From: Mobula hypostoma
Lineage: Eukaryota
Length of the DNA: 64,000 nucleotides
Direction of reading: 5' to 3'
Assembly: GCF_963921235.1 (NCBI RefSeq)
Contig: NC_086108.1
Coordinates: 20,150,001 to 20,214,000 of the forward strand
In this document: piece after piece, positions 1 to 64,000 of the stretch
How positions within the stretch are numbered: the first letter of the stretch is position 1
Layout of the letters: each line of letters opens with the position of its first letter
Notes under the pieces: model-generated
Told to the model about the DNA's origin: nothing
What the model saw: only the letters and a program-made list of their open reading frames with translations
Databases searched by the model: none
Program-made: the position numbers and the translations under genes

Positions 1-438
1 GGGGTACTTTGTGGGCCAGGTTAAAAATCTCGGCCCTATAAATTTTCGGCACTACCACCTGGTGTACAACTTCCCACTCCTCATCTGCGGGCACAGTACG
101 TGGTCTCCATTTCCTCATTAGTACTCCCTCCTTTACATAATAGCCGACTGGTTCCATTTTCAATTCTGCGTCAGAGAGAGCTGTCTCTGCCAAACCCATC
201 AGCTCCTCGTCTCACTTTTGTGCCTGTTATAAAGTCCTTCCTGGCTAATGCTAAGTCTGCCTCAGCCCCCTCACCTCCTCTTGTTCCACCACGCTCCTCC
301 TTTTCACTTTCTACTCCCTCCTCGTACAAGGCTGGCAGAAACGTCTCAGCTAGCTGTATCTCAGCCTTTGCAGCCTTCCTCGACATCCGTCGAGTTATTG
401 CGCAAACGGGGTAAACCTGCGAGTCCATGAGCGGGGCC

Positions 439-2073
439 TCAATGCTGACTTGTCAATCTCACGGCTGGGAACACGATTCCCCCCGCGAGGTCATTACCGA
501 GCAAGACTTCCATGCCTTTCATCGGTAATTCGGACCTCACCCCGCTCGTGACTAGTCCAGAGACCAGGTTGCTTTGTAAGTGTATCTGGTGCAAAGGCAC
601 GGCTTCCGTCCCTTTTCCAATGCCTTTGATCACGCTGACCTCCCCAGTCTCGGTCTCTGAACTAAAGTCTAAAACGCTCCTCGAGATCAGTGACTGACAC
701 GCTCCTGTGTCTCTCCAGATCCGTACTGGAACTGGGTTTAACCCCTCCTTCACCGACACCAATCCGGCAGAGATAAACCTCTCGTGCCCTTCCTGAACCT
801 TATCCGACCTCCCCTCTCCTGGAGGTTGGTTTGCCGGCTCAATACAGCCAGCCGGAACCCTCGTTTTTCCTTTTCCCGTCTCCTTCTTTGGGGCAAAGCA
901 CCTGGACGCAAAGTGTCCGACTTTCCCACAATTATAACAGACGATCCCAGGAGACTTCCTACCAGACTGCTCCCAGTCTACCTTATCCTTCTCACTAGTC
1001 CCCCGCTTACTTTCTGACTTTTCCGGCGGACTCTCCCCGCCGTCCTGACGTCCCTTCTGGTAGCCTTTACTCGGGGCAAACTTCATTTTATGCGTCAACG
1101 CATACTCATCCGCTAACTTAGCAGTTGCGGCTAACGTGGCTGCCTCTTTCTCATCGAGGTAGGGCCTCATACCCTCAGGGACACAACCTTTAAACTGCTC
1201 AATCAGGATCAACTGTAGCAGTCTGTCATAATCCCCCTCTACCCCCTTTGAGGCGCACCAACGCTCACAATATGTCTGCATCTCACGGGCAAACTCCAAA
1301 TACGTGCGGTCCCACTGCTTCCTCGCATTCCGGAACCTCTGCCGGTATGCCTCCGGGACCAACTCATAAATCCTGAGGATGGCCTCTTTCACCACCTCAT
1401 ACCTCTGGGCATCTTCCGCGGACAAAGCTGAGTAAGCCTCTTGGGCCTTCCCTTTCAGTACACTCTGAAGTAAAACAACCCACTTATCCCTCGGCCAGTC
1501 CTGACTTGTAGCCACTTTTTCGAAATGGAGAAAGTACCGATCCACGTCAGTATCGTCAAATGGGGGAACCAGCCTAACCTCCTGGGTCGCCCGGAACCCT
1601 CCACCTTGGTTCGGCACGAGCCCCTGCTCTGCCCTTATCTTTAACTTCTCCAGCTCGAATTCCCTTTCCCTCTGTTTCTCCTCTCGCTCCAGCTGTCTCT
1701 CTCTCTCCTGCCTTTCTAACTCTCTCTTTTTCTCCTGCCTTTCTAACTCTCTCTCTTTCTCCCGCCTTTCTAACTGCTTCTCTTCGTGTTCTAACTGTCG
1801 TACCCGGAACTCGTGCTCGAGTCGCAGTTTTTCAAGCTGTACCTGTACCGCGTCTCCGGCAGGTTTTTCAATAGACACCACCTCCAGCTCGCCTTGGGGA
1901 AACACACCTTTAGATACATAGTGCTCTACGATAGCTCTGTGTATCTCCTCTCTCCTCATTGTCGACTTCCCCTTAGCAAGATTCAACCGTTTGGCCACAG
2001 CTACCGATTCCGATTTCCTGGCATCCTCTAATGCCTCCAAGGTCAGCGCCTTTATAATTTCCTCAGCCTCCAT
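439..2073 (-). CDS. Gag-protease (544 aa): coiled coil, SCAN-like capsid domain, CCHC zinc knuckle, aspartic protease; frame disrupted near 430-440
   Basis: Motifs VPEAYRQRFR (SCAN-like), CYNCGKVGHFASRC and RDTGACQS. The typical post-protease motif YPVCAITRRMS continues in another frame (ORF 171-428). Confidence 0.88.
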   Translation of the reverse strand: MEAEEIIKALTLEALEDARKSESVAVAKRLNLAKGKSTMRREEIHRAIVEHYVSKGVFPQGELEVVSIEKPAGDAVQVQLEKLRLEHEFRVRQLEHEEKQLERREKERELERQEKKRELERQERERQLEREEKQREREFELEKLKIRAEQGLVPNQGGGFRATQEVRLVPPFDDTDVDRYFLHFEKVATSQDWPRDKWVVLLQSVLKGKAQEAYSALSAEDAQRYEVVKEAILRIYELVPEAYRQRFRNARKQWDRTYLEFAREMQTYCERWCASKGVEGDYDRLLQLILIEQFKGCVPEGMRPYLDEKEAATLAATAKLADEYALTHKMKFAPSKGYQKGRQDGGESPPEKSESKRGTSEKDKVDWEQSGRKSPGIVCYNCGKVGHFASRCFAPKKETGKGKTRVPAGCIEPANQPPGEGRSDKVQEGHERFISAGLVSVKEGLNPVPVRIWRDTGACQSLISRSVLDFSSETETGEVSVIKGIGKGTEAVPLHQIHLQSNLVSGLVTSGVRSELPMKGMEVLLGNDLAGGIVFPAVRLTSQH

Positions 2074-2142
2074 TTCTGCTGTTTGTCTTCTCTTTCTTTC
2101 AGGAATTTTGACCCAATCAATTTACTCCGTCCCAAATTTAGC

Positions 2143-2168
2143 GTTCAAAATCGTGGATGAGAACCCCA
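2143..2168 (-). promoter_or_regulatory. Primer binding site, tRNA-Pro-like (degenerate)
   Basis: TGGGGTTCTCATCCACGATTTTGAAC versus the complement of the tRNA-Pro 3' end, TGGGGGCTCGTCCGGGATTTGAAC. Confidence 0.75.
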
Positions 2169-2172
2169 CTTA

Positions 2173-3032
2173 TGTTACGTACCCCGTAACTGGGTTGCCA
2201 AACCAACAGAAATGGATCACTCAGTTGGAGTCTGGATTACTAGAACTAAGAAAGTTTTATTAAAGAAACAAGCAACACAGTCCTCTAATCAAAAGGATAA
2301 TAAATGCAACAGTTCAGCAATGATAAACACACATGTACACAGAATTAAGATAACAGGATTAATCAAGCTCTATCGTTGTCTAGGGGTAAATGACCAGTTT
2401 CAAAGTGATGCAAAGTTCAGTTCAGTTCGCAGTAATCGCTGCCGTGGCGATGGATAGTGGGGGGGGGGGGGAGGAGAGAGAGAGCAAAATGAATGAATAT
2501 TCAAGGTTTCCAGACAGACCTTCGCAGTCAGCTTTCGGGCGAGTCCTTTGTGATGTCATCTGAGGTCACCGACCGTAACCCCTCCGTTTCCAGATACGAT
2601 CGTTTCCCTGCGCTGAACCTGGCACCCAGGCAAGGGTGGACACACACCAGGTTCCCGCTGATCGTACCTTTCCACCCTGTGCGTTTACGGCCCGGTACTT
2701 CCCACCGACTTGTGAGAGATGCACCGCTTCCAGGGTCTTGTTACCTCGGGTGTCGTGTGTGTCGCCCTAGCGAACCTGTTCCTTTTTATCCCTCTGCTGG
2801 GGTATCGCCTGTCCATCACTTCAAACAGTTCAGGGTTCAAAGGGGGAACCGCTTTTGACAGCTCTCTCCTTCTGTTATTCTCTCTCCCGTCCCTTCATTA
2901 CACATCTCCAAGTGCTGCTACATTGTTTTCCTTATCTCTCTCTCTCCTGAAGACAGGTGGCAGACCAACTGCTGATCCCACCGCTGCCAGCACAGGACAG
3001 CTACATCTTAATCTATGTGTATTCTTGTCACA
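2173..3032 (-). repeat. 5' LTR (~860 bp)
   Basis: Minus strand starts TGTGAC and ends GTAACA (TG..CA with short inverted ends), has an AATAAA near the 3' end, and is followed 4 nt later by the PBS. Confidence 0.85.
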
Positions 3033-3530
3033 CAATCCATGCTGAGTTCTCCCTATCTTGTCATATGCCTCCAGGTATTCTGTAACCTCATCCTTGACAA
3101 TCGACTCCAACAAATTCCCAACCACCGATGTTAAGCTAACAGGTCTATAATTTCCTTCTGGCTTCCTTGCCCCCTTCTTAAATAGCGAGTGACATTTGCA
3201 ATCTTCCAGTCCTCCGGAACCATGCCAGAATCTATCGACTTTTGAAAGATCATCGCTAATGCCTCCGCAATCTCCACAGCTACTTCCTTCAGAACATGAG
3301 GGTGCATTCCATCTGGTCCAGGAGATTTATCTACCTTTAGCCTATTCAGCTTCCTGAGTACTGTCTCTGTCGTAATTGTGACTGCGCACACTTCTCTTCC
3401 CTGCCACCCTTGAGTGTCCGGTATACTGCTGTCTTCCTCAGTGAAGTCTGATGCAAAATACTTGTTCAGTTCCTCTGCCATCTCCTCATCTCCCATTACA
3501 ATTTCTCCAGCATCATTTTCTATCGGTAGG
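3033..3530 (-). mobile_element. CR1 LINE fragment, subfamily C (5'-truncated; target of the Gypsy insertion)
   Basis: Nearly identical to 35642-36137. KSPGPDGMHP RT-proximal motif. Confidence 0.9.
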
Positions 3531-3674
3531 TTAATGTTGTAGGTTTCAATGAGATCCCCACACATTCTTCTAAATTCCAGTGAGTACAGGCCTAAACCTG
3601 CCAAACACTCCTCATATGTTGACTGCCTTATTCCCAGAACCATCCTTGTGAACCTCCTCTGGACTTTCTCCAAT

Positions 3675-3856
3675 GGGTTGGCGTGTGGCCAAGTGGTTAA
3701 GGCGTTGGACTAGTGATCTGAAGGTCACGAGTTCAAGCCTCAGCTGAGGCAGCGTATTGTGTCCTTGAGCAAGGCACTTAGCCACACATTGCTCCTGCAC
3801 ATTTATAGCCCAGCGGCGGTGGTTAATGCAGTATGGACAAGACAAGACAAGACAAG
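3675..3856 (+). mobile_element. tRNA-derived CORE-like SINE with (GACAA)n tail
   Basis: Box A TGGCCAAGTGG, box B GAGTTCAAGCC, core GTGTCCTTGAGCAAGGCACTT, tail GACAA x4. Confidence 0.85.
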
Positions 3857-4400
3857 TATGAAACTTTGTCTTTAATAATGGACTTCAACATTTTTCCAAA
3901 CACTGAGGTTAGGTTAGCTGGCCTATAATTTCCTCTCTTTTGTCTTCCTCCCTTCTTAAAGAGCGGAGTGACATTTGGAATTTTCCAGTCCCCCAGGACC
4001 ATGCCAGAAACAAGTGATACTTGAAAGATCATGCTTCAGCAACCTCTTTCAGGACTCTGGGATGTGGTCCATCTGGTCCAGGCGATTTATCCACCTTAAG
4101 ACGTTTCAGTTTGCCTAGCACTTTTTCCTTTGTAATGGCAATGGCACTCACTCCTGCTCCCCCAACACTCCTGGACCTCTGGCACACTGCTAGTGTCTTC
4201 CACAGTGAAGACTGAAGTAAAGTACTTATTAAGTTCATCAGTCATTTATTTGTCCCCCATTACCACCTCACCAGCATCTTTTCCAGTGGTCCAATATCAA
4301 CTCTCACCTCCCTTTTATTCTTTATATAACTGAGAAAACTTTTAGTGTCCTGCTTTATATTACTGGCTAGTTTGCCCTCATATTTCATCTTTTGCCTTCT

Positions 4401-6898
4401 TATAGATTATGAAGACACACGATCCTCTTTTATTGTCATTTAGTAATGCATGCATTAAGAAATAAAACGATATTTCCTCTGGTGTGATATCACAAAACAC
4501 AGGACAGACCAAGACTGAAAAAACTAACAAAACCGCATAATTATAACATATAGTTACAACAGTGCAACAATACCATAACTTGATGAAGAAGTCCATGAGC
4601 ACAGTGAAAGTTCAAAGTCTCTCAAATGTCCCACATCTTACGCAGACGGGAGAAGGAAGAAAAACTCTCCCTGCCATGCCCGACTACAATCCGTCTCTGA
4701 GTCATCCGAAAACTTCAAGCCTCTGAATCAACTCTCTGATACCGAGTACTGAGCGCCATCTCTGTCCGAATGATTCGACCTCAATCTCGGTCGCCAACAG
4801 CAGGGAAAGCTGGGGATCTTGAGGCCTACCTTCCGGAAGATTCCCGACCATGCAGTAACGACAGCAGCGAACGAGCGTTTCAGAAATTTCTCTAGATGTT
4901 CCTCTGTACTTTCACGTCCCTCTCCATCAAATCAGAATTGTCCATGGCCCCTATTTAATGGATACAATATCATTTTTCACCGGATGGCAAAAAGAAGACA
5001 TGAGGTTGCCTTGGCAGTCAAAGTGAAGGATAATCCAAAGAGCTTTTACAAGTATATTAAGAGCAAAAGGATTGTAAGGGATAAAATTGGTCCTCTTGAA
5101 GATCAGAGTGGTCGGCTTTGTGCGGAACCAAAGGAAATGGGGGAGATCTTAAATAGGTTTTTTGCGTCTGTATTTACTAAGGAAGCTGGCATGAAATCTA
5201 TGGAATTGAGGGAATCAAGTAGTGAGACCATGGAAACTGTACAGATTGAAAAGGAGGAGGTGCTTGCTGTCTTGAGGAAAATTAAAGTGGATAAATCCCC
5301 GGGACCTGACAGAGTGTTCCCTCGGACCTTGAAGGAGACTAGTGTTGAAATTGCGGGGGCCCTGGCAGAAATATTTAAAATGTCGCTGTCTACGGGTGAA
5401 GTGCCGGAGGATTGGAGAGTGGCTCATTTTGTTCTGTTGTTTAAAAAAGGATCGAAAAGTAATCCGGGAAATTATAGGCCGGTGAGTTTAACGTCAGTAG
5501 TACGTAAGTTATTGGAGGGAGTACTAAGAGACAGAAACTACAAGCATTTGGATAGACAGGGGCTTATTAGGGAGAGTCAACATGGCTTTGTGCGTGGTAG
5601 GTCATGTTTGACCAATCTGTTGGAGTTTTTCAAGGAGGTTACCAGGAAAGTGGATGAAGGGAAGGCAGTGGATGTTGTCTACACGGACTTCAGTAAGGCC
5701 TTTGACAAGGTCCCGCATGGGAAGTTAGTTAGGAAAATCCAGTCACTAGGTATACATGGAGAGGTGGTAAATTGGATTAGACATTGGCTCAATGGAAGAA
5801 GCCAGAGAGTGGTGGTAGAGAATTGCTTCTCCTAGTGGAGGCCTGTGACTAGTGGTGTGCCACAGGGATCAGTGCTGGGTCCATTGTTATTTGTCATCTA
5901 TATCAATGATCTGGATGATAATGTGGTAAATTAGATCAGCAAATTTGCTGATGATACAAAGATTGGAGGTGTAGTAGACAGTGAGGAAGGTTTTCAGAGC
6001 CTGCAGAGGGACTTGGACCAGCTGGAAAAATGGGCTGAAAAATGGCAGATGGAGTTTAATACTGACAAGTGTGAGGTATTCCACGTTGGAAGGACAAACC
6101 AAAGTAGAACATACAGGGTTAATGGTAAGGCACTGAGGAGTGCAGTGGAACAGAGGGACCTGGGAATACAGATACAAAATTCCCTAAAGGTGTCGTCACA
6201 GGTAGATAGGGTCGTAAAGAGAGCTTTTGGTACATTGGCCTTTATTAATTGAAGTATTGAGTATAAGAGCTGGAATGTTATGATGAGGTTGTATAAGGTA
6301 TTGGTGAGGCCGAATGTGGAGTATTGTGTTCAGTTTTGGTCACCAAATTACAGGAAGGATATAAATAAGGTTGAAAGAGTGCAGAGAAGGTTTACAAGGA
6401 TGTTGCCGGGACTTAAGAAACTCAGTTACAGAGAAAGGTTGAATAGGTTAGGACTTTATTCCCTGGAGCGTAGAAGAATGAGGGGAGATTTGATAGAGGT
6501 ATATAAAATTATGATGGGTATAGATAGAGTGAATGCAAGCAGGCTTTTTCCACTGAGGCAAGGAGAGAAAAAAACCAGAGGACATGGGTTAAAGGTGAGG
6601 GGGGAAAAATTTAAAGGGAACATTGGGGGGGCTTCTTCACACAGAGAGTGGTGGGAGTGTGGAATGAGCTGCCAGACGAGGTGGTAAATGCGGATTCTTT
6701 TTTAACATTTAAGAATAAATTGGACAGATACATGGATGGGAGGTGTATGGAGGGATATGGTCCATGTACAGGTCAGTGGGACTAGGCAGAAAATGGTTCG
6801 GCACAGCCAAGAAGGGCCAAAAGGCCTGTTTCTGTGCTGTAGTTTCTATGGTTCTATGGCTGCACACGCACGGCGCGCTGCTATCACCTCCTCCCGCC
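4401..6898 (-). mobile_element. Non-coding ~620-bp non-autonomous retroposon 'X', copy 1 (4401-4988 + 6861-6898), interrupted by a CR1
   Basis: Collinear with 58361-59310. 5' end GGCGGGAGGAG; 3' end ATGACAATAAAAGAGG...TCATAATCTA. Confidence 0.8.
4989..6855 (+). mobile_element. CR1 LINE subfamily A, 5'-truncated, ORF2 with in-frame stops; TSD ATGGC
   Basis: RT motifs QHGFVRGRSC, DFSKAFD and FADD; TTCTATGG tail; ATGGC at 4984-4988 and 6856-6860. Confidence 0.92.
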
Positions 6899-8032
6899 TT
6901 TTAGCTTTTATAGCTTTTTTAGTTGCCTTTTGTTGGATTTAAAAAGCTTCCCACTCATTTTTGCTCCCTTATATGTCCTTTCCTTGGCTTTTATGTAGTC
7001 CTTAACTTCCCTTGTCAGCCTATCCCTGCCATTTGAGAACTTCTTCAGTGGGACTCACCTATCCTGTGCCTTGTGAACTATTCCCAGAAACTTCAGCCAT
7101 CTCTGTTCTGCCACCATCCCCACCAGTATCCCACTCCAATCCATTAGGGCAAGCTCCTCTCTCATGGCTCTGTAACTCCCTCTATTCCATTGCGATAGCG
7201 ATAAGTGTGATTTATGCTTATCCCCCTCTAACTGCAGTATGAATTCAATCAAATTATGATCACTGCTTCCTAAAGGTTCCTTTATATTAAGCTGACTAAT
7301 AAAATTTGGGTTATCATACAACACCCAACCTAAAATAGCCTTTCCCGTAGTAGGCTCAAGCACAATATGCTCTAAAAAGCCATCTCATAGGCATTCATCA
7401 AATTCCCTCTTGCAATCTGACACCAGCCTGATTTTCTCAATCCCCTTGGTTATTGAGAATCTCATTACAATTGTGACATTATTCTCATTACATGCCCTTT
7501 CCAGCTCCCTTTGCAATCTCAACCCCACATCTTGGTCACTATTTGGAGACCTATACATGACTCCCATAATGGAATTTTCTTTTACCCTTGCAGTTTCTTA
7601 AGTGCATCCACAAAGATCTGACATCCTCTGACCCTATGTCACCTCTTTCTAAAGATGTATTTCCATCTCTTATAAACAGAGCCACACCACCACCTATGCC
7701 TTCCTGCCTCTCCTTTCGATACAAAGTATATCCTTTGATGTTAAACTCCCATCTATGACCTTCTTTCAGCCACAACTTAGTGATGTCCACAACATCATAC
7801 CGACCAATCTCTAACTGTGCCACGAGTTCATCCACCTTACTCTGAATACTACATGCATTTAAATAGAGCACCTTCAAACCTACATTCTTTGCCCTTTTGA
7901 ATCTTTTTTCTGTGGTACATCTTAGCTCTCTGCTCTGTCTGCATTTGTGCCCAGTCATTGGCTTGTCCTTCCTTACATTCATATAACACCCATCATCTAC
8001 TTGTAAACCTGCTGGCTCATCCTCAGCTCTGT

Positions 8033-10830
8033 CATAGAAACATAGAAAATAGGTGCAGGAGTAGGCCATTCGGCACTTCGAGCCTGCACCATCATTTATT
8101 ATGATCATGGCTGATCATCCAACTCAGAACCCTGCACCAGCCTTCCCTCCATACCCCCTGATCCCTGTAGCCACAAGGGCTATATCTAACTCCCTCTTAA
8201 ATATAGCCAATGAACTGGCCTCAACTGTTTCCTGTGGCAGAGAATTCCACAGATTCACCACTCTCTGTGTGAAGAAGTTTTTCCTAATCTTGGTCCTAAA
8301 AGGCTTCCCCTTTATCCTCAAACTGTGACCCCTCGTTCTGGACTTCCCCAACATCGGGAACAATCTTCCTGCATCTAGCCTGTCCAATCCCTTTAGGATT
8401 TTATACGTTTCAATCAGATCCCCCCTCAATCTTCTAAATTCCAACGAGTACAAGCCCAGTTCATCCAGTTTTTCTTCATATGAAAGTCCTACCATCCCAG
8501 GAATCAATCTAGTGAACCTTCTTTGTACTCCCTCTATGGCAAGGATGTCTTTCCTCAGATTAGGGGACCAAAACTGCACACAATACTCCAGGTGTGGTCT
8601 CACCAAGGCCTTGTACAACTGCAGTAGTACCTCCCTGCTCCTGTACTCGAATCCTCTCGCTATAAATGCCAGCATACCATTTGCCTTTTTCACCGCCTGC
8701 TGTACCTGCATGCCCACTTTCAATGACTGGTGTATAATGATACCCAGGTCTCGTTGCACCTCCCCTTTTCCTAATCGGCCACTATTCAGATAATAATCTG
8801 TTTTCCTATTTTTGCCACCAAAGTGGATAACTTCACATTTATCCACATTAAATTGCATCTGCCATGAATTTGCCCACTCACCCAACCTATCCAAATCACT
8901 CTGCATCCTCTTAGCATCCTCCTCACAGCTAACACTGCCACCCAGCTTCGTGTCATCCGCAAACTTGGAGATGCTGCATTTAATTCCCTCATCCAAGTCA
9001 TTAATATATATTGTAAACAACTGGGGTCCCAGCACTGAGCCTTGCGGTACCCCACTAGTCACTGCCTGCCATTCTGAAAAGGTCCCGTTTATTCCCACTC
9101 TTTGCTTCCTGTCTGCTAACCAATTCTCTATCCACATCAATACCTTACCCCCAATACCGTGTGCTTTAGGTTTGCACACTAATCTCCTGTGTGAGACCTT
9201 GTCAAAAGCCTTTTGAAAATCCAAATATACCACATCCACTGGTTCTCCCCTATCCACTCTACTAGTTACATCCTCAAAAAATTCTATGAGATTCGTCAGA
9301 CATGATTTTCCTTTCACAAATCCATGCTGACTTTGTCCGATGATTTCACCGCTTTCCAAATGTGCTGTTATCACACCTTTGATAACTGACTCCAGCAGTT
9401 TCCCCACCACCGACGTTAGGCTAACCGGTCTATAATTCCCCGGTTTCTCTCTCCCTCCTTTTTTAAAAAGTGGGGTTACATTAGCCACCCTCCAATCCTC
9501 AGGAACTAGTCCAGAATCTAACGAGTTTTGAAAAATTATCACTAATGCATCCACTATTTCTTGGGCTACTTCCATAAGCACTCTGGGATGCAGACCATCT
9601 GGCCCTGGGGATTTATCTGGCTTCAATCCCTTCAATTTACCTAACACCACTTCCCTACTAACAAGTATTTCGCTCAGTTCCTCCATCTCACTGGACCCTC
9701 TGTCCCCTACTATTTCTGGAAGATTATTTATGTCCTCCTTAGTGAAGACAGAACCAAAGTAATTATTCAATTGGTCTGCCATGTCCTTGCTCCCCATAAT
9801 CAATTCATCTGTTTCTGTCTGTAGAGGACCTACATTTGTCTTTACCAGTCTTTTCCTTTTTACGTATCTATAAAAGCTTTTACAGTCAGTTTTTATGTTC
9901 CCTGCCAGTTTTCTCTCATAATTTTTTTCCCCTTCCTAATTAGGCCCTTTGTCCTCCTCTGCTGAACTCTGAATTTCTCCCAGTCCTCAGGTGAGCCACT
10001 TTCTCTGGCTAATTTGTATGCTTCTTCTTTGGAATTGATATTATCCCTAATTTCTCTTGTCAGCCACGGGTGCACTACCTTCATTGATTTATTCTTTTGC
10101 CAAACTGGGATGAACAATTGTTGTAGTTCATCCATGCAATCTTTAAATGCTTGCCATTGCATATCCACCGTCAATCCTTTAAGTGTCATTTGCCAGTCTA
10201 TCTTAGCTAATTCACGCCTCATACCTTCAAAGTTACCCCTCTTTAAGTTCAGAACCTTTGTTTCTGAATTAACTATGTCACTCTCCATCTTAATGAAGAA
10301 TTCCTCCATATTATGGTCACTCTTACCCAAGGGGCCTCTCACGACAAGATTGCTAATTAACCGTTCTTCATTGCTCAAAACCCAGTCCAGAATAGCCTGC
10401 TCTCTAGTTGGTTCCTCGACATGTTGGTTCAAAAAATCGTCCCGCATACATTCCAAGAAATCCTCTTCCTCAGCACCTTTACCAATTTGGTTCACCCAAT
10501 CTACATGTAGATTGAAGTCACCCATTATAACTGCTGTTCCTTTATTGCACACATTTCTAATTTCCTGTTTAATACCATCTCCAACCTCACTACTACTGTT
10601 AGGTGGCCTGTACACCACTCCCACCAGCGTTTTCTGCCCCTTAGTGTTATGCAGCTCTACCCATATCGATTCCACATCATCCCGGCTTATGTCCTTCCTT
10701 TCTATTGCATTAATCTCCTCTTTAACCAGCAACGCCACCCCACCTCCTTTCCTTTCATGTCTATCCCTCCTGAATATTGAATATCCCTGAACGTTGAGCT
10801 CCCATCCTTGGTCACCCTGGAGCCATGTCA
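8033..10830 (-). mobile_element. Young CR1 LINE subfamily B, 5'-truncated; ORF2 (APE endonuclease 9893-10831, RT 8124-9803) broken by one frameshift
   Basis: GDFN and SDH endonuclease motifs, [10 protein letters not shown] and FADD RT motifs, (TTTCTATG)n tail; near-identical to 32180-34967. Confidence 0.95.
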
Positions 10831-13331
10831 CCCCCCTGCCATGTTAGCTTAAACCACTCCCAGCAGCTCGAGTAAACCTGCCCACAAGGATATTGGTCCC
10901 CCTTGGATTCAAGTGCAACCCGTCCTTTTTGTACAGATTATACCTGCCACAGAAGATGTCCCAATTATCCAGCAATCTGAATCCCTGCCCCCGCTCCAAT
11001 TCCTTAGCCATGCATTTATCCGCCAACTCATTCTATTCCTATCCTCACTGTCGTATGGCACAAGGCAGCAATCCTGAGATTACTATCCTTGAAGTCCTGT
11101 TTCTCAGCTTCCTTCCTAACTGTTTTCAGAACCACCTCCCTTTTTCTACTTATGTCATTGGTACCAATGTGTACCATGACTTCTGCCTGCTCACCCTCCC
11201 TTTTCAGGATATTGTGGACACACTCAGAAACATTGTAGACCCTGGCAACTGGGAGACAAACTACCATCTGTGTTTCCTTCTTGTGTTCAGAATCACTTAT
11301 CTGACCCCCTGACTGTGGAGTCCCTTATTTCGGCTGCCATCCTCTTGAGTTCCCTACCCTTCTGAGCCACAGGGAGGCCGTGCCCCCAACAGTACTCAAA
11401 ATGAAGTTCTAATTGTTGAGGGGGGATGGCCACAGGGGTGTTCTCCACTATCTGACATTCTTCCTTCCCTATCCTGACAGTCACCCTTGAGGTGACTACC
11501 TCCCTGTAGCTCCTGTCTATCTCCTCCTTAATCTCCCTAACAAGCCGAAGGTCATCGAGCTGCAGCTCAAGTCCCCCAACACAGTGTATAAGAAGCTGCA
11601 TCTCAATGCACCTGGTGTAGATGTGGCCATCGAGGAGTCTTCTGGAAATGTCACATCTGACACTCAGAACAGAATACCAGCTCTGCAGACATACCCCTAT
11701 TCTCTCAAGAGTTACTTCAGGAAAAAGAATTAAGAAATAAGGAATGAACTTACCTACTTACCTTGCCTCCACCTGTTCTTGCTGAAGCCTTGTTGAGCCA
11801 AAGCCTTACTACTCTGACATGGACTACTCCGATGAGAACCACTCCCACAATGACCGCTCCACTAGGTGGTACCTCTCTTTATAGAGACTGGGTTTTTAAA
11901 GCTCTTCACCGGACCTGTACGGGAACACTTTTGTTGCATCTGTGCAGTACTCCATTCGAAAGATTTGCTATGAAACTATGACCCTTCCAACCAAATGGAA
12001 CATTTAGCCCACCAGTCCCCATTAGAAGTTTCTACATTTCAATAAGATCACCTTCTGGGAAAAAAGCTTCTGACTATCCACACGATCAATGCCTCTCATC
12101 ATCTTATACAATTCTATCAGGTTAAATCTCTTCCTCCGGCACTCCTAGGATAACAGGCTGAGTTCACTCAAGCTGTTCTCATAAGGCATGCTCCCCAATC
12201 CAGGCAACATCCTTGTAAGTCTTCTCTGCACCCTTTCTATAGTTTTCACATCCTTCCTGTAGTGAGGTGACCAGAACTGAGCACAGTACTCCAAGTGGGG
12301 TCTGACCAGGGTCCTATATAGCTGTAACATTACCTCTCAGCTCTTAACCTCAGTCCTACAGTTGATAAAGGCCAATGCACCATATGTCTTCTTTACTACA
12401 GAGTCAATCTGCACAGCAGCTTTGAGTGTCCTATAGACTCGGACCCCAAGATCCTTTTGATTCTCCACACTGCCAAGTGTCTTACCATTAATACTATAAT
12501 CTGCCATCATATTTGACCTACCAAAATGAACCACCTCACACATTACCTGGGTTGAACTCCATCTGCCAGTTTTCAGCCCAGTTTTGCATACTATCGATGT
12601 CCCACTGTAACCACACTATCCACAACACCACAACCTTTGTGTCATCAGCAAATTTCCTAACCCATTCCTCCACTTCCTCATCCAGGTCATTTATAAAATT
12701 CACGATGAGAAGGGGGTCCCAGAACAGATCCCTGAGGCACACCACTGGTCACCAACCTCCATGCAGAATATAACCCGTCTACAACCACTCTTTGCCTTCT
12801 GTGGGCAAGCCAGTTCTGGATCCACAAAGCAAGGTCCCCTTGGATCCCATCCCTCCTTACTTTATCAATAAGCCTTGCATGGGGTACCTTGTCAAATGCC
12901 TTGTTGAAATCCATTCACACTACATTTACTACTCTACCTTCATCAATGTGCTTAGTCACATCCTCAAAAAATTCAATCAGGCTCGTAAGGCACGACCTGC
13001 CTTTGACAAAGCCACACTGCCTCTCCAAATGTTCATAAATCCTGCCTCTCAGGATCTTCTCCATCAACATACCAATCACTGAAGTAAGACTCACTGGTCT
13101 ATAATTTCCTGGGCTATCTCTACTCCCTTTCTTGAATAAGGGAACAACATCTACAATGTTCCAATCCTCCTGAACCTCTCCCATTGATGATGCAAAAATC
13201 ATTGCCAGAGACTCACCAATCTCTGCCCTCACCTCCCACAGTAGGTTGGGGTACATCTCATCCGGTCCCAGTGACTAATCCAACTTGATGCTTTCCAAAA
13301 GCTCCAGCACATCCTCTTCCTTAATGTCTAT

Positions 13332-16300
13332 TAATGGAGGGGACGAACTGGAAATATAAGAATGGAGTTAAAGGGAAAGAGAGAATAAGAAAAGTTAAGA
13401 AAGACAACAGAATAAAAGGGCAGAAAGCTCAGGAAGGGATCGGAGAATATGGCCAAGTGCAATAGGAATCGATGTGAAAGGCGAGGGGAGTAAAAGTATT
13501 ACTTTAAAAGGATTAAAAGTATTATACATGAATGCACGGAAATAAAGTGGATGAACTTGAGGCTCAGTTGGAAATTGGCAAGTAGGATGTTGTGGGAATA
13601 ACAGAGACATGGCTACAAGAGGACCAGGGCTGGGAAATGAATATTCAGGGATATACATCCTATCGAAAGGACAGACAGGTTGGCAAAGGGGGTAGGGTGG
13701 CTGTATTGGTGAGGAATGAAATTCAGTCACTTGCGAAGGGAGACATAGAATCAGGAGGTGTAGTCAGTATGGATAGAACTGAGAAACTGTAAGGGCAGAA
13801 AGACCCTGATGGGAGTTATCTACAGGCCCCCAAACAGTAGCCTGGATATAGGGTGCAAGTTAAATCAAGAGTTAAAATTGGCATGTCGCAAAGGTAATTC
13901 TATGGTTGTTATGGGGGATTTCATTTTCATTTTAAAATCTTTTTTATTAATTATTATTGAAAATCAACAACAAAGAAAAATACATCAAAATAATCAAGAC
14001 AACATATGTAGAATAAAAATTAAACTATCAACCAAGTTAAACAGTATATCAATAATAATAATAAAAAAACAAAATGTTAAAGCTATTTCTTTGGAAAAAA
14101 GAAAGAAGGAAAAAAAGAACCCCCACTAACTAAAACAAAAAAAAAACCCTAATAACAAAAAAAGTAAAGAAAACCCATTTGGAGCACAAACCCGGAGCTA
14201 TACGCCATACAAGCTTCCATAATAAAAAAAACATCAATCTGCCAACCAAATCCATTTACCCAAGAATCAGAAGAGGACCATCTTAATTAACTCAAATCAA
14301 ATGATAGTAGCGGGCAAAAGAACCTCACCTTTTCTCAAAGTCAAATCGAGGATCAATAGTTCGACTTCTAATTTTTTCCAAACTAAGACATAACATCACC
14401 TGAGAGAACCATTGTATCAAAGTGGGAGCAGAAGCATCTTTCCATTTTAATAAAATAGCCCTTCTAGCCAATAATGTGACAAATGCAATTACGTGTTGGT
14501 TTGATATAGAATTACCGTGAACATATTGAGGAATTATACCAAACAAAAATGTCAATTTATTAGGTTGTAAATTGATTTTTAAAGCTTTAGAAATTGTAGA
14601 AAAAATAGATTTCCAAAACTGTTTCAATACAGAACACGACCAAAACATATGTGTCAAGGTAGCTATCTCAGTTTTACATCTATCACACTGACTATTAACA
14701 TTCGGAAATATTTTAGACAATCTCTCCTTTGTCAAGTAATAACGATGTACAATTTTATATTGAATTAGAGAACGACTGGCACAAATCGAAGAAGAGTTGA
14801 CCAACTTCAAAAATCGCAACCAATCCTCTGTTATCAAGGTCATGTTAAGCTCTCTTTCCCAATCTTGCTTAATCTTAAGTAAAGGATAGTTATCCTGTTG
14901 TAATAGTAGATTATAAATTTTCCCAATGAAACCTTTCACTAAGGGTTCATTTTTAAAATAATGTCTAACAGGTCAGAATCTTGTATATATGGAAAATTAC
15001 TTAAATATTCTTGTAAGAAATGTCTGACCTGAAGATATTGCAAAAAATTTGAATATGAGAGAGAATATTTAGTTACTAACTTCTCAAAGGACATCAATCG
15101 GCCTTCTTGAAACAAATCCGTAAAGGAAAAAAATTCCTTTATTCCTCCAAAGAGAAGAGGTAGGATCACTAAGTGAAGGTTTAAATAAATAATTTCGATA
15201 AATTAAACTAAAAAGGTTAAATTTTTTAAGATTAAAAAACTTATGAAACTGGTACCAGATTCGCAATGACTGCTTGATCATAGGATTTATATTTAGAATA
15301 GAAATTTTGGCTAGTTGTACAGGTAAAGGACCTCCTAATAACAAAGTTAAATAAAATGAACAATCCATGGTGGTCGTTCATTTTTATCGGTCCAATATAA
15401 CCAAGAACACGCATAACGTATATTAACCGCCCAATAATACATTCTTAAATTAGGCAAAGTAAGACCTCCATCCTTTTAAAATTTTTATAAATGACATTTT
15501 CCAATTCTTGGTCTTTTATTATTCCAAACAAAAGATGAAATAATAGAGTCAACCTGATCAAAAAACTTCTTAGTTAGAAAAATAGGAATATTTTGAAATA
15601 CATATAAAAATTTTGGTAAAATCATCATTTTAACTGCATGAATTTGACCGGCTAATGAAAGTGTAAGTGGATTCCATCTAGAAAATAATTGCTTCATAAA
15701 ATCCACTAAGGGAACTGAATTAGCTCTATAAAGGTCTCCATAATTTTTAGTGATGATAATACCTAAATATTTAGAAGAATCCGTAACTTTAAAAGGAATG
15801 TCATCGTATATAGAAGCAGAATTATTTAAAGGAAATAATTCATTTTTATGCAGGTTTAATTTATATCCTGAAAACAATCCAAATTCATTTAATAATTTCA
15901 ATAAACTAGGAATAGATTCTTCAGATTTCAAAACATTAACAAAGAGATCATCTGCATAAAGGGAAATCTTATGAATAGTCCCATTTATAGAAATTCCTCG
16001 AATATCTCTAGCTTCACGAAGTGCAATAGGTTCCAACATCAAATTAAATAACAAAGGGCTTAACGGATATCCTTGTCTCGTACCCCGCGAAAGTCGAAAA
16101 AAGGGGGATCTGCAGTTATTAGTAGTAACAGTAGCAATAGGGCTTTTATATATCAATCTAATTCATTTATTAAAATTAGTACCAAAGCTAAATTTCTCTA
16201 AAACGTTAAATAGATATTTTCATTCAACTCTTATCAAATGCCTTTTCAGCATCTAGAGAAACAACACATTGGGGAGTCTTCGAGAGGGATGAGTATATAA

Positions 16301-19300
16301 CATTTAACAGTCTCCGAGTGTTAGAAAAGGAATAACAGCCTTTTATAAAACCTGTTTGATCCTGAGAAATAATTTTAGCTAGTATATTCTCCAACTGATT
16401 AGCCATTATTTTTGAAAGAATTTTAGCATCCACATTTAATAATGAAATAGGCCTATATGAAGCACAATCAGTAGGGTCTTTATCTATCTTAAGAATTAAA
16501 GAAATAGAAGCTTCATAAAATGTGGAAGGTAACTCTTCTAACAGAAAAGAATCTTTAAGCATTTCCAACATATAAAGAGTAAGCAAATCTTCAAATATTT
16601 TATAAAATCCTACAGTAAAACCATCCAGACCAGGAGCTTTACCAGATTGTATTGAAAGAATAGCTTTCTGAATTTCTCTTTCAGTAAAAGGAGCTTCAAG
16701 AATTTGCTGATCTTCAACAGATATTCCAGGAAAATCAATCTTTTGTAAAAAGGCATACATATTAGAAGGGTCAGCTGGAAACTAAGATTTATAGAGCTCA
16801 CTGTAATAGTCTTGAAGAATTTTATTAATATCTTCATAATTACAAGTTAAACTACCATCTCCCTTATGAATTTTAAAAATTTGTCTTTTAGCTCTAACTG
16901 CCTTAAGTTGAGATGCTAATAGCTTGTTACTTTTATCTCCAAACACATAAAATTGACTTTTTAATTTAAGCAAATTTCTTTCAATAGGGTAAGTTAATAG
17001 TAAATTATATTGTGATTGACGTTCAACCCTTTGTTTAAATAAATCAACATTAGGAGAAACTGCATAAGTGTTATCTAGGTCTTTAATTTGTTTTGAAATT
17101 CTATCCAACTCTATTTTTGTCTGTTTCTTGAGCTTAGCCAAATAGGAGATTATCTGATCTCGCAAATAAGCTTTAAGTATATCCCATATAATCAATTTCA
17201 AGACATCTTCCGTATTATTAAAAAGAAAGAAATCTTTTATCTGGATCTCTATAAATTTGACAACGTCCGAACTTTGTAATAAATTTTCTGGAAAACGCCA
17301 AGGCAAGTTTGCATTACTAACATCATTTAACTCAAAAGTTAGGCTTAAAGGTGCACGATCTGAAACAGCAATAGCATCATATTCACATTTCTGGACTTTG
17401 GACAAAAATCAGAAATCAGCTATAAAATAATCAATTCTTGAATATTTTTTATGGACATATGAATAAAAAGAATAATCTCTATCATTAGGATGTAAATTTC
17501 TCCAGATTTCTATCAAACCATAATCAATTAAAAAGGAATTAATGTGTTGCTGAACAACTCGGAAGCTGCTGATTGGTTGAACTATTGGCTGATTGTCAAT
17601 CAAAGGGTTTAAACAACAGTTGAAGTCACCTCCCATCAGCAGCATATATTCATTTAAGTCTGGTAATAAACCAAATACATTTTTTTAAAAAGGATAATTT
17701 ACATTAGGTCTGTATAGATTAACCAGGACAATTTTTCTATTACAAATTGTTCCTTTAATAATTAAAAATCTACCATTATTATCTGAGATGATGTCTTCTT
17801 GAATAAATAAAATATTAGATTTAATAAAAATAGATACTCCCTTTATTTTATTTAGACAAGTAGCATGATATTGAAGGCCCTTCCACATTTTGAAAAATCT
17901 ATTTTGATCACCCGTTCTGATATGCGTTTCTTGAACAAAAATTATGTGGGGCTGGAATGGATTAATAATTTTAAAAGTCTTCCTTCGCTTAATAGGGTGG
18001 TTCCAGCGAAGTACGTTCCAACTAATAATGCCAATCTGTTTAAGTACCATTGAATATTGTTTTTAAACACGAAAATACACGCGTACCATCACGGGCTAAT
18101 CAAAGATGGCGGTGATGAGTATAACCAAATAGAAAACACGCATGCTCTGGAGCTCCATAATGGGGAAAAATACAGGAAACGTGTGAAAAAAATTGAAAAA
18201 TAAAATCCCACGATAAACCCCAAAATGCAAAAATACTCCCAAACCTCCCACCATTCCCAAAGATAGGAATCTGGCAAAGGAGAAAAAAAGCTGGAACACA
18301 TCCTCAAGAAGAAAAGCAAAAAAGACTGAACTCCGCATGCCACTCAATTTAAATAGTGATTTAAAAGTTTTTACTCTCAATTCCCCCCTCCCCTTACAAA
18401 GAAAATACATAACGTTAAGATAAGAAAGCCCAACAGAGAAGAAAAAAATGTTTATACTTAATCATTTAAAATAAACTAGGGAATGCAAAAACAGTCTCCA
18501 AAAGCATCAAAGCAATGCTATTAAGCCTAAACAATATAATCTCTAATAAGAGAAAAACAGTGCCATTATTCTTTAGCTTACTACCTTATTTAACAAAAGA
18601 ACTGAAGCTAATTATCTATTACTAAATACTCCATAATATAGGAAAAAGTCTATATAAACTATAAGCAAACTATCACTTAATTAATAAAGAAAAAGGAAGA
18701 TAGAAACAGATAACCAAACCAGTTAACAATCTGTCCACTGTATTAATTCACTCTGTATACTAAACAGACTTCAAAAAAAAATCACTCTTTAGTCAAGCAA
18801 AGAAGTTCACCTCTTCTTTAAATAATCCATCAATCAAAGGATACCTTCAGCATACAGAAATCTTCAAAGTCTGTTTTCTTTCAGAAAATTACTCAGCAAC
18901 TCTAATATCCTTCATACATCAGCCGATTCCACAATAGAATAAAATTGACTACAATTGGCCGAGCTTTATCTGACGAAGTGAAAATTTTGTGAGCTCTTTC
19001 AATATCAGGAGGCTGAGATAGAATATCTGGAAAAAGAGATTGAAACAAATTGGCAAAATAGTCCAATACATTCCCACTCTCAGAGCCTTCCTTGAGACCA
19101 ACAATTCAAATATTATTTCGATGAGACTTCGCCTCTAAATCGACAATTTTGCGTTGAGCCTGTTCCAAGCGGGTTGAAATATCCACAATCTGACATTTCG
19201 ATTCTTTAAACTCGGTATTCAAGGTAACAATATTTTCCTCAATAGTCTGTAAACTCTGTTGGAACGACTTCAACTCAGAAGTGTTATTGTCTATTTTGTT

Positions 19301-20947
19301 GTCGAGACCCATCAACGCACGTTCCAAATGCTCAGGCCAGACAGGCATATCTTCTGATTTTTCTTTTGAAGTTTTCCCCTTTCCATTGCTGGGTTCAAAA
19401 AGCTGCTTTCCACTTCTTAAAGGGTACAACATAATGACAACTATTTCCCTCCAAGATCCAAAAAATAAAAGTTAAACAATTTGAAGTTTAGACTGAGGAA
19501 AAGGAGGAATTAAAGGCAGCCACAAAATTTATGTACTACTCCATTAAGCTGTAGGCGGAAGTCCCTCCTGGGGGATTTCAACATGCAGGTAGACTAGGAA
19601 AATCAGGTTGGTACGGGACCCTAAGAAAGGGAGTTTGTTGGATGCCTTTTAGAGCAGCTTGTATTAGAGCCTACTAGGGAGAAGGCAATTCTGGATTTAG
19701 TGTTGCATAATGAGCCAGATTTGATAAGGGAACTCGAGGTAAAGGAGCCATTAGGAGGTAGTGACCATAATATGGTAAGTTTTAATCTACAATTTGAGAG
19801 GGAGAAGGAAAGATCGGAAGTGTCAGTATTACAGTTGAACAAGGGGGACTATGGACCCATGAGGGAGGAGCTGGCCAAAGTTGACTGGAAAGGTACCTGA
19901 GTAGCGATGACCAACAACAATGGCCGGTATTTCTGGGAATAATACAGAGGGTGCAGGATCAGTTCATTCCAAAGAGGAAGAAAGATTCTAAGGGGAGTAA
20001 GGGGCGACCGTGGATGACAAAGGAAGTCAAGGACAGTATAAAAATGAAAGAGAGGAAGTATAACATAGCAAGGATGAGTGGGAAGCCAGAGGATTGGGAG
20101 ACTTTTAAGGAGCAACAGAAGATAACTAAAAAGGCAATAGGGAGGGAAAAGATGAGGTACGAAGGTAAGCTAGCCAAGAATATAAAGGAGGATAGAAAAA
20201 GCTTCTTTAGGTATGTGAAGAGGAAAAAATTAGTTAAGGCCAAAGTTGGGCCTTTGGAGACAGAAACGGGTGAAATTATTATGGGGAACAAGGAAATGGC
20301 GGACGAGCTGAACAGGTACTTTGGATCTGTCTTCACTAGGGAAGACACAAACAATCTCCCAGATGTAAGAGTGGCCAGAGGACCTAGGGTAACGGAGGAA
20401 CTGAAGGAAATTCGCATCAGGCAGAAAATGGTGTTGGGTAAACTGATGGGACTGAAGGTTGATAAATCCCCAGGGCCTGATGGTCTGCATCCAAGGGTAC
20501 TTAAGGAGGTGGCTCTAGAAATCGTGGATGCATTGGTAATCATTTTCCAATGTTCTATAGATTCAGGATCAGTTCCTGCGGATTGGAGGGTAGCTAATGT
20601 TATCCCACTTTTTAAGAAAGGAGGGAGAGAGAAAACAGGCAATTATAGACCAGTTAGGCTGACATCAGCAGTGGGGAAGATGCTGGAATCAATTATAAAA
20701 GATGAAATAGCGGCATATTTGGTTCTGTAGAATTTTTCGCTCTGCCTCAGAAAGCAGTGGAGGCAAAGGCCAATTCTCTAGATTCTTTCAAGAAAGAGTT
20801 AGATAGAGCTCTTAAAGATAGCGGAGTGAAGGGATATGGGGAGAAGAAAGGAAAAGGGTACTGATTGTGGATGATCAGCCATGATCACAGTGAATGGTGG
20901 TGCTGGCTCGAAGGGCTGAATGGCCTACTCCTGCACCTATTGTCTAT
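13332..20947 (+). mobile_element. CR1 LINE subfamily F (13332-13923 + 19581-20947), internally deleted near 20722, split by an L1
   Basis: GITETWL and MGDF|N endonuclease motifs continue across the L1; ORF 19951-20730; CR1 3' end with TTGTCTA tail. Confidence 0.88.
13924..19568 (-). mobile_element. L1-clade LINE, near full length, degraded (ORF1 from 19432, partly deleted; ORF2 18050-14325); 12-bp TSD TGGGGGATTTCA
   Basis: ORF1 coiled coil DLEAKSHRNNI; ORF2 SWNV, QETH, GGDFN, YRPISLLNVD, SLDAEKAFD, LYADD, CDRC..HMFWSC; TSD at 13912-13923 and 19569-19580. Confidence 0.93.
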
Positions 20948-21653
20948 TGTCTATATGTTCAATCTTTTCAATCCACTGTAAGTCATCCCTACAATCACCA
21001 AGATCTTCTTCCGTGGTGAATACTGAAGCAAAGTATTCATTAAGTATCTCTGCTATCTTCTTTGGTTCCATACACACTTTTCCACTGTCAAACTTGATTG
21101 GTCCTATTCTCTCACGTTTTCCCTCTTGCTCTTCAGACACTTGTTGAATGCCTTGGGGTTTTCCTTAATCCTGTTCACCAAGGCCTTCTCATGGTCCCTT
21201 CTGTCTCTCCTAATTTCATTCTTAAACTCCTTCCTGCTAGTCTTATAATCTTCTAGATCCCTAGTTTTTTTTAAACCTTTCGTAAGCTTTTCTTTTCCTC
21301 TTGAGTAGACTTTCAACAGCCTTTGTACACCACAGTTCCTGTACCCTATCATTCTATCCTTGTCTCATTGGAATGTACCTGTGCAGAATGCCATGTAAAT
21401 ATCCCCTGAACATTCGCCACATTTCTGCTGCACATTTCTCTGAGAACATCCATTCCCAATTTATGCTTCCAAGTTCCTGCCTGATAGCCTCATATTTCCC
21501 CTTACTCCAATTAAACGCTTTCCTAACTTGTCTGTTCCTATCCCTCTCCAATGCCATGGTAAAGGAGATAGAATTGTGATCACTATCTCCAAAATGCTCT
21601 CCCACTGAGAGATCTGACACCTGACCAGGTTCATTTCCCAATACCAAATCAAG

Positions 21654-21740
21654 CAACACATAAAAGTTGCTGGTGAATGCAGCAGGCCAGGCAGCATCTC
21701 TAGGACAGTCGACGTTTCGGGCCGAGACCCTTCGGCAGGA
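21654..21740 (-). mobile_element. 87-bp Penelope-derived mini-element carrying a minimal hammerhead motif; 9-bp TSD CAAATCAAG
   Basis: TSD at 21645-21653 and 21741-21749. Homologous to 62405-62503 and to 27374-27450 + 39400-39450. Confidence 0.8.
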
Positions 21741-21741
21741 C
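21706..21741 (-). ncRNA. Minimal type I hammerhead ribozyme motif (core variant CUGCCGA)
   Basis: Minus strand GTC-CTGCCGA-AGGG-TCTCGG-CCC-GAAA-CG-TC-GACTG gives stem I, core, stem II, GAAA, a rudimentary stem III and the UC cleavage site. Confidence 0.7.
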
Positions 21742-22159
21742 AAATCAAGTACAGTTTCTCCTTTTGTAAGCTTATCTACATATTGTGTCAAGAGACCTTC
21801 CTGAACACACATAACGAACTCCACCCCATCTAAACCCCTTGCTCTAGGGAGATCACAATCAATATTTGGGAAATTAAAATCTCCCACCACAACAACCCTG
21901 TTATTATTACACCTTCCCAGAATCTGCCTCCCTACTGCTCCTCTATGTCCCTTTTACTGTACTATTGGGTGGTTTATAAAAGCACACAGTAGAATTATTG
22001 ACCCCTCCCTGTTTCTAACTGCCACCCACAGAGCCTCAGTAGACAATCCCTCCACACTCCCACCTCTTTTGCCTCCCTCCTTGTCCTTTCTGAAACATTT
22101 ATAGCCTGGCACTCTAAGTAACCATTTCTGCCCTGAACCATCCAAGTCTCTGTAATGGC

Positions 22160-23630
22160 CATAGAACCATAGAACATTACAGCACAGAAAGAGGCCTTTT
22201 GGCCCTTCTTGTCTGTGCCGAACCATTTTTCTGCCTAGTCCCACTGACCTGCACCTGGACCATATCTCTCATCCATGTAGCTGTCCAAGTTTTTCTTAAA
22301 TGTTAAAAGTGAGCCCGCATTTACCGCTTCATCTGGCAGCTTATTCCATACTCCCACCACTTTCTGTGTGAAGAAGCCCTCCCCATCTTCCCTTTAAACT
22401 TTTCCCCCTTCACCCTTAACCCATGTCCTCTGTTTTTTTTTCTCCCCTAGCCTCAGTAAAAAAGGCCTACTTGCATTCACTCTATCTACACCCATCATAA
22501 TTTTATATACCTCTATCAAATCTCCCCTCATTCTTCTACACTCCAGGGAATAAAGTCCTAACCTATTCAACCTTTCTCTGTAACTCAGTTTCTCAAGTCC
22601 CGGCAACATCCTTGCAAACCTTCTCTGCACTCTTCCAACCTTATTAATATCCTTCCTGTAATTTGGTGACCAAAACTGCACACAATACTCCAAACGGCCT
22701 CACCATGCCTTATACAACCTCAGCATAACATTCCAAGTCTTATACTCAATACTTTGATTTATAAAGGCCAATGTACCAAAAGCTTTCTTTACGACCCTAT
22801 CTACCTGTGACTCCACTTTTAGGGAATTTTGTATCTGTATTCCCAGATCCCTCTGTTCTACTGCACTCCTCAGTGCCCTAACATTTACCTTGTATGTTCT
22901 ACCTTGGTTTGTCCTTCCAAAGTGCAATACCTCACACTTGTCTGTATTAAACACCATCTGCCATTTTTCCTGCTGGTCCAAATCCCTCTGCAAGCTTTGA
23001 AAACCTTCCTCACTGTCTACTACACCTCCCATCTTTAGCATCATCAGCAAATTTGCTGATCCAATTTACCACATTATCATCCAGATCATTGATATAGATG
23101 ACAAATAACAATGGACCCAGCACTGATCCCTGTGGCACTCCACTAGTCACAGTCTCAGAGAAGCAATCCTCCACTACTACTCTCTGGCTTCTTCCATTGA
23201 GCCAATGTCTAATCCAATTTACTACCTCTCCACGTATACCTAGCGACTGAATCTTCCTAACTATCCTCCCAGGCAGGACCTTGTCAAAGGCCTTACTGAA
23301 GTCCAACATCCACTGCTTTCCCTTCATCCACTTTCTTGGTAACCTCCTCGAAAAACTCTAATAGATTGGTTAAACATGACCTACCAAAGCCATGTTGACT
23401 CTCCCTAATAAGTCCCTGTCTATCCGAATACTTGTGGATCCTATCTGTTAGTACTCCTTCCAATAATTTACCTACTACCAACGTCAAATTTACCAGCCTA
23501 TAATTTCCCGGATTACTTTTAGAGCCTTTTTTAAATAATGGAACAATATGAGCTATCCTCCAATCCTCCGGCACCTCACCCGTAGATACTGATATTTTAA
23601 ATATATCTATCAGGGCCCCTGCAATTTCAA
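22160..23630 (-). mobile_element. CR1 LINE subfamily A, 5'-truncated, degraded
   Basis: Reverse-complement homolog of ~5345-6855; tail CATAGAAC repeats on the plus strand. Confidence 0.9.
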
Positions 23631-24781
23631 TCTCCAAGTTTTCTCTATTTGTGAGCCAACAGCTCCTTCCTCCGTCTCTTCAGTTTGGTTCCCACCCCCC
23701 AACAATTCTATGTCCACCGTTTCTCTGTATTAGGACCAATTTACAGGAACCAACTAATTTAACAGCATGATATGGGAGGAAACAATGGATTTGGGGGCAG
23801 GGGGCATGGAGAACAACAAACAAACACCTAAAGTTAGGATGAAACTCGAATCACTGGAAATGTGAGACAAGCTCTTAAACACTGTGTTGTCTGATAAAAT
23901 TCGAAACCAGTCTGTGTAATCTGTCTTTGTACAACAAATCTGGTGAATCCTCAACGCACCCACTTCTTTGATATGAAGACTAGATTTGTCAACAATATTC
24001 CTCATGCAATCTCGCCATGTCTTCTATATAACAAGAACAAAACATCTCTTATGCTTTGATCTTCTTCATTAATTGCTCATGCACCATTTGCCTAACTAGA
24101 TATTCTAGTAGCTTTCAATGATTCCATGAGGATACCAATTCCCTCGGAACACTCACCTTTCAACCTCTCACTACTAAGAATAATTGTGTTAAGGGCAGGG
24201 AAGAATTAAGGTTTTTCAATATGTGTGCAGTATTTATTGGCAGGATATCTTTCTTCCAATGAAGGCGACATTACTGAATCTAGTTCTGGGTAGGTCAGGC
24301 ACATCAAGCTTTAGCAGGGGAATATTTAGGAGGTGGTAAACATAATATCATAAGATTTAAATTAGTTACAGGAAAAGGGAAGGAAGAATCCAAAATAAAA
24401 ATAATTTCGGTGGCTTGGAAGAGGACCTGATTGGTCAACTGGAAAAAAACCAAAACTTAAAAAACAAAGGCCATCTTTAAGGAAGAAACTGTTCAGTTGA
24501 GATACAGTTGAAGCATATTACCTTAAGGCAAAGAAAGAAATAAACAAATAAAGAGCCCTCTGGATGGCAAAAGTGGTACAAAGGAAGATAAAGCAACAAA
24601 CATTAGGTAGTAAATATCAATGAGAGCTAGACCAATTACAAAGAATCAGAAGGGAACATAAATGGAAAGCCAGTAGTGTTCCTTGGCATCTAAATGGTGA
24701 AGGGGCAGAACATAGAGGAATGATGCTAATTAAGGACAAAAAAAACACGTGAAAACACTTTAAGATGGCACTGTGTTATCA

Positions 24782-27370
24782 TCAAATGTTATCTAAACAA
24801 GATACGAGCCTATGGCATTACAGGAAAGATACTAACATGGATAGAGGATTGGCTGACAGGCAGGAGACAAAGGGTGGGAATAAAGGGAGTCTTTTCTGGT
24901 TGGCTGCCAGTGACTAGTAGTGTTCTGCAGGGGTTGGTGTTGGGTCCACTAATTTTCACATTATATGTCAATGATTTGGATGATGGAAATGATGATTTTC
25001 TGGCCAGGCTTACAGACGACTCAAAGATAGGGGGAGGGGCGGTGTTGGATCCAACTGTTTAATTCTTCGATTAGACTGTTTGTTTTTTCTTTGCAGTATA
25101 ACATTTATCTGATTGTATTTTCAGAAGTACTTACATGCATGTTATAGTTTATTATGCTTCCTAGTGATCATAATATGTATATGCAAGTTCAGTGTGCCCC
25201 TGAGTTGTTATACAAAGCATGATTCTGAAAGCTTCTCTTGGTACTGCATTATTTGAATAATAGCTATCTCATTGGTTAACACTCATCTACAAACTTGAAT
25301 GTTTTTTTATACCTATGGACAGGTAGGCAGAGGGGGTGGGATGGTAACATTGAAATCAAATCCTTAGGAAGAACTGATATTGGATCGGAAAATGTAGAAT
25401 CTTTGTGGGTAGAGTTAAGAAGCTGCAAAGGTAAAAAGACCCCGATGGGAGTTATTTACAGGCCTCTGAACAGTAGCCAGGATGTGAGCTACAAATTACA
25501 ACAGGAGATAGAAAAGGCACATAAAAAGGGCAATGTTGCAATAATCATGGGGCATTTCAATATGCAGATAGACTGGGAAAATCAGGTTGGTGCTGGGTAC
25601 CAAGGGATGGAATTTGTAGATTGTCTATGAGATGGCTTTTTAGAGCAACTCATGGTTGACCCCATTAAGGAATCGGCTATTCTGGATTGGGTGTTCTGTA
25701 ATGACCCAGATTTCATTAGGGAGGTTAATGAGCTCTTAGGAGGCAGTGATCATAGTACAATATAATTCACCCTGCATTTTGAGGAGGAGAAGCTAAAATA
25801 AAATGTTTCAGTATTACAGTGAAAGGGAATTCGTGTGTTGGCGCGTGGCCAAGTGGTTAAAGCATCGGCTTAGTGATCTGAAGGTCTCTAGTTCGAGCCT
25901 CAGCTGAGGTAGCATGTTGCGTCCTTGAGCAAGGCACTCAACCACACATTGCTCCACAATGACACCGGTGCCAAGCTGTATCGGCCCTAGTGCCCTTCCC
26001 TTGGACAACATCGGTGGCGTGGAGAGGGGAGACTTGCAGTATGGGCAACTGCTGGTCTTCCATATAACCTTGCCCAGGCCTGCGCCCTGGAAACTTTCCA
26101 AGGCGAAAATCCGTGGTCTCACGAGACTAACAGATGCCTATTATTAAAGGGAATTAGAGAGGGATGAGAGAGGAGCTGGCCAAAATTGATTGGATGCGAA
26201 ATCTAGCAGGGATGATGGCAGAACTGCAATGGCTGGTGTTTCTGGGGGAAATTTGAAAGGCACAGGAAAGATATACCTCAAAGTTGAAGAAGTATTCTAA
26301 AAGGAGGATGAGGCAACCAAGGCTGACAAGGGAAGTCAAAGACAGCATAAAAGTTAAAGAGTGGGCATATAATATAGCAAAAATTAGTTGGAAGGTAGTG
26401 GCTGGGAAATTTTTAAGAACTAATAGCAAACAACTAAAAAAAAACCATAAGGAGGGAAAAGATGACATATGCAGGTAAGCTAGTCAATAATATAAAAGAG
26501 GATATTAAATTTTTCAGATGTGCTATATAAAGAGTGAAAGAGATGGGAGTGGATATTGGACCATTGGAAAATGACGCTGGAGAGGAAGTAATCGGTGACA
26601 AAGAAATGGCAGAAGAACTGAATAAGTATTTTGCATCAGTCTTCATCATGGGAGGACACTAGCAGAATGCCAGAGATGCGAGTGTGTCAGGGAGCAGAAG
26701 TAGATGTTGCTTTTATTGAGGAGATGGTGCTTGGAAAGCTAAAAAGTCTGAAATTAGTTGAATCACCTAGACCAGATGGACTACACCCCAGCATTCTGAA
26801 AGAGGGGGCTGAAGAGATTGTGGAGGCATTAATAATGATCTTTCAATAATCACTAGATTCTAGATGAGGTTTTGGAGTACTTGGAGGCGCATGATAAATT
26901 CAGTCAAAGTCAACATGGTTTCCTTAAGGGGCAATCTTGCCTGACAAATCTGTTCAAATTCTTTGAGGGAATAACAAGCTGGATAGGGAAAGGAAAGTCA
27001 GTGGATGTTGTTAATTTTGATTTCCAGAAGGCCTTTGACAAGGTGCCACATGCAAAGATACTGAGCAAGATAAGAGCCCATGGTATTACAGGAAAGATGC
27101 CAGCATGGATAGAAGATTGACTGATTGGCAGGAGACAAAGAGTAGGAATAAAAAGGGGCCTTTTCTGGTTGGGAGTCGGTGACCAGTGATGTGGGGACCA
27201 CTTCTTTTCACGGTGTTTGTCAATGATTCAGAGGAAGGAATTGATGGCTTTTTGGCCAAGTTTACATACGATACTAAGACAGATGGAAGGGCAGGTAGTG
27301 TCGAGGAAGCAGGGAATCTGCAGAAGAACTTAGATTGGGAGAATGGGCAAAGTGGCAGTGGATTGAATAT
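24782..27370 (+). mobile_element. Old CR1 ORF2 fragments (24782-25045; 25315-27370)
   Basis: Degenerate motifs ESLWVELR, GVIYRP, RPDGLHP and DFQKAFDKVPH. Confidence 0.8.
25832..26145 (+). mobile_element. tRNA-derived CORE-like SINE with RTE-like 3' part; 10-bp TSD AAAGGGAATT
   Basis: Same head as 3675-3795. TSD at 25822-25831 and 26146-26155. 3' hairpin TCCGTGGTCTCACGAGACTAACAGATGCC followed by (TAT)n. Confidence 0.85.
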
Positions 27371-27373
27371 GGT

Positions 27374-27450
27374 AAACAAGAGAAAATCTGCAGATGCTGA
27401 AAATCCAAAGCAAAACACACAAAATGCTGTAGGAAATCGACAGGCAGCAT
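27374..27450 (-). mobile_element. Penelope-derived hammerhead element, left half
   Basis: AAATCTGCAGATGCTG...AAAATGCTG...CAGGCAGCAT; the continuation CTATGGAA is at 39401, as in the uninterrupted copy at 62441-62458. Confidence 0.75.
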
Positions 27451-30400
27451 AGAAACATAGAAACCCTGCAGCCCACAAAGTTGTGCCGAACATGTCCCTA
27501 CCTTAGAAATTACTAGGCTTACCCATAGCCCTCTAATTTTCTAAGCTCGATGTACCTATCCAAAAGTCTCTTAAAAGACCCTATCGTATCCGCCTCCACC
27601 ACTGTTGCTAGCAGCCCATTCCACGTACTCACCACTCTCAGTGTAAAAAACTTACCCCTGACATCTCCTCTGTACCTACTCCCCAGCACCTTAAACCTGT
27701 GTCCTCTTGTGGCAACCATTTCAGCCCTGGGAAAAAGCCTCTGACTATCCACACGATCAATGCCTCTCATCATCTTATTCATAAGGCATGCTCCCCAATC
27801 CAGGCAACATCCTTGTAAATCTCGTCTGCACCCTTTCTATGGCTTCTAAATCCTTCCTGTAGTGAGGTGACCAGAACTGAGCACAGTACTGCAAGTGGGG
27901 TCTGACCAGGGTCCTATATCGCTGCAACGTTACCTGTCGGCTCCTAAATTCAATTCCACGATTGATGAAGGCCAATACACAGTATGCCGTCTTAACCACA
28001 GAGTCAACCTGCGCAGCTGCTTTGAGCGTCCTACGGACTCGGACCCCAAGATCCCTCTGATTCTCCACACTGCCAAGAGTTTTACCATTAATACTATACT
28101 CTGCCATCATATTTGACCTACCAAAATGAACCCCTTCACACTTATCTGGGTTGAACTCCATCTGCCACTTCTCAGCCCAGTTTTGCATCCTATCAATGTC
28201 CCACTGTAACCTCTGACAGCCCTCCACACTATCCACAACACCTCCAATCTTTGTGTCATCAGAAAACCTACTAACCCATCCCTCCACTTCCTCATCCAAG
28301 TTATTTATAAAATCACAAAGAGTAAGGGTTCCAGAACAGATCCCTGAGGCACACCACTGGTCACTGACCTCCATGCAGAATATGACCCGTCTCCAACCAT
28401 TCTTTCTCTTCTGTGGGCAAGCCAGTTCTGTATCCACAAAGCAATGTCCCTTTGGATCCCATGCCTCCTTACTTTCTCGATAAGCCTTGTCTGGGGTACC
28501 TTATCAAATGCCTTGCTGAAATCCATATACACTACATCTACTGCTCTTCCTTCACCAATGTGCTTAGTCACATCCTCAAAAAATTCAATCAAGCTCGTAA
28601 GGCACGACCTACCCTTGACAAAGCCATGCTGACTATTCCTAATCATATTATACCTCTCCAAATGTTCATAGATCTTGCCTCTCAGGATCTTCTCCATCAG
28701 CTTACCAACCACTGAAGTAAGACTCACTGGTCTGTAATTTCCTGGGCTATCTCTATTCCCTTTCTTGAATAAAGGAACAATATTCGCAACCCTCCAGTCC
28801 TCTGGAACCTCTCCCGTCCCCATTGATGATTCAAAGATCATTGCCATAGGCTCAGCAATCTCCTCCCTCGTTTCCCACAGTAGCCTAGGGTACATCTCAT
28901 CCGGACCCGGCGACTTATCCAACGATGCTTTCCAAAAGCTCCAGCACATCCTCTTTCTTAATATCTACATGTCTTTTTAGTCTGCTGCAAGTCATCACTA
29001 CAATCAGCGAGATCCTTTTCCATAGTGAATACTGAAGTAACGTATTTATTAAGTATCTCTGCTATATCCTCCATTTTCATACACACTTTCTCACTGTCAC
29101 ACTTGATAGGTCCTATTCTTTTACGTCTTATCCTCTTGCTCTTCACATATTTGTAGAATGTCTTGGGGTTTTCCTTAATCCTGCCCACCAAGGCCTTCTC
29201 ATGGCCCCTTCTGGCTCTCCTAATTTCCTTTTTACGCTCCTTCCTGTTAGCCTTATAATCTTCCAGATCTCTAACATTGCCTAGCTCTCTGAATCTTTCG
29301 TAAGCTTTTGTTTTCCTGACTAGATTTATTGCAGCCTTTGTACACCATGGTTCCTGTACCCCACCATAACTTCCCTATCATTGGAACATCCCTATGCAGG
29401 ACTCCACACAAATATCCTCTGAACATTTGCCACATTTCTTCCGTACTTTTCCCTGAGAAAATCTGTTTCCAATTTCAGCTTCCAATTAAACACTTTTCTA
29501 ACTTGTCTGTTCCTATCTCCCTCCAATGCTATTGTACAGGAGATAGAATTGTGATCACTATCTCCAAAATGCTCTCCCACTGAGAGATGTCTCCTGACCA
29601 GGTTCATTTCCCAATATCAAATCAAGTACAGTCTCTCCTCTTGTAGGCTTATCTATATATTGTGTCAAGAAACCTTCCTAAACACACCTAACAAACTCCA
29701 CCCCATCTAAACCCCTTACTTTAGGGAGATGCCAATCGATATTTGGGAAATTAAAATCTCCCATCATGACAACTCTGTTATTATTACACCTTTCCAGGAT
29801 CTGTTTCCCTATCTGCTCCTTGATATCCCTGTTACTATTGGGCTGCCTATAAAAAACACCCAGTAAAGTTATTGACCCCTTCCTGTTCCTAACCTCCACC
29901 CACAGAGTCTCCGTAGACAATCCCTCCATGATGTCCACCTTTTCTTCAGCCATGACACTATCTCTGATCAATAGTGCCACGACCCCACCTCTTTTGCCTC
30001 CCTCCCTGTCCTTTCTGGAACATCTAAAACCCGGCACTTGAAGTAACCATTCCTGTCCTTAAGCCATCCAAGTCTCTGTAATGGCCATCACATCATAGCT
30101 CCAAGTACTGATCCATGTTCCAAGCTCATCCGGTTTGTTCACAACTCCTTGTGTTAAAATAGACACATCTCAAACCGTCGGTCTGAGCGCGTCCCTTCTC
30201 TATCACCTGCCTATCTTCCCTCACATACTGTCTCCAAGCTTTCTCTGTTTGTGAGCCAACTGCCTCATCCCCAGTCTCTTCAGTTCGGTTCCCACCCCTA
30301 GCAATTCCAGCTTAGACTCTCCCCAGTAGCCTACCCGCCAGGATATTGGTCCCCCTGGGATTCAAGTGCAACCCGTCCTTTCTGTACAGGTCACACCTGC

Positions 30401-30675
30401 CCCAAAAGAGGTCCCAATGATCCAGAAATATGAATCCCTGCCCCCTACTCCAATCCCTCAGCCATGCATTTATCCTCCACCTCATTCTATTCCTATACTC
30501 ACTGTCACGTGGCACAGGCCGTAATCCCGAGATTACTACCTTTGTGGTCCTGCTTCTCAACTTCCTTCCTAACTTCCTGTAGTCTTTTTTCAGGACCTCT
30601 TCCCTTTTCCTACCTATGTCATTGGTACCAATATGTACCATGACCTCTGGCTATTCTCCCTCCCACTGCAGGATA

Positions 30676-33600
30676 CCATAAGACCATAAGACAAAGTAGC
30701 AGAAGTAGGCCATTCGGCCCATCGAGTCTGCTCCGCCATTTTATCATGAGCTGACCCATTTTATCCTATTTAGTCCCACTGCCCCGCCTTCTCACCATAA
30801 CCTTTGATGCCCTGGCTACTCAGATACCTATCAATCTCTGCCTTAAATACACCCAATGACTTGGCCTCCACTGCTGCCCGTGGCAACAAATTCCATACAT
30901 TCACCACCCTCTGACTAAAAAAATTTCTTCGCATTTCTGTTCTGAAGGGGGCGCCCTTCAATCCTGAAGTCATGCCCTCTCGTACTAGACTCCCCCATCA
31001 TGGGAAACAACTTTGCCACATCCACTCTGTCCATGCCCTTTAACATTCGAAATGTTTCTATGAGGTCTCCCCTCATTCTTCTAAACTCCAAGGAATACAG
31101 TCCAAGAGCAGACAAACGTTCCTCATATGTTAACCCTCTCATTCCCGGAATCATTCTAGTGAATCTTCTCTGTACCCTCTCCAACGTCAGTACATCCTTT
31201 CTTAAATAAGGAGACCAAAACTGCCCACAGTACTCCAAGTGAGGTCTCACTAGCGCCTTATAGAGCCTCAACATCACGTCCCTGCTCCGGCACAAAGTCT
31301 GGCCCTGTAGCTCAGAAGGATAGGGCAAGGAAGAGGAGGGCAGTTGTGATAGGGAACTCGATAGTAAGGGGGTCAGATAGGCGATTCTGTGGACGCAGTC
31401 CAGAGACCCGGATGGTAGTTTGCCTCCCTGGTGCCAGGGTCCGGGAAATTTCTGAGCATGTCCAAGTTATCCTGAAGTGGGAGGGTGAGGAGCCAGAGGT
31501 CATGGTACATATAGGTACCAATGACATAGGTAGGAAAAGGGATGAGGTCCTGAAAGGAGAATATAGGGAGCTAGGAAGGGAGTTGAGAAAAAGGACCGCA
31601 AAGGTAGTAATCTCGGGATTACTGCCTGTGCCACGCGACAGTGAGAGTAGGAATGCGATGAGGTGGAGGATAAATGCGTGGCTGAGGGATTGGAGCAGGG
31701 GGGCAGGGATTCAAGTTTTTGGATCATTGGGACCTCTTTTGGCGCAGGCGTGACCTGTACAAAAAGGACGGGTTACACTTGAATCCTAGGGGGACCAATA
31801 TCCTGGCAGGGAGATTAGCGAGGGCTACTGAGGTGACTTTAAACTAGAATGGTTGGGGGGTGGGAATCAAATTAAAGAGGCTAGGCGTGAGGAGGTTAGT
31901 TCACAACAGGGGGATGAGAACCAGTGCAGAGAGACAGATGGGTGTAAAGTGAGAGTAGAAGCAAAAAGTACTAAGGAGAAGAGTAAAAGTGGAAGGCTGA
32001 CAAATCCAGGGCAAGCATTAAAAAGGGCCACTTTTCAACATAATTGTATAAGGGCTAAGAGAGTTGTAAAAGAGTGCCTGAAGGCTTTGTGTGTCAATGC
32101 AAGGAGCATTCGTAATAAGGTGGATGAATTGAAAGTGCAGATTGTTAATAATGATTATGATATAGTTGGGATCACAGAGACATGGCTCCAGGGTGACCAA
32201 GGATGGGAGCTCAACGTTCAGGGATATTCAATATTCAGGAGGGATAGACATGAAGGAAGGGGAGTGGGGTGGCGTTGCTGGTTAAAGAAGAGATTAACGC
32301 AATAGAAAGGAAGGACATAAGCCGGGAAGATGTGGAATCGATATGGGTAGAGCTGCGTAACGCTAAGGGGCAGAAGACGCTGGTGGGAGTTGTGTACAGG
32401 CCACCTAACTGTAGTAGTGAGATGGTATTAAACAGGAAATTAGAAATGTGTGCAATAAAGGAACAGCAGTTATAATGGGTGACTTCAATCTACATGTAGA
32501 TTGGGTGAACCAAATTGGTAAAGGTGCTGAGGAAGAGGATTTCTTGGAATATATGAGGGATGGTTTTTTGAACCAACATGTCGAGGAACCAACTAGAGAG
32601 CAGGCTATTCTGGCCTGGGTTTTGAGCAATGAAGAAGGGTTAATTAGCAATCTTGCCGTGAGAGGCCCCTTGGGTAAGAGTGACCATAATATGGTGGAAT
32701 TCTTCATTAAGATGGAGAGTGACATAGTTAATTCAGAAACAAAGGTTCTGAACTTAAAGAGGGGTAACTTTGAAGGTATGAGACGTGAATTAGCTAAGAT
32801 AGACTGGCAAATGACACTTAAAGGATTGACGGTGGATATGCAATGGCAAGCATTTAAAGGTTGCATGGATGAACTACAACAATTGTTCATCCCAGTTTGG
32901 CAAAAGAATAAATCAAGGAAGGTAGTGCACCCGTGGCTGACAAGAGAAATTAGGGATAGTATCAATTCCAAAGAAGAAGCATACAAATTAGCCAGAGAAA
33001 GTGGCTCACCTGAGGACTGGGAGAAATTCAGAGTTCAGCAGAGGAGGACAAAGGGCTTAATTAGGAAGGGGAAAAAAGATTATGAGAGAAAACTGGTAGG
33101 GAACATAAAAACTGACTGTAAAAGCTTTTATAGATATGTAAAAAGGAAAAGACTGGTAAAGACAAATGTAGGTCCCCTGCAGACAGAAACAGGTGAATTG
33201 ATTATGGGGAGCAAGGACATGGCAGACCAATTGAATAATTACTTTGGTTCTGTCTTCACTAAGGAGGACATAAATAATCTTCCAGAAATAGTAGGGGACA
33301 GAGGGTCCAGTGAGATGGAGGAACTGAGCGAAATACTTGTTAGTAGGGAAGTGGTGTTAGGTAAATTGAAGGGATTGAAGGCAGATAAATCCCCAGGGCC
33401 AGATGGTCTGCATCCTAGACCGCTTAAGGAAGTAGCCCAAGAAATAGTGGATGCATTAGTGATAATTTTTCAAAACTCGTTAGATTCTGGACTAGTTCCT
33501 GAGGATTGGAGGGTGGCTAATGTAACCCCACTTTTTAAAAAAGGAGGGAGAGAGAAACCAGGGAACTATAGACCGGTTAGCCTAACGTCGGTGGTGGGGA

Positions 33601-36600
33601 AACTGCTGGAGTCAGTTATCAAAGATGTGACAACAGCACATTTGGAAAGCGGTGAGATCATCGGACAAAGTCAGCATGGATTTGTGAAAGGAAAGTCATG
33701 TCTGACGAATCTCATAGAATTTTTTGAGGATGTAACTAGTAGAGTGGATAGGGGAGAACCAGTGGATGTGGTATATTTGGATTTTCAAAAGGCTTTTGAC
33801 AAGGTCCCACACAGGAGATTAGTGTGCAAACTTAAAGCACACGGTATTGGGGGTAAGGTATTGATGTGGATGGAGAATTGGTTAGCAGACAGGAAGCAAA
33901 GAGTGGGAATAAACGGGACCTTTTCAGAATGGCAGGCGGTGACTAGTGGGGTACCGCAAGGCTCAGTGCTGGGACCCCAGTTGTTTACAATATATATTAA
34001 TGACTTGGATGAGGGAATTAAATGCAGCATCTCCAAGTTTGCGGATGACACGAAGCTGGGTGGCAGTGTTAGCTGTGAGGAGGATGCTAAGAGGATGCAG
34101 AGTGACTTGGATAGGTTGGGTGAGTGGGCAAATTCATGGCAGATGCAATTTAATGTGGATAAATGTGAAGTTATCCACTTTGGTGGCAAAAATAGGAAAA
34201 CAGATTATTATCTGAATGGTGGCCGATTCGGAAAAGGGGAGGTGCAACGAGACCGGGGTGTCATTATACACCAGTCATTGAAAGTGGGCATGCAGGTACA
34301 GCAGGCGGTGAAAAAGGCAAATGGTATGCTGGCATTCATAGCGAGAGGATTCGAGTACAGGAGCAGGGAGGTACTACTGCAGTTGTACAAGGCCTTGGTG
34401 AGACCACACCTGGAGTATTGTGTGCAGTTTTGGTCCCCTAATCTGAGGAAAGACATCCTTGCCATATAGGGAGTACAACGAAGGTTCACCAGATTGATTC
34501 CTGGGATGCCAGGACTTTCATATGAAGAAAGACTGGATGAACTGGGCTTGTACTCGTTGGAATTTAGAAGATTGAGGGGGGATCTGATTGAAACGTATAA
34601 AATCCTAAAGGGATTGGACAGGCTGGATGCAGGAAGATTGTTCCCGATGTTGGGGAAGTCCAGAACAAGGGGTCACAGTTTGAGGATAAAGGGGAAGCCT
34701 TTTAGGACCGAGATTAGGAAAAACTTCTTCACACAGAGAGTGGTGAATCTGTGGAATTCTCTGCCACAGGAAACAGTTGAGGCCAATTCATTGGCTATAT
34801 TTAAGAGGGAGTTAGATATGGCCCTTGTGGCTACGGGGATCAGGGGGTATGGAGGGAAGGCTGGGGTGGGGTTCTGAGTTGGATGATCAGCCATGATCAT
34901 AATAAATGGCGGTGCAGGCTCGAAGGGCCGAATGGCCTACTCCTGCACCTATTTTCTATGTTTCTATACTCTATTCCTCTAGAAATGAATGCCAACATTG
35001 CATTCGCCTTCTTCACTACCGATTCAACCTGGAGGTTAACTTTAAGGGAATCCTGTACGAGGACTCCCAAGTCCCGTTGCATCTCAGAACTTTGAATTCT
35101 TTCCCCATTTAAATAATAGTCTGCCCGTTTATTTTTTCTGCCAAAGTGCATAACCATACACTTTCCAACATTGTACTTCATTTGCCACTTCTCTGCCCAT
35201 TCTTCCAATCTATCCAAGTCTCTCTGCAGACTTTCCGTTTCCTCAGCACTACCAGCCCCTCCACCTATCTTCGTATCATCAGCAAACTTAGCCACAAAGC
35301 CATCTATTCCATATTCCAAATAGTTGATGTACAATGTAAAAAGAAGCAGTCCCAACACGGACCCCTGTGGAACACCACTGGTAACCGGCTGCCAACCAGA
35401 ATAGGATCCCTTTATTCCCACTCTCTGTTTCCTGCCAATCAGCCAACGCTCTATCCACGTATGTAACTTTCAAGTAATTCCATGGGCTCTTATCTTGTTA
35501 AGCAGCCTCATGTATGGCACCTTGTCAAAGGCCTTCTGAAAATCCAAATATACGACATCCACTGCATCTCCCTTGTCTAGCCTACTGGTAATTTCCTCAA
35601 AAAATTGTAATAGGTTTGTCAGGCAGGATTTTCCTTTAAGGAATCCATGCTGAGTTCTGCCTATCTTGTCATATGCCTCCAGGTACTCTGTAACCTCATC
35701 CTTGACAATCGACTCCAACAACTTCCCAACCACCGACGTCAAGCTATCAGGTCTATAATTTCCTTTTTGCTTCCTTGCCCCCTTCTTAAATAGCGGAGTG
35801 ACATTTGCAATCTTCCAGTCTTCCGGAACCATGCCAGAATCTATCAACTTTTGAAAGATCATCGCTAATGCCTCCGCAATCTCCACAGCTACTTCCTTCA
35901 GAACACGAGGGTGCATTCCATCTGGTCCGGGAGATTTATCGACCTTTAGCCTATTCAGCTTCCTGAGTACTTTCTCTGTCGTAATTGTGACTGCGCATAC
36001 TTCTCTTCCCTGCCACCCTTGAGTGACCGGTATCCTGCTATCTTCCTCAGTGAAGACTGATGCAAAATACTTGTTCAGTTCCTCTGCCATCTCCTCATCC
36101 CCCATTACAATTTCTCCAGTATCATTCTCTATCGGTCCTATATCTACTCTCACCTGTCCTTTACTCTTTATATAATTGAAAAAGCTTTTAGTATCCTCTT
36201 CGATATTATTTGCTAGTTTCCTTTCATAGTTAATCTTTTCTCTCTTAATGACCTTTTTGGTTTCCTTTTGTAAGCTTTTAAAGACTTCCCAATCCTCTGT
36301 CTTCCCACTAATTTTTGCTTCCTTGTATGCCCTCTCCTTAGCTTTAACTTTGGCTTTGACTTCTCTTGTCAACCACGGTTGCATCCTTTTTCCACTCGAA
36401 AATTTCTTCTTTTTTGGAATATACCTGTCTTGCACATTCCTCATTTCTCGCATAAACTCCAGCCACTGCTGCTCTGCCGTCTTTCCCGCCAGTGTCTCTT
36501 TCCAGTCAACTTTGGCCAGTTCCTCTCTCATGCCACTGTAGTTTCCTTTACTCCACTGAAACACCGACACATCAGATTTCGGCTTCTCTTTCTCTAATTT

Positions 36601-38110
36601 CACAGTGAACTCAATCATGTTATGATCACTGCCTCCTAAGGGTTCCTTCACCTCACTCTCTCCAATCACCTCCGGTTCATTACACAATACCCAATCCAGT
36701 ACAGCCGATCCCCTAGTGGGCTCAACAACAAGCTGTTCTAAAAAGCCATCTCGCAGACATTCTACAAATTCTCTCTGAGATCCAGTGCCGACCTGATTTT
36801 TCCAATCTACTCACATGTTAAAATCCCCCACAATTATCATAACACTGCCCTTCTGACAAGCCTTTTCTATTTCCAGTTGTAATTTGTAGTCCACATCCCT
36901 GCAGCTGTTTGGAGGCCTATAAATAACTGCCATCAGGGTCCTTTTACCCCTGCTATTCCTTAGCTCAACCCATAAAGATTCTGCAGCTTCCGATCCTATA
37001 TCACCTCTTTCTAATGATTTAATATCATTTCTTACCAATAAAGCCACGCCTCCCCCTCTGCCTACCTTCCTATCCTTCTGATACACCATGTATCCTTGGA
37101 CGTTCAGCTCCCAGAGACATGCATCCTTTAGCCAGGTCTCAGTGATGGCCACAATATCATACCTGCCAATCTGTAGCTGTACGACAAGATCATCCACTTT
37201 ATTTCTTATGCTGCGTGCATTTAAGTACAACACCTTAAGACCAGTATTTGATACTTTTTGCTTTGATTTCACTGCAACTCATCCCAATGGCTACACATTT
37301 GCCCCATCACCTGCCTGTCTTTCCTGACATCTTTACTGCTCACTATCTTAGATTTATTTCTGTTTTCCCCTTCCTCCGCTCTATCATTCCGGTTCCCATC
37401 CCCCTGCCAAATTAGTTTAAACCCTCCCTAACAGTTCTATTAAACTTTCCCGCCAGGATATTGGTCCCCTTCGGGTTCAGGTGTAACCCTTCCCCCAGAA
37501 GAGATCCCAATTATCCAAGAATCTGAAGCCCTGCCCCCTACACCAGTCTCTCAGCCAGGCATTCATCTGCCTGATCCGACTACTCTTGCCCTCGCTAGCA
37601 CGTGGTACAGGTAGCAATCCCGAGATTACTACCCTGGAGGTCCTGCTTCTTAGCTTTCTTCCTAACTCCTGGAAAACTCTCTTCAGGACCTCCTCCTTTG
37701 TCCTATCTATGTCATTGGTACCAACATGTACCAAGACAACTGGCTGCTCACTCTCCTCCTTTAGAATATTCAGGACCTGATCCAAGACATCCCGTACCTT
37801 GGCACCTGGGAGGCAACACACCATGCGGGTATCTCTGTCAGGCTCACAGAATCTCCTGTCTGTTCCCCTGGCTATGGAATCCCCCACAACTACCGCATTT
37901 CTCTTCACCCTCCTTCTCTCCTGCACAACAGCGCCAGGCTCAGTGCCAGAGACCCGGTCACCGTGGGCGTCCCCCGTCAGGTCATCCCCCTCAACAGCAT
38001 CCAGAACAAGATATTTGTTGCTGAGTGGGACAGCCACAGGGGTGCACTCCACTATCCGGGCATTTCCCTTCCCTCTCTTGACAGTGACCCAGTGTTCTGA
38101 CCCCTGTAGC
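30676..38110 (-). mobile_element. CR1 subfamily C (30676-31288 + 34968-38110), with esterase ORF1 part and ORF2, split by CR1-B
   Basis: CCATAAGA tail. The junction CTGCTCC|TATACTCTATTCC is contiguous in the copy at ~63135-63155. Motifs VGDSIARG and LYLNARSI. Confidence 0.9.
31289..34967 (+). mobile_element. Young CR1 subfamily B with ORF1 esterase half and near-complete ORF2 (few lesions)
   Basis: ORFs 31346-31753, 31853-32305, 32448-34469 (673 aa) and 34494-34877; (TTTCTATG)n tail. Confidence 0.95.
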
Positions 38111-38474
38111 CTTGGACATGATCTGAAACATCCCAGACCCCAGCACCTGGGAGGCAAACTACCATCCGAGTTTCTTTCCTGCGTCCACAGAATCACCTGA
38201 CCCCCCTAACTATAGAGTCCCCTATCACTATTGCTTTCCTCTTCCTTTCCCTACCCTTCTGAGCCACAGGGCCAGAATCTGTGCCAGAGGCACAGACACT
38301 GTTGCTTCAGGTCTTAGGTAGGCTGTCTCCCCCAACAGTACTTAAACAGGAATACTTATTGTCAAGGGGTACAGCCACAGGGGTACTCTCTAGTACCTGA
38401 CTCTTCCCCTTCCCTCTCCTGACTGTTACCCACTTATCTGTCTCCCGTGGCCCCGGTGTGACCAACTGCCTATA

Positions 38475-39020
38475 GAGGTGTATGGGGTGTCAGGGAGGGG
38501 TAGCAACTCTGGTGGAGGAACATGTCACGTCCTTTTCAAGGTGGTTAGTCCACCTTTGGTCCCCACCTGGCACTCGGCTCTCACCTGTGGCTCCTCGTAG
38601 CTGTTTGCATGCGACAGCAGCCACACCCCGGGTAATGGCTTCGACAAGCCAGCTAAACCAGGTGAGGGTAGCCGATGGGTCTCAAACCCTCGGTGAGATA
38701 GGGAGTTGTCTATCCCAGCATGTGAAGCCAGACTCCGGCGGATTGAGCGGACGAGACCAATGGAAGGTCCAACGGTCAAGAAGGCAGTCTCTGCAAACAT
38801 TGTGGAACGTGTAGAGCCCGACAAGACACAGAAGACATCCTGGTCATCCACTGCGCCTCGTCCCATCTCCAGCTGTCTCGACTCTATCTTGCCACTGGAT
38901 CCAGATGGGAATTGGGAAAAGAGAATGAGGCTCTCCCTCACTTAAATCCAAATCATGCGCTAGTCTCAACACCATCAATGGTGTCGAGGTCTTCATCGAC
39001 GACGACGATGGACGAACATG
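38475..39020 (+). mobile_element. ~546-bp non-coding RTE-like non-autonomous retroelement inserted in CR1-D2 ORF1
   Basis: The host CR1 reads CTGCCTATA|ACTCCTTTC across it (ATA repeated at both junctions). 5' HDV-like fold; 3' hairpins CTCAACACC/GGTGTCGAG and TTCATCG/CGATGGA. Confidence 0.75.
38484..38675 (+). ncRNA. HDV-like self-cleaving ribozyme (predicted; cleavage 5' of G38484, catalytic C38653)
   Basis: P1 GGGGTGT(38484-90)/ACACCCC(38623-29); P2 TCGGCT-CTCACCTG(38574-87)/CAGGTGAG..AGCCGA(38659-75); P3 GGC/GCC; L3 TCCTCG; P1.1 CC/GG(38630-31); P4 TGGCTT/AAGCCA; J4/2 GCTAA. Confidence 0.8.
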
Positions 39021-39399
39021 ATAACTCCTTTCTATCACCTCCTCGCTCTCCCTGACCAGACGAAGGTCATTGAGCTGCAACTCCAGTTCCCTACCGCGGT
39101 CCCTTAGGAGCTGCAGCTCGACACACCGGGTGCAGATATGGCCATCCGGCAGGCTGGGAGACTCCAGGACCTCCCACATCTGACACCGAGCACAGAACAC
39201 CAGTTTCACACACATACTTCCTTTCCGCAATTGACACAGGTAACCTACCTAGCCTTATTACCGCATAAGCCCGCTGAGCCAAAGCCCTATCACTCTGCCA
39301 CCTCTTATTCCGCTACCTGCTACAAACGCTGCCTGCTGGATATGGCGGTCTTCTTTTTAAACATTTCCCGCTCTACTGGCTGATGTCATGCGCCTAGCC

Positions 39400-39450
39400 T
39401 CTATGGAAAAGAGTATAGTCGACGTTTCAGGCCAAGACCCTTCACCATGA
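39400..39450 (-). mobile_element. Penelope-derived hammerhead element, right half (degenerate core)
   Basis: Minus strand ATGGTGAAGGGTCTTGGCCTGAAACGTCGACT. Confidence 0.72.
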
Positions 39451-39470
39451 AAATTATTTTAAAAATTAAT

Positions 39471-39692
39471 TTTAAGAGATACAGCAAGGTAAAGCCCCTT
39501 CCAGCTCAATAAGCCCATGCTGCCCAAATACATCCAAGTGACTAATTAACCTATTCATCCATAACTGGAGCACCCAGAGGGAACCTGTGCAGTCACAGAG
39601 AGAATGTACAAACTCCTTACAGACAGCAGCGGGAATTGAAGCCTAGTCAGTGGCACTATAAACATTACACTAACTGCAACGCTACCATACTG
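39471..39692 (-). mobile_element. V-SINE (HE1-like) tRNA-derived SINE, old
   Basis: Minus strand has degenerate A/B boxes, then the V-core-like GGAGTTTGTACATTCTCTCTGTGACTGC..CTCTGGGTGCTCCAGTT and a CR1-like tail. Confidence 0.7.
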
Positions 39693-41189
39693 TTAGATCG
39701 TTGTAGAGAACCAACTTTAATGTCTTGTAGAGGAGAAAATCTACCTGGTCTAGTCTACATGTGACTCCAACATACAGTAATTGTGTTGACTCTTACCTGC
39801 CTTCTGAAATAGCCTAGCAAGTCATTCAGTTGTAACAAGCTGCTGGAAAAGCCACAAAGTAGCACCCAAATTGGACAGATGATCACCTTGTATTGACTGA
39901 TGGTTAAAGTTGCCTTACCAAAATTGGGACAATCATCTCACAAACCAGTCAAGCAACGGGCTTCCTCAGTAATGACTGAAATCATTGCTTACTATAGTTG
40001 TCTCCGCACGGTCCTTCCTCAGATTACCTGCACCCCATCATTGGTTTTGTTCAAAACAAATCTGCCAAAATTCATCCCATATACTTGACCTCACCCCAGG
40101 TCTTACTGACTTAAAGACAGGATAAATGAGATGGATTTGTTAAATAGGCTAATAGTACTAAAAATATAAAACTTATACCACAACAACCATTTACTAGAGA
40201 AAGAGAAACCATGGAAGAAATTGCAAGACAATGAAATCACTGAGGGAAAGCAATGGACACTGAAGAGGGAGGAGTAAATTGGAAAAAGACTTATATAGTT
40301 CCTATCTGCTATAATATGAACTCTCAATCCTCCAATATACAGTATCTTGTGGTCCTTGCACTCTGTCTGGATGATATGTAAACCAAAAGCTTTTCACTGT
40401 ATCTCACTGCATACGACAATAATAATAATAATCAGTTCTGATCACGGACGCCTAGCAGATGCCATGAAGAAAAAGAAGATTTTAAAGATAAAATAGCTAA
40501 TGAAGATAAATTCTGAAAAGTAAATTGATGCAAATTTTGTACATGGTACAATAGGTCAAATATTGGACAATTTACCCACATGAGCAGTCAATAAATGAAG
40601 GGGAGGGCTTTTAATTATATTAATTCTTTTGATTATATTAATCCTGCAGGACTGAAGGACTGCAGACAAATGAAAAAAAAAACAGGCATTGGTATTCATT
40701 CTCCTGGATTTCGAATCTTGTTTTACTGTTACACATAAACGGATTCTTTTATATGCATAATTTTAGTACAAAGGAAGATCTTAGATTTACAAAATGGGCA
40801 TACACCTACTAATCTTAGAAGGTACTGAAAGAAACATGTTGACAAAGGCATGAAGCAGCTAAAATGTAGACACAGGCAAAGCCTTTGTCAGTGACAATGC
40901 CTCTGAACCAAAGATTAAGGTTTATATTCTTCTACAGATCTTTGGAGGTCCAAAATTGTTTAAAATTAAAGTCCCATCTATCCTGCTGAGTCCAATTTTG
41001 AAACTTCTAGAAAAAAATTCCAATTATGACCTACAATCTCAAGAGATTGTTTATTCCAGTGGCATCGATCCCAAACAAGGTTTGAATTTCCTTGAATTGC
41101 TATCTTTTCCATCCTTGGTGTGAGCTATGATCATACCTGTAAATTGTGTTATTATGGTTATTATTATGGTTGGTTGCAAATACACAAGG

Positions 41190-41510
41190 CACTTTATTCT
41201 CTCAAAATGGATGCTTAAAGGGTATTTCCCCTAGGAGGATCTAGAACGAGGAGACAGTTTCAGAATAATTAATCACTCATTTCAGATGAAGATGAGAAAG
41301 AATTTGTTCTCTTAGAAGGTTTGAGTGTTTGGAATTCACTACCTCAGAGAACTGTAGATGCAGAGTCATTAAGTGTATGCAGAGAATGACAAATGTTTAA
41401 AATGCAACATCAAGGGAAGAGAGTTGGAAAGAAGTGTTGTGACCAGAATTGATTCAACCATTATGTTATTGAATGGCAGAGCAAGCTGATTGATCTATTC
41501 CTGCTCCTTT
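41190..41510 (+). mobile_element. Ancient CR1 3'-end remnant
   Basis: TCTAGAACGAGGAGACAG..GATGAGAAAGAATTTGTTCTC..TGGAATTCACTACC matches the CR1 3' coding end and UTR seen elsewhere in the window. Confidence 0.65.
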
Positions 41511-44438
41511 ATGCTCTGAACTGATAGGAATATTTTACTTTGAATGTTTAGGAAGTTATTAAGCACAACCCATTGGTCAAAGGATCAGAAGTAAACTACC
41601 AATTAAAAAAACATTATCAAAGCTAGCGTTGTAAATGGTGCCAAAAACATTTGAACATAATGGAATTGCAAGGTTGGAAATCCCAAGCAACGCATAAAGC
41701 ACTTAAAAGGGAGAGTATTGTCACCCTTTGTACTGATGAGTTGATTCAAGTACCTGGAAAAGCCAATTAGGCAAAAGAGGGAGGGTGGTGCGAGGTGAGA
41801 ATATGTTGACTCCACAATAAATCTACAAATAACCAGATGAAGAGGTTTAAAATTATGGAAGACTTCAGGGGAGAAGACACAAAAGATAGGACCATAAATA
41901 CAGCAATTAATAAAACCAACATGGAAATTTTTCTAATGGCAAGAATGTGAAGCTTGTTCCCATTGACTGAGGTCATTATCAACCATACATTTCAGAGAAG
42001 ACCAACTGAGCACGTGGAAAGGAATGTACAACTATGTTGCTGAGATAAAGAAAAGTTTTATTCTGCAAGATGCTCCTGGAAAGCATAAAATATGAATGGT
42101 CCTGCAGGGCAGGAAAATTCCACCTCCCATTATTTTTTCTTGTATTTTAAGAATTTTTGCTATATCAAAGATTTCAGTTATTATTGATGAATAAAGACAA
42201 ACATTACAATATTCCATTTCAACTATAGTTATTTATTGGACAGATTATAATTAATCAAAAAAATCTGGTTAAATATTAGCAAAACATACTTTTTCAACTT
42301 TGGCATTTAGTGTGGGCACTGCCAGGATGGTGAGTTACAATATCAACTGCAACACCAACTCTGCAGTGAAAATTGGAATTATAGAACAAAATCAGGGACA
42401 CGTCAATTCTTTGTAGGTGAAAACTAGATTCTGTGTAAACAACTAAAACCCCATAAATCAACTGGTTAAAAGAACCTTCCAGTAGTATTGCACCGTTAGA
42501 GAGAGTCATAAGACAAAAACTAGTGGGAAAAGGAGCAAGTGATGTGGCCACCTTAAAAGTTAAATAGGCGTTTAACTACGATAAGAATATCAGTCTGCTT
42601 TCCATAGATGGAATTGATCTGTCTAAACAAAGAAGAACTCTTTTAAAAATGAATTATTTTAACTGTTGGGAACATGAATATTCCAGCATGTAACTCATAC
42701 AAACTCAGTGACAAAAACCATTACTTGCTGATAGCTATTCATAGACCTGAGAATTTTTAATGTATTAATGAAAATGAACATCTGTTGAAGCTGTGCTTTA
42801 TTTTTATATACTAAAATAGAAGGGCTTTATCCTACGGGTGGATTAGACCTTTTATTTGCATTGGAGATGATCAAGCCATCAATTTTCAACAGCTGGGTTA
42901 TTAAAGAATTTAAATCCCAGCTGCACTCATTCTCTCTTCTAAATTAAGGGACAACCTTCCACTTACAGTATATTAGTTGCATTATGTAATGCCCATGTGG
43001 CAATAGCTCACGGCTACCCCTACCAAATAAATTATCTGAATAATTATTTATAAATCACATTATTACCACAAAAGTTCCCTCATCTTCTTAAAGTTTGTAC
43101 CATTCCCAAAAAGACCAAGTCTTCCTGGTTTGCAGCTATTATTGTAAACGTCAAACCAAAAGATGGCGGATCTTGTTCAGGGAAAGGAGAATTATTATTG
43201 ACCATTAACTCTGAAACTTTCACAATTGGATTTTGGGAACTTCACATATAAACTTAGCACACACAAATCTGTACGCAGTAAACCAACAGCTCAACATTTT
43301 CACAGTATAAAGAATCACAAATATCTTTTTTTAAACTGACAACAATTAAACACACCTTACCTTTAACATGGATCCTGACATAATTTAAAGAAAGCAGTCA
43401 AAACAATAAAAAGTGTAGAAATTCACAATTTCTTTTAATTGAATCTCTTCCCATGAGATCAGTCTCAAAAAGACACAGACTGTTCAATTGGTCCCATATT
43501 GTGTGGTTCTAAGCATAACTTCCTTCCTCAATATAACCACTAGGCTCAACAGAGAGGGGATTGTCAAACCTAACAAAATCCATCTGCAACATCAGGTAAG
43601 TTTGAATTATCCATAGGGCACCAAAATTCAAACTGTTGGAATTGAATACTAGAGTGTTACGGTGTAAAAGATTATGGTTTAAAGTTCAATAGTACACTTT
43701 TAAATAGAATAAGAATGATTGAACGTGACTTCTACAAGAAAAGAAGAATTGAACCCAAGAGTTCCATAAAGCTTTATATACTCTGAAGTAAGTACAGTAT
43801 GAAAATATGTTCTGTAGTTTGTGATAAAATTGTTCCCATTCAGATTCTGTCTCTTGTGCCAAATTTTGAAACATTTTAATTTTTACAACAGAGAAAGTGA
43901 GACAAGACCTGAATTTGTAATCTGTCCATTAAATATATCCAATGTAACCCAAGCAGGGTTATTAAGAAAAAGCATCTCTAATTGGACAATAATATTGGCA
44001 GTGTAAGAACAAAGATTTAAATTATTCTTTCCCTCCTTATAGGCAAGAGATATGTCAAATTCAGCATAGATTCATCAACTTTCTCTAAGACACTTAAAAC
44101 AGGTCTGTATTTCTTGATGTAAGATAAAATCACAAAGAACATGCTTACATTTGCATTAAAGGTCAAAGTAAAGCATAACTTCAGGAAAATGTTTCACTGC
44201 TTCCTCTTACGCTGATCTGTCAGTGCTTCCAGGATCAGTAGAATTCAGTCCAGCCAAGATTTTCCAGTACCTATCCCAGGTTAAGCATACTTCACCAAAC
44301 AATTTATAACTCCAAGAGAATAGAATCATTTTCTTCAATTTCCTCGAGTTTGTACACCATAGCGTGCACTGCTACTCCTGTTTGCTTGTTTGACATATGC
44401 AGGGAAATTAGTGTTACTCAGTTTTCATTTCAAGCACC

Positions 44439-44673
44439 TTATTTTAAGTGAGTTAACTGCATTCTATCTTCCACTAGCACAGTGTCTGTGCCAAATTGTT
44501 CAATGCACTGCTTGATAGTTGTGATGACACTCATTAACCGTCGATCCATTGCCTCCAAATGGGCATCTGTTAAAATAGGGCTAATAGGATCATGTGACAT
44601 GGCAGTTCGCATTGCTGCACTGAGAACTCCATTCTTTAGGTAATTTAACCTGTTCCAGGTAGACACTCTAATA
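44439..44673 (-). CDS. FAM20B: Glycosaminoglycan xylosylkinase, last coding exon
   Basis: Acceptor CTTACAG, then (I)[46 protein letters not shown]...[13 protein letters not shown]. Matches the FAM20B C-terminus as recalled. Confidence 0.95.
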
Positions 44674-46096
44674 CTGTAAGAAAGATAGATCTAGGTCAAA
44701 ACAAGACATAGTGAAAACAATTTATAAAAACTATGCAATAACCAGTTTTGAGCATGAATGATGCAGAAATGAGAATTTAAACAGAGTGAAAATGCACAAT
44801 ACACACAAATATAATTGGAAAAATAACTTTTCACAGTAGTTTTTGCCATTTTTAATAAGAATGCACACTGTAAATTATTGTTATGCAAAGTCAAAATTCA
44901 TTTTGCAGTTTTCACTTCCAACTTTAAATAGATCACTCTCTTGCATCTGAGAATTACTTCTTTTGAGTGACATTGAAGGGTGAATCTGCAACATCATGAA
45001 TTGGCATCATTAACTGATACCAGGAACTGGGTGAGAGAGAGCCTCTGATAAAATTCATATCTGATTATTGCTCTGCATGTTTCCCAAATGCATTTTATTA
45101 AGTGTGTGTTGAGTTCGGTAACACACAACACCTAAAGAAAAGTTTTTTCTTTTACCTAAAGAAAAGTTTTCTTTTCTTTAGGTATCTTCTTCAAATACAA
45201 TCCTCTGCCAGGTTGCTCCTGCAAGTTACCTAAGCTCTACACGAATTCAGATACACATTCATTGTTTCCTACAGCTCTCATAAGAAGGCAATTTAATTCT
45301 GGTTGATAGTACAAGATTCTAAATATAGTGGATTTCAGTTAATTGGTCATCAGTTAATCAGAGTACCCCTGTGGCCATCCCCCTCAACAACAGGTATATA
45401 TATCACTGGTTTTGTCTTGGGTGTGAATTTGACTATTTCTTCAATAATTGAATAATCACTGTTTACTGTTGTAGGAGTAAGCTATACACTGATATGGTTG
45501 AAACATTTCACCAATTTCAGTAACTGATCCATGAAAAAATAGCTTTTTCAGTGAGCACAACGAATTGAAAAGCTTATACTGCATTGATGACGCTATTAGT
45601 CAACACATTCTTTGTAAGATTTTTCCAACATAAACATAAAATAAATCAAATCGGAACAACAATTTAGAAAAAAAACTCCTGCTCGATCACTTAGCTTTGC
45701 ACTAAAGTAGAAGGCAGCCTAATTTAAACCTCTAGAATGCCAATTCTGAATGGGACATCATGAACTGGAGCTCCAGTGTACTTCTACACATTGGATAGTA
45801 TCAGAGCAATGCTGAGATAATAGAGACAAACCCACAAAGTACCACTCTGCAGAGTTTAGCACTGAGCTTCTGAAAGGCATCTATAATACTGAGTTAATTA
45901 CACAAACAGCTCTGATGTTTTGACAGTTGTGGATACAAAGGAAGTATGCCACCAATGCAACATAATTTTTACTTTTCAGGAAGACATCTACTTTAACGTT
46001 TCAACAAAAATCAGGAATGGTATTCTAAAGCAACAGAGTAATTCACAGATTAGCAGTCAATATTTAAAGGCAACCTTTGGTAACTCATGTACTTAC

Positions 46097-46156
46097 ATGC
46101 AACACTGATACACAGATGCTAAAATGCTTCTTTCATCTAAACTTGGATTCCCAAAG
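46097..46156 (-). CDS. FAM20B: FAM20B penultimate coding exon (60 bp; not in the ORF track)
   Basis: TTTCAG|C TTT GGG AAT CCA...TGC AT|GTAAGT translates to (S)FGNPSLDERSILASVYQCC(I). Phases join both neighbouring exons. Confidence 0.95.
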
Positions 46157-46926
46157 CTGAAACAGAAACAAAAATAAGTTTAAATCTTAGTTGTGAAATA
46201 TTGATTACCTTGCTTATTCCCAAAATTAATGCTAGTCAATAGATTTTTCTCCTTTTGTGTACAAAATATTTACAACAAAGTTCTCAGCTAACGGCAGAGT
46301 AAGTGCTGTACTATTAAAATCTCTGAATATCCTCATTTAGCTCAGACTCAAAATCAGCCACAAATATTCATGTACCATATTTCCATTTTCCTGTATGTGT
46401 CATCCTGTGACCCTTCATCCTAAGAAAAATTACAAGGTGAGCCTTACACTTCTAATCCACTGGAAATTCAAACTTGAATAGGTTGCACAGGTGAAAAATA
46501 CACAATGAGCCCAAACATCTGACTGGATTTCCCCCTACCCTGAATTTGCAGCTACAACATGCTCTGCTCCTCAAGCTTTAACATGCCTGCCATTTTTCCA
46601 AACGAGGCCAAGGCTTGTGTGAAGTTTGTGCACAGAGGGGCATGGGGTGCAGGTGACTGGCTGTTGTGCAACTTTCAATATTTAGTCCTCAAAGATGGTT
46701 GCTGGAGACTCTTGGCAATGACTCATAATTATCCCCTTTTTGGGGGTGGGGCTGACAATGGGCCTCATGAGTATATTAAAAAGAAAACTTCCAGCCTGCA
46801 AATGAACTCTCCAAGGGTGAATTTTCGTAGCCAAATGGCTGCAGTATTGGGAAGGTGGGGTGGGATTACCTGCATTGTACCAATTAGCCCATTTCAGAGA
46901 ATTTTATACAATGAAATGTTACGTAC

Positions 46927-47118
46927 CTTTTTGCATTGTCCAATAAAATTAACATACTCGCTCCACCATCATCTTGAAAACTTTCATAGTGATGTCGATC
47001 TGCATTACCAATCAAGTAGTCAAAAACTGCAGTATCTATTATATCTAGGAGCCGAGGACCAGAATCATATGGCGGGGTCTTCTTTACTGCATCACAGTAA
47101 CTTTCATCATATTCCCAC
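46927..47118 (-). CDS. FAM20B: FAM20B catalytic exon (192 bp; not in the ORF track)
   Basis: CTACAG|G TGG...AAA AG|GTACGT translates to [63 protein letters not shown], containing the FAM20 DRHH and LDNA motifs. Confidence 0.96.
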
Positions 47119-47314
47119 CTGTAGAAAGAACGTTAGACTGAGGAGTAATGAACAAAAACACAGGGCACAATTAACAGTAACAAATTCATTTATTATATTG
47201 AGCTCATGCCAAGGTGTGTCAGCCTTTTATCAATATAATTGCTTTAACTGCAAGGAATGCAGACTTTTCCCACAAGATGCAAATTAATAAATCTTTACGA
47301 AGTGTCAGTATATA

Positions 47315-48313
47315 CAATGGACTCCAGTTAATTGGGACACATCAGAACCAGTACATTCTGGCCCAAGTAGCCAAAATGTCATGGAAATAGGTAAAATGGT
47401 CTAAAAAATACAAACTACCATTTAACTGAGTAACAAATTATGTATTTTAAATGAAATAAAGAACTAATACTATATAGTACTATAAAAATATGTATTAGCT
47501 CCTAATAATTATAGACAGAGGAATAAATCTAGAATGCTGCAATTTTCTTTTGATTGACTGTAAATGAACAAAATCAATGCAGGCACCTAGTGCGGATAAC
47601 AGACTGCCTTCATACAATGCTTTCAATGATTACATCCTCCAAATCTTCATTTTCATTGTAACATTCAAGATGACTGTTGATACCTCCAAATTCTTTGTAG
47701 TTCCTAATGAAGTAGCGAAATTGTTTCATTTTCATGCCCAACCATTTCTGGCATTGCCTGAACGCTTGAAACCACAGTGAGCAAAAGTTCTTAATTGTCC
47801 TACTGTTTAGTTCTCCCCAACTATCAATGACAGAAAATCATTAGTTAGAAACTGATGGCCTAGTTAGAAACTGTTCAGCATGGTGTCCCAAATAAACAAA
47901 GGGGTTCCCAGCCATTTTCTCGATTAAAATTCAAAGTAAAATTTATTATCAGAGTACATACATGTCACCACATACAACCTTGAGATTCTTTTTCTGTGGA
48001 CATACTTAGCAAATCTATAAGAACAGTAACTGTAAACATCAGGAACTGTAAGCTGTAAACAAACTGTGCATTGCAGATAATAAATAGCAATAACAACGAG
48101 CATAGCTAACAAGAAAAAAGTCCTTAAATGAGTGTAGTTATCCCCTTTTGTTCAAGAGTCTGATGGTTGAGGGGTAGTAACTGTTCTTGAACCTGGCGGT
48201 ATGAGTCCTGAGGCACCTGTACCTCCTACCTGATGGCAGCAGTGAGAAAAGAGCATTAGTTCCTCATAAGGGGCTGCCTGATTAACCAGTGGCCCAAATG
48301 ACCAGAATCGCTG
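47315..48313. mobile_element. Tc1/mariner (Tigger/pogo-like) non-autonomous element, interrupted by a Rex/Babar 3' fragment (47926-48256)
   Basis: TA-CAATGGACTCCAGTTAATTGGG ... CCCAAATGACCAGAATCGCTG form imperfect TIRs; ATTA flanks the inner insertion. Confidence 0.6.
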
Positions 48314-48367
48314 CATACGTAAGTATATGCATGCATGCCTGTATGTATGTATATTACATAAATATGC

Positions 48368-49172
48368 TGTCACGTGTCCAGCAACAATGGATATAAAATT
48401 GAGTCAGGTTTTATAAACAAACAACTATATTTATTAACCTCTACTCGAAAACATAGAAAAGTAAACAAACTTGCTTAACCGGAAGTTAACCGTTATGTGG
48501 CTATCTCGAACAAAGAGTCAAACTTAAAAATACTTCCAAAAGGGGTAAATTCAAACACAGACAAAGTGGTAAATTCAAAAGTCCAAGTGATTTTTACAGT
48601 CTTTAAGGACAGTCTTTACTGCAGCAACAATTCCTCTGAAGAAAATGCCGATCTGCCAATCACAGTCGAGCAATGCTTTGTCCAAAGGAGTCACGTCGAA
48701 TATAAAGTCATAAAGGAACTGACCTTTTCTGTCAGGAGGGTGGACACTACACAAACTGTCCTGACCTTGCAGGGGTGTAACTCAAACGTGCATGCCACAA
48801 TTTCCCGGATGATTCCAATTCCAAACAGTCAATCACTTCCAAGACACTGAACGTCATTAACTTTACCAAATCTTTTGGGTTCTCGTACTTTGGTAAGGTA
48901 TTTACTCTCCAATACGAGACTGTAAAGGTAAAACAAAGGTGCAACAAACAAAAACTGGCAGCGATTGGCGAAACTGCCGGTAACAACGTGTTTGCATCTT
49001 AAAATAGAAAGTAAAACTGCGTCACACTTTGGCGGGCTTCCTTAAATACTGTAGGGAACATGCCATCATGTGACATAACATCATCCCACGGTCATGAGAC
49101 AATCACATCATCCTACTCACAAAATGATTACATCATCCCACTGTCCCATGATCAAACTGTGGGCATGAAACA
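48368..49172 (-). mobile_element. Probable solo LTR (~805 bp)
   Basis: TGTCAC...GAAACA ends, ATGC/ATGT flanks, minus-strand AATAAA near 48430 (placed as in LTR 2173-3032), ACATCATCC repeats at 49076-49140. Confidence 0.5.
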
Positions 49173-49593
49173 ATGTATATTTATGTTTTTGTGTTAATGG
49201 AGTTGCAATATTATAAATTCAGATATTAGAATTTTACAGTATGGAAATATGCTCTTTGGCCCATATACCTCTACACCAGGGGTGTCAAACTACCGGCCCG
49301 CGGGATGATTTGGGGGGAAAAAAAGTATATTTGTGACCATTTATTATGTATCTGTACTGCAGTCGCTCTCTCTCCCACCGCTGTCTGTGCTGCCTGCTGC
49401 ACCGGCAGCTTGTTGTGTGTACTTAGAAAACAATAGTTGGCAGTTAACCACCCGCTGTGCATAAGCACCTACCACCCTGCACTGAAGACCACTAGGGCCC
49501 CACTTACGTCGTCAGACACAGTATAAACACACAGAGTACTCAGGTAAGTTACACCTGTAGAAAGGCTGAGACTGCTCGCTGCTGTGGTTCAAA

Positions 49594-52500
49594 ATGCTTT
49601 CCAAGAAAAGTTGACATCAAAGTTCGGATATTCAACGATAACTGGAAAGATAATTTTTTCTTCTGTGGGGTCAACGGCAAACCTGCGTGGCTGATGTGCT
49701 CGCAACAAGTGGCTGTGGGGACTCCGCCTTCCGCCTGTGGACATGTAAGACACAGTGTCTTTCTGTCTGCCTTTAATTTCTCCCTTTCCCAACTTAAACT
49801 TTGAAATTTTAACTTTATTCAGTCGGGTCTTTCAAAGTGATAATTATAACTATGGCTACCTTGAGAAGCACTAAAAAAAAATCCTGATACAGTAATGGTA
49901 AATCTAAAAAAACTGACAAAGCTTCTGAAGAGCCAGCCTGGGTTAAGAGAATAGAGACTCAAATGAGCTCTATCGTCGCTGAATTAACTCAACTAGAAGA
50001 AAGCCTTCTTCCTTTGGAGGAAAAAATTGATTCTTTGAGCTTGGATCTTAAAGAAGTAACTCGTAATGTGGCTGATATTTCTTCTCGATTGGAAAAAGCA
50101 CAACGTCGAATTGTTGATTTGGAAGCTCGTTCTCGTCAGAATAATATTCGAATTGTGGGATTGAATGAAAAATCAGAATCTGCCGACATACTGGACTATT
50201 TCGCTTAAAAGTTTCAATCTCTATTCCTGAGGCATTTTCACATTGAAGTAGCCCATAGAGTTGGAACTCCGAGACAAGGTAAAAACAGGCATGTTATTGT
50301 GTGTTTCCTTCGTATTCGAGACAAAGACCGTATTATTAAACTGGCAAGAAAATAAAGACTGTTTAAATTTCAAGGCTCTGAGATTCGTTTCTTTCAAGAT
50401 TTTCCACGTGAGGTTGTTCAGAAATGTTCTGGATTCACGACCGCAATGTGAATGACCTTTCAAAAACAGATGTATCCCTTTCTTCTTTACCCAGCTAAAT
50501 TAAGGCTTTTCGCTAAAGATTCTGGGGTTCGTTATCTTTGAGGATCCAGCCAATGCATTGCGTTTTATTAATTCTCTCCCGGATGAGTCTGAAGCCTGAA
50601 GTTTAAAAGACTTACAATTATTCAAACATTTTGCGATATAAGGAATGATGAGATCGGAAGAATTGAGAAGTACAGAAAGTCTTGGTATTAAAAAGTACCT
50701 TTATCTTTGAAATAGACTGATTTGGACGGTTTTAACTTTAGAAGATATTTTATGGGATCTACTGGAAGACTGTAGAAATTTTAAACCATTTAGAATTTCT
50801 TTCTGTCTGCTACATATATGAATTAATTGTTTCTTTTTGCTTTGTATGTTTTTGTTAAGATCTTTTAACTACTATTCGGGTTTTTTTTTATGTTTTATAG
50901 ATAGATGTAATAATTTACAGATGGTGATATTTTCTCTTCTGTGTAAATATTTCAAGAATTTGTTTTGGAAGTGTTTTTTTCTTATCTAATGTTATGAAGG
51001 TTACTTTCTAAATTGAAGGCCGTTTCTGTTAACTATTTTTTCTAATTTAATTGTAATGGGTTGTATGTCGACTGTAACGAGTTGTATACTCGGGAGAGGG
51101 AGACAGATTACCTTTTTTTATTTGTATCTTTTATTTCGGCAGGTGGAGTTCAGAATTGCTTCTATGCATTTCTTGGGGCTTGCATCGATTAATATCGACT
51201 TATTTCTGGGCTTTGTAGGTTGGGTGGGTTTTTTCCTTTTTTTAATTTCTATTTTTTTATTCCCATTATGGAATTCTGGAGTGTACGCAAATTGTTATCA
51301 TTGTTGCTTATCACTGCCATTCAAAATTTCCTTATCCTGACATGTGTTTAATTGTTTTCTTAGATATAAAGTTTCATGATGTTAGTTAAACAGTTAAATG
51401 TTTTAAGTTGGAATGTCCTTGGTTGGAATCATCCTATTAAGCATAAGAAAACATTTAAAATTATTAATTGATTCCAACCTGATATAACCTTTGCACAAGA
51501 GACACATGTCGGGTTATGTGATAACAATCGATTTTTTAAATTTTGGAAGGGTCCTCAGATTCACGCAAACTCTCAAAGTAAAATGAGGGGCGTTTCCATT
51601 TTTATTGATTCTAATATTCCCTTTAATCAGGAGGATATTATATCTGATATTAATGGTAGATTTTTGATTGTTAAAGGAACAATTTACAATAAGAAAATGG
51701 TTTTGGTTAATATATATGGACCAAATACTGATGATCCTTCATTTTTTAAAGATATTTTTGCTCTATTACCTGATTTAAATGAATATGTGTTATTAATGGG
51801 TGGACATTTTAATACTTGCTTAAATCCCTTGTTAGATAAATCATCATCTGGACATCAACTCCCTAATTGTTCTGCATCACTTATTAATTCCTTTTTAATT
51901 GATTCTGGTTTAACTGAAGTCTGGAGACATACGCATCCTACTGATAGAGAATATTCCTTTTTTTCACATGTTCATAATAAATATTCGAGAATTGACTATT
52001 TTATTGCCGACCCGACTTTTACTTAATGTTCAGAAATGTGAATATGATGCAATTGTTATTTCTGATCATGCTCCTTTAAATTTAATATTTGATTTGAAAG
52101 ATGTTGTTTCTACAAGACCACCCTGGCGTTTTCCAGAACATTTGTTACAACGTTCAGATTTTGTTGAGTTTATTGAAACTCAGATAAAAGAGTTTTTTCT
52201 CTTTAATAATACAGGAAACGTCTCAAAGTTAGTAATTTGGGATACGTTAAAAGCTTATTTGCATGGTCAGATTATTTCTTATTTAGCTAAGTTGAAGAAA
52301 CAGACAAGAATAGAATTAGATAAAATTGCTAAACAAATTAAAGAATTAAATAACATCAATGCAATCTTTCCAAATGTTGATTTGTTTAAAAGAAGAGTGG
52401 AATTACAATCACAATATAATTTATTATTAACTCATCCTACTGAAGGATATTTGCTTAAATTAAAAAGTCAATTTTATATTTTTGGGGACAAAAATAATAG

Positions 52501-55500
52501 GCTATTAGCTTCCCAATTAAGGGCTGCTAAAGCGAAAAGAGAAATTTTAAAGATTCGTAAAGATAATGGAGATATAGTAAGTAATTATGAAGATATTAAT
52601 ATTTTTCAGGATTTTTACTCCGATCTTTATAAATCTCAGTTTCCAGCAGATCCCTCTAAAATGAAAGCTTTTTTATATAAGTTTAAATTTCCTCAAATTA
52701 CTGCTGAAGATTAACAGACCCTTGATGCTCCAATTGTTGAGCATGAAATTCAGAAAGCTATATGGTCAATGCAGTCAGGTAAAGCTCCTGGACTCGATGG
52801 TTATTCGGTAGCATTTTACAAAAAAATTTGAAAAATTACTTTCTCCATGCCTTTTGGAAATATTTCATGAATCTTTTGAGAAAGGTAATTTACCCTCTTC
52901 TTTTTATGAAGCTTCTGTTTCTTTAATCCTTAAGAAAGATAAAGATCCTACTGAACGCTCATCTTATAGACCTATTTCACTATTAAATGTGGATGCTAAA
53001 GTTCTTTATAAGATAATGGCTAACCGTTTGGAAAACATTTTATCTAAAATTATCTCTATGGATCAAACAGGCTTTATTAGAGGCCGTTACTCTTTTTCTA
53101 ATGTTCGGAGATTGATGAACATTATATATTCACCACTATCCAAAACACCCCAATGTGTTATTTCTCTGGATGCAGAAAAGGCATTTGATAAAGTTGAATG
53201 GACTTATTTGGTTAATGCATTAGAGAAATTTGGCTTTAGTAATAATTTTAATAAATGGATTCAAATGATCTATAAGAACCCTATCGCTACCATTATTATT
53301 AATAATCTTAGGTCTCCCTTTTTCACTTTCACGAGGTACGTGACAAGGGTGTCCATTAAGTCCTTTATTATTTAATCTCGCATTGGAGCATTCTCCCAAT
53401 TCGCGAAGCTAAAAACATTTATGGTATTTCTATAAATGGGACCATACATAAGATTTCTCTTTATGCAGATGATCTTTTGGTTTCTATCTTGAATCCTTAA
53501 GAATCTATTCCTAATCTTTTGGAATTATTAAATGATTTTGGAAAATTTTCAGGATATAAACTTAATTTAAGTAAAAGTGAATTGTTCCCTTTAAATGTTC
53601 CTGTTTTTATATTAAGGATATCCCATTTAGAATTGTGAATTCTTTTAAATATTTGGGTATTATCATTACAAAAAAAATAAGGATCTTCATAAAGCTAATG
53701 TAGTTCCTTTATTGGACTAAACAATTATTTTCTAGATGGAATCCTCTTACACTTTATTTAATAGGTCGTATTCATGCCCTGTAAATGATGATTTTACCTA
53801 GATTTTTATATAGTTTTCAAAATATACCTATCTTTCTAACCAAAAAATTTCCTGATCAAATTGATTCTGCTATTTCATCCTTCATTTGGAATAATAAAAA
53901 ACCAAGAGTTAATAAGTTTCATTTAGAAAAATCTAAAAAAGATGGTGGACTCGCGTTACCTAATTTAAGATTGTATTATTGGGCTGTTAATATTCGTCAA
54001 TTATGTTTTTGGTTATATTGACTCGATAAGAACCAAAAATCAGCTTGGATTGATTTGGAATTTAAAGCTATTAATCAATTTTATTTAACTTCACTATTGG
54101 GAGCGCCATTACCTTTACAACTTGTTAAAATTTCCAATTTAAATTTCTACCTGTTATTAAACAGTCCTTACGGATTTGGTTCCAGTTTCGCAACTCTTTT
54201 AATTTTAAACAATTTAAATTGTCTACTCCTGTATTTTGAAATTTGCTATTCAAACCTTCAATTACTGATCCCATCTTTCTCTTATGGAGAAGTAAGGGGA
54301 TTTGTTCTTTTACAGATTTATTTAGTGATGGTTAATTGATGTCTTTTGAAGAGTTAATTAGCAAATATTCTCTCTCTCATACACATTTCTTGAAATATTT
54401 ACAGGTTAGACATTTTTTACAAAAATATACTTCTATGTTTCCACATATGCAAGAATCTGATTTGTTGGACACTATTTTGAATATGAATCCCTTAGTGAAA
54501 TTGGTAGAATTTATAATTTATTTTACTACAAAAAGATAACCTCTCCACTAAAGATTAAACAAGATTGGGAGAGAGAACTTAATATGACTTTTGTTAATGA
54601 AGATTGGTTGCGAGTTCTGAAAATGGTTAATTCTTCTTCGATATGTGCCAATCATTGTTTAATTCAGTTTAAAATTGTTCACCATTATTACTTAACAAAG
54701 GAGAGGCTATCCAAAATATTTCCTAATATAGATAATCGTTGTGACAGGTGCAAAAATGAAGTAGCTACTTTGCCACATATGTTCTGGTCATGTCCCTCAT
54801 TGAAATCTTTATTTTCTACAATTTAGAAAAGCTTTGAAAATTAATTTACGACCTAATACATTGACTGTTCTATTTGGAATGGTTCTGCATCATATTCAGG
54901 GTATTTCATTTTCAAACCAACATGTAATTGCATTGTTGGCAAGAAGAGCTATTTTATTGAAGTGGAAAGATACCTCTGCTCCTACACTAATTCAATGGTT
55001 TTCCCAAGTAATGTTATGTCTTAGTTTGGAAAAAATTAGAAGTAGAACTTTTGATCCCCGATTTGATTTTGAGAGAAGGTGGGGCTCTTTTGCTAAATAT
55101 TATCATTTAATTTGAATTAATTTACATGGTTTCCTTCCAATTTTATGTTATATAAATGTGATTTGGCAATTGTTTTCTTTTTCTTCTTTTATATATATAA
55201 ATGATTGCAAGACGTATTGCTCCGGGAGTTGGTTCCTAATGTTTTTTTTCTCTTTTTTTTGTTTTGTAGTTAGTGGGTTTTTTTTAGTTAGTTGGGGTTC
55301 TCTTTTTTCCTTCTTTTTCTTTTACAAAAAATTTTTTTTTTCATTCGCATATATGTTTTTTTTTCAGGTTTATTAATTATATATATACTAATTTGCTGAA
55401 CTTCTGTATTTTATAGCTGTAGAAGATTATATATCAATAAAAAGATTTAAAAATGAAATGAACAAGTGGCTGTGGGAAAAGAGTACAATATCAAACGACA

Positions 55501-56856
55501 CTATGAGACGTCACACGGAGAAAAGTATGACAAGTATGTAGGACGACTCAGAACGCAAAAGGTAAACGAGCTTGAAGCAGCTCTGAAAAAACAGCAATCA
55601 GTGTTCACCAAAAGTCGAGAGACTCATGATGGAGCTGTCAAGGCCAGCTATATTATTGCCAACAAAATAGCTGCTGTGTCAAAGCCATACTCAGAGGGGG
55701 AATTAATCAAAGCATGCATGCTGACGGTGGCTGAGCTGGTGTGCCCGAGAACAGACAGGCTTTTGGTAATATTAGCTTGTCAAGAAATACTGTGGCAGAG
55801 AGAATCGGGGACCTTGCAGGAGATTTGAACAGTCAACTAAAAGACAAAGTGAAGTCATTCATTCTCTTCTCTATTGCAATTGATGAGAGCACCGGCATGA
55901 CTGATGTAGCTCAAATGGGAATATTTATTTGTGGTGTTGATGCATCTTTGACCGTCACCGAGGAGTTTGTGGAGATGGTGCCCATGACAAACACCACACA
56001 GCGAACGACGTTGACTGGAGTCACGCTGTCAGTGTGGCAACAGATGGCGCACCCTCCACGGTCGGGAAAAAGGCAGGAGTTGTTGCGAAACTCAGAGAAA
56101 AAGTTCAGACAGAGAATCTGGAGCAGAAATTCTGGAATTTTCATTGTATTATACACCAAGAGGCATTATGTACCAGGAGCCTGAAAATTGACAATGTCAT
56201 GGATGTAGTAATCAAAACCATTAATTTTATTGGAGGCAAGGGACTCAACCATCAGCAATTTGACACTCTTTTGTCCGAAAGTAATATTGGACCTGGCCTA
56301 CCCTACCACACTGAAGTCCGCTGGTTGAGCAGAGGGGCTGTGCTCAAATGTTTTTTCAATTATGTGTGGAAATTGGACTATTCATGAACGAGAAAGGGAA
56401 GCCAGTGGCAGAGTTGGATGACCCAGACTGGCTTCAAGATCTTGCATTTTTGGTGGATATAACAGAGCACTTAAATGTACTTAATGTTAACATGCAAGGC
56501 CGCAACAAACTACGACAGCATTTGTGCCTTTCAAATTAAATTAGGCCTGTGGGAGATGCAACTATCCCGGATATAAATTTGAGACTGTAGGTCTGGACTC
56601 ATGCTATCAATACCTGGGACCGATGTACCCCAAGACGACAGACTTTGCCTCAAAGATCCTTTGCATGTTCGGGACAACATATCCCTGTGAGCAGGCGTTC
56701 TCCATAATGAACATTAACAAATCCAAACTGCGTTCGCAGCTGACACACAGACATCTAAATGACATTATGAAAATCACAACTGCCCAGAAACTGGTCCCTG
56801 ATGTTGACAGGCTGGTTAAAGCCAAGAGATGTCAGGTGTCTGGAAGCAGCAAGTGA
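49594..56856 (+). pseudogene. GTF2IRD2-like hAT transposase pseudogene (49594-49719 + 55477-56856)
   Basis: Motifs KEYNIKRHYET, SIAIDEST, ATDGAP, HCIIHQE, VRWLSRG and FGTTYPCEQAFS; frameshifts and deletions. Confidence 0.92.
49720..55460 (+). mobile_element. L1-clade LINE, full length, degraded (ORF1 ~49852-50599; ORF2 ~51377-55115); up to 16-bp TSD AACAAGTGGCTGTGGG
   Basis: Motifs DLEARSRQNNIRIVGL, SWNV, SDHAP, YRPISLLNVD, LYADD and CDRC..HMFWSC; TSD at 49704-49719 and 55461-55476. Confidence 0.94.
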
Positions 56857-58360
56857 AAAATGAGTGACATTGTTCGATGCTCTGCGACATGTAAGCAAAA
56901 TGCATTACGAAATATTGAGTGTCATAATATTGTGATTCATTCATTTTCTGACTATTCTATTATTGTAAATGTGATCACTTCAATAAAAATTAGAGGCTAA
57001 TTGCGTTCACTGTCTGAGTCTGATTGCTGGAAGCAGGCTAATAAAAATTAGGTACAGTTGTGTAGCCTACATTTACAATTTGCTTAGTTAGGTCTACATT
57101 TGTGTCTGCTAATGTTCGATTTCAAATGGTTTATTAATGGAAAGGTGTGGCTCCCAAAACAATCTTAGCCAAAATAGCATCGTTTTTTCTCTCTCTCATC
57201 ACAACTTTCTTGTAGCCTATGACTGAAAGTTAATACCAATCATAAAAATAATGCTTGCTAGGCAATCTTCTTCATAAGAAACAAAATTCATAAAGTGAAA
57301 CACTTTGTAGTTATAGCAGAGACTGAGACACATGAAAAAACGAAGGCAACAAAAGCTGTGGGAGCACGTGCGCATGCGTTCGCGCCTGCACAACTGATCC
57401 GGCTCGCATGAAGTCACATTTTGCCCAATCCGGCCCGTGACCTAAAATGAGTTTGACACCCTTGCTCTACACCTTTCCTATCCATGTATCTGTCCAAGTG
57501 ATACTTTTAACATTTTAAATGTACTGATAAATACCACCTCCTGTGGCCACACATTTTATATACCACAACCCTCTGTGTGGAAAAAATTGCCTCTCAAATC
57601 TTCTTTAAATCTTTCCCCTTAAGATTTCAGAAACTAACCAATATTTGTTTAAAACATTAAATATACTGTAGTTTTCACTTCAAAGTAAGCTTATTATCAA
57701 GGTATGTATGTCACCAAATATTATCCTGAGATTTATTTTCTTGCAGGCATTCACAAAGTACAACCAAATTAATGAAAAACTACACACGAAGACTGGCAAA
57801 TTGTGCAGGGACAAAAAGAAACTAACAACAACACATAAATAAATAAATAAACAAACACGAGTTGTAGAGCCCTTGAAAGTGAGGCCAGAGGTTGTGTTCA
57901 ATGATTAGTGTTGTAGTGAATGAAGATGTCCACCTTGGTTCAGGAGCGTGATGGCCAAAGAGTAATAACTGCTCCTGAACCTGGTGGTACGGGACCCAAC
58001 ATACTTGTACCTTTTTCATGATGGTAGCAGCAAGAAGAGAGTATGGCCAGGATAGTGGTGGTCCTTGATGATGGATGCTGCTTTCTTATTTTAGTGCTCT
58101 TTGTCGACGCGCTCAATGGTGAGGAGGGCTTTTCCTGTGACGGGCTGGGCTGTATCCACCACTTTTTGTAAGCTTTTCCACTCTTGAACACGGATGTTTC
58201 CACACCAGACTGTGATGCAACTGGTCAGGATATCTCCACTTGCATCTATAGACGTTTGTCGGAGTTTAAGAAGATATGCCAAATTTGTGCAAACCTCTAA
58301 GAAAGTAGAGGTGCTGCCATGCTTTCTTTGAAATAGCATTTACGTGTTGGCCCTAGGACA

Positions 58361-59310
58361 TAGATTATGAAGACACGCAGTCCTCTTTTATTGTCATTTA
58401 GTAATGCATGCATTAATAAATGATACAATATTTCCTCCGGTGTGATATCACAAAACACAGGACAGACCGAGACTGAAAAAACTAACAAAACCACATAATT
58501 ATAACATATAGTTACAACAGTGCAACAATACCATAACTTGATGAAACATAGAAACATAGAAACGTAGAAAATAGGTGCAGGAGTAGGCCATTCGGCCCTT
58601 CAAGCCTGCACCGCCATTTATTATGATCATGGCTGATCATCCAACTCAGAACCCCGCCCCAGCCTTCCCTCCATACCCCCTGACCCCCATAGCCACAAGG
58701 GCCATATCTAACTCCCTCTTAAATATAGCCAATGAACCGGCCTCAACTGTTTCCTGTGGCAGAGAATTCCACAGATTCACCACTCTCTGTGTGAAGAAGT
58801 TTTTCCTAATCTCGGTCCTAAAAGGCTTCCCCTCTATCCTCAAACTGTGGCCCCTCGTTCTGGACTTCATGAAGTCGTCCATGAGCACAGTAAAAAGTTC
58901 AAAGTCTCTCAAATGTCCCACATCTCATGCAAACGGGAGAAGGAAGAAAAACTCTCCCTGCCATACCCGACCACAGTACGACTCTGAGTCATCTGAAAAC
59001 TTCGAGCCTCCGATCAGCTCTCCGACACCGAGTACTGAGCGCCATCTCTGTCCGAACGATTCGACCTCAATCTCGGTTGCCAACAGCAGGCAAAGCCGGG
59101 GATTTTGAGGCCTTCTCTCCGGAAGATTCCCGACCGCGCAGTAACAACAGCAGCGAACTGGCGTTTCAGAAATTTCTCCAGATGTTCCTCTGTGCTTTCA
59201 CATCTGTCTCCATCAAATCAGAATTGTCCAGGGCCCTATTTAACGGATACTATATCATTTTTCACCAGGTGGCTGTACAAGTGCAGCGCGCTGCTCTCTC
59301 TCTTCCCGCC
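58361..59310 (-). mobile_element. Non-autonomous retroposon 'X', copy 2, interrupted by a CR1-B 3' end
   Basis: Collinear with 4401-4988 + 6861-6898. Confidence 0.8.
58546..58868 (-). mobile_element. CR1-B 3' fragment; TSD ATGAA
   Basis: Matches 8033-8346; ATGAA at 58541-58545 and 58869-58873. Confidence 0.9.
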
Positions 59311-60699
59311 GATCTTCTGATATGATAATGTCCAGGAATTTAAAGTTATTGACCTTCTCTATCTCTGATCCCCTAATCAGCACTGGCTCATCAACCCCCA
59401 ATTTCTCCCTCATGTAGTCAATAATCAGCCCTTTGGTTAAGTGAGAGGTTGTTGCTGTGACATCATTCAGCCAGACTTTGAATCTCCCTCCTTCTGATTT
59501 GTCAACACTTTTGATTCAGCCAGCAACAGTGGTGTTGTCAACAAACTTGAATATGGCACTGCAGCTGTCATAAGAATCAAGTGAGTAGAGCAGGGGCTAA
59601 GCACACAGCCTTGTAGTGTACCTGTGCTGATGTTGATTGTGGAGGAGATGTTGCTGTCAATCCAAACCGACTGGGATCTACAAGTGAGGAAATCAAGGAT
59701 CCAGGTACATAAGGAGATATTGAGGCCTAGGACTTGGGGATTATTGATTGGTTTTGCAGAAATTACAATGTTAAATGCTGAGCTATGGTTAATGAAGATG
59801 CCTTCACTTTTTGTTGATCAAAGTGGAGACAAAAGGTACTGAGCTCATCTGGGAGCTCAATACCTTCTGTCATTTAGTTTTGCTTTATAGGAGGTGATGG
59901 CATTCAAGCTCTGCCACAGTTATCAAGCATCCTTCTATGTTTTGTTTAGTCCGATATTGTCACTTTGAATGTGAGACGGCTTTTTGGAAGTCATACCAGG
60001 ACCTTTTGTCATTCCCTGGGTTGCCAGACTTGAACACAACCATTTTAGCCCTCAGAAGACTGTGGATCTCTTGGTTCATCCAAGGCTTCTGGTTAGGGAT
60101 GACTGAGTTATTTCGTGGCTGCACACTCATCCATGGATGTCTTTATAAAGTCCATGACAACTGCAGCATATTCATTCAGGTCCTCTGATGTGTCCTTGAA
60201 CACGGCCCAGTCCACTGGCTCAAAGCAATCCTGTAGCTGCTTCTCTGCCTCCTGTGACCACCTCTTTCTTGTACTTACCTCTGGTGCCTTGCTCATTCGC
60301 TTCTGCTTGTATGCAGGTAGGAGGACAACCAGATGATTAAATTTCCTGAAATGTGATCTAGGGATGGAATGGTAGGCATTCCTGATCACAGTATAACAGT
60401 GGTCAAGTGGATTGGGACCCCTGGTGCTGCAGGTGATATGTTGATGATAACTGGGCAGACATTTCTTCAACAAGCCTGACTGAAGTTCCTGGCAATTATA
60501 TGTGTAAGGTGTTGCGGTAGGCAGTTTCTTGTTTGTTTATCATGGCACTCAATACATAGAAGATACAAGTAGGAGAGAAAGAACTGATTCTTGGTCTTTT
60601 AGAGAGGATTGCAGGGATATAGATTATGTGCAGTTTAAATTGGCACCATGGTTGATACTGACACTGTTCCTGTGCTGTGCTATTCTATGTTCCAGAGAA

Positions 60700-62300
60700 C
60701 TACCTTGATCATTATGTTATTCAGCCCAGAATGAGACTGATAATCTGGGAAATGAGCCGCAATATGTCACAATAGGAAAACATATATGAGAAACAGTAAT
60801 CAGCATTGTGATGAGACTGGTAGTGGAAAACAAAAGGAGAAATTTCAAGTAAATTTACCTTCACTGCAATGAAAATAATCTGGCTCGAACAAGATGGAAC
60901 CAAGACCAGCAAATAAAATTGTTGCCCAACAATGGGAGACACTAAAAAAAGATGTTTCAAATGCAGGTTATGTATTTTTCCATGAGAGGCAAGGAATAAG
61001 GACCAAAGTATAGTTGAAAAGAGAGACATGACTGAACAAAATAAAAAGGGGGGGGGGAGAATGATACTTGCCAGATGAATAATTCATGTGAAAAATATAA
61101 TGTGAACGTAGCAAGTAGAGAAAGGAGATGATAAAGAAAAGGCAGTCAAGGTTCAAAAATAGGATGGCAATTTTGTAGGTATCTGCATGAGCCAGTAGTA
61201 AAGGGGGTATGAAGAGGGTAATAAATACAAGTGAAAAGAAGAAGTGGAAATCACTGAATAACCTCTATCAATTTTTACTAAGAAAAATAATCCTGCCAAT
61301 ATCTTGCTAGAAATGGAATTAATGGAGATAACTGGAGGTAACAGATAAAGTGGATGTAGCAATTTTAGGCTGTTTGGTTTAACGGTGCTAGGAAAGTTTC
61401 TAGAAAAAACTAAAAGGCATTTAAATTAATAAATCATGGATTTGCAGAAGGCAAATTGTGTCCAGCTGACTTGAATAAAATTTTTCATCTGGTCATAGAG
61501 AATGTTGATGAAGGAAATGAGGTAGATATTGGTTCTATGGATTTCAAAGTGCATTTGGTATAATACACTAAATGAAATTGTCAGCTCTTGGAATAAAGAA
61601 GTCAGTGGCAGCATGGATAACAAAAAATTGGCCCAAGGGCAGAAAACAAAATGATGGCAAACAAATTTTCTTCCAGACTGGAGGATAGTAGGTAGTACTG
61701 TTCCCAGAAGTTACTGTTTGCATTTCATCTTTAATTTGATATTTATGAGTTGGATATAGGCACAGGAGGCAACACATCCAAGTCTGCAAATGCCACCAAA
61801 CAGCTTTAACAGTGAGGAGAATTATCATGGACTGCGAGAAGACACAGATAGACTGGCAAAACAGGCACATGTGACAGATGAAATTTAATACAGAGAAACG
61901 TGCTACATATCCCCAGAAAAAATGAAGATCGACATGTGGCTGAATGGCATACTTCCAAAGGGCTTCCAAGAATAGAGAAATATGCTTGAACATGTTTATT
62001 AACCTTTGAAAGTAACAGGAAATGTTGAGAGCCCTGGGCTTCATAAATTGAGACAAAATAAAAGAGAAGAAGAGTCATGCTGAATCTTTAGAGCCCTCAA
62101 CTAACCATGCTATGGAGAGATTTACTGAAGTGCTCCAGGTTTGAGAAATCTCCGCTACAAGATTAAGATGGATAAGCCTGGGAATAAAAATGACTGAGAG
62201 AAGAATTGTTGGAAGAATACGCAATCATGATAGATTTAGATGAGGTAACAGAAATACTTCAATGACATCAATACAAGTACATGCATTTAAGGATTTAGGA
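60700..62300 (+). mobile_element. Very old degenerate CR1 ORF2
   Basis: Residual motifs AATCATGGATTTGCAGAAGGCAAATTGTGTC, ATGGATTTCAAAGTGCATTTG and CAGATGAAATTTAATACAGAG. Confidence 0.55.
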
Positions 62301-62404
62301 CAATTAGACAAGAGAGTTCAGGCACGTGACGGCTGAAATAATACCAGTGGCAGTAAGATAGGGAAGATACTCCTGGAGAAATATTGCAAAGAACAGACAG
62401 ACAA

Positions 62405-62535
62405 AGCAACACACTCAAAATGCTGGAGGAACTCAGCAGGTCAGGCAGCATCTATGGAATTGAATACAGTTGATGATTCGGGCGAGACCCTTCTTCAGGA
62501 CTGGAAAGGAAGTGGAAAGACGCCAGAAGAATGGA
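62405..62535 (-). mobile_element. Penelope-derived element with degenerate hammerhead (62467-62503)
   Basis: Minus strand CAGTC-CTGAAGA-AGGG-TCTCG-CCC-GAAT-CA-TC-AACTG. Confidence 0.72.
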
Positions 62536-62536
62536 T

Positions 62537-64000
62537 AGACCATAAGACAAAGGAGCAGAATTCGGCCATTCGGCCCATCGAGTATGCTCCGCCATTTTAT
62601 CATGAGCTGATCCATTCTTCCGTTTAGTCCCACTCCCCTGCCTTCTCACCATAACCTTTGATGCCTGGCTACTCAGATACCTATCAATCTCTGCCTTAAA
62701 TACACCCAATGACTTGGCCTCCACTGCTGCCCGTGGTAACAAATTCCACAGATTCACCACCCTCTGACTAAAAAAATTTCTTCGCATTTCTGTTCTGAAG
62801 GGGGCGCCCTTCAGTCCTTAAGTCATGCCCCCTCGTACTAGACTCCTCCATCATGGGAAACAACTTTGCCAATATCCACTCTGTCCATGCCTTTCAACAT
62901 TCGAAATGTTTCTATGAGGTCTCCCCTCATTCTTCTAAACTCCAAGGAATACAGTCCAAGAGCGGACAAATGTTCCTCCTATGTTAACCCTCTCATTCCT
63001 GGAATCATTCTAGTGAATCTTCTCTGTACCCTCTCCAACGTCAGCACATCCTTTCTTAAACAAGGAGACCAAAACTGCCCACAGTACTCCGTGAGGTCTC
63101 ACCAGTGCCTTATGGAGCCTCAACATCACATCCTTGCTCCTACACTCTATTCCTCTAGAAATGAATGCCAACATTGCATTTGCCTTCTTCACTACTGACT
63201 CAACCTGGAGGTTAACTTTAAGGGTATCCTGTACAAGAACTCCCAAGTCCCGTTGCATCTCAGAACTTTGAATTCTTTCCCCATTTAAATAATAGTCTGC
63301 CCGTTTGTTTTTTCTGCCAAAGTGCATAACCATACACTTTCCAACATTGTACTTCATTTGCCACTTCTCTGCCCATTCTTCCAATCTATCCAAGTCTCTC
63401 TGCAGACTTTCCGTTTCCTCAGCACTACCAGCCCCTCCACCTATCTTCGTATCATCAGCAAACTTAGCCACAAAGCCATCTATTCCATATTCCAAATAGT
63501 TGATGTACAATGTAAAAAGAAGCAGTCCCAACACGGACCCCTGTGGAACACCACTGGTAACCGGCTGCCAACCAGAATAGGATCCCTTTATTCCCACTCT
63601 CTGTTTCCTGCCAATCAGCCAATGCTCTATCCACGTATGTAACTTTCCCGTAATTCCATGGGCTCTTATCTTGTTAAGTAGCCTCATGTGTGGTACCTTG
63701 TCAAAGGCCTTCTGAAAATCCAAGTATACAACATCCACTGCATCTCCCTTGTCTAGCCTACTGGTAATTTCCTCAAAAAATTGTAATAGGTTTGTCAGGC
63801 AGGATTTTCCTTTAAGGAATCCATGCTGAGTTCTGCCTATCTTGTCATATGCCTCCAGGTACTCTGTAACCTCATCCATGACAATCGACTCCAAAAACTT
63901 CCCAACCACCGAAGTCAAGCTAACAGGTCTATAATTTCCTTTTTGCTTCCTTGCCCCCTTCTTAATTGCGGAGTGACATTTGCAATCTTCCAGTCCTCCG
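62537..64000 (-). mobile_element. CR1 subfamily C, 3' part (runs off window end)
   Basis: ORF 63010-63918 with RT motifs; near-identical to 30676-31288 + 34968-35826. Confidence 0.93.

What the first reader, a model, noticed from the sequence alone, without database searches (positions are those of the whole stretch)
38484..38675. Complete HDV-like ribozyme fold at the 5' end of a small retroelement
Seen: every element of the nested double pseudoknot is present in the right order. P1 is 7/7 Watson-Crick (GGGGTGT 38484-90 with ACACCCC 38623-29) across a ~83-nt J1/2. P2 is extended, P3 is GGC/GCC, L3 begins TCCTCG, P1.1 is CC/GG, followed by GTAA, a P4 hairpin and J4/2 GCTAA (C38653). The predicted cleavage site lies only 9 nt inside the left junction of the insertion. 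Known: genomic HDV has L3 UCCUCGCU, GGGCAA after P1 and catalytic C75 in GCGAA, and HDV-like ribozymes process the 5' ends of R2 and RTE-clade retrotransposon RNAs. Inference: this family is co-transcribed from host read-through and cuts itself out before target-primed reverse transcription.
Basis: partly seen in the sequence, partly recalled or inferred. Interest (0 to 1): 0.9.

Follow-up and report, generated by a model that had tools for sequence, protein, structure and literature searches.

The report
Ribozyme-headed SINE-like retroposon in ray
A 546-base jumping element, present in thousands of copies in what looks like a ray genome, begins with an RNA fold built like the hepatitis-delta self-cutting ribozyme, which probably trims the element's RNA to its exact 5' end before it is copied back into DNA.

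Summary
A post-hoc HDV-type descriptor finds this one site in the window and 2 full matches in 1150 dinucleotide shuffles.

The fold heads a 546-bp non-coding retroposon, 38475-39020. Unoccupied LINE copies confirm that it is an insertion. The family has thousands of copies with target-site duplications, 5' truncations and microsatellite tails.

Two older sister families share the first ~390 nt. Between families, P1, P2, P3, the L3 U-CC-NN-G, the P1.1 GG and the J4/2 C stay fixed. P4, the J1/2 stem and a hairpin inserted in L3 change in compensating ways.

The heptamer GGGGTGT occurs twice. The outer copy forms the element's first 7 nt (38475-81, mutated in this copy), and the inner copy (38484-90) pairs into a J1/2 stem.

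Against the reading: no Rfam match, a G-C rather than G.U pair at the cut site, an unprecedented L3 insertion, no covariation in the core helices, and no RNA or cleavage data.

Verdict: a probable HDV-like ribozyme (about 0.7), and a new variant of a known kind. The scan had not met this sequence before.

The parts
38475..39020 (+). The whole non-autonomous retroposon (546 bp), inserted in ORF1 of a minus-strand CR1-like LINE. It is flanked by the 3-bp duplication ATA (38472-74 and 39021-23).
   Evidence: Contigs joining 38471 to 39021 in 3 coded runs. 40 of 40 scored genome hits span nt 1-9 to 529-546 at 90-93% identity. LINE ORF1 reading frames lie on both sides.
38475..38481 (+). Outer heptamer and probable working P1 5' strand. 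It reads GGGGTGT in the family majority and GAGGTGT here (A38476 gives an A.C mismatch). The predicted cut is 5' of 38475, which is the element's first base.
38484..38490 (+). In the family fold, 38485-94 is the 5' arm of the stem that closes the J1/2 domain.
   Evidence: The MFE fold and RNAalifold pair 38485-94 with 38566-75. Between-family changes keep this stem.
38485..38575 (+). Structured J1/2 domain: a 91-nt stem-loop closed by a 10-bp helix.
   Evidence: helices 2-6, 91-96% of cells paired; pair 43/82 reads G-C in 32 rows and A-U in 10.
38577..38587 (+). P2 5' strand. The 8-bp core is 38580-87, and 38577-79 adds three wobble-rich pairs.
   Evidence: helix 7, 94.8% paired.
38589..38592 (+). 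P3 5' strand, GGC(U).
   Evidence: helix 8, 98.4% paired.
38593..38599 (+). L3 core CCUCGUA. CC 38593-94 forms P1.1, and G38597 is the counterpart of HDV G25.
   Evidence: C, C and G are kept in A, B1 and B2, while positions 38595-96 vary (TC, CC, AA).
38600..38618 (+). Hairpin inserted in L3: GCUGU, a 9-nt loop, then ACAGC. It abuts P3'.
   Evidence: helix 10, 96% paired. Family B2 lacks one U and one A, one from each arm.
38619..38622 (+). P3 3' strand, (A)GCC.
38623..38629 (+). P1 3' strand, ACACCCC.
   Evidence: It is unpaired in the nested folds and the same in all three families.
38630..38631 (+). P1.1 3' strand, GG.
   Evidence: helix 9, 89% paired.
38636..38651 (+). P4 hairpin: 6 bp with loop CGAC.
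   Evidence: In the row counts 4 of 6 pairs show a change on both sides, and 3 of the 6 differ between the family majorities.
38652..38658 (+). J4/2, GCUAAAC. C38653 is the candidate catalytic cytosine.
   Evidence: C is present in 30 of 30 family-A copies. The motif G-C-Y-A-A-A is kept in A, B1 and B2.
38659..38669 (+). P2 3' strand.
38676..38964 (+). Non-coding body. It is homologous between families A, B1 and B2 up to about element nt 390.
   Evidence: window identities 0.57-0.90 up to column 390, then 0-0.7.
38965..39020 (+). Family-specific 3' module: a stem-loop at 38965-88, then a GAC-rich tail ending GGACGAACA(TG). Other copies continue with (AAC)n or (AC)n.

Best explanation
The first ~200 nt of a SINE-like, non-coding, LINE-dependent retroposon fold into an HDV-like nested double pseudoknot.

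Inferred steps:
1. The element has no recognisable promoter of its own, so it is transcribed as part of longer host or neighbouring transcripts.
2. The ribozyme then cuts just 5' of the element's first G (window 38475). This gives the RNA the uniform 5' end seen in genomic copies.
3. A LINE reverse transcriptase, not identified here, recognises the family-specific 3' stem-loop and tail and copies the RNA into new sites by target-primed reverse transcription.

Shown here:
- The retroposon and its boundaries.
- The complete set of HDV-type elements in the right order.
- The coincidence of P1 with the family's 5' terminus.
- Conservation of core nucleotides beside compensating change in the peripheral helices across three families.

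Not shown: catalysis, read-through transcription and the partner LINE.

This window copy is a decayed copy. Its outer P1 has an A.C mismatch, and only its inner heptamer still pairs 7/7.
For: 1. All elements are in order at the stated coordinates. The descriptor finds 1 site in the window against 2 full matches in 1150 shuffles.

2. It is a real mobile family.
- At least 5773 first-look candidates, with 40 of 40 scored hits full length at 90-93% identity.
- 3865 exact matches of CT-N9-GGCTCC-NN-GTAGCTG, against 0 in the reversed control.
- TSDs of 6-15 bp.
- Of 20 copies chosen by their tail alone, 12 reach nt 16 or less, 7 are 5'-truncated and 1 is internally deleted.
- Unoccupied sites exist.

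3. The 5' terminus coincides with P1. The family majority starts with GGGGTGT, the exact complement of the 7 nt lying between P3' and the P1.1 GG.
- 12 of 23 family-A copies with a TSD of at least 6 bp start at nt 0-2.
- 3 of 7 B2 copies have TSDs of at least 10 bp, and all three start at nt 1-2.
- The chance of an exact 7-mer complement at one fixed place is about 6e-5. This figure is arithmetic, not a tool result.

4. In the nested MFE and RNAalifold folds, nt 1-10 and the P1' stretch stay unpaired and free to form the pseudoknot.

5. Families A, B1 and B2 differ by 10-40% in 30-nt windows, yet they keep these parts identical: P1, P1', P2, P3, the L3 U-CC-NN-G, the GG and the J4/2 G-C-Y-AAA. 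The changes fall elsewhere:
- L3 positions 4-5.
- J1.1/4.
- P4, where three pairs change: G-C to C-G, C-G to U-A, and U-A through U.G to C-G.
- The L3 hairpin, where one pair is lost from both arms.
- The J1/2 stem.

6. On 46 copies, 92.3% of cells pair, against 38-50% when partners are slid. There are 43 double-change cells against 18.2 in shuffles, with 0 of 500 shuffles reaching the observed value.

7. There is precedent.
- HDV-like ribozymes define the 5' ends of R2, with J1/2 of 23 to over 700 nt, a variable P4 and duplicated P1 segments (PMC3774820, sections read).
- They also head the non-autonomous NARTc and SIDER elements (PMC4035085, passages; PMC3383444, abstract).
Against: - No Rfam HDV-type model matches, even at E up to 10 on a 101-nt core.
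- L3 carries a 19-nt hairpin. I found no precedent for this in the searches made.
- The cut-site pair is G-C (26 of 46 rows), not the G.U wobble (3 of 46) of HDV and CPEB3. That the wobble matters is recalled, not read here.
- P1, P2 and P3 never covary between families. They are simply invariant, which says nothing for or against the pairing.
- The covariation rests on about three lineages. Many rows share each change, so the shuffle counts overstate independence.
- The descriptor was written after the fact.
- A defined 5' end would also follow from a fixed transcription start.
- There is no expression or cleavage evidence of any kind.
Confidence: 0.7

Rival explanations
1. The 5' domain is a conserved structured RNA, or an internal promoter, of the retroposon. 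It might serve RT or RNP binding, stability or transcription start, but it does not cut itself. The likeness to HDV is then a coincidence of a GC-rich multi-helix fold.
For: - No Rfam HDV-type match.
- L3 interrupted by a hairpin.
- A G-C rather than G.U pair at the cut site.
- Compensating changes are seen only in the peripheral helices (P4, J1/2, L3 hairpin), which any structured RNA would show.
- A fixed transcription start would also give uniform 5' ends.
Against: - The terminal 7 nt are the exact complement of the 7 nt between P3' and GG.
- The positions that stay fixed are those that matter in HDV-like ribozymes: the L3 U...G, the CC/GG of P1.1, and the C followed by AA in J4/2. The positions that vary (L3 4-5, J1.1/4, P4) are those that vary among known ribozymes (PMC3774820 section 16).
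- No tRNA gene by ARAGORN and no match to any Rfam family, so no recognisable tRNA-, 5S- or 7SL-type head.
- No B box on the + strand at up to 2 mismatches.
Confidence: 0.17
2. P1 is the inner heptamer and the RNA is cut 5' of G38484, 9 nt inside the element.
For: - In this copy only the inner heptamer pairs 7/7 with 38623-29.
- Duplicated P1 segments that allow two cut sites are described for R2 (PMC3774820 section 18).
- A few copies begin near nt 7-10: L018 and L021.
Against: - RNA cut there would lose nt 1-9, yet they are present in nearly all full-length copies and in all three families.
- The inner heptamer is held in a 10-bp stem that is kept by compensating changes.
Confidence: 0.08
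3. This is a chance look-alike in a decayed repeat, with no conserved function at all.
For: The window copy is about 9% diverged from its relatives. The first stage read very many windows, so a site expected about 0.002 times per window will turn up by chance somewhere.
Against: The fold is a family property kept over three diverged families, with compensating changes, and it is anchored at the element's terminus.
Confidence: 0.05

Closest known systems
R2 retrotransposon HDV-like ribozymes and their internally deleted non-autonomous derivatives (SIDEs) (PMC3774820, sections read; PMC3414825, abstract only)
   Same: - The ribozyme is at the extreme 5' end and defines the RNA 5' end from a co-transcript.
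- J1/2 is long.
- P4 is variable.
- Duplicated P1 segments occur.
- 5' junctions vary when the cut is at the element's own end.
- Non-autonomous copies keep the ribozyme plus a 3' module.
   Different: R2 inserts only in 28S rDNA and is co-transcribed with rRNA. This family is dispersed genome-wide with ordinary TSDs and has thousands of copies. No R2-like partner was found, and its L3 carries an extra hairpin.
L1Tc ribozyme (Pr77) and the non-autonomous NARTc and SIDER elements of trypanosomatids (PMC4035085, passages; PMC3383444, abstract)
   Same: Dispersed LINE-dependent short elements are headed by an HDV-like ribozyme whose +1 nucleotide is the element's first base. The first nucleotide need not form a G.U wobble (C1 in those ribozymes).
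   Different: - Those are minimal, ~77-nt ribozymes that double as a promoter.
- They occur in protists.
- They share no sequence with this family.
- Here the fold spans ~200 nt with two structured insertions, in a vertebrate.
Genomic HDV ribozyme (sequence features recalled, not read from a tool)
   Same: - The same order of P1, P2, P3, L3, P1.1, P4 and J4/2.
- L3 UCCUCG in this copy.
- GGGCAAC after P1 in the family-A majority.
- C followed by N-A-A in J4/2.
   Different: - A G-C rather than G.U pair at the cut site.
- A 95-nt J1/2.
- A 19-nt hairpin in L3.
- A short P4.
- The sister families read UCCAAG and GGUACA or GGUAAA, so the letter-level likeness is not ancestral.
RTE and Baggins 5' HDV-like ribozymes of insects and nematodes (recalled from Ruminski et al. 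2011; the paper was not read here)
   Same: Dispersed non-LTR elements processed at the 5' end by an HDV-like ribozyme.
   Different: Those are autonomous LINEs in invertebrates. No RTE link was tested or found here.
Hammerhead-bearing retrozymes and Penelope-like elements (PMC7229834 and a 2026 bioRxiv preprint, listings only; earlier notes on this genome)
   Same: Non-autonomous retroelements that carry a small self-cleaving ribozyme. Penelope-type hammerheads are also present in this genome, according to earlier unchecked notes.
   Different: They use a different ribozyme class, and a different mobilisation route has been proposed for them (circular RNA, Penelope RT).

Membership tests
HDV-like self-cleaving ribozymes | Nested double pseudoknot in the order P1, (J1/2), P2, P3, L3, P3', P1', P1.1, P4, J4/2, P2'. 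| tested here: met
   Of the cells of the named structure, 92.3% pair on 46 copies.
HDV-like self-cleaving ribozymes | The cut lies immediately 5' of the first P1 nucleotide, so the product's 5' end is P1 nt 1. | tested here: met
   This was tested for the outer heptamer only, and only as genomic 5' ends, not as RNA ends. 12 of 23 TSD-mapped A copies and 3 of 3 long-TSD B2 copies start at nt 0-2.
HDV-like self-cleaving ribozymes | A 3-bp P3 closed by a short L3 (7-8 nt) that carries U...G (reverse wobble) and the C(C) of P1.1. | tested here: inconclusive
   U, CC and G are present and kept in all three families. L3 is not a closed 7-8-nt loop, because a 5-bp hairpin lies between it and P3'.
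HDV-like self-cleaving ribozymes | P1.1 formed by L3 C(C) with the G(G) directly 3' of P1'. | tested here: met
   CC 38593-94 pairs with GG 38630-31. 42 and 39 of 46 rows pair.
HDV-like self-cleaving ribozymes | A catalytic C in J4/2, followed by N-A-A. | tested here: met
   C38653 is present in 30 of 30 A copies, and G-C-Y-A-A-A is kept in A, B1 and B2. Catalysis itself was not tested.
HDV-like self-cleaving ribozymes | A G.U wobble at the base of P1. This holds for HDV and CPEB3 but is not universal; L1Tc-type ribozymes start with C1. | tested here: not met
   G-C in 26 rows, G.U in 3, A-U in 1 and unpaired in 16, out of 46. C1 in the L1Tc-type ribozymes comes from PMC4035085 passages.
HDV-like self-cleaving ribozymes | A match to a curated covariance model (the Rfam HDV, CPEB3 or drz families). 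| tested here: not met
   No match at gathering score. No HDV-type match at E up to 10 on 601 nt or on 101 nt.
HDV-like self-cleaving ribozymes | Covariation that supports the core helices. | tested here: inconclusive
   P4, the J1/2 stems and the L3 hairpin covary. P1, P2 and P3 are invariant between families.
HDV-like self-cleaving ribozymes | Mg2+-dependent site-specific self-cleavage. | not testable with these tools
   This needs in vitro transcription. No raw RNA reads were on offer.
SINE / non-autonomous non-LTR retroposon | Short, non-coding, high copy number, TSDs, 5' truncations and a LINE-type 3' tail. | tested here: met
SINE / non-autonomous non-LTR retroposon | A pol III promoter head derived from tRNA, 7SL or 5S. 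| tested here: not met
   No tRNA gene by ARAGORN. No Rfam match. No + strand B box at up to 2 mismatches. The A-box scan was uninformative because the list was cut.
SINE / non-autonomous non-LTR retroposon | A 3' end shared with an identified partner LINE. | tested here: inconclusive
   The CR1-like LINEs of the window end in (TTTCTATG)-type repeats, unlike the SINE tail. All 20 copies selected by tail were SINE copies.

The most novel reading that the evidence does not exclude
A vertebrate SINE superfamily has an HDV-like self-cleaving ribozyme where other SINEs have a pol III promoter. It would therefore depend on read-through transcription plus self-trimming. Its ribozyme would represent a structural subclass that published descriptors and Rfam models miss, with a helix inserted in L3, a structured 95-nt J1/2 and a Watson-Crick pair at the cut site. 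Similar ribozymes could then be hidden in other genomes.
Probability: 0.55. Interest if true: 0.75.

Novelty: new variant of a known kind. Interest (0 to 1): 0.62.

Why it matters
HDV-like ribozymes are known to trim the RNAs of R2, RTE-type and L1Tc-type retrotransposons, mostly in invertebrates and protists. If this one is active, it would matter in three ways:
- It would be a dispersed, high-copy, SINE-like family in a vertebrate that uses such a ribozyme as its head.
- It would show that the HDV core tolerates a helix inserted in L3, which would widen the descriptors used to search genomes.
- It would place thousands of potential self-cleaving sites in host transcripts wherever copies lie in the sense strand of genes.

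It also gives a worked example of the duplicated-P1 route to 5' extension that was proposed for R2.

Tried and rejected
- **Rfam.** Scans at gathering score and at E up to 10 on 601 nt and on 101 nt gave no HDV-type match.
- **RNA evidence.** No RNA holder was listed. All four runs laid were Logan contigs of guessed kind, so starts, strands and levels could not be read, and no begin or end pile-ups were reported. Run X8 had no cover over 38688-38927, which I do not use as evidence.
- **Partner LINE.**
  - BLAST of the element against the window found only LINE-flank matches.
  - The tail motif has no other exact copy in the window.
  - The window's CR1 tail is a different repeat.
  - A genome search with the last 129 nt, followed by fetching 20 hits, gave only SINE copies.
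  - The sequence upstream of the shortest copy, L072, holds no LINE frame running into it.
- **More diverged families with altered P1, P2 or P3.** The first 100 of 3865 pattern matches show an almost invariant P2 5' strand. A longer gapped pattern was not accepted by the tool.
- **Covariance model.** I did not build one for a genome search, because the genome tool scores only the best candidates, which would again be young family-A copies.
- **Pol III boxes.** The B-box scan gave only a minus-strand near-match at 38678-88. The A-box list was cut before the region.
Rejected, because it has an A.C mismatch in the family majority, is not kept in B1, and overlaps the J1/2 stem.
- **A deltavirus origin.** Rejected, because the sister families differ from HDV at exactly the letters that match in this copy.
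- **Literature.** Searches for an HDV-like ribozyme in a vertebrate SINE or in cartilaginous fish found none. One search was poorly aimed.

Full report
**What is in the sequence**

- P1: 38484-90 with 38623-29, 7/7.
- P2: 38580-87 with 38659-66.
- P3: GGC with GCC.
- L3 starting TCCTCG.
- P1.1: CC with GG.
- GTAA.
- P4: a 6-bp hairpin.
- J4/2: GCTAA, with C38653.

Two points were not mentioned. L3 is 28 nt, because a 5-bp hairpin (38600-04 with 38614-18) sits between the usual L3 letters and P3'. No Rfam model recognises the region, neither at gathering score nor at E up to 10.

I wrote an HDV-type descriptor after seeing the site. It finds this one site on both strands of the window. It finds 1 full match in 150 dinucleotide shuffles and 1 in a further 1000. 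That is about 0.002 per window, and the figure is flattering because the descriptor is post hoc.

**The host element**

The fold lies in a 546-bp insertion (38475-39020, + strand) inside ORF1 of a minus-strand CR1-like LINE. Contigs of three coded runs join 38471 directly to 39021, with 3 letters fitting both sides. These are LINE copies without the insertion, and they fix its boundaries and a 3-bp duplication, ATA.

The window's own 3.48-Gb genome, which earlier unchecked notes call ray-like, holds at least 5773 first-look candidates. All 40 scored hits span nt 1-9 to 529-546 at 90-93% identity.

Aligned copies show the following:
- TSDs of 6-15 bp.
- A 3' stem-loop.
- A GAC-rich tail ending GGACGAACA, followed by (AAC)n or (AC)n.

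I fetched 20 copies chosen by their last 129 nt alone. Twelve reach nt 16 or less, seven are 5'-truncated at nt 98-398, and one is internally deleted.

There is no tRNA gene by ARAGORN, no Rfam hit and no + strand B box. It is therefore a LINE-dependent, SINE-like retroposon without a recognisable pol III head.

**Where the 5' end lies**

The family majority begins GGGGTGT-AT-GGGGTGT-CAGG, so the heptamer complementary to P1' occurs twice. The outer copy forms the element's first seven bases.

I examined 29 family-A copies (L024 had no anchor). Of these, 23 had a TSD of at least 6 bp:
- 12 of the 23 start at majority nt 0-2: six at nt 1, four at nt 2 and two at nt 0.
- The other 11 scatter from -14 to +10.

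In family B2, 3 of 7 copies have TSDs of at least 10 bp, and all three start at nt 1-2.

RNA cut at 38484 would lose nt 1-9, yet those bases are inherited. The inner heptamer with the following CAGG (38485-94) pairs instead with 38566-75. This 10-bp stem closes a 91-nt J1/2 domain in both the MFE and the RNAalifold folds. Those folds leave nt 1-10 and P1' unpaired.

A duplicated P1 that extends the 5' end is what Eickbush et al. describe for R2 (PMC3774820 section 18).

**Sister families**

Laying contigs showed extra depth over 38544-38615. It also showed many contigs that match only 38551-38673, with other sequence on either side, and an L3 variant with AA at 38595-96.

That 15-mer occurs 1323 times in the own genome, against 0 in the reversed control. 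The broader pattern CT-N9-GGCTCC-NN-GTAGCTG occurs 3865 times.

The 30 fetched loci fall into two older families:
- B1: 23 loci, many decayed.
- B2: 7 loci.

Both are about 510-560 bp long. They are homologous to family A over the first ~390 nt and different in the 3' module.

Majority states, computed on 28 A, 23 B1 and 6 B2 copies, are identical in all three for these parts:
- P1 and P1'.
- P2 and P3.
- The L3 U-CC-NN-G.
- The P1.1 GG.
- The J4/2 G-C-Y-A-A-A.

The differences fall at these places:
- L3 positions 4-5: CC or TC, against AA.
- J1.1/4: GCAA, TACA or TAAA.
- P4, where three of six pairs change on both sides or through a wobble: G-C to C-G, C-G to U-A, and U-A through U.G to C-G.
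- The L3 hairpin, where B2 lacks one U and one A, one from each arm.
- The J1/2 stem: U.G against U-A, and an inserted C met by a changed 3' arm.

**Pair counts**

I used 46 of the 60 loci. The 14 dropped were:
- L007 and L017, whose motif did not match my anchor.
- Twelve B1 copies that were truncated or had large deletions: L031, L032, L033, L035, L038, L040, L042, L048, L049, L055, L057 and L058.

On the named pseudoknotted structure:
- 92.3% of 2835 cells pair, against 38-50% with partners slid by 1-3 columns.
- 43 cells show a change on both sides, against 18.2 in shuffles. No shuffle of 500 reached the observed value.
- P4 has 4 of 6 pairs with double changes.
- One J1/2 pair reads G-C in 32 rows and A-U in 10.

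There are caveats. The rows are related and the events are few, coming from about three lineages. Two of the five whole-structure measures are not above the shuffles. P1 pairs in only 79.8% of cells, because 5' junctions are ragged. P1, P2 and P3 show no compensated change at all.

**Reading**

Several points fit the pattern known for R2 ribozymes (PMC3774820 sections 12, 16 and 18):
- The pattern of what is fixed and what drifts.
- The exact complementarity of the terminal heptamer to P1'.
- The free state of both strands in the nested folds.

In R2, J1/2 runs from 23 to over 700 nt, P4 is highly variable, and a catalytic C with a few L3 positions is rigidly kept.

The arrangement also fits the non-autonomous NARTc and SIDER elements headed by L1Tc-type ribozymes, whose first base is C and not a wobble G (PMC4035085 passages).

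I therefore hold that this is most likely an HDV-like ribozyme that trims a read-through transcript at the element's first base. Catalysis, read-through transcription and the partner LINE are inferred, not shown.

The points against this reading are:
- No Rfam match.
- A hairpin in L3. I found no precedent, and I could not read the published descriptors.
- A Watson-Crick pair at the cut site.
- Invariant core helices.
- The lack of any RNA evidence. No run is on record as RNA, and contigs cannot show starts.

A fixed transcription start could also give uniform 5' ends. A structured non-catalytic head remains the main rival, at about 0.17.

**This copy**

The window copy is a decayed member:
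- About 9% diverged from its relatives.
- An A.C mismatch in the outer P1.
- CpG decay on both sides of the first P4 pair, giving U-A here against C-G in the majority.
- A TSD of only 3 bp.

Its UCCUCG, identical to genomic HDV, is a minority state found in 5 of 30 copies.

**Novelty**

HDV-like ribozymes at retrotransposon 5' ends are established, so the kind is known. Three things are new here:
- The setting: a dispersed, high-copy SINE-like superfamily in a vertebrate. None turned up.
- The build: a helix in L3, a structured J1/2 and a G-C pair at the cut site.
- Clean evidence for an outer and an inner P1 duplication.

The scan's own index holds no look-alike of this stretch.

Noticed in passing
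window 35470-39250 (minus strand): There are CR1-like LINE pieces with an esterase-type (GDSL/SGNH-like motif) ORF1, an endonuclease and an RT. The ORF1 segment around 38404-38452 recurs at 38063-38111 (78% identity), so two LINE 5' parts lie head to tail and the SINE sits in the upper one.
   Followed up: partly
window 34940-34975 (+): The 3' end of a plus-strand CR1-like LINE ends in TTTCTATG-type repeats. This is the usual CR1 tail and is unlike the SINE's GAC-rich tail.
   Followed up: partly
window 38965-38988 (+): A near-perfect 11-bp stem-loop lies just before the SINE tail. A38968 is G in most copies, which makes the stem perfect. It is the kind of 3' hairpin that stringent LINE reverse transcriptases recognise. 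Family B2 has a different hairpin there.
   Followed up: partly
window 11507-11576: This stretch is 81% identical to 39022-39091. It is another copy of the same LINE ORF1 start, without the SINE.
   Followed up: no
L027 and L023, 5' junctions: Five to six extra bases lie between the TSD and element nt 1. In L027 they read like a repeat of element nt 4-9. This looks like template jumping or microhomology at the 5' junction, as described for R2 copies whose RNA is cut at the element's own end.
   Followed up: no
L062 (G000:C96:48113261-48114803): This SINE copy has nt 3-27 joined directly to nt 275-546. It is an internal deletion that removes the whole ribozyme core and keeps both ends.
   Followed up: no
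G000:C1:59833104 and 59837998: Two nearby copies in opposite orientation share a rare P2 5' variant (GTCACCCG instead of CTCACCTG). Their P2 3' strands were not looked at, and they could give a test of P2 pairing.
   Followed up: no
window 38678-38688 (minus strand): A B-box-like 11-mer with 1 mismatch lies on the strand opposite to the element. It is probably chance: there were 69 matches in the window against 96 expected.
   Followed up: no

Follow-up and report, generated by a model that had tools for sequence, protein, structure and literature searches.

The hairpin at positions 38600-38618 of the window (the whole stretch of 64,000 nucleotides of Mobula hypostoma contig NC_086108.1 that was analysed, read on the forward strand) is probably an inherited 6-bp helix in L3 of a predicted HDV-like ribozyme. 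As a tolerated add-on, it would stabilise the short P3 of a ribozyme cutting the RNA of its element free at 38475. The predicted fold (38475-38666) was located at the 5' end of a presumably RTE-derived element of approximately 545 bp without a protein ORF. From its letters, the fold is predicted to be a variant and not a canonical HDV-like ribozyme.

The sequence contains the conserved core letters and could form P1, P1.1, P2, P3 and P4 in the order of the nested HDV double pseudoknot; all parts are given on the forward strand. The 5' strand of P1 occupies 38475-38481, with cleavage predicted just 5' of G38475 and with A38476 mismatched in the window copy. J1/2 (38482-38575) starts with a 3-nt linker (38482-38484), followed by a long P1.2-like helical domain (38485-38575) that was assigned by RNAalifold and minimum free energy folding; many of its pairs were changed on both sides in the RNAalifold analysis of 6 sequences. 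According to the HDV layout, 38580-38591 contains the 5' strands of P2 (38580-38588) and P3 (38589-38591). The canonical part of L3 (38592-38599) was assigned by pattern match and holds the U20 equivalent (38592), the CC of P1.1 (38593-38594) and the G25 equivalent (38597). Behind the hairpin inserted on the 3' side of L3, the stretch 38620-38631 comprises the 3' strands of P3 (38620-38622) and P1 (38623-38629) and the GG of P1.1 (38630-38631). The P4 hairpin (38636-38651) and J4/2 with the predicted catalytic C38653 cover 38636-38656, and the 3' strand of P2 with the bulged C38658 covers 38657-38666. The HDV position names U20, G25 and C75 were applied to window letters that we take to be equivalent. 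The roles of the L3 U-G pair and of the catalytic C are treated in PMC6326823 and PMC3774820 (both in part). The bulged C follows one U-A pair (38588/38657) at the base of P2, and was kept in all five families compared, i.e. the window family and those of the relatives L176, L190, L201 and L115.

L3 comprises 28 nt (38592-38619): the seven canonical letters, an A, the hairpin and another A. The stem consists of 6 bp (five Watson-Crick pairs and one U-G) and closes a 7-nt loop with CATG at 38608-38611; its folding energy is -5.2 kcal/mol. The letters and coordinates of the hairpin in the initial annotation were correct, and its stem of 6-7 bp was fixed at six pairs, without a seventh. In canonical HDV-like ribozymes L3 has 7-8 nt; the L3 of the window is longer, and its first 7 nt fit. 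In the families with an L3 hairpin, L3 measures 26-29 nt.

It had been proposed that the hairpin is a structural variant, unless it was private to this copy. It is not private. An exact pattern search of the genome yielded 2006 matches with an insert of 19-23 nt versus one with a shorter insert of 1-10 nt, which was a deletion derivative; reversed control patterns yielded 0 matches in the genome. All six hairpin pairs were kept in 119 of 133 distinct genome copies, which is weak evidence of constraint because this reflects identity by descent and not selection. A metagenome pattern, in which the core was fixed and the insert was free, matched at least 119 loci, and the matches listed included the four distant relatives. 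Strong BLAST matches identified L176 and L190; L201 (E=2e-6) and L115 (E=0.015) were identified by weak BLAST matches plus pairing of P1 and P2. The predicted ribozyme of L115 leads into an ORF with 39-53% identity to the N-terminal part of the ORF of an RTE-type LINE from this genome. Across the five families, 27 of 27 aligned hairpin cells paired and four of the six pairs were changed on both sides, a value reached by 1 of 500 shuffles; a hand alignment without the MAFFT gaps gave 29 of 30 paired cells, with the one mismatch in L190. The outside sequences behind these counts are four, with one copy each, and the shuffle control ignores relatedness. By this alignment, compensatory changes show that the hairpin has been kept, and the structural variant is both family-wide and common to distant RTE-type relatives. 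Pattern searches of viral contigs gave 23, 1 and 0 matches, none with an L3 hairpin, and those of prokaryote genomes gave 0 and 27 matches, none of them a relative; the patterns used for both covered one P3 type only. A scan of the viral contigs for RTE proteins confirmed 0 of 9.

The core helices were evaluated in the same manner. P1 formed 7 of 7 pairs in L020 (a near-majority copy), L176, L201 and L115, and 6 of 7 in the window copy and L190. In the core helices of the 6 sequences, 93% of 142 cells paired and 6 of 24 pairs were changed on both sides, which exceeded all 500 shuffles; one of the P1 changes is due to an alignment slip in L115, and one of the P4 changes to CpG decay in the window copy. 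P2 covaries, with double-sided changes in L201 and L115. T38592 was present in all 133 distinct genome copies and G38597 in 129 of them; many of the copies had been selected on those letters. C38653 is present in the window copy as part of CNRA in J4/2. The invariance of P3, P1.1, the L3 U and G, the GGGCAAC stretch and J4/2 in the relatives is circular, because all of these were fixed by the search pattern. An alternative register with a 4-bp P3 and a 6-bp P1 fits L190 better; it removes the P2 bulge and accounts for the P1 mismatch of L190.

Folding of the whole 201-nt region gave a z-score of only -1.49. Pseudoknot-free folding favoured a P3-like helix of 6-7 bp that captures the 3' strand of P1, and the hairpin was shifted in the window copy. 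In the pseudoknot-free ensemble, the pair probability of the hairpin was 0.06-0.09 in the window copy, 0.32-0.45 in L020 and 0.26-0.95 in the four relatives. Nearest-neighbour energies of P3 plus L3 were -7.3 to -9.7 kcal/mol if the hairpin forms, -3.7 kcal/mol for an 8-nt loop and -1.6 to -1.7 kcal/mol if the insert stays open; these values include the energy of the hairpin itself and ignore the pseudoknot.

The predicted cut site coincides with the 5' boundary of the element. In 78 anchored copies of 138, conservation rose from 0.33-0.51 to 0.76-0.97 at 38475. Two GGGGTGT-type motifs, 9 nt apart, are present at the element start, and L176 has a compensatory change at P1 position 2 that involves the first motif only. 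This double change identifies the first motif as P1, and thus places the predicted cut at the 5' end of the element. The second motif (38484-38490) would pair perfectly as the 5' strand of P1 in the window copy; it was rejected, as the family boundary is at 38475, L176 covaries with the first motif only and the second one opens the J1/2 domain. A family 5' end at the predicted G1 is what would be expected if cleavage set the 5' end of the copied RNA; as a sign of cleavage it is indirect. Between 38475 and 38740 the window copy carries 12 departures from the majority, plus 38476; among them are the P1 mismatch and a change in the second J1.1/4 letter. Because of these two changes the predicted ribozyme of the window copy is probably slow, weak or dead. 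In R2 ribozymes, P1 mismatches were accompanied by loss of activity (PMC3774820, in part).

The element (38475-39018, forward strand) was delimited by copy ends, tails and likeness by eye as a short ORF-less retroelement that probably consists of the 5' UTR and the 3' end of an RTE-type LINE, i.e. a putative bipartite non-autonomous LINE. A 251-nt query retrieved 3780 first-look candidates in the 3.5-Gb genome, of which 40 were scored and 30 fetched. The 5' end was common to all 30 fetched copies; 28 of the 30 aligned up to element position ~540-550 and ended in a CAA/CA tail, and 14 of the 30 had repeats of 9-14 nt in both flanks. The flank repeat of the window copy measures only about 3 nt. 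The longest internal frame (82 aa) had no Pfam match. By eye, both halves of the element are similar to the terminal regions of RTE-3_AMi and WALLSI (PMC5786205 supplement, in part). L176 shares the 5' part of the element (76% over 460 columns) and then continues. An inverted repeat (38965-38988, forward strand) is present in the sequence at the presumed joint of the two LINE-derived halves; in the same supplement, the ends of RTE-3_AMi that correspond to its arms are complementary by eye. Pattern searches for divergent subfamilies in this genome gave 25 and 40 matches, all of the same family.

The Mobula hypostoma genome yielded no autonomous partner sharing the ends of the element; junction patterns gave 11 and 12 matches, all of them either short elements or copies with rearrangements. 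A second, abundant RTE-type LINE family of this genome (L055-L073) has a 5' end that is structured differently and lacks an HDV core. It was rejected as the partner, since it shares no DNA with the element and showed no convincing HDV core in 19 loci (150 of 4032 candidates were scored). Locus L024 has a copy of the short element within the endonuclease region of this second family. The ORF N-terminus of the second family shows about 40-50% identity to the ORF that follows the L115 hairpin ribozyme. Judged from such sequences, 5' modules may have been exchanged. Twister-type motifs are also mentioned at RTE 5' ends (PMC7761336, in part). The window copy interrupts ORF1 of a CR1-like LINE on the opposite strand. 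Nested pieces of CR1-like LINEs (RVT_1, endonuclease, GDSL/SGNH ORF1) were observed on both strands of window positions 32400-39250, and an exon of a FAM20-family kinase gene (PF06702, E=1.7e-18) was observed at 44442-44690 on the reverse strand.

It had also been suggested that descriptors with a fixed L3 miss this variant. The loose-P4 HDV descriptor for RNArobo fixes L3 at 7 nt, allows up to 51 nt in J1/2 and demands a perfect 6-bp P2 (PMC4870747 supplement, in part). In the descriptor test the first seven L3 letters matched, P3 failed to close after them, and J1/2 measured 98 nt versus 51. The published descriptor cannot match because L3 is fixed at 7 nt; the suggestion is correct in this respect, but L3 is not the sole cause, as the long J1/2 and the P2 bulge also prevent a match. 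Rfam searches gave no ribozyme family match for the window region at E values up to 1, and none for five L3-hairpin loci at E values up to 5. As positive control, the canonical phage example L033 matched RF02682 (E=1.5e-4, below the gathering score). L033 and two further loci on viral or phage contigs (L035, L046) are canonical HDV-like ribozymes with a 7-nt L3 that passed the descriptor. Both the published descriptor and Rfam thus miss the L3-hairpin form, and the expectation that a ribozyme subclass may be under-counted was supported. No L3 helix in HDV-like ribozymes was found in the literature searched; the figures or supplements of Ruminski 2011 or Webb may draw one. As far as could be checked, the L3-hairpin form is new among HDV-like ribozymes.

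Other readings of the hairpin were weighed against these data. That it is a chance structure within a repeat, free of constraint, is very improbable. Short GC-rich inserts do fold often, since 26 of 68 such chance inserts among the matches listed reached -5 kcal/mol or better, so that the energies of the relatives are unexceptional, and copies within one genome are not independent. The place of closure is a better discriminator: among the matches listed, a stem of 5-7 bp closed at the same place in 4 of 4 relatives versus 2 of 115 chance matches, or 2 of 68 if chance inserts of at least 17 nt are considered. Together with the four of six pairs changed on both sides, this largely refutes a chance origin. 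A damped or dead relic, with a core slowed or blocked by the insert and a hairpin preserved for some other function (RTE protein binding, internal promoter, translation start), is quite unlikely. It agrees with the lack of an L3 helix in the literature searched on HDV-like ribozymes, with the position of L3 in the catalytic core (PMC4908430, in part), with the alternative pairings that dominate pseudoknot-free folding, and with reports that HDV-like 5' modules double as promoter or IRES (PMC6765202 and PMC3383444, both in part). However, P1 and P2 covary across the families, and the family 5' end is exactly at the predicted G1.

The loop offers a further reading, in which the hairpin is a docking arm. 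Its CAT(G) would pair with a downstream CATG (38719-38722, forward strand, 40-61 nt behind P2 in all five families) or with the P1 linker (38481-38484), and the third pseudoknot so formed would tune or switch cleavage; alternatively, the palindromic loop would kiss a second RNA. We regard this as unlikely. CATG is the sole 4-mer common to all five inserts, though stems and loop lengths differ. In four of the five families no site within ~330 nt forms a better duplex with the loop 8-mer than the downstream one, where contiguous pairing spans 9, 6, 9, 5 and 4 bp across the five. One flank change, in L201, is double-sided, the ATG of the linker is kept in four of five families, and the window family, L176 and L190 each have a perfectly palindromic loop 6-mer. 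However, CATG never varies and thus provides no covariation, three other 4-mers are also common downstream (at 57-79% identity), and L115 favours a partner in J1/2, its downstream pairing being limited to 4 bp. In L201 and L115 the stem includes the G of CATG, the three candidate partners are about equally good, the partner that RNAalifold assigns to the downstream site is the 5' linker, and the palindromes could simply reflect an extended stem. Pairing of the loop with a CATG in J1/2 at about 38521 was rejected, as this motif is missing in L176 and L201. In the window family, L176 and L190, the downstream CATG belongs to an ATG-TGA start-stop (window 38720-38725). It is distinctly unlikely that an RTE lineage has an active triple-pseudoknot HDV-like ribozyme in which the CAT(G) loop of the L3 helix docks on the P1 linker or on the site 50 nt downstream (AUG-UGA in three families) and couples self-cleavage to RNA folding or translation. 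If true, this would be the first peripheral contact made through a loop in HDV-like ribozymes.

The inherited add-on helix is retained as the preferred reading. The insert starts after the letters needed for P1.1 and the L3 U-G pair, so that the core can be kept. Its position in L3 is presumably solvent-exposed, and the helix would be directed away from the active site. Pairing of the insert would turn a costly 28-nt L3 loop into a helix and stabilise P3. The element probably has no promoter of its own, and its RNA would be released from read-through transcripts by self-cleavage, as in other non-LTR elements; the proteins of a partner LINE would then copy the released RNA via its 3' end. A passive helix leaves the invariant CATG of the loop unaccounted for. 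In search patterns L3 is treated as a core loop of fixed length, and here a conserved natural helix was found in it. Thousands of genomic copies of the predicted ribozyme and several RTE lineages are invisible to the descriptor and to Rfam. HDV-type ribozymes might tolerate a grafted domain at the site of the insert. The presumed role of HDV-like ribozymes for retrotransposons is unchanged by the hairpin.

HDV-like ribozymes are situated at the 5' ends of the non-LTR retrotransposons RTE, R2, R4 and L1Tc/Ingi (PMC5786205, PMC3774820 and PMC6765202, each in part). The predicted ribozyme is like them in the double pseudoknot, the L3 U and G, the catalytic C of J4/2, the cut at the element 5' end and the long J1/2. 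Unlike them, the L3-hairpin families have an L3 that contains a helix and measures 26-29 nt rather than 7-8 nt, plus the bulged C of P2; figures in Ruminski 2011 may show such an L3. The core motif is the same as in the HDV, CPEB3 and HDV-F-prausnitzii (RF02682) ribozymes of Rfam and in phage theta ribozymes (PMC10879173, in part); in contrast to the Rfam HDV, CPEB3 and RF02682 families, the L3-hairpin form has no ribozyme family match. Bipartite non-autonomous RTE LINEs are described in PMC5786205 (in part), which cites ribozymes at RTE 5' ends. The window element resembles those of them in the sections compared (WALLSI3/RTESINE2, RTE-N2_Lch, Bov-A) and the RTE-3_AMi / RTE-1_PSi lineage in its putative RTE LINE 5' part and 3' end (a likeness by eye), the lack of an ORF and the microsatellite tail. 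It differs in that it has no tRNA head and no autonomous partner found in the genome, and the ribozyme part is absent from the supplement passages compared. The large structured J1/2 (P1.2) domain and the extended P2 are shared with drz-Agam-2-1 (PMC4908430, in part), where both speed cleavage. According to the same portion of that paper, tertiary stabilisation by peripheral domains had not previously been proposed for the HDV-like family; the L3 helix offers a test for such contacts. In drz-Agam-2-1 the peripheral domain is located in J1/2 and that portion of the paper mentions no L3 helix, whereas the extra helix of the window is located in L3.

Follow-up and report, generated by a model that had tools for sequence, protein, structure and literature searches.

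A probable bipartite RTE derivative with a predicted HDV-like ribozyme and a candidate 5′ UTR–3′ end helix, inserted in a CR1 element of Mobula hypostoma

The insertion and its copies

The window, i.e., the whole stretch of 64,000 nucleotides of Mobula hypostoma DNA analysed here, holds an element of 546 bp (38475–39020) with the letters ATA on each side, inserted in a degenerate CR1-type LINE (Table 1). The minus-strand ORF1 frame of this CR1 is continuous across the site once the insert is removed, and the GDSL/esterase domain of the host lies in the downstream part of ORF1. Empty sites are present in all four of the public sequencing runs that we analysed: contigs of other CR1 copies (10, 11, 14, and 3 contigs) jump over 38472–39020 with an overlap of three letters. 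The flanking letters, the read-through frame, and the empty-site contigs bear out the insertion of 546 bp into CR1 ORF1 that the first-pass annotation had read from the window. The target duplication is only 3 bp long, which is short for an RTE insertion; the duplications printed for hagfish RTE elements are much longer. At 39015–39023 the tail of the element is almost gone, and two additional letters stand before the 3-bp duplication. It is possible, though speculative, that small deletions at these positions trimmed a duplication that was once longer.

The same annotation had described the element as lacking both tRNA boxes and a recognisable protein ORF, and our searches agree on both counts. 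ARAGORN finds no tRNA gene in the element, neither strand has an exact B box, and no A–B pair separated by 25–70 nt occurs on them even if one mismatch is allowed. For the promoter-less character that the annotation had put forward as possible, these searches cover Pol III boxes. Rfam finds no rRNA within the 64-kb window. The two open frames, 110 aa and 113 aa long, resemble chance frames; the first has four database matches, all nameless and without a Pfam family. An RTE ORF profile run against the six frames gives a best score of -5.2 bits, equalled by 154 of 300 shuffles. We dropped a weak minus-strand tblastn similarity to RTE ORFs because of this result.

Table 1. Features of the element and its surroundings (positions in the window).
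Feature	Position	Strand	Evidence or remark
Host: decayed CR1-type LINE ORF1, esterase-bearing, split by the oppositely oriented element	37477..39250	-	
Left 3-bp target duplication	38472..38474	+	Flanking letters; empty-site joints with 3-letter overlap
Right 3-bp target duplication	39021..39023	+	Flanking letters; empty-site joints
RTE 5′ UTR-derived part, ~490 nt	38475..38965	+	Colinear with first ~507 nt of a full-length RTE 5′ UTR (global alignment)
Predicted P1, 5′ strand	38475..38481	+	Predicted cleavage directly before 38475
Long J1/2 domain with P1.2-like stem (38485-38500 with 38561-38575)	38484..38577	+	Two double-sided changes versus L001
Predicted HDV-like core	38578..38668	+	Descriptor; pairing with L001
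Predicted P2	38578-87 with 38659-68	+	
Predicted P3	38589-91 with 38620-22	+	
Predicted L3	38592-38619	+	
Predicted P1.1	38593-94 with 38630-31	+	
Additional hairpin within L3	38600..38618	+	Retained in L001 with one one-sided change
Predicted P1, 3′ strand	38623-29	+	
Predicted P4	38636-51	+	
Predicted J4/2	38652-58	+	Putative catalytic C at 38653
Conserved RTE 5′ UTR domain	38831..38965	+	Also in WALLSI1, MAR4_MD, RTE-11_PSi, RTE-2_CPB, and RTE-3_AMi (PMC5786205 supplement)
Junction helix	38963..38990	+	5′ arm from 5′ UTR, 3′ arm from LINE 3′ end; predicted fold
RTE 3′ end: 3′ arm of junction helix, terminal hairpin, conserved end motif	38978..39018	+	3′ ends of L002, RTE-1_PSi, and RTE-3_AMi

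The copy family was studied in public sequencing data. Among 23 runs listed (8 coded organisms), 20 hold part of the stretch. The four that were analysed, as contigs only, gave 16,828, 13,761, 12,889, and 885 contigs on a stretch of 780 nt that takes in the CR1 flanks. Evidence on loose ends comes from 24 of 2039 rows, and depth is not a copy number. At the 5′ end, contigs stop at 38477 and run into unrelated flanks (93 in run X1 and 83 in run X5 in the rows listed; agreement 0.41). At the other end, they stop at 39018, where a tail of the ACA type leads into unrelated flanks (220, 188, and 19 contigs in the rows listed; agreement 0.37–0.44). Within the element, 75 contigs of X1 and 71 of X5 among those listed break at 38977 and then carry the element's own 3′ letters. 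Hence, the shared loose ends at 38477, 38977, and 39018 indicate that both ends and the junction are common to a family, whose full per-copy structure is pieced together from contigs that each cover part of a copy (0 of those listed span a whole one). No loose end running on as 5′ UTR beyond the junction is found among the 24 of 2039 rows listed. A multicopy element with an identical internal junction is what the first-pass annotation had expected, and a single-copy sequence is at odds with the many insertions with shared ends in these runs. In a self-comparison of the 64-kb window, the element has no further copy (best E 0.10).

In the bin 38979–39004, summed depth is down to 9%, 15%, and 3% of the median (X1, X5, and X12, respectively). 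We read this fall as alignment loss near the end of the element and at indels; it could also reflect many copies without this 3′ end. In organism F (run X12), the 5′ UTR part is at low depth and 38979–39004 is almost absent (ratio 0.03). This organism may have a relative with another 3′ end, or the autonomous form only. The copy in the window differs from the X1 majority at 24 places among those listed (40 of 191 are listed overall), 11 of the 24 being of CpG type, and has a 14-nt deletion after 38932, where a loose end is also found. It is probably dead or weak.

The element joins the two ends of an RTE LINE

In make-up, the element joins the first ~490 nt of an RTE LINE to the last ~40 nt of such a LINE, and it has ends shared between copies, a tail of (ACA)n, and a duplicated target site. 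The first part was identified with a pattern made from the predicted ribozyme core (described below), which retrieved a single locus, L001, in a scan of metagenomes. L001 is a full-length RTE with a 5′ UTR of ~870 nt, a 1096-aa endonuclease–RT frame ending in a zinc-finger-like motif, and a short 3′ end. The element starts at the same place as this 5′ UTR and is 72% identical to it over 361 columns; a further ~370 nt of the UTR are missing from the element. The plus strand of the element has the same sense as the RTE ORF of L001. The second part was identified with L002, the single RTE locus given by a scan of prokaryote genomes. Its 3′ end, directly behind the ORF, matches the last 40 nt of the element, and none of 500 shuffles matches the whole 2952-nt locus as well. 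The match of these 40 nt to the 3′ end of L001 itself is weaker (16 of 500 shuffles as good), and they do not match the downstream 5′ UTR of L001 (406 of 500 shuffles as good). The (ACA)n that follows 39018 in the family is shortened in the window copy.

These alignments, to the 5′ UTR of L001 and the 3′ end of L002, uphold the earlier proposal of a bipartite deletion derivative of an RTE LINE. A contiguous piece of a longer element is incompatible with the absence of ~370 nt of the relative's UTR and with the RTE 3′ end found in their place. The proposal went too far in one respect. It held that the element keeps only signals for 5′ processing and for recognition by the RT at the 3′ end, whereas ~490 nt of 5′ UTR are kept, of which ~295 nt lie downstream of the ribozyme.

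A related family provides a similar picture through two chance reading frames. P0121 and P0122 share 161 of 170 residues as far as the junction, after which P0122 resembles the downstream 5′ UTR of L001 and P0121 resembles the 3′ end of the element (0 of 300 shuffles in both cases). This indicates, as far as translated sequence goes, that P0122 and P0121 come from the full-length and the bipartite forms of one family. For another frame over a related 5′ UTR, P0131, and for an intact RTE ORF of 1076 aa, P0118, the longest contig has the same length, 159,243 bp. Going by this matching length, the two may share a contig, which would link this UTR to an intact ORF.

The conserved 5′ UTR domain is 87% identical to positions 370–519 of the turtle element RTE-11_PSi printed in PMC5786205 (118 of 136 columns against 38831–38965, counted by eye with the 14-nt deletion omitted). 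RTE-11_PSi and RTE-2_CPB are listed there as RTE LINEs, and the likeness is confined to the printed segments, which are without 3′ ends or the first 360 nt. We do not claim a horizontal transfer from this likeness to a turtle RTE, as RTE 5′ regions are very alike across distant animals, according to PMC5786205. Further searches for relatives found none in viral contigs (0 matches with two DNA patterns and 0 with two protein-based scans) and none in plasmids and phages, and five motifs of the element are absent from the AviRTE supplements.

The two loci have features of their own. In L001, the final 21 nt of the RTE occur twice, 28 nt apart (L001:8959–9007), possibly as a result of re-priming in reverse transcription. 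The minus strand next to this RTE (L001:271–3535) has frames that resemble a tyrosine recombinase and an RT/RNase H of a DIRS/Ngaro-type retrotransposon. The contig of L001 looks eukaryotic despite the metagenome collection. L002 (2952 bp), in a contig of a bacterial metagenome-assembled genome, is probably a eukaryotic contamination.

The junction and a probable pairing between 5′ UTR and 3′ end

The first-pass annotation had seen two hairpins at the 3′ end. Both are present in the predicted fold, but the first is the junction helix, of which half comes from the 5′ UTR; it is thus not a purely 3′ structure. The deletion junction is in its loop, at ~38976–38979. The energy of this fold is unremarkable (z -1.1, with 27 of 200 shuffles as low), and for the last 81 nt the minus strand gives the better fold (z -2.4). 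Support for the 3′ hairpins therefore comes from the comparison with relatives and not from energy.

In L001, the homologous arms are far apart, in the 5′ UTR and at the 3′ end of a full-length element. Positions 5394–5417 pair with 8930–8950, 3.5 kb away, in 19 bp (-26.0 kcal/mol) and at the position of the junction helix. This strength is not equalled by any of 3887 other windows tried against the 3′ window (best -18.7), by any of 3395 tried against the 5′ window (best -22.0), or by any of 5000 shuffles; these 35-nt windows were anchored on motifs once the arms were known, in L001 as the sole full-length RTE computed. The arms of the element and those of L001 fail to pair across (-5.4 and -5.3). 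The L001 element has 37 inverted pairs at the settings used, one of which, I3, matches the same 5′ arm by chance within the ORF. The other RTE locus, L002, has no 5′ UTR and is uninformative on the helix.

The autonomous families printed in publications were compared by eye. Both segments are printed for seven of them, a set enriched for families with known derivatives and from whose count RTE-1_OAf and RTE1_Pca were excluded. The segments are complementary in 7 out of 7, with different letters in each: 9 bp in RTE-1_PSi, 10 bp in RTE-3_AMi, 10 bp in BovB, 9 bp in RTE-2_EBu, 9 bp (2 G-U) in RTE-4_EBu, 6 bp of low complexity in RTE-4_PPo, and 5+5 bp in RTE-11_AMi. The arms are therefore short or of low complexity in two of the seven. 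The derived elements BovA2, MAR1, MAR4_MD, WALLSI1, SINE-1_Pmo, SINE2-1_PXu, and SINE1-1_EBu have a hairpin closed at the junction (by eye). In MAR4_MD and RTE-2_MD, runs of A and T are matched on both arms, and BovA2 departs from BovB on both arms.

Arms that differ between families and yet remain complementary point to selection on pairing in the autonomous element. Judging from these sequences, RTE RNA probably closes a helix between its 5′ UTR and its 3′ end, and bipartite elements are this helix without its loop. We lean towards the helix being a functional requirement. In a full-length RTE, a segment of the 5′ UTR would pair just before the terminal hairpin, and the conserved domain of the 5′ UTR would thereby form a single RNA structure with the 3′ end. 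The family would have been born when the loop, made up of the remaining UTR and the ORF, was lost, most simply through a jump of the RT across the base of the helix, and its mobility would persist because both arms were retained.

The complementary arms might instead be inverted repeats that promote deletions, or a chance enrichment, with no role as an RNA helix. This is unlikely, though it carries some weight: the publications print these segments for their position next to junctions, which makes them a selected set, and L001 alone offers dozens of inverted pairs at the settings used. Neither point accounts well for letters that change from family to family while complementarity stays, for the matched A and T runs of MAR4_MD and RTE-2_MD, or for the changes on both arms between BovB and BovA2. 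Moreover, the choice of L001 did not depend on its having a derivative, and no window among ~3900 gives a better helix. We found no earlier report of a long-range RTE helix in the literature searched, which covered few subscription papers and no patents. A junction helix would give a concrete, RTE-specific reason why shortened forms recur at the same spot. It also bears on RTE-based templates for gene insertion, which carry their cargo between cognate 5′ and 3′ UTRs and were improved via screening (PMC13708176).

The predicted ribozyme, the proposed mobilisation, and related elements

The ribozyme fold first noticed at the 5′ end stands as the prediction of an HDV-like nested double pseudoknot. 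A descriptor search gave a single plus-strand solution, against zero on the minus strand and zero in 300 dinucleotide shuffles; the descriptor was composed after the fold had been seen and permits an L3 of up to 40 nt. When the element and L001 are compared over the whole 5′ structure, 83 of 84 cells are paired, with 4 double-sided changes, against 42–48% in slid controls; this pair count comes from two sequences and is reached by 31 of 500 shuffles. C38653, U38592, and G38597 are invariant between the two; we take them to be the catalytic C of J4/2 and the conserved U and G of L3, in HDV numbering. Folding energy is weak by itself (z -1.4 for 38475–38720, z -2.1 for the core), and Rfam gives nothing at the gathering score and otherwise only chance-level matches.

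Canonical HDV-like ribozymes have an L3 of ~7–8 nt. Here, L3 has 28 nt and includes an inserted hairpin. We ruled out a canonical L3 of 8 nt because the descriptor gave no short-loop solution. The modelled structure would work like an HDV-like ribozyme, with a membership of the class that is provisional in view of the 28-nt L3. No earlier report of an insertion in L3 of HDV-like ribozymes was found in the literature searched, which covered few subscription papers. If active, such an HDV-like ribozyme, with its hairpin in L3, would broaden the search descriptors for this class.

P1 can be drawn in two registers. The heptamer of its 5′ strand has a second copy at 38484–38490, which is the one used by the descriptor. 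The comparison favours the heptamer at 38475 over that at 38484: the family and L001 have G at its second position, the second copy sits in the J1/2 stem, and seven related frames (P0122–24 and P0128–31) start at the first heptamer behind differing flanks. At 38476 the window copy carries A instead of the family's G, which leaves one mismatch in P1. The consensus of the loose ends before 38477 ends in GG in both X1 and X5. In this model, the predicted cut coincides with the family's 5′ end, and RTE ribozymes are reported to cut at the 5′ end of the element (PMC3774820). The known HDV-like ribozymes of RTE, R2, and L1Tc elements (e.g., drz-Agam-2) have the same nested double pseudoknot of P1, P1.1, P2, P3, and P4, a structured J1/2 with P1.2, an extended P2, and a predicted cleavage at the first base of P1 (PMC4908430, PMC6765202, PMC3774820). 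A long structured J1/2 aids cleavage (PMC4908430). The element differs from those printed in these sources by the hairpin in its 28-nt L3 loop and by the duplicated P1 heptamer. The same runs also hold a sister family with a common ribozyme core, a different J1/2, other letters in L3, and a P4 of the L001 type (38551, 38595–38596, 38629); this P4 is seen in a loose end of X15.

A pseudoknot of the same origin might serve to bind a protein, to stabilise the RNA, or as a promoter element rather than as a ribozyme, the RNA being made from an internal Pol II promoter in the 5′ UTR. The non-canonical L3, the lack of a match in Rfam, and the two registers of P1 are all compatible with this, as are the ~295 nt of conserved UTR past the ribozyme, to which the ribozyme model assigns no role, and the treatment of bipartite LINEs as Pol II transcribed in PMC5786205. 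We nevertheless regard an inactive fold as quite unlikely: all HDV-like helices, P1.1, the U and G of L3, and the C of J4/2 are kept at 72% identity, the predicted cut falls on the family's 5′ end as in RTE ribozymes (PMC3774820), and a promoter and a ribozyme can coexist.

Binding of the RNA by the LINE protein and target-primed reverse transcription are established for LINEs. From the fold and its comparison, an HDV-like ribozyme would free the RNA of the element from a longer host or Pol II transcript by a cut at its first base. As in LINE biology at large, the protein of an autonomous RTE would bind this RNA in trans, and target-primed reverse transcription would begin at the nick through the (ACA)n tail. 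The recognised RNA is probably composite and would have three parts: the conserved domain of the 5′ UTR, the junction helix, and the terminal hairpin. A more general proposal is that RTE-clade RNAs have a conserved helix between 5′ UTR and 3′ end that closes a kb-scale loop, that the RT recognises the composite 5′ and 3′ domain, and that an HDV-like ribozyme with a hairpin in L3 is active. Taken as a whole it is tentative, and we remain slightly on the side of doubt. If composite recognition holds, it would explain why RTE bipartite parasites and SINE tails recur with their junction in the helix loop.

The element is very probably one decayed member of a multicopy family of bipartite, non-autonomous RTEs of the MAR4 type, released by its ribozyme and mobilised in trans by an RTE. 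It is an ordinary member of a described class; its interest comes from the helix and the L3 variant. Good descriptions exist of bipartite non-autonomous RTEs (PMC5786205, PMC7245038, PMC3747384) and also of ribozyme-bearing LINE derivatives, including R2 SIDEs (PMC3414825, PMC6765202). The closest systems are the marsupial MAR4_MD, RTESINE2, and WALLSI3, which join RTE 5′ and 3′ ends without a small-RNA head (PMC5786205, PMC3747384). Like them, the element has an RTE 5′ part, an RTE 3′ part followed by a microsatellite tail, no ORF or small-RNA head, and ends and a junction that are shared between copies. By eye, it also has the same place of junction and a similar terminal hairpin. MAR4_MD of the opossum is close in length (~550 bp, aligned by eye to position 552), and its position 346 corresponds to position 357 of the element, which puts the conserved 5′ UTR domain at an equal offset (by eye). 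The marsupial elements differ in host lineage, in sequence, and in the letters of the junction helix and terminal hairpin, the comparison with MAR4_MD being over 346–552 only.

The first-pass annotation had likened the element to R2 SIDEs, and this analogy gives way to the marsupial elements, given RTE-derived ends and a CR1 ORF1 as the insertion site. R2 SIDEs are also non-coding and dependent on an autonomous partner, and join a 5′ HDV-like ribozyme to a LINE 3′ end (PMC3414825). Unlike the element, they are limited to 28S rDNA, use the restriction-like R2 or R1 machinery, and are co-transcribed by Pol I (PMC3414825); the element is dispersed and RTE-derived, lies in CR1 ORF1, and ends in (ACA)n, so that these distinctive SIDE features are not found in it. 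SINEs with bipartite RTE tails (Bov-A, AfroSINE, Mar1, SINE1-1_EBu) also join a piece of 5′ UTR to the 3′ end, but most have a tRNA, 5S, or 7SL head and retain just a short, internal piece of 5′ UTR that lacks the ribozyme. The head and boxes of a Pol III SINE are not seen in the element.

A one-off or rare deleted LINE copy, or a contiguous fragment of 5′ UTR with the contigs coming from autonomous copies, would fit the depth drop at 38979–39004, the short target duplication, and the single copy in the 64-kb window. It is very unlikely in view of the 71–75 contigs per run that share the junction and the 188–220 that share the 3′ end among the rows listed, the deep coverage of the 5′ part, and the failure of the last 40 nt to match the downstream 5′ UTR of L001. 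The better minus-strand fold of the last 81 nt is in favour of a Pol III SINE of the classical type, headed by a small RNA, or of an element with minus-strand transcription. This reading has a negligible probability, given the absence of tRNA and A/B boxes, the agreement of the plus strand with the RTE ORF sense in L001, and the tail at the plus-strand 3′ end.

The window holds other LINE copies. Two tandem CR1 ORF1 segments next to the element (37773–38111 and 38114–38452) are 67–72% alike and 341 bp apart; probably, one CR1 sits inside another or has recombined with it. Two CR1 ORF2 copies in opposite orientations (32179–34967 and 8034–10829) are 97% identical, and the first has an open frame of 682 aa (32421–34469). 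The close identity and the length of this frame indicate that CR1 was recently active. Two AT-rich decayed LINE copies, at 14087–18050 (minus strand) and 51379–55331 (plus strand), are 75% identical, and their frames presumably correspond to an endonuclease and RT of the L1/Tx1 type.
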